NCBI GenBank assembly: GCA_038882655.1 | Contig: JAVZNT010000021.1 | Location: 1 to 13,999 of the forward strand | DNA: 13,999 nucleotides | DNA from: Candidatus Bathyarchaeia archaeon | Lineage (GTDB): Archaea; Thermoproteota; Bathyarchaeia; Bathyarchaeales; Bathycorpusculaceae | Reading direction: 5' to 3' | In this document: positions 1 to 13,999 of the stretch, in pieces | Layout of the letters: each line of letters opens with the position of its first letter | Numbering within the stretch: the first letter of the stretch is position 1 | Program-made: the position numbers and the translations under genes | The notes under the pieces: model-generated | What the model was told of the DNA's origin: nothing | Database searches by the model: none | Seen by the model: only the letters and a program-made list of their open reading frames with translations

Positions 1-545
1 TTCGCCACGCAGACTAAATATCCCTCCATACGGGTTGTTTTTTCTTGAGCTTCGACTCCATTGGAATTGGCGACTGCTATTTCGTTTAGGATTGCGGAGA
101 ACTTTCCATCGTCAATGTCCACGCGTTTGTCATAGCCTTTTGCTGCATCATAAGCGTTAATGACCAGGTTTAGCATTTTTTCCCCGCTTATGTTGGCAAT
201 CTCTGGATCGTATATGCCCTCTGGAGTTTTTGGAAGCCTCTCCTTTGTTGGAAGTGAAACCCATTCGGGGTTTGGCACAGAAACCTTTGCCAAGCTTACT
301 GCGGTTTTGCAGGTTTCCTCTATGCTTTCTTTTGAGAGTTTCGATGCGAAGGCGAATCCAAGCCTCTTGTCTTTTATTACTCGTATGCCTATGCCGCTTT
401 GGGTTTTGAAGCGTTCATTTTGGATTTCAGCCCTTTCTAGGACAACTTCCACTACCTGCTGGTTTTGAACGAAGACTTCAACTTCGTCTGCCCCGAGTTT
501 TCGACATGTTTTAACGGCTAATTCCGCAAAATCTATGAGACTCAT
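1..545 (-). CDS. pmbA: TldE/PmbA-family protein, N-terminal part (continues beyond the left edge)
   Basis: Not in the ORF track; read by hand from the ATG at 545-543: MSLIDFAELAVKTCRKLGADEVEVFVQNQQVVEVVLERAEIQNERFKTQSGIGIRVIKDKRLGFAFAS. GADEVEV and GIGIRV..GFA are typical of the PmbA/TldD N-terminus. ATGA overlap with the tldD stop. Confidence 0.88.
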   Translation of the reverse strand, partial: MSLIDFAELAVKTCRKLGADEVEVFVQNQQVVEVVLERAEIQNERFKTQSGIGIRVIKDKRLGFAFASKLSKESIEETCKTAVSLAKVSVPNPEWVSLPTKERLPKTPEGIYDPEIANISGEKMLNLVINAYDAAKGYDKRVDIDDGKFSAILNEIAVANSNGVEAQEKTTRMEGYLVCVA

Positions 546-1915
546 TTGGCTCCCCCCATCAAAACCTTTGTTCTTAGGCTCGGACCGCCTATACCAACAT
601 AGTTCACCTGTTCTTTGCCGCATAAGCCAGTCCGCATTGCAAAGTCTTTGCCTACAGCGTCCACATTTTTTAGAACTTCGAAGGCATTTCCGCTTATTGT
701 AACACCTCGTAAAGATTCGGCGAATTCGCCATTCCTTATTCTTACTGCTTCTTGTGTGCCGAACATGAATTCTCCGTTGAAGTCGGCTTGTCCAGCAAGT
801 CCGCCCTTTAAGAAGAAGCCCTCTTTTATATCTTCTGCAAGCTCCTCTAATGTGTAATCGCCCATTTCGATGTAGGTATTCCTCATCCTTATGATTGGGT
901 CGTATTCGAAGGTCCAGGCACGGGCGTTTCCAGTTGGATCGACGCCGAAGTGTTGGGCTGTTTCACGGGAATGCAAAAAACTTTTACAGACGCCCCTTTC
1001 GATTATGACTGTTTTCTGTGCTGGGACGCCCTCATCATCATACTTCATGGTTCCAAAACCGTTCGGGAGCACTCCATCATCAACTAGGGTTACTTTTTCA
1101 GAGGCAACCTTCTCGCCTATCTTGTTGGCTAGGAAGCTTCCACCGAAAACGAGGTCTGCCTCCGCACAGTGTCCAACAGCTTCATGGGCTAATAATCCGA
1201 CAATGCGGTTTTCGAGGATTACTTGATTATATCCGGCTGGTGCAACTTTTGCTGAAACGAGTTTGCTTGCCCTTTCAGCGGCGGTTAAACCGGCATTCAT
1301 TAGCGGCGTTTTTTCAAGAACTTCTAGGCCGGATTGTTCGCCGATGCCCTCGTAGGCAGAGGCAATATTTCCTTTTTCTCTGGCTACGACTACTACGCCC
1401 CCAAAGCACCGCACTATTCGCTGGCGGATTTCAGAGCCCTCAGAACTTAGGAAGGCTAGGTTGTCGTCAACAATATTAAAGGTTACGGTGTCGGAAACTA
1501 TTGTTTTTGAGAAACTCCTAACAGCCTTATCCACGTCTAGGACAAGGTTGACAAGCTCTTCTTTGTCCGCCTTTCCGAGATCTTTCTTCACTGGAGTTTC
1601 ATACTTGTCCACATATGGCTTTAAGCTTGAAAGTCTCACGATGCGTTTCTTTTTGGGCTTTGAAGACTTGGCAAGGGAAGTCGCATCCCCCAACATTTTA
1701 GCAATTTTTTCTCTCTCAAGAGTCGTGGAGGAGGCGAAACCCCAGCTTCCATCTATGAGAACTCTTGCACATGCGCCTTCCACAGCCCCGCTGTTCAGTG
1801 TGTCGACTTTCCCATCCTTAACGGAAATATTGAAAGTTTGCCTTTTATGGTATCGCAGTTCAACATAGCCTTCCACGCGTTTTTTAAGGATTTCCTTCAA
1901 AACTTCCACAGCCAC
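542..1915 (-). CDS. tldD: TldD-family metalloprotease (catalytic subunit)
   Basis: 457 aa; metal motif HEAVGHCAEAD (HExxGH..EAD), YDDEGVPAQ, TGNARA, PIIRMRNTY and C-terminal CGKEQ..VGIGGP. GTG start preceded by a GGTGA SD. Confidence 0.93.
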   Translation of the reverse strand: MAVEVLKEILKKRVEGYVELRYHKRQTFNISVKDGKVDTLNSGAVEGACARVLIDGSWGFASSTTLEREKIAKMLGDATSLAKSSKPKKKRIVRLSSLKPYVDKYETPVKKDLGKADKEELVNLVLDVDKAVRSFSKTIVSDTVTFNIVDDNLAFLSSEGSEIRQRIVRCFGGVVVVAREKGNIASAYEGIGEQSGLEVLEKTPLMNAGLTAAERASKLVSAKVAPAGYNQVILENRIVGLLAHEAVGHCAEADLVFGGSFLANKIGEKVASEKVTLVDDGVLPNGFGTMKYDDEGVPAQKTVIIERGVCKSFLHSRETAQHFGVDPTGNARAWTFEYDPIIRMRNTYIEMGDYTLEELAEDIKEGFFLKGGLAGQADFNGEFMFGTQEAVRIRNGEFAESLRGVTISGNAFEVLKNVDAVGKDFAMRTGLCGKEQVNYVGIGGPSLRTKVLMGGAK

Positions 1916-1981
1916 TTATTTTCACCAATCAGCATACTCATAGGTTTTAAGATAAAAAATTTGGCATATGAAGCTTTAGGG

Positions 1982-2227
1982 TTAGTCTTCACTTTCGCGT
2001 GTTTCTTGGATTCCGCTTAGCTCAGCTTTTATGAAAATCTTCTTTATTCCAATGTAGATGGCAAGACAGCCGAATATTACTGCCCCTATGAGGAGGGACG
2101 ATAAGGCAAGTATGACAAACTGCTTTTTTATGGTATCGTCGAAGACTTGAAGGGATAAGTATGAGAAGTAAAAGGCTAGGAAAATGCAAACTGAAACAGC
2201 TATAACTATTGCTGACTCCGCCTTCAA
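1982..2227 (-). CDS. Small membrane protein (2 TM), unknown function
   Basis: 81 aa with two long hydrophobic segments separated by DDTIKKQ; TTG start with GGTG upstream; fills the intergenic gap. Confidence 0.7.
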   Translation of the reverse strand: MKAESAIVIAVSVCIFLAFYFSYLSLQVFDDTIKKQFVILALSSLLIGAVIFGCLAIYIGIKKIFIKAELSGIQETRESED

Positions 2228-2322
2228 TTATTAATGCACCATGTCCCTTTTCATGTTTAAAATGAGGATGAGTTTCAAAAAGGCTTTATGAATTAAAAAT
2301 TCAAATAGAAACTAAACAGCAG

Positions 2323-3162
2323 ATGGTTTTAGAAATGGTTTTAACGCTTGAAGGAAAAAACCGCATAAAAAAGTTCAGAAAAATTGCGGCTGACTTTGCC
2401 TCCAAAATAGCAGCCCATGAAGGCGTGGCTGGCATCCTATTTCTAGGTGGTTTGGTGAGAGGTTTCGCCGACGAGTTTTCAGACTTGGATGTTGTAGTTC
2501 TCCTTAAAAATAGGGATGAAGACTTGAAGAGGAAACTAGTTAGGCTTTGGCGGGATGCAGAACGTCGCCACCGCATTGAAATAGATTTTGAAATTCATTT
2601 TATTGAGGATTTCAAAGCGTATGGCTGGGATGATGCGGATAGATGGGAGTTTTCAAAAGCCAAAGTAGTTTTCGACCCAGATGGAGAAGCGAGAAAAGTT
2701 TTGGAGGAGAAGCTGAGGGTTTCGGAAAATTTTTGGAAAAAGCGTATTGTGGTTTGCGCTGAATACTTAAAATGGTACTGCTGCCCTGTTAGGAAGGGTT
2801 CCGGCACAGTGGTAGAGGTTTGGATTAAGAGGGGTGATATAACAAGTGCCCATTACTGTCTAAACTATGGGGTTGAGTTGCTGATTAGGCTAATATTTGC
2901 TTTAAACAGGGAGTTTTTGCCAGCACCCAAATGGAGACTTTTCTACTCATATGGCCTGAAGTGGCTACCGAAAAATTATAGGAGGTTAATTAAGGAGGCT
3001 TTAGGAACTGGTGAGCTTTCGCTGGTGAATTTTGAGAAGCGGCTGCGGGCTTTGCAGGCTTTGGGGCAAGAGGTTTTCCGGAAAATTGAAGGGGATATGG
3101 GGCTTGACGTTGATTTAATATCCAAGTTGTATGTGGAGAAGGTTTTAAGACAGAGGCTTTAG
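2323..3162 (+). CDS. Pol-beta-superfamily nucleotidyltransferase with C-terminal helical (DUF4037-like) domain
   Basis: ILFLGGLVRGFADEFSDLDVVV matches hG[GS]..DxD; third acidic strand IEIDFEI; C-terminal LIFALNREFLPAPKW. The true start may be a few codons downstream. Confidence 0.82.
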   Translation: MVLEMVLTLEGKNRIKKFRKIAADFASKIAAHEGVAGILFLGGLVRGFADEFSDLDVVVLLKNRDEDLKRKLVRLWRDAERRHRIEIDFEIHFIEDFKAYGWDDADRWEFSKAKVVFDPDGEARKVLEEKLRVSENFWKKRIVVCAEYLKWYCCPVRKGSGTVVEVWIKRGDITSAHYCLNYGVELLIRLIFALNREFLPAPKWRLFYSYGLKWLPKNYRRLIKEALGTGELSLVNFEKRLRALQALGQEVFRKIEGDMGLDVDLISKLYVEKVLRQRL

Positions 3163-4600
3163 CCCAGAATAAGTAAACTTTTGTCTGCGCTAGGAAGCTT
3201 AGCCTTTTCAGCGCTTTTGCTAGCCCTTCACTGTTTAGCTTTTCTATTTTTTCTTTGAATTCCGTGTGGCTTGGGAAGGCTTCGCTTGTGGATACTATTC
3301 TTTTTCTGGGAATGGCGCCTTTCTCTGAAAGTTCGGTTAGGATTTTTATAACTTCGCTTTTGCCGATCTCGTTTAGCTTTTCTGTGTTGTATTTTTGGCT
3401 TTGGAGCATGTATGGCTTGAATCCTAGGGCTTCCAACTTTTCCATGGAATTTTGCAGGTGGGGGCTGGGCTTGCTTTCGGCTATCTTTCGCATTCCGGCC
3501 TTTTCGAAGAAGGGGTTGTATTTTGCCATGACGGCTAATGTTTCCACGTAGGGTGTTCCGGCTAATGGAAGTGTTTCTTTTACGAGTTTTGTTCCTAGGC
3601 CTATTGCGCGGTATTTTGGGTGTATTATTACTCGGGTTATTGTGCTAATTTCTTTTTGGAGTTGTTGGTGGCTGCCTTTCCAGACTTGGCTTCTTCCGAA
3701 CATTGTTGGTGGTGGATAGCTGTAGGCTATTACTCCGCAGGTTTCTTCTCCGCGTTTCATGGCGAAGATTTTTCTCGGCGGCGGCAGATAGCTTGAACGA
3801 TAGTGGAATTGGCTTAACGCTTTGTAGTCGGCTTTTGTGCCATGTTCTATGCGTATTTGGCGGGTTAGACTGCATTCTTTGGCTGGCGTATTTGGTTGGT
3901 AATGGATTGTTATTCCTTTGCCGAAACGTTTGTGGATGCGGACTGATGGGTTTAGGTCTTCTTGGAGGTCTGTGTGGGTTGTGGCGGCTATGACGGTTTT
4001 TCCCATGCGTCTTGCGGTTTTTTGGAGGTTGTATGCCACTATTTTTGCCGTGTCGCGGTCTAGGGTTGATGCGAATTCGTCTAGTATCCAGAATTGGGCT
4101 TGGCTTTCTATTAGTTTGGCTATTTTGTATCTGTATTTTTGTCCCTCACTTAGTTGCCCGTAGGTGCGGAGGAAAAGAAAAGCATCGTTTAAGCCTACTA
4201 GGCTTAGGAGTTCTAGGGCTTGTTGGAAGGTTTTGCCCACTGTTTCTATTATGGGCTTGTTGGGTGGGGGTTTTATTTGCCTAATGTTTATGCATGTGTA
4301 GGGCGTGTGTTTTCGGATGTCTTTTTCTAGGGCTTTTAGGAGGATGCTTTTTCCTGAGCCGCTTTCGCCTGTTATGTAGACGATGTCGCCTACGCCTATT
4401 TTTATTTCTGCGTTTTCGTATATTGTGAATTTTGTTGTTTGGTCTAAGCCGAGTCCGAAGGCTTCTGCTATGGTTTGGACTCTTTTTGTTGGTTTTGGTG
4501 GTGCTGTTTTGTAGGCTATGTTTATTATGAATTTGCCGGTTGCTTGGTCGTATCTGCGTTTTATGCTTTTGATTTGGAAAATTTCTTTTTGGCGTTTCAT
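2990..4600 (-). CDS. ABC-type ATPase fused to GNAT acetyltransferase (COG2401-like; GNAT resembles the Mom-like type)
   Basis: Walker A GESGSGKS, signature LSEGQ, Walker B FWILDEFASTLD, H-loop ATTH; then FHYRSS and GNAT motif A ITRVIIHPKYRAIGLGTKLV, plus NPFFEKAGM. Start placed at 4600 because of the ATGA overlap with the terL stop (track start 4615). The last ~57 codons overlap the NTase gene. Confidence 0.85.
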   Translation of the reverse strand: MKRQKEIFQIKSIKRRYDQATGKFIINIAYKTAPPKPTKRVQTIAEAFGLGLDQTTKFTIYENAEIKIGVGDIVYITGESGSGKSILLKALEKDIRKHTPYTCINIRQIKPPPNKPIIETVGKTFQQALELLSLVGLNDAFLFLRTYGQLSEGQKYRYKIAKLIESQAQFWILDEFASTLDRDTAKIVAYNLQKTARRMGKTVIAATTHTDLQEDLNPSVRIHKRFGKGITIHYQPNTPAKECSLTRQIRIEHGTKADYKALSQFHYRSSYLPPPRKIFAMKRGEETCGVIAYSYPPPTMFGRSQVWKGSHQQLQKEISTITRVIIHPKYRAIGLGTKLVKETLPLAGTPYVETLAVMAKYNPFFEKAGMRKIAESKPSPHLQNSMEKLEALGFKPYMLQSQKYNTEKLNEIGKSEVIKILTELSEKGAIPRKRIVSTSEAFPSHTEFKEKIEKLNSEGLAKALKRLSFLAQTKVYLFWAKASVLKPSPHTTWILNQRQAPYPLQFSGKPLAPKPAKPAAASQNSPAKAHQFLKPP

Positions 4601-5961
4601 TTTGGCACTATCCATAGGGCTGGTGTTGGCGGTTGGGTTTTTGCTGCGTATGCCGCCAGTGCTAGGCTCCAGAAGCGGTCGTCGTGAGTGCCTTCTGGGT
4701 GGGTTAGGCGTATTTTGCCTTCTTTTGTTAGTTGGTAGCGTTCTGTGTTTAGTTCTGCTATTAGTTCTGGGTCGTAGGGGATTTTTAGGCGCTTTTCAGT
4801 CATTAGTTGTTTTAGGTTGTTGGCAAGTTGCTCTTTTGTTTCTTGGGTGAATTTTATGCCTTCTATTTGGGTGTTCATGCCTATGTTTTTCATGTCTTCT
4901 ACTATGTATTCGCCTACTCCTGTCATGTCCACTAGGAGTTTTTGGGCGGTTTGCCATTTTTCGCATAGGGTTTTTGTATAACCTATTACTGTGGCGTATG
5001 GCGTTTTCAGTGGGAATCTGTGCATGTGCACAAGCCTTAGGGTGTTGTCTTGTTCTTGGTTTAGTACGGCTAATACGCTGGGGTCTTGGTGTTTTCCTAG
5101 GTCTAGTCCTGCGTAGAATCGTCCTTGGGCGGGTTTGTTGTAGGCTTGGTATTCTAGGGTTGGGTCTATGCAGGCTACTATTAGGGTTTGGGTTAGCCAT
5201 GTGTTTTGGTCTTCTGCCCATTCTGCTTGCATTTCGCGTTGCCATCGCCACTGGTCGTTTTCCAGTTGCCTCCTAATTTTTTGTAGGATTTCGCGTTTTA
5301 GTGGTCCGTTGGGTTCTGTGGCTTGTTGGTGGGTTACGTGGCTTTTCGCGTAGTCGCTGTAGGCTGGGTCGTGCCAGATCCGCCAGAAAATGCTGTCTGT
5401 GTGCCATGGTGTGCTGGTGCATATGAATTTTCCGTTTGTTGCGCTTAGTGTGAAGAGTATGGCGTCGTAGAGTTCTTTGTCGTTTGGTATAAAATTGAAT
5501 TCGTCTGCGTAGACGATATGCAATGTTGGTCCGCGGATTGTTTCTGGATTGTTCGGATAAGCCTCTATTATGCTTCCGTTTTTTAGGCGTACCGCCGTCT
5601 GCTGGGGTTTTTCGTATAAGCCCTTTGGGAGTTTTTTGAGAAGATTGTTTATTCGGCGGATGACGTGTTTTGTTTGGCGCCAGCTTGGTCCAACTATGCC
5701 TATCTGTGTGTTTGGGTTTGTTAGTGCGTAGTGTAGCAATAAGGCGGATACTGTTTGGGTTTTTCCGCTTTGGCGGCACCATCTGGCAGCAGTGAACTGG
5801 TTGGTTTGAAATTTGCGGATTAGGTCTGCTTGGTACTGGGTTGGCTGGAAGCCCAAGATTTGAGTGCAAAACTCTACTGGGTCTGCTGGTATGGGCGGCG
5901 TTAGGGCTTCAGCAAGCGCCTGTTCCAGTTGGCGGAGTTTTTGTTTTTGTCTTGGCTTCAT
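4597..5961 (-). CDS. terL: Phage-type terminase large subunit
   Basis: 454 aa; Q motif (FQPTQYQ), Walker A WCRQSGKT, Walker B VYADEFNF, coupling motif CTSTP, RNase-H-like nuclease residues AGLDLG..DPS, LVDMTGVG and HDDRFWSLALA. All motifs appear intact. Confidence 0.92.
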   Translation of the reverse strand: MKPRQKQKLRQLEQALAEALTPPIPADPVEFCTQILGFQPTQYQADLIRKFQTNQFTAARWCRQSGKTQTVSALLLHYALTNPNTQIGIVGPSWRQTKHVIRRINNLLKKLPKGLYEKPQQTAVRLKNGSIIEAYPNNPETIRGPTLHIVYADEFNFIPNDKELYDAILFTLSATNGKFICTSTPWHTDSIFWRIWHDPAYSDYAKSHVTHQQATEPNGPLKREILQKIRRQLENDQWRWQREMQAEWAEDQNTWLTQTLIVACIDPTLEYQAYNKPAQGRFYAGLDLGKHQDPSVLAVLNQEQDNTLRLVHMHRFPLKTPYATVIGYTKTLCEKWQTAQKLLVDMTGVGEYIVEDMKNIGMNTQIEGIKFTQETKEQLANNLKQLMTEKRLKIPYDPELIAELNTERYQLTKEGKIRLTHPEGTHDDRFWSLALAAYAAKTQPPTPALWIVPK

Positions 5962-6307
5962 CTATGAGCCTCTCGAGTTTTGCTAGGTCTTCGTCTATTT
6001 GGTGTTCGTCGAAGTGGGTGGCTACGCCGTTTATTATTTGGGCTATGTAGGCGGCTACGCGTGCCCATCTTTGCCTCTGGCTGATGGTTATTCTTTGGGG
6101 TTTGCCGTTTTCTGTTTGGTATTGGATTTCTCCTTTCGCCATTTCGGAAGCCATGTTGAAGAGTTCTTCGAGTTGTTTCATGGTTTTCAGTCTGATTTTC
6201 TGAGTATCTGTTTTCACCTCCTCTTTTAGTTCTGCCACTCGTCTCTTCAACATGGCTGTGCGGGAAGGCTTTGCGGTGTCAATTTTGCTAGGCTTGAAGG
6301 ACTGCAA
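5909..6307 (-). CDS. Helical charged protein immediately upstream of terL; terminase small subunit candidate
   Basis: 132 aa, looks alpha-helical/coiled-coil; overlaps the terL start by 53 bp; GAGGGGG SD-like run upstream of TTG. The TerS call rests on position and size only. Confidence 0.55.
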   Translation of the reverse strand: MQSFKPSKIDTAKPSRTAMLKRRVAELKEEVKTDTQKIRLKTMKQLEELFNMASEMAKGEIQYQTENGKPQRITISQRQRWARVAAYIAQIINGVATHFDEHQIDEDLAKLERLIDEAKTKTKTPPTGTGAC

Positions 6308-6322
6308 AATTGGATACCCCCT

Positions 6323-6553
6323 CTAGGTTTTTTGTGCTATGAGAATGCCGCTTACAGTGCCAGTCAAGCCCGTTATGGCGGCGAAGATTTCGCTGTTCCA
6401 CCTGCCAGTGAAAGCCAGATGGGCGACTTCTAGGGCGGATAGGCATATTGTCATGGCTAATGCGAATTTTACGCCTATGAGTAGCCTTGGGTCTGGTGGG
6501 ATTTCTTTATGCCTAACACGTCTCGTCAAAGCCTTCTTAATCCAGTCATTCAT
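6323..6553 (-). CDS. Small 2-TM membrane protein (holin-like topology)
   Basis: 76 aa, basic N-terminus (KKALTRRVRHK), two hydrophobic helices; ATGAATGA overlap with the upstream gene stop. Confidence 0.65.
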   Translation of the reverse strand: MNDWIKKALTRRVRHKEIPPDPRLLIGVKFALAMTICLSALEVAHLAFTGRWNSEIFAAITGLTGTVSGILIAQKT

Positions 6554-6938
6554 GGTTTTTAACCCTCTGTTGGTGGTGCTTCTTGCCCTTTATTGAGGCG
6601 CGTTTGCCGCCCACCAAGAAGCTGTTTAGAAGCTGTTTGGCCTCTTCAAGTGGAACATGAACCTTAGCGATTACATTGGTGTTGCTTGTCCAAGCCAGCG
6701 GCACAGCCGTATAATCAATGTCGTAGAAGCCATCAGCATAACGAAAACAGTTCTGAGCCAAAATAATATGCCTGTTCTTAGAGCCCAAAACGCCTAGGAA
6801 TATGCCCCAGCTGACAACTGGAACATCTATGCCGTTTAAGCCGCCGCTGAGACTCTTGCCTATGCTGGCGTCAAACCACTCAACACGAACCAAATCACCA
6901 AGACTTAACTCCTTAACCCGCTTAACAACCTCCCTCAT
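6546..6938 (-). CDS. Hypothetical protein, first gene of the terminase operon; resembles small phage VxVxWxDA beta-barrel proteins
   Basis: 130 aa; LVRVEWFDAS...VVSWGIFLG...IILAQ...TAVPLAW pattern; ATG preceded by GATGGTG SD and a TATA box about 40 bp upstream. Confidence 0.7.
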   Translation of the reverse strand: MREVVKRVKELSLGDLVRVEWFDASIGKSLSGGLNGIDVPVVSWGIFLGVLGSKNRHIILAQNCFRYADGFYDIDYTAVPLAWTSNTNVIAKVHVPLEEAKQLLNSFLVGGKRASIKGKKHHQQRVKNHE

Positions 6939-6950
6939 ACACCATCATCA

Positions 6951-6981
6951 AACAGAAAACGAACAGAAAACTAAATATAAA
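6951..6981 (-). promoter_or_regulatory. Putative archaeal promoter of the terminase operon with adjacent tandem repeat
   Basis: Minus strand reads TTTATATTTA (6981-6972) about 35-45 bp before the ATG at 6938; AACAGAAAAC occurs at 6951-6960 and 6962-6971 (11-bp period). Confidence 0.55.
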
Positions 6982-6983
6982 GA

Positions 6984-7045
6984 AAAACGAAATTTAGAAA
7001 TTCATAAATTTACCTGCCGATTCTCCTCAGATTAAATTTCGTTTT
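6984..7045. repeat. Perfect 13-bp inverted repeat with 36-bp spacer
   Basis: AAAACGAAATTTA (6984-6996) and TAAATTTCGTTTT (7033-7045). Confidence 0.8.
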
Positions 7046-7112
7046 AATTATTGATATCAAATAGAGCAAAACAAAATAAGCACTGCAATCTCACTACACT
7101 TGGTGAACCGTT

Positions 7113-8000
7113 TTGAATAAAAAGAATTGGCAAGTTTCTTTTATAATTAAGGGGTTAATTGTTCCTAATGAAGAAATAGCCTATGGAGACGTAATTATCA
7201 AACGTTGCGGCGAAAACGTCGATGAAGCACAACTTATCATGAAAGTTACAAAAGAAGAGGTCGAGGATAAAAAGACAATTCATACGGAATTTGAAAAGGA
7301 TGTTGCTAACATACTTCAGCTTTATGCGTTGGAAACCGGGCGGTTCGTTGCATTGCCTTCAGGTTATGCTGCCTCTCCCATCACAAATGAAACACCCTTT
7401 GGTAAAATTCCTCCAAAAGTGTTTACTATAAAAGTAGAATGGAGAGAAGACCCCAGAATTGTGAATGAATCATGTTCAGCTCTCAAATATGCCTTGAGAG
7501 CATATGAGTCTTTGAAAAGCGTTTTTGAGGATAGTTCGAAAGCCTTCATTCGTCATGGTATTAAATATTATTATATGGCCCTTGCAGAACATGATATCCA
7601 AAGGAAAATTATAGATTTGTTTATCGCCCTTGAAGCTCTATTTTCTGTAGGTGAAGAAGTCAGATTCAGAACTTCCTTAAGAATCTCATTGTTATTGAGC
7701 TTTTTAGGTCTAGACAGAAAAAAAGTATTTGACACGGTGTACGAGTTGTATTACAAACGGAGTAAGATAGTGCACGGTGTCGAAAATGTTGACGTATCTT
7801 GGGATGAAGTTAATAAATTAGAAAGATACTTACGTGATTGTCTCAGAGTTTTCCTATTTTTAGATAAGGGGAAAGACGAAATCCTGGATATGCTAGACGA
7901 TTGTCTTATTGAAGAAAGGATATGCTCAAAACTTAAGGAAACAATCATAACCGCCTATAAAAGATGGGAAGCCGAGAGAAGTAAAAAAGCGAAACCATAA
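7113..8000 (+). CDS. ApeA-like HEPN-domain protein (putative RNase, defence-associated)
   Basis: 295 aa; C-terminal LFIALEALF..E.RFR.SLR and YELYYKRSKIVHG (Rx4H HEPN motif); TTG start with GGTGA SD; AT-richer than flanks (16/60 G+C in 7561-7620). Confidence 0.78.
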   Translation: MNKKNWQVSFIIKGLIVPNEEIAYGDVIIKRCGENVDEAQLIMKVTKEEVEDKKTIHTEFEKDVANILQLYALETGRFVALPSGYAASPITNETPFGKIPPKVFTIKVEWREDPRIVNESCSALKYALRAYESLKSVFEDSSKAFIRHGIKYYYMALAEHDIQRKIIDLFIALEALFSVGEEVRFRTSLRISLLLSFLGLDRKKVFDTVYELYYKRSKIVHGVENVDVSWDEVNKLERYLRDCLRVFLFLDKGKDEILDMLDDCLIEERICSKLKETIITAYKRWEAERSKKAKP

Positions 8001-8112
8001 GGTATAGTTATATAATCCTGACATTGAATGTTATGGTGTAAGGGTGATAGACCTGTGAAAATAGCAATGTTGCTGAAAATCAACGCAAAGACTTTAGAAG
8101 TTGTTGAGTGTT

Positions 8113-8433
8113 TCACCAAGACTTTAATCGATCTCCGCTTAATTCTCTTGTTAATAAGCCAACTAAGTCACGGTGTCTCAATATTTCATGCATAATTTCG
8201 CCTTTTTGTGTCTTCTTAAACGCTTCTTTTCCATTGTGCGATATACGCTCAATAAGACCATTCTCTTCAAGATATTTTATCCATTTATCAGTTTGGGCTT
8301 CACTTCTTGCCAGTCTATAAATATCAAATCGCAATGCCACACCACGTTCCGACTGTTTCTCATTGATTACGTCCAAATACTTTTTTAATCTTTCAGATGC
8401 TCTTGAAGGCGGTGGATACCGCTTCCGCTTCAT
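8113..8433 (-). CDS. Winged-helix DNA-binding protein
   Basis: 106 aa; WIKYLEENGLIERISHNGKEAFKKTQKG matches the archaeal wHTH recognition helix and wing (L.E.GLI....Y..T.KG). Confidence 0.72.
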   Translation of the reverse strand: MKRKRYPPPSRASERLKKYLDVINEKQSERGVALRFDIYRLARSEAQTDKWIKYLEENGLIERISHNGKEAFKKTQKGEIMHEILRHRDLVGLLTRELSGDRLKSW

Positions 8434-8436
8434 CCT

Positions 8437-8778
8437 CTAATCCTCGATTGTTTTCTCCATCTCGATTAATTTTGAATATCGTTTCTTAAGCAGATCGTAC
8501 CATTGTAGCAGTTTTACGCCGAATATTACCAAAACAATGAAACCTATGGGCTCAACGACTACGCCAATGTAGTTAAGCATAGTTGTTTCGCCGGAAAATA
8601 ATGCTAATAAGTACATTGCAAAGTATGAAACACATAAAAACGCGACACTAAATGTTGTTATGGCGGAATAAAGGTGTACGGCGATGCTTCTTTTCGTGTC
8701 CTTAATTAACGCCTTCGCATCACGCCATAGTTCGTCATATATCTCCTTTAACTGTACTAATTCTTCTTCCTCATTCAT
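8437..8778 (-). CDS. Membrane protein (2 TM), unknown function
   Basis: 113 aa; charged helical ends around two TM segments; AGGTG SD before ATG; 3-bp gap to the wHTH gene. Confidence 0.75.
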   Translation of the reverse strand: MNEEEELVQLKEIYDELWRDAKALIKDTKRSIAVHLYSAITTFSVAFLCVSYFAMYLLALFSGETTMLNYIGVVVEPIGFIVLVIFGVKLLQWYDLLKKRYSKLIEMEKTIED

Positions 8779-8820
8779 AGTTACACCTTAAAATAGTTCA
8801 TCAAAGTCACTTTAGATATA

Positions 8821-8838
8821 TTTAGTTCTAGAACTAAA
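8821..8838. promoter_or_regulatory. Perfect 18-bp palindrome, putative operator in a divergent promoter region
   Basis: TTTAGTTCTAGAACTAAA is its own reverse complement; TTAGTTCTAG recurs at 8847-8856. Confidence 0.7.
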
Positions 8839-8928
8839 AATGTTGCTTAGTTCTAGTATGTGCAACGATGCTTGCTCTAGAAAATGCTCTAAATAATTAA
8901 AAATTTTAACTATACAACAGAGATCACA

Positions 8929-9780
8929 ATGAAAGTGAAGTTGATAAAAAGTAAGAGTTTATGCTTAACAATCATATTTTCAGTTGTAATGGCTCTTCTT
9001 CTTATTTATCATTTGCCGAACAATATCAAGGAACTATTGATTTTGCGCAGTGATTCATTGAATGTTTTTGCTCTTTTTACTTGTCATTTTGTTCATAAAG
9101 ATTTTGTCAACCACTTATTGCCTAACATGCTTGTTTTTCTTGGTGCTGCTTTACTTCTTTACGGCTTTCTTTCCATGTTAAATGGAAACAGATTTTTTTA
9201 TAAGCTGTTCGCTTTCAACTGTTTAGCAATGCCCTTTATTCTCTCGCTAGTTTGGGTTGGAGTATGCGCCTTCTGGAACGCGCACACGAGAAGCTATGGC
9301 TTTTCTGGAATAACATCCGCCTTTCTAGGCGCCTTAATCTTTGCTTATGTGCTTTTCCTTCACAACATTTTAAAAGTGAATACAAGTTATGCACATCTAT
9401 CCGTCATGTTCTTCATCGCTTTTCTATTTACCCTAACCTATTTCATACCCACGACAACAATCACAGTAATCGCAATAGCCGTACTAGCCACCTTCAGCGC
9501 ATTCACCTACAAAACTGTGAAAAGCATAGCCCCCCAAGCAAAAAACAAACTTCAAGAAAAAATCAAAAACCCAAAAATCGCAGTAATATTGACAAACATG
9601 CTTCTACCCTTCCTATACATGTTAATCTTCGCATTCAACCTAATTCTATTCCCTACTCAAATAGTTCAAGGAAACGTCATAGTAAACATCTTCATCCATT
9701 ACACGGGATTTGTGTTCGGAATAGGAGCAGCCCAGTTAATTTGGCAGCCCCAAAAAACCCCACCGCAAACAAAAACTTGA
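8929..9780 (+). CDS. Rhomboid-family intramembrane serine protease (divergent)
   Basis: 283 aa polytopic protein; FTCHFVH...NHLLPNM (H..H...N), YGFSG (GxSG, Ser126), IHYTGFVFG (HxxG, His257). Confidence 0.75.
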   Translation: MKVKLIKSKSLCLTIIFSVVMALLLIYHLPNNIKELLILRSDSLNVFALFTCHFVHKDFVNHLLPNMLVFLGAALLLYGFLSMLNGNRFFYKLFAFNCLAMPFILSLVWVGVCAFWNAHTRSYGFSGITSAFLGALIFAYVLFLHNILKVNTSYAHLSVMFFIAFLFTLTYFIPTTTITVIAIAVLATFSAFTYKTVKSIAPQAKNKLQEKIKNPKIAVILTNMLLPFLYMLIFAFNLILFPTQIVQGNVIVNIFIHYTGFVFGIGAAQLIWQPQKTPPQTKT

Positions 9781-9850
9781 TGAAACTTTCGGTGTGGACA
9801 AGGGCAAAATTAAGCCTTTCACGGAAGAAGACCGCGGCGGAAACCCCTAA
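9761..9850 (+). pseudogene. Possible C-terminal remnant of an archaeal VapB-like antitoxin
   Basis: Hand translation: HRKQKLDETFGVDKGKIKPFTEEDRGGNP*. No start codon in frame (TAA at 9737-9739). Resemblance to the FG.D.G.I..FTEEDR tails of archaeal antitoxins is from memory. Confidence 0.4.
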
Positions 9851-10074
9851 AGCATTTTTGTTAGGTCTTCGTAAACCCTATTTCTATACCCAACAAACAA
9901 GACGATTACTTTGGTGTTGGCTTTGTCTATTTCATATATGGCTTTGTAATCGCTTACCCTTAAGCTCCAGAAATCCGATGGTTTTAGGCGTTTTCCAGCC
10001 TTTTCCGGATTAGCCTCCAATGTTTCCTCAACAATGCGTTTCCTCACAGCTTCCCCTTCGCAAATTCTTCTCAT
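9847..10074 (-). pseudogene. relE: RelE/ParE-family toxin, N-terminally truncated
   Basis: NPEKAGKRLKPSDFWSLRVSDYKAIYEIDKANTKVIVLFVGYRNRVY is the RelE C-terminal half; the usual N-terminal strand and helix are missing and the first codons lie inside the upstream ORF. Confidence 0.7.
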
Positions 10075-10228
10075 ACATTAGGCGCTCTCTAACAAGCTCG
10101 ATAAGCGCCTCATCGCTTAAACGTGGATTCTGGGCTTTAACGCCTTCAGCACAAACCATGATGCAAACATCGCTCATGTCAACAGCGAAATTCACCCTCT
10201 GCTCTGGCTTCAACCTACGCCAATCCAA
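10028..10228 (-). CDS. Small helical hypothetical protein
   Basis: Likely TTG start at 10228 after a GGTGG SD: MDWRRLKPEQRVNFAVDMSDVCIMVCAEGVKAQNPRLSDEALIELVRERL. The track start at 10363 overlaps dapA and is unlikely. Confidence 0.55.
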   Translation of the reverse strand: MDWRRLKPEQRVNFAVDMSDVCIMVCAEGVKAQNPRLSDEALIELVRERLMYEKNLRRGSCEETHC

Positions 10229-10350
10229 AACCGCCAACCACCCAACATCTTTTAACCTAACATGCTTATCAGCTTTTAGCCACACCAAAAACTCACATTT
10301 TATAAGCGCAGAAAGCAAACCCTTACCTTCACCAGAAAGGGAATGGAAAC

Positions 10351-11259
10351 ATGCAAAAAACAAGGCTTGAAGGCATAATTGTGCCCCACATTACGCCTTT
10401 CACTGGAAAAGGCGAAATAGACTTGAAGGCACTACGCACATGCACGCGGTTCTGGATTGAAGGTGGCGTTGATGGGCTTATGCCTTGTGGCAGTAATGGC
10501 GAAGCCCCATATTTGGCTAGGGAGGAACGCCAAAAAATAATCGCCGCAGTCCTAGAAGAAGCCAAAAGTGGCATAACGGTTGTGGCTGGAACAGGCGCGC
10601 CAAGCACTTGGGAAACCATAAGCCTTACAAGAGACGCCGAAGACTTGGGCGTCGACGCCGCAGTGGTGGTCACGCCCTACTATTTTAGGCTTTCAAACCG
10701 CGAGTTAACAGCCCACTACAAAGCTGTTTTGGAGGCTGTTGACTTGCCCATAATCCTCTACAGTGTCCCAAAGTTTACTGGCTACGCTTTAGAACCAGCC
10801 GTAATTGCAGAGCTCGCCAAAGAATATTCGCATGTTGTCGGCGTAAAAGACAGCGGTGGAAACATATCCACAATAACAGAGACCATACGCCTAGTGGGCG
10901 AAAAAATAGCCGTTTTGGCTGGGACAGCCGACGTTGTACTGCCAACACTTATGCTGGGCGGGAAAGGCGCAGTAATAGCCGTAGCCAACGCCTACCCAAG
11001 GCTGTGTGCAAGCCTATACAAAGCCTACAAGCAAGGCGACATTGAAAAGGCGGTAAAACTGCAAAAGACAATAACCCGCATAAACGAAGTTCTTGTCAAG
11101 CGCTTCAACCAGCTTTCAGCCATAAAAGAAGCCATGCAAATGCTGAGATTGCCAGCAGGCTACCCGCGATCGCCAGCCCTACCACTGGACGAGGCGGAAA
11201 AAGCCGAGATAAAAAGCCTATTGGAAGCTGTCAAGGCGGAGGCTGAAGCTGAAGCCTAA
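10351..11259 (+). CDS. dapA: 4-hydroxy-tetrahydrodipicolinate synthase (DHDPS/DapA family)
   Basis: 302 aa; ITPF, GSNGE, VAGTG, VVTPYY, ILYSVPKFTG and Schiff-base lysine in GVKDS. Exact substrate within the DHDPS/NAL family is not certain. Confidence 0.88.
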   Translation: MQKTRLEGIIVPHITPFTGKGEIDLKALRTCTRFWIEGGVDGLMPCGSNGEAPYLAREERQKIIAAVLEEAKSGITVVAGTGAPSTWETISLTRDAEDLGVDAAVVVTPYYFRLSNRELTAHYKAVLEAVDLPIILYSVPKFTGYALEPAVIAELAKEYSHVVGVKDSGGNISTITETIRLVGEKIAVLAGTADVVLPTLMLGGKGAVIAVANAYPRLCASLYKAYKQGDIEKAVKLQKTITRINEVLVKRFNQLSAIKEAMQMLRLPAGYPRSPALPLDEAEKAEIKSLLEAVKAEAEAEA

Positions 11260-11434
11260 GCCTCTTTATTAGGGCTTTCACCCGCTGCTCGTCTTTTAGG
11301 AACTCTTCTATTATGGCGTTGGCAAGCTGATAGATGCGCAAATCGTTAAGCAGTGCCAACTTCCGAACCTCATGGTGCAAGTCCTCGCGAACCTCTATAA
11401 CTGTCCGCTTAAAATCCCTCGACAAGCCCTTCAA
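11231..11434 (-). CDS. Ribbon-helix-helix (CopG/Arc-like) DNA-binding protein
   Basis: KRTVIEV beta-strand, then REDLHHEVRKLALLND helix and IYQLANAIIEEFL helix; TTGA overlap with the hub gene stop. Confidence 0.75.
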   Translation of the reverse strand: MKGLSRDFKRTVIEVREDLHHEVRKLALLNDLRIYQLANAIIEEFLKDEQRVKALIKRLRLQLQPPP

Positions 11435-13053
11435 ACCCTCGCAACGCCTGCCTTATAGCGGCTTAAATGGTCTATTTTGCTTCTTAAAGCGTATAGGTAG
11501 TCGGCTAAAAGTGGGCTTTCCCTTCCAAGCTCAAGGGTTATTTCAAGCGTTTGGGTTTTGGCGTCCACGTGGTATTCAACGCTTTCTATGCGGAAGTATC
11601 CGCTTACACCTTCGTTGGACAGCTCAGCGTAGATTCTGTCGCCTGGCAAGATAGGCGTTGTGCCATAATCGAGGACTGTGCTGCGGATGGTTAAATGTTC
11701 TGTGGGATTTTTGTAATAGTCTAATAGGGCTTTGGCTCTTAACTGGCATTCGTTGTCGCTTTTCAGTTCCTCATCTGTTACGGATAGTTCGCGTAGGCCG
11801 TAGGCTGATTGGCTGTTAGCATCTTCCTGCATGGCACTGTAACGGCAGTCTGAAAAGTGTAGGTGGTCTAAGCGGAGAACTGGAGTGCAGCCTTCAGGGT
11901 GCCAAATGTGAAACTCTATGCCGCCTACCGGATTGTTCCAGTCGGCGCTGCCGACTTTTTCCCAAGTGGGCTGGTCTGTTCGCAATACGAGTTTACCCCA
12001 ACTGGCTTGGGGCGGCAGTAAAGGCTTAATGTCCAAGTCGAAGTGGTCGTTGGCGCTTTGCCAAAGGATACATTTGGCGGCTGTTGGCGAGCCGCTGCCG
12101 TATCTTGTCCAGTTAATCCAAACGTTAACCTGTTTAAAATTGCCCGGTCTGTTAAACTTGGTGCCGCTGGGCAAATTGCGATAAAGCTTTATTTCGCTGT
12201 CTGCGCTGCCGCCATAAGCGTAAACACAGAGGGAATCCGTGTATTTCTTTTGTCCATCCTCGCTTACATGGTTTGAATCTGTGGCTACTGTGCCGTTGGA
12301 AGTCCAACCGCTTGTGGATTCTGTCCACCCGTCCTCGTTGGAGTCTGAAGGCAGCTTCTTTTCAGCCGCTCCATAAACGTAAATCTTGTTTCTTATACGG
12401 CTAATGTCTTTTCGATATTCATACTCCTCAATAGCTTCGGAAAGGCTGACACTGCTTGTTTTGCTGTTCCGCCTGAAAAACTCGAATTTCCCGTCTGGAG
12501 CCACGCGGAAATCATAGCCTATAGTGCCGTAATAATCTGCGGAGTCCGCAATATAGCGTAGTATATCAAAGACTGGTGTGTTTTCATATTCAAGCTTAAC
12601 GTAAAGGGTGCTTGTGTTTTCAACAAGTTCTGTGCTGTCCCGCGTGTGGCTTAAACCCACATAATAGTCCAGTAGATGCTTGACTATGTCTTCGCCTTTC
12701 ATGTTTTCAAAAGTGCCAGTGAAAACGCGTCTGAATAGGCGTTCTCCCCAGCATCGCCCGCTAACCCGTAGGTAATGCTCCACCGGCGCGGATTCGTATT
12801 TGAGGCTTTCAATGCGGCAGGTGATTATCTGCGGAACATTAAAGCCTCTCCCAATGGAAATGGAGCCGTCCATCCCGACAGCCAGCGGAATAGAGCCGTT
12901 TGGGCTGTATTTCCCGTCCCAGTTCTGCAAAAGCAACTCGAAGCTGCTGACCTCTTTTGTGCAGCCCAAATGCACGCGGCACTCGATAACGTCGGCTTGG
13001 GGTATGCCATACTGCCCGAAGGCTACCGCCATCTTTGGAGTGTCAACGCTCAT
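11431..13053 (-). CDS. Tail tip / baseplate hub-like protein (gp27/Mu gp44/Tal-like) with internal carbohydrate-binding-like insert
   Basis: 540 aa; hub-like N-part (SSFELLL, YLRVSGRC, FENMKGEDIVKHLL, YDFRVAPDGKFEF, IRNKIYVYG) and C-part (SQSAYGLRE, RAKALL, ILPGDRI, FRIESVEY, ITLELG); directly after the tape-measure-like gene. Confidence 0.72.
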   Translation of the reverse strand: MSVDTPKMAVAFGQYGIPQADVIECRVHLGCTKEVSSFELLLQNWDGKYSPNGSIPLAVGMDGSISIGRGFNVPQIITCRIESLKYESAPVEHYLRVSGRCWGERLFRRVFTGTFENMKGEDIVKHLLDYYVGLSHTRDSTELVENTSTLYVKLEYENTPVFDILRYIADSADYYGTIGYDFRVAPDGKFEFFRRNSKTSSVSLSEAIEEYEYRKDISRIRNKIYVYGAAEKKLPSDSNEDGWTESTSGWTSNGTVATDSNHVSEDGQKKYTDSLCVYAYGGSADSEIKLYRNLPSGTKFNRPGNFKQVNVWINWTRYGSGSPTAAKCILWQSANDHFDLDIKPLLPPQASWGKLVLRTDQPTWEKVGSADWNNPVGGIEFHIWHPEGCTPVLRLDHLHFSDCRYSAMQEDANSQSAYGLRELSVTDEELKSDNECQLRAKALLDYYKNPTEHLTIRSTVLDYGTTPILPGDRIYAELSNEGVSGYFRIESVEYHVDAKTQTLEITLELGRESPLLADYLYALRSKIDHLSRYKAGVARV

Positions 13054-13054
13054 G

Positions 13055-13603
13055 CTATTCTACGCCTCGCCTGTAAAGCTCCTCCTCGCCGGCGCGGCGG
13101 ATGCTTCTCCCAGCAAAACCGGCGTAAAGTCCACCTGCAGCCTCGTTGTATTCTTTTACGGATTCTGCTGCGGAGCGCATTTGACTGGCGAAATAGGAAA
13201 CAGCCGCGGCAGCCCCGATAATGGCGGCTATTCCCACACCTGTTAAAGCCAAGAATGTGGCGAAGCTTATGTTTAGGGCGTTTTGGGCGGCGTTGGCTAT
13301 CCAGCAGGCAGCGGCGTAAACTTTCTGGGCTACGGCGGCGCCCCAGGAACTACGCATAAACATGCCAATTGTAGTGACAAGGTAAGTGAAGCTTGCTAGG
13401 GCTTTTGCCTGTTCACTGTTTAACATGCCGAAGGAGTGGGCTAAATGCACAACCGCTGAACCAGTGGCGCCCAAACCAGCCATAGCTGCGCCGAGGCTTT
13501 TAATCCGCACGCTTAAAGCTTCAGCGTCCATCTGGATTCTGGCAAACTCGTGGCTTGCACGGTTTACGGCACGAACTGTTATGGATATTTCACGGAAACT
13601 CAT
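13055..13603 (-). CDS. Short tape-measure-like protein
   Basis: 182 aa; N-terminal ISITVRAVNRAS..F motif and Ala/Gly-rich helices with AAACWIANAAQNALN and LTGVGIAAIIGAAAA; lies between gp10 and the hub gene; ATGA overlap upstream, 1-bp gap downstream. Confidence 0.65.
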   Translation of the reverse strand: MSFREISITVRAVNRASHEFARIQMDAEALSVRIKSLGAAMAGLGATGSAVVHLAHSFGMLNSEQAKALASFTYLVTTIGMFMRSSWGAAVAQKVYAAACWIANAAQNALNISFATFLALTGVGIAAIIGAAAAVSYFASQMRSAAESVKEYNEAAGGLYAGFAGRSIRRAGEEELYRRGVE

Positions 13604-13965
13604 AGCCCAGCCTCCGCTTTTGCTTTGTCAATGGCTTCAAGAATAACTTGTTCAAGGGTTGGCAGAAACTCTTGAAGGGCGGGGTTAAGGTAGGGGCGAG
13701 CTTGCATGTAGCGGGTGCCAAACTCCACGAACATAGCGTAGGAGGCTTCCGCGCCGATTTCGGCAACCCAACCCTGAACTTTAGCGTAAATTGTGCCTCT
13801 CAAATAGCCCGTCCTAGCTGGGGCTAGGGCTCTTGCGTATTCGCGGACCTCCGTAGCCCAACGCTCAAGCTGTTCGCGAACCTGCCTAAGCATAGCCTCA
13901 TCCAACCTTTGAAGTGCTTGCAAGACCTCTTCGGCATCCACTTCGATGTTTACTTCAACCGACAT
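13600..13965 (-). CDS. HK97 gp10-family tail-completion/neck protein
   Basis: 121 aa; ARALAPARTGYLRGTI, YAMFVEFGTRYMQARPYLNPA are the hallmark HK97-gp10 motifs. Confidence 0.92.
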   Translation of the reverse strand: MSVEVNIEVDAEEVLQALQRLDEAMLRQVREQLERWATEVREYARALAPARTGYLRGTIYAKVQGWVAEIGAEASYAMFVEFGTRYMQARPYLNPALQEFLPTLEQVILEAIDKAKAEAGL

Positions 13966-13999
13966 TTGCTTTCACGCTCCATCTTGGCTTTTTCCTCTT
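13950..13999 (-). CDS. 3' end of an upstream gene of the tail operon (partial)
   Basis: Frame from 13997 reads EEKAKMERESKCRLK*, with the stop at 13952-13950 overlapping the gp10 start. Confidence 0.45.
   Translation of the reverse strand, partial: EEKAKMERESKCRLK

What the first reader, a model, noticed from the sequence alone, without database searches (positions are those of the whole stretch)
2990..13999. Two separated, intact virion-gene modules embedded among housekeeping genes: candidate domesticated virus / archaeal gene transfer agent
Seen: a self-contained packaging operon (6938->2990) with its own TATA box and SD, and about 4.3 kb away the end of a tail operon (>13999->11231). A housekeeping dapA gene and unrelated cargo lie between them, and tldDE lies outside. 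All genes look intact and most are translationally coupled (ATGA/TTGA overlaps). No integrase, replication gene, portal or att repeat is visible. Established: in tailed viruses terL is normally followed by portal and precedes the head and tail genes; here it lies downstream of the tail genes. GTAs are host-maintained, often split over several loci, and lack replication and integration genes. Inference: this is a vertically inherited, dispersed particle-making system rather than a recent provirus.
Basis: partly seen in the sequence, partly recalled or inferred. Interest (0 to 1): 0.88.

Follow-up and report, generated by a model that had tools for sequence, protein, structure and literature searches.

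The report
Grounded tailed provirus with cargo insert
The two "separate" virus gene blocks are the two ends of one old, integrase-less tailed-virus insert in a hot-spring Bathyarchaeia chromosome, split by a swap-in cargo region; related species inherited it and selection kept it intact in some, while others deleted it, so it may still make particles but is not shown to be a gene transfer agent.

Summary
The genes are real and intact, but the window cuts the element. Directly beyond base 13999 lie tail tube, portal-like gene, HK97-type capsid, cement protein and a protease-like gene. In related copies (G004:C3, G010:C23, G039) the tail genes run straight into o130-o76-TerL-ABC/GNAT. So this is one element of about 22-23 kb with a 4.3 kb cargo hotspot inside it, not two dispersed modules.

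The "dapA" is an accessory DHDPS paralogue that is a pseudogene in two sister species. The tldDE pair is also an accessory paralogue.

The element sits at the same chromosomal site in 11 of 13 genomes of the genus. It is full-length in G000, G003 and G004; G007 is full-length as far as its contigs reach. G012 is damaged, G001 is partly seen, and G002, G006, G009, G010 and G011 hold remnants from at least 4 independent deletions.

Synonymous divergence matches the host genes, dN/dS is about 0.1, and the element trees match the host trees. I found no integrase, att repeat or tRNA target. A relative in G039 does carry an integrase.

Verdict: an old, vertically inherited, grounded provirus under purifying selection. 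GTA function is plausible but untested. This scan has already reported similar loci in other Bathyarchaeia genomes.

The parts
13600..13965 (-). HK97-gp10-like tail/neck component (121 aa). The operon continues upstream, beyond the window, in C3:64662-75827: o185, tail tube, o146, o465, a variable block, portal-like gene, MCP, cement, protease-like o401.
   Evidence: PF04883 35.2 bits. Upstream genes: Phage_tube_2 62.5 bits, Phage_capsid 29.1 bits, Phage_cement_2 50.6 bits. The portal-like gene scores only 20 bits for PF04860, below its cut-off, but PF04860 is precomputed on many 74-87% identical homologues and a 35% homologue follows TerL in L070.
13055..13603 (-). o182, conserved tail gene of unknown family, translationally coupled (ATGA) to the gp10-like gene
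   Evidence: No Pfam or PHROG hit. 84-93% identical in G003, G004, G007 and G012, dN/dS 0.09-0.20.
11431..13053 (-). Tail hub / Tal-like protein (540 aa), last structural gene
   Evidence: PF24032 YQBQ-like 46.1 bits; weak Prophage_tail hit; phrog_400 tail protein. 74-85% identical in the genus. Longer in relatives: frame of 805 aa in G039, 1129 aa in G010:C23.
11231..11434 (-). o67, small Arc/RHH-like protein. It overlaps the hub stop (TTGA) and is present only at the genus locus; it survives in remnants.
   Evidence: phrog_582 Arc-like repressor, E 4e-4, weak. Retained next to the DHDPS gene in G010 and G011 after the structural genes were deleted. No match in G004:C3, where the hub match and o130 are 36 nt apart.
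10351..11259 (+). DHDPS-family ("dapA") accessory paralogue, cargo inside the element
   Evidence: PF00701 269.7 bits. The window type (61% identity or more) occurs intact in only 10 of the 39 other genomes searched. It is a pseudogene in G009 and G011. A second copy, about 37% identical, lies elsewhere in most genomes. Absent from the G001 copy.
10020..10370 (+). o116, small gene upstream of the DHDPS gene, part of the conserved cargo
   Evidence: tblastn hits in G007, G010 and G011 beside the DHDPS gene. No Pfam hit.
6964..9882 (.). Strain-specific low-GC cargo (o295, wHTH 106 aa, o113, o283) in the hotspot between the tail and packaging genes
   Evidence: GC 0.36 against about 0.45-0.50 around it. 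No tblastn match in relatives. Relatives carry other cargo at this spot: DNA methylase, PIN, AbiEii/AbiEi. One contig of run X4 joins 6963 to 9883, laid at 90% likeness.
6939..7112 (.). Divergent intergenic region with a TATA-like box and SD-like motif for o130 and a perfect 13-nt inverted repeat (6984-6996 / 7033-7045)
   Evidence: Sequence read; inverted repeat I4. Promoter function is inferred, not tested.
6546..6938 (-). o130, first gene of the packaging block (possible small terminase or DNA-binding partner; inferred from position only)
   Evidence: No Pfam or PHROG hit. Always upstream of o76-TerL in relatives, including G039 and IMG/VR contigs. dN/dS 0.05-0.10.
6323..6553 (-). o76, small conserved gene of the packaging block
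   Evidence: 88-95% identical in the genus, 42-55% in distant copies.
5909..6307 (-). o132, mosaic gene with two alleles
   Evidence: 98-99% identical to G004 and G012 but 52-60% to G003, G007 and G001. This disagrees with the host tree.
4597..5961 (-). Large terminase, T4/Mu-gp28 type
   Evidence: Terminase_6N 63.3 bits, Terminase_6C 36.6 bits. 96-97% identical in G003, G004 and G007, 87-88% in G001. Cut to residues 1-258 in G012.
2990..4615 (-). ABC-type ATPase fused to a GNAT acetyltransferase, a core gene of this virus family. The real end is probably near codon 497-506.
   Evidence: ABC_tran 52.7 bits, Acetyltransf_1 21.1 bits. Follows TerL in G004:C3, G010:C23, G039 and L054, and follows the hub in L047. 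Stop codons in relatives.
1982..3162 (.). Left border zone: o81 (-), o91 (-), nucleotidyltransferase (+). o81 stays next to ABC/GNAT in all genus copies and remnants where that flank is assembled.
   Evidence: NTP_transf_2 25 bits. Synteny.
3..1915 (-). tldE/tldD accessory paralogue pair, flank; absent from the G001 copy of the locus
   Evidence: PmbA_TldD domains. G000 has 3 tldD-like matches, and the window type is patchy in the order. In G001, o81 abuts the orthologue of the gene left of tldE.

Best explanation
SHOWN
- The finding is the right-hand two thirds of ONE virus-derived element of about 22-23 kb. It runs from window 2990 to about window 25186, which is C3:53631-75827.
- Read on the minus strand, the order is: protease-like gene, cement, HK97-type capsid, portal-like gene, a variable block, o465, tail tube, gp10-like, hub, then a cargo hotspot, then o130, o76, o132, TerL and ABC/GNAT.
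- It belongs to a large family of small tailed (pro)viruses of Bathyarchaeia.
- One copy was already at this site before the genus species sampled here diverged, and it has no integrase. It has been inherited vertically since then.
- A hotspot between the hub and o130 collects cargo: a DHDPS paralogue plus changing defence and toxin-antitoxin genes.
- Where the element is still whole, its genes evolve under purifying selection as strong as on host genes.
- In other species it has been deleted repeatedly.

INFERRED
- The intact copies still build DNA-filled head-tail particles, driven by a T4/Mu-type (headful-class) terminase.
- Because the element cannot excise by any mechanism I could find, such particles would carry chromosomal DNA, which may include the element and its flanks. 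That would be transducing or GTA-like behaviour.
- Re-entry by homologous recombination would account for the mosaic patches.
- Whether selection acts for the host or for the element is open.
For: One element, not two:
- Structural genes continue past 13999.
- Hub and o130 are adjacent or separated by only a short gap in G004:C3, G010:C23, G039 and L051.

Same site in the genus:
- Left flank o81/tldDE, right flank R93-R202-PAS/GAF kinase, in G003, G004 and G012; G007 shows the left flank only. Remnants lie at the same site in G002, G006, G009, G010 and G011. G001 shares the left flank.

Co-divergence:
- G000 vs G004: structural genes, 16 genes, median dS 0.31; host flank, 20 genes, 0.40.
- G000 vs G003: 0.65 vs 0.55. 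G000 vs G012: 0.66 vs 0.54.
- Unlinked rpoB dS 0.54-0.69.
- The tail-module tree is (G001,((G003,G012),(G000,(G004,G007)))) with 100% SH-aLRT. It has the same sister pairs as the flank and rpoB trees.

Purifying selection:
- Median dN/dS is 0.10-0.12 for structural genes and 0.05-0.08 for packaging genes in the comparisons with G003, G004 and G012, against 0.08-0.09 for host genes.

No mobility genes found:
- No PF00589 hit near the element in G000, G003, G007, G012 or G001.
- No tRNA and no att-like repeat.

Viral ancestry:
- G039 has the same gene order plus a 386-aa integrase abutting a tRNA synthetase gene.
- TerL occurs in 29 of 40 relatives and portal in 21 of 40, with several copies in some genomes.
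- 40 IMG/VR loci are related.

Cargo hotspot.
Against: - Particle production, packaging and expression are untested.
- No tape-measure gene was recognised, and most tail genes have no family hit, so completeness of the virion set is not shown.
- The portal call rests on a Pfam hit below the cut-off plus evidence from homologues.
- Five of the 11 species with this locus deleted the structural module, and G012 has a broken TerL and a split gp10. Selection is therefore not universal.
- Packaging genes have about half the host dS (0.14-0.28), and gp10/o185 only 0.02-0.04 against G004 and G007. Three to four genes per comparison are replaced by alleles only 50-61% identical. So there is horizontal exchange, and inheritance is not purely vertical.
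- Many ORFs are unannotated, so an unrecognised recombinase or replication gene cannot be excluded.
- The host trees rest on two linked genes and on one unlinked gene only.
Confidence: 0.68

Rival explanations
1. It is a true gene transfer agent. The host keeps and controls the cluster, the particles carry random pieces of host DNA and not the cluster itself, and selection acts at host or population level.
For: - Fixed site, host-like dS, dN/dS about 0.1 and congruent trees.
- No integrase, replication gene or att repeat found.
- The TerL is of the Terminase_6N type. That this is a headful class is recalled knowledge; RcGTA is likewise derived from a headful packager (PMC7947584, passages read).
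- All-or-nothing pattern: either intact under selection or largely deleted.
Against: - At least 4 independent deletions of the structural module in the genus, and TerL destroyed in G012.
- The same family behaves like viruses elsewhere: multi-copy, different loci, an integrase in G039, pseudogenised copies.
- The element (22-24 kb) is about the size of the integrase-bearing G039 copy (about 24 kb), so nothing suggests a head too small for its own genes.
- There are no data on packaged DNA, regulation or release.
Confidence: 0.2
2. It is a conventional temperate virus that is still mobile. It uses an unrecognised recombinase, or one supplied in trans, and repeatedly targets the same site, so the shared position does not reflect common descent.
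For: - Mosaic alleles and patches of very low dS show exchange between species.
- The family is multi-copy and patchy.
- Many ORFs have no known function.
- Several integrases lie elsewhere in these genomes.
Against: - The same internal cargo junction (o67-DHDPS-o116) and the same border genes persist in intact copies and in differently deleted remnants. That fits one old insertion better than re-integration.
- The remnants are imprecise deletions, not clean excisions.
- Structural-gene dS equals host dS, and the tree matches the host.
- No att repeat was found.
Confidence: 0.08
3. It is a dead relic carried along passively. Its apparent conservation comes from occasional gene conversion by related live viruses.
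For: - G012 shows early decay: TerL fused to ABC/GNAT by a deletion, and gp10 split.
- Five species have only remnants.
- Allele replacements show incoming related DNA.
Against: - All structural and packaging genes are uninterrupted in G000, G003 and G004, and in G007 as far as its contigs reach, despite dS 0.3-0.7.
- dN/dS is 0.04-0.20 across about 3000-3700 structural codons per comparison.
- Wholesale refreshment would not leave dS equal to host dS and a host-like topology.
Confidence: 0.04

Closest known systems
Integrase-bearing provirus of the same family in genome G039 (same order, other family; C1 about 630.4-654.4 kb)
   Same: Most tail and all packaging genes are in the same order (o117, o465, o146, tube, o185, gp10, o182, hub, o130, o76, TerL, ABC/GNAT), at 31-56% identity. 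Same head genes (protease-like, cement, MCP, portal at 28-56%). Similar size, about 24 kb.
   Different: G039 has a 386-aa tyrosine integrase 4 kb after ABC/GNAT, directly beside a tRNA synthetase gene. It has no cargo between hub and o130, its portal is on the opposite strand, and it lacks the o79-o140 block.
Published Bathyarchaeia tailed viruses and proviruses: Fuxivirus and Kunpengvirus (PMC10848311, section 6 read) and BATPV1/2 and others (PMC11705971, passages read)
   Same: Head-tailed HK97-type viruses of Bathyarchaeia, some from hot springs, with small genomes (Fuxivirus 31,982 bp). Proviruses carrying defence genes and amino-acid-metabolism genes are described there.
   Different: Sequence relatedness could not be tested, because I had no sequences and the supplements are closed. 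Going by the gene numbers given in the paper, Fuxivirus lists TerL, portal, MCP, tube; here the order is protease, MCP, portal, tail, TerL. Kunpengvirus has an integrase, MCM and PolB, and none was found here. Those papers do not report a fixed, co-diverging locus in the parts I read.
Gene transfer agents of the RcGTA type (recalled knowledge, plus PMC7947584 passages and search-listing abstracts of PMC5026251 and PMC6821227)
   Same: Virus-derived head-tail and terminase genes in a chromosome without integrase or replication genes, inherited vertically under purifying selection, with a headful-class terminase.
   Different: No close sequence relationship was seen: in INPHARED the MCP had no match and the best TerL hits were 32% identical or less to Thermus and Meiothermus phages. 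I did not compare RcGTA sequences directly. Here there is one contiguous cluster rather than several loci. It is lost in about half of the genus. Size gives no hint of a capsid too small for the cluster. DNA content of particles is unknown.
IMG/VR viral contigs L046-L048 (TerL 70-71% identical)
   Same: Share the tail module (o117 to hub, 40-85% identical) and o130-o76-o132-TerL.
   Different: The tail and packaging blocks are transcribed divergently. The head module is of another type: Linocin_M18-like MCP, Phage_portal_3, DUF2213. In L047 ABC/GNAT follows the hub.

Membership tests
Tailed (HK97-type, Caudoviricetes-like) virus gene set | HK97-fold major capsid protein | tested here: met
   L001:9132-10085(-): PF05065 Phage_capsid, 29.1 bits against a cut-off of 24.2.
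Tailed (HK97-type, Caudoviricetes-like) virus gene set | Large terminase with ATPase and RNaseH-like nuclease domains | tested here: met
   Terminase_6N 63.3 bits and Terminase_6C 36.6 bits, both above their cut-offs.
Tailed (HK97-type, Caudoviricetes-like) virus gene set | Portal protein | tested here: inconclusive
   PF04860 scores 20 bits, below the cut-off of 39.1, and no PDB or PHROG hit. In favour: PF04860 is precomputed on many 74-87% identical homologues, and a 35% homologue directly follows TerL in L070.
Tailed (HK97-type, Caudoviricetes-like) virus gene set | Tail tube and hub; a tape measure for a long tail | tested here: inconclusive
   Tube: Phage_tube_2 62.5 bits. Hub: YQBQ-like 46.1 bits. 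No tape-measure-like gene was recognised by Pfam or PHROGs.
Mobile temperate provirus | Integrase (or other recombinase) within the element | tested here: not met
   No PF00589 hit on G000 contig C3. None near the orthologous element in G003, G007, G012 or G001. G004 has a 215-aa fragment beyond a host gene, with no meaningful BLASTP similarity to the G039 element integrase. Unannotated ORFs remain.
Mobile temperate provirus | att direct repeats or a tRNA target at the borders | tested here: not met
   The longest shared direct repeat between the border zones is 13 nt; shuffles gave a mean of 11.8 and a maximum of 16. No tRNA in the window, or in L001, L014 and L015.
Mobile temperate provirus | Replication or lysogeny module | tested here: not met
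   No replication-type domain among the ORFs scanned with Pfam. Only a weak Arc-like hit on o67 and a weak wHTH hit.
Gene transfer agent (functional class) | Vertical inheritance with the host lineage | tested here: met
   Same site in 11 of 13 genus genomes. dS similar to host genes. Congruent trees. Some horizontal patches exist.
Gene transfer agent (functional class) | Purifying selection on the structural genes | tested here: met
   Median dN/dS 0.10-0.12 over 12-16 structural genes per comparison with G003, G004 and G012, against 0.08-0.09 for host genes.
Gene transfer agent (functional class) | Maintained throughout the host clade | tested here: not met
   The structural module is deleted in G002, G006, G009, G010 and G011, by at least 4 events with different endpoints. 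TerL is truncated in G012.
Gene transfer agent (functional class) | Particles carry random host DNA in pieces too small to hold the cluster | not testable with these tools
   Only assembled contigs of public runs were available, with no virome or raw reads.
Gene transfer agent (functional class) | Production under host regulatory control | not testable with these tools
   A PAS/GAF histidine kinase gene is a conserved neighbour, but it also remains where the element is deleted. No link is shown.

The most novel reading that the evidence does not exclude
The intact copies are a working archaeal gene-transfer-agent-like system. A non-excising tailed-virus cluster fills heads from the chromosome by headful packaging. 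The DNA is delivered to related cells and enters by homologous recombination. This would explain the fixed site, the host-like divergence with recombination patches, the roughly constant length of 21-24 kb, and the strong purifying selection without an integrase. It would be the first genetically defined GTA-like system in Thermoproteota.
Probability: 0.22. Interest if true: 0.85.

Novelty: new member of a known kind. Interest (0 to 1): 0.5.

Why it matters
Tailed proviruses of Bathyarchaeia are already in print, and grounded or domesticated proviruses are a known class. What this locus adds is a clean natural series within one genus: intact copies under selection, one copy just starting to decay, and at least four independent deletions, all at one orthologous site. 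There is also an integrase-bearing relative for comparison, and an internal hotspot that swaps defence and metabolic cargo.

This makes the locus a good place to ask what keeps a virus gene set alive in an archaeal chromosome for a synonymous divergence of 0.3-0.7. It is also a good place to test by particle sequencing whether archaea outside the methanogens have GTA-like DNA exchange.

The locus also corrects three likely annotation errors: "dapA" and "tldDE" read as housekeeping genes, and an over-long ABC/GNAT frame.

Tried and rejected
- Two independent modules or a multi-locus GTA: rejected. The blocks are contiguous in related copies, and the head genes lie just outside the window.
- Misassembly: rejected. 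The same order occurs in G003, G004, G007 and G012.
- Integrase at the borders: none found. The G004 215-aa fragment lies beyond a host gene and shows no meaningful similarity to the G039 integrase.
- att repeats: nothing above chance.
- Repeats around the low-GC cargo: nothing convincing.
- CRISPR arrays in G000, to look for spacers against the element: my k-mer script found none in a genome that is 74% complete, so no spacer test was possible.
- PHROGs on 20 proteins: only weak or uninformative hits.
- PADLOC on the G000 cargo and neighbouring genes (NTase, o81, o91, ABC/GNAT): no convincing system.
- PDB sequence search with portal, hub and o465: no meaningful hits.
- ESM Atlas: leads only. 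o465 resembles a viral family with (alpha/alpha)6 glycosidase-like neighbours. o401 resembles Peptidase_S78/DUF2213 prohead proteases. BLASTP of o401 against the L047 DUF2213 protein was weak.
- Public runs: 15 holders in 5 studies, all hot-springs metagenomes, kept only as Logan contigs. No RNA holder is listed; two runs labelled metatranscriptomic are marked "probably DNA". Depth from contigs cannot rank genes, and uncovered stretches prove nothing.
- INPHARED: the MCP had no match, and TerL was 32% identical or less.
- GC enrichment as a GTA sign: dropped, because the integrase-bearing G039 copy is also GC-richer than its flanks.
- Not used: structure prediction, complex prediction and the 1.84-billion-protein search. 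They would not have decided between the readings.
- Paper supplements are closed. I therefore could not check whether this locus or its relatives are listed in the provirus tables of PMC10848311, PMC11705971 or PMC13573593. I saw the last paper only as a search listing.
- Claim about print: my searches listed no paper describing a co-diverging, integrase-less tailed-virus locus or a GTA in Bathyarchaeia. That holds only for those three searches.

Full report
WHAT IS IN THE WINDOW

The window is G000:C3:50642-64640 of a 1.02 Mb, 28-contig genome that is 74% complete. Source names on homologous proteins (Candidatus Bathyarchaeia / Bathyarchaeota) and the public runs that hold the stretch (all labelled hot springs metagenome) place it in a hot-spring Bathyarchaeon.

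Minus-strand genes:
- tldE/tldD, 3-1915.
- o81 and o91.
- ABC-ATPase/GNAT fusion, 2990-4615.
- TerL, 4597-5961 (Terminase_6N/6C).
- o132, o76 and o130, up to 6938.
- o67 (weak Arc-like hit), 11231-11434.
- A 540-aa YQBQ/Prophage_tail-like hub, 11431-13053.
- o182.
- An HK97-gp10-like gene, 13600-13965.

Plus-strand genes:
- A nucleotidyltransferase, 2323-3162.
- Two orphan genes in a low-GC stretch (GC 0.36).
- o116.
- A DHDPS-family gene, 10351-11259.

THE ELEMENT IS CUT BY THE WINDOW EDGE

Reading on in C3 (locus L001), the same minus-strand operon continues upstream. In the direction of transcription it reads:
- o401, protease-like. The Atlas lead is Peptidase_S78/DUF2213.
- A cement protein (PF09956, 50.6 bits).
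- An HK97-type capsid protein (PF05065, 29.1 bits).
- Two small genes.
- A 407-aa portal-like protein.
- A block of small or variable genes, o79 to o140.
- o117 and o465.
- o146.
- A tail tube (PF18906, 62.5 bits).
- o185, and then the gp10-like gene of the window.

The portal call is not firm by itself: PF04860 scores 20 bits against a cut-off of 39.1. It is supported by PF04860 being precomputed on many 74-87% identical homologues, and by a 35% identical homologue placed right after TerL in IMG/VR locus L070. Beyond o401 come host-type genes: an SDR, an S51 peptidase, and then a PAS/GAF histidine kinase.

ONE ELEMENT, NOT TWO MODULES

- In a second copy in G004 (contig C3), the hub match is 36 nt from o130-o76-o132-TerL-ABC/GNAT.
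- G010:C23 and IMG/VR locus L051 have the same order with only about 1.2-2.2 kb between the hub match and the packaging genes.
- In the complete genome G039, the hub frame overlaps o130 by 16 nt.

So the ancestral layout is head, tail, packaging in one run. The 4292-nt gap in the window is an insertion hotspot inside the element. The content of the hotspot differs between species:
- G000: four orphan genes at GC 0.36.
- G004, G007 and G012: an N6/N4 DNA methylase with two partner genes.
- G004 (and, by an ORF of the same position and size, G007): a PIN toxin.
- G003 and G007: AbiEii (AbiEi also in G003).
- G001: an AbiEi-like gene and no DHDPS gene.
- One contig from another hot-spring run joins window 6963 to 9883, skipping the G000-specific part. 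It was laid at 90% likeness, so it may come from a related strain.

THE "HOUSEKEEPING" GENES ARE ACCESSORY

The window-type DHDPS gene (61% identity or more) was found intact in 10 of the 39 other genomes searched. It is a pseudogene with stops in G009 and G011. Most genomes carry a second copy, about 37% identical, elsewhere. G000 has three tldD-like matches, and the window type is restricted to part of the genus and three other genomes. In G001 the orthologous locus has neither tldDE nor the nucleotidyltransferase.

SAME SITE THROUGHOUT THE GENUS

The flanks are shared. On the left are o81 and tldDE. On the right are R93, R202 and the kinase gene. The state of each of the 13 genus genomes is as follows.
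- Full length with all genes uninterrupted: G000, G003 and G004. G007 is full-length as far as its contigs reach: C14 holds part of o465 through the tail, cargo and packaging genes to tldDE, and C11 holds the portal.
- Damaged: G012. TerL residues 1-258 are fused to ABC/GNAT residue 137 onward, gp10 is in two pieces, and o249, o95 and o118 were not found.
- Partly seen: G001. Tail and packaging genes are at the same left flank. Its contig starts inside the tube gene, and no portal match was found in a genome that is 87% complete.
- Remnants only: G002, G006, G009, G010 and G011.
- Not decided: G005 (portal 92% identical, no TerL hit, 79% complete) and G008 (62% complete; it holds a different copy elsewhere).

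The deletions of the structural module have different endpoints in G010, G011, G009 and the pair G002/G006. That makes at least four events. TerL was removed with three further different endpoints, in G012, G009 and G010/G011. On the flank-gene and rpoB trees the deleted genomes are interspersed among the intact ones.

AGE AND SELECTION

I computed Nei-Gojobori estimates from tblastn-anchored codon alignments, G000 against each relative. Genes under 70% identity were left out of the medians. These were 3 element genes for G004, 4 for G003, 1 for G007, 3 for G001 and none for G012. One or two host paralogues per comparison were also left out.

| Comparison | Host flank genes | Structural genes | Packaging genes |
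|---|---|---|---|
| G004 | 20 genes, dS 0.40, dN/dS 0.09 | 16 genes, dS 0.31, dN/dS 0.12 | 3 genes, dS 0.14, dN/dS 0.07 |
| G003 | 9 genes, dS 0.55, dN/dS 0.09 | 14 genes, dS 0.65, dN/dS 0.11 | 2 genes, dS 0.28 |
| G012 | 21 genes, dS 0.54, dN/dS 0.08 | 12 genes, dS 0.66, dN/dS 0.10 | not used |
| G001 | 1 gene, dS 1.48 | 2 genes, dS 0.95 | 3 genes, dS 0.69 |

The unlinked rpoB gene gives dS 0.54-0.69 against G003, G004, G007 and G012, and 0.77 against G001. The tail-module tree is (G001,((G003,G012),(G000,(G004,G007)))) with 100% SH-aLRT on every branch inside the genus clade. The packaging tree is compatible with it. The flank and rpoB trees show the same sister pairs. All of these trees are quick searches with SH-aLRT support only.

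The element has therefore diverged together with its hosts, under purifying selection as strong as on host genes.

RESULTS AGAINST PURE VERTICAL DESCENT

- gp10 and o185 have dS of only 0.02-0.04 against G004 and G007.
- TerL and o132 have dS of 0.09-0.14 against G004.
- o132 has two alleles whose distribution (G000, G004, G012 against G003, G007) cuts across the host tree.
- o140, o249 and o118 are only 50-61% identical between otherwise near-identical clusters.

So related DNA does enter these loci and recombine.

NO MOBILITY FUNCTIONS FOUND, BUT A VIRAL FAMILY BACKGROUND

- No PF00589 integrase lies on G000 contig C3, or near the element in G003, G007, G012 or G001.
- G004 has a 215-aa integrase fragment beyond a conserved host gene. 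It has no meaningful BLASTP similarity to the G039 element integrase.
- There is no tRNA or att-like repeat.
- No replication domain appeared in any Pfam scan.
- Across the order the family behaves like viruses:
  - TerL occurs in 29 of 40 genomes and portal in 21 of 40.
  - Some genomes have up to three copies, at different loci and at graded identity, and some copies are broken.
  - 1299 TerL and 1162 portal homologues scored E <= 0.001 among the 8000 candidates scored in each search. Many are on chromosomal-size contigs.
  - 40 related IMG/VR loci were found. Some have a swapped head module: Linocin_M18-type MCP, Phage_portal_3, DUF2213.
- The G039 copy ends with a 386-aa integrase beside a class I tRNA synthetase gene.
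- The genus copy, at 21-24 kb from ABC/GNAT to o401, is about as long as the G039 copy at about 24 kb.

INTERPRETATION

Shown:
- One old, integrase-less copy of a small tailed Bathyarchaeia virus.
- It is fixed at one site and has an internal cargo hotspot.
- It co-diverges with its hosts under purifying selection.
- It has been lost repeatedly.

Inferred:
- The intact copies still assemble DNA-filled particles.
- Lacking excision, these particles would carry chromosomal DNA.
- Homologous recombination on re-entry would explain the mosaic patches.

This is GTA-like in logic. The defining GTA property, what DNA the particles carry, is untested. The repeated losses and the virus-like behaviour of the wider family speak against a firmly host-owned system. 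I put a true GTA at about 0.2.

RELATION TO WHAT IS KNOWN

Tailed Bathyarchaeia viruses and proviruses with defence and metabolic cargo are published (PMC10848311, section 6 read; PMC11705971, abstract and passages read). I could not test sequence membership in those groups. Deposited phage and virus genomes hold nothing close. Within this scan, similar integrase-less, vertically inherited Bathyarchaeia virus loci have already been reported on other genomes, and one first-stage note describes what looks like the same architecture in another genome. Those are unchecked AI notes. My conclusions rest on the calls cited above.

LIMITS

- Paper supplements were closed.
- Only contigs, not reads, of public runs were available.
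- Most tail genes remain without a family, and no tape measure was recognised.

Noticed in passing
window 2990-3162 (and L015, L017, L018): The ABC/GNAT frame of G000 runs about 45 codons past the point where G003, G004 and G007 have stop codons. This proline- and lysine-rich tail overlaps the 3' end of the convergent nucleotidyltransferase gene, so it is probably a read-through extension and not conserved protein.
   Followed up: partly
window 6984-6996 / 7033-7045: A perfect 13-nt inverted repeat, 36 nt apart, lies in the divergent intergenic region between o130 and the first cargo gene, next to the TATA-like box. It is a candidate operator.
   Followed up: no
L001:12089-13603 (C3:76088-77602): G000 alone has a short-chain dehydrogenase and an S51 peptidase gene inserted between the first element gene (o401) and the conserved right flank. 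G004 and G012 lack them. So the element's outer border is also an insertion spot.
   Followed up: partly
L001:15506-19426: A 1306-aa sensor histidine kinase with multiple PAS and GAF domains is the conserved right-hand neighbour in every genus genome examined where that flank is assembled, including those that deleted the virus genes.
   Followed up: no
L017:12629-13994 (G003): The window-type tldD of G003 is split into two frames (residues 3-182 and 179-457). This is a frameshift or an assembly error in an otherwise conserved gene.
   Followed up: no
L091 (G008:C41) vs L090 (G000:C2): The rpoB of G008 is 100% identical in protein and has dS 0.02 to G000, although the two are listed as different species representatives. 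G008 (62% complete) shows a different element copy (TerL 56%) and none of the window's locus.
   Followed up: no
L086:7964-14257 (G039): Directly beside the portal gene of the G039 provirus lie two very low-GC (0.29) giant genes: a PLD-helicase (ResIII/Helicase_C) and an Eco57I/MmeI-type methylase-specificity protein. This is a defence island at the provirus edge.
   Followed up: no
L047 and L046 (IMG/VR): The closest IMG/VR relatives keep the tail and packaging genes but carry an unrelated head module: an encapsulin/Linocin_M18-like capsid, a Phage_portal_3 portal with a C-terminal HTH, and DUF2213. Whole head modules are exchanged in this virus family.
   Followed up: partly
L001:2447-3844 (o465): A conserved 465-aa virion-module protein resembles (alpha/alpha)6-barrel glycoside hydrolases or lyases: a marginal C5-epimerase Pfam hit and Atlas leads. 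It may be a particle-borne enzyme that cuts cell-envelope glycans.
   Followed up: partly
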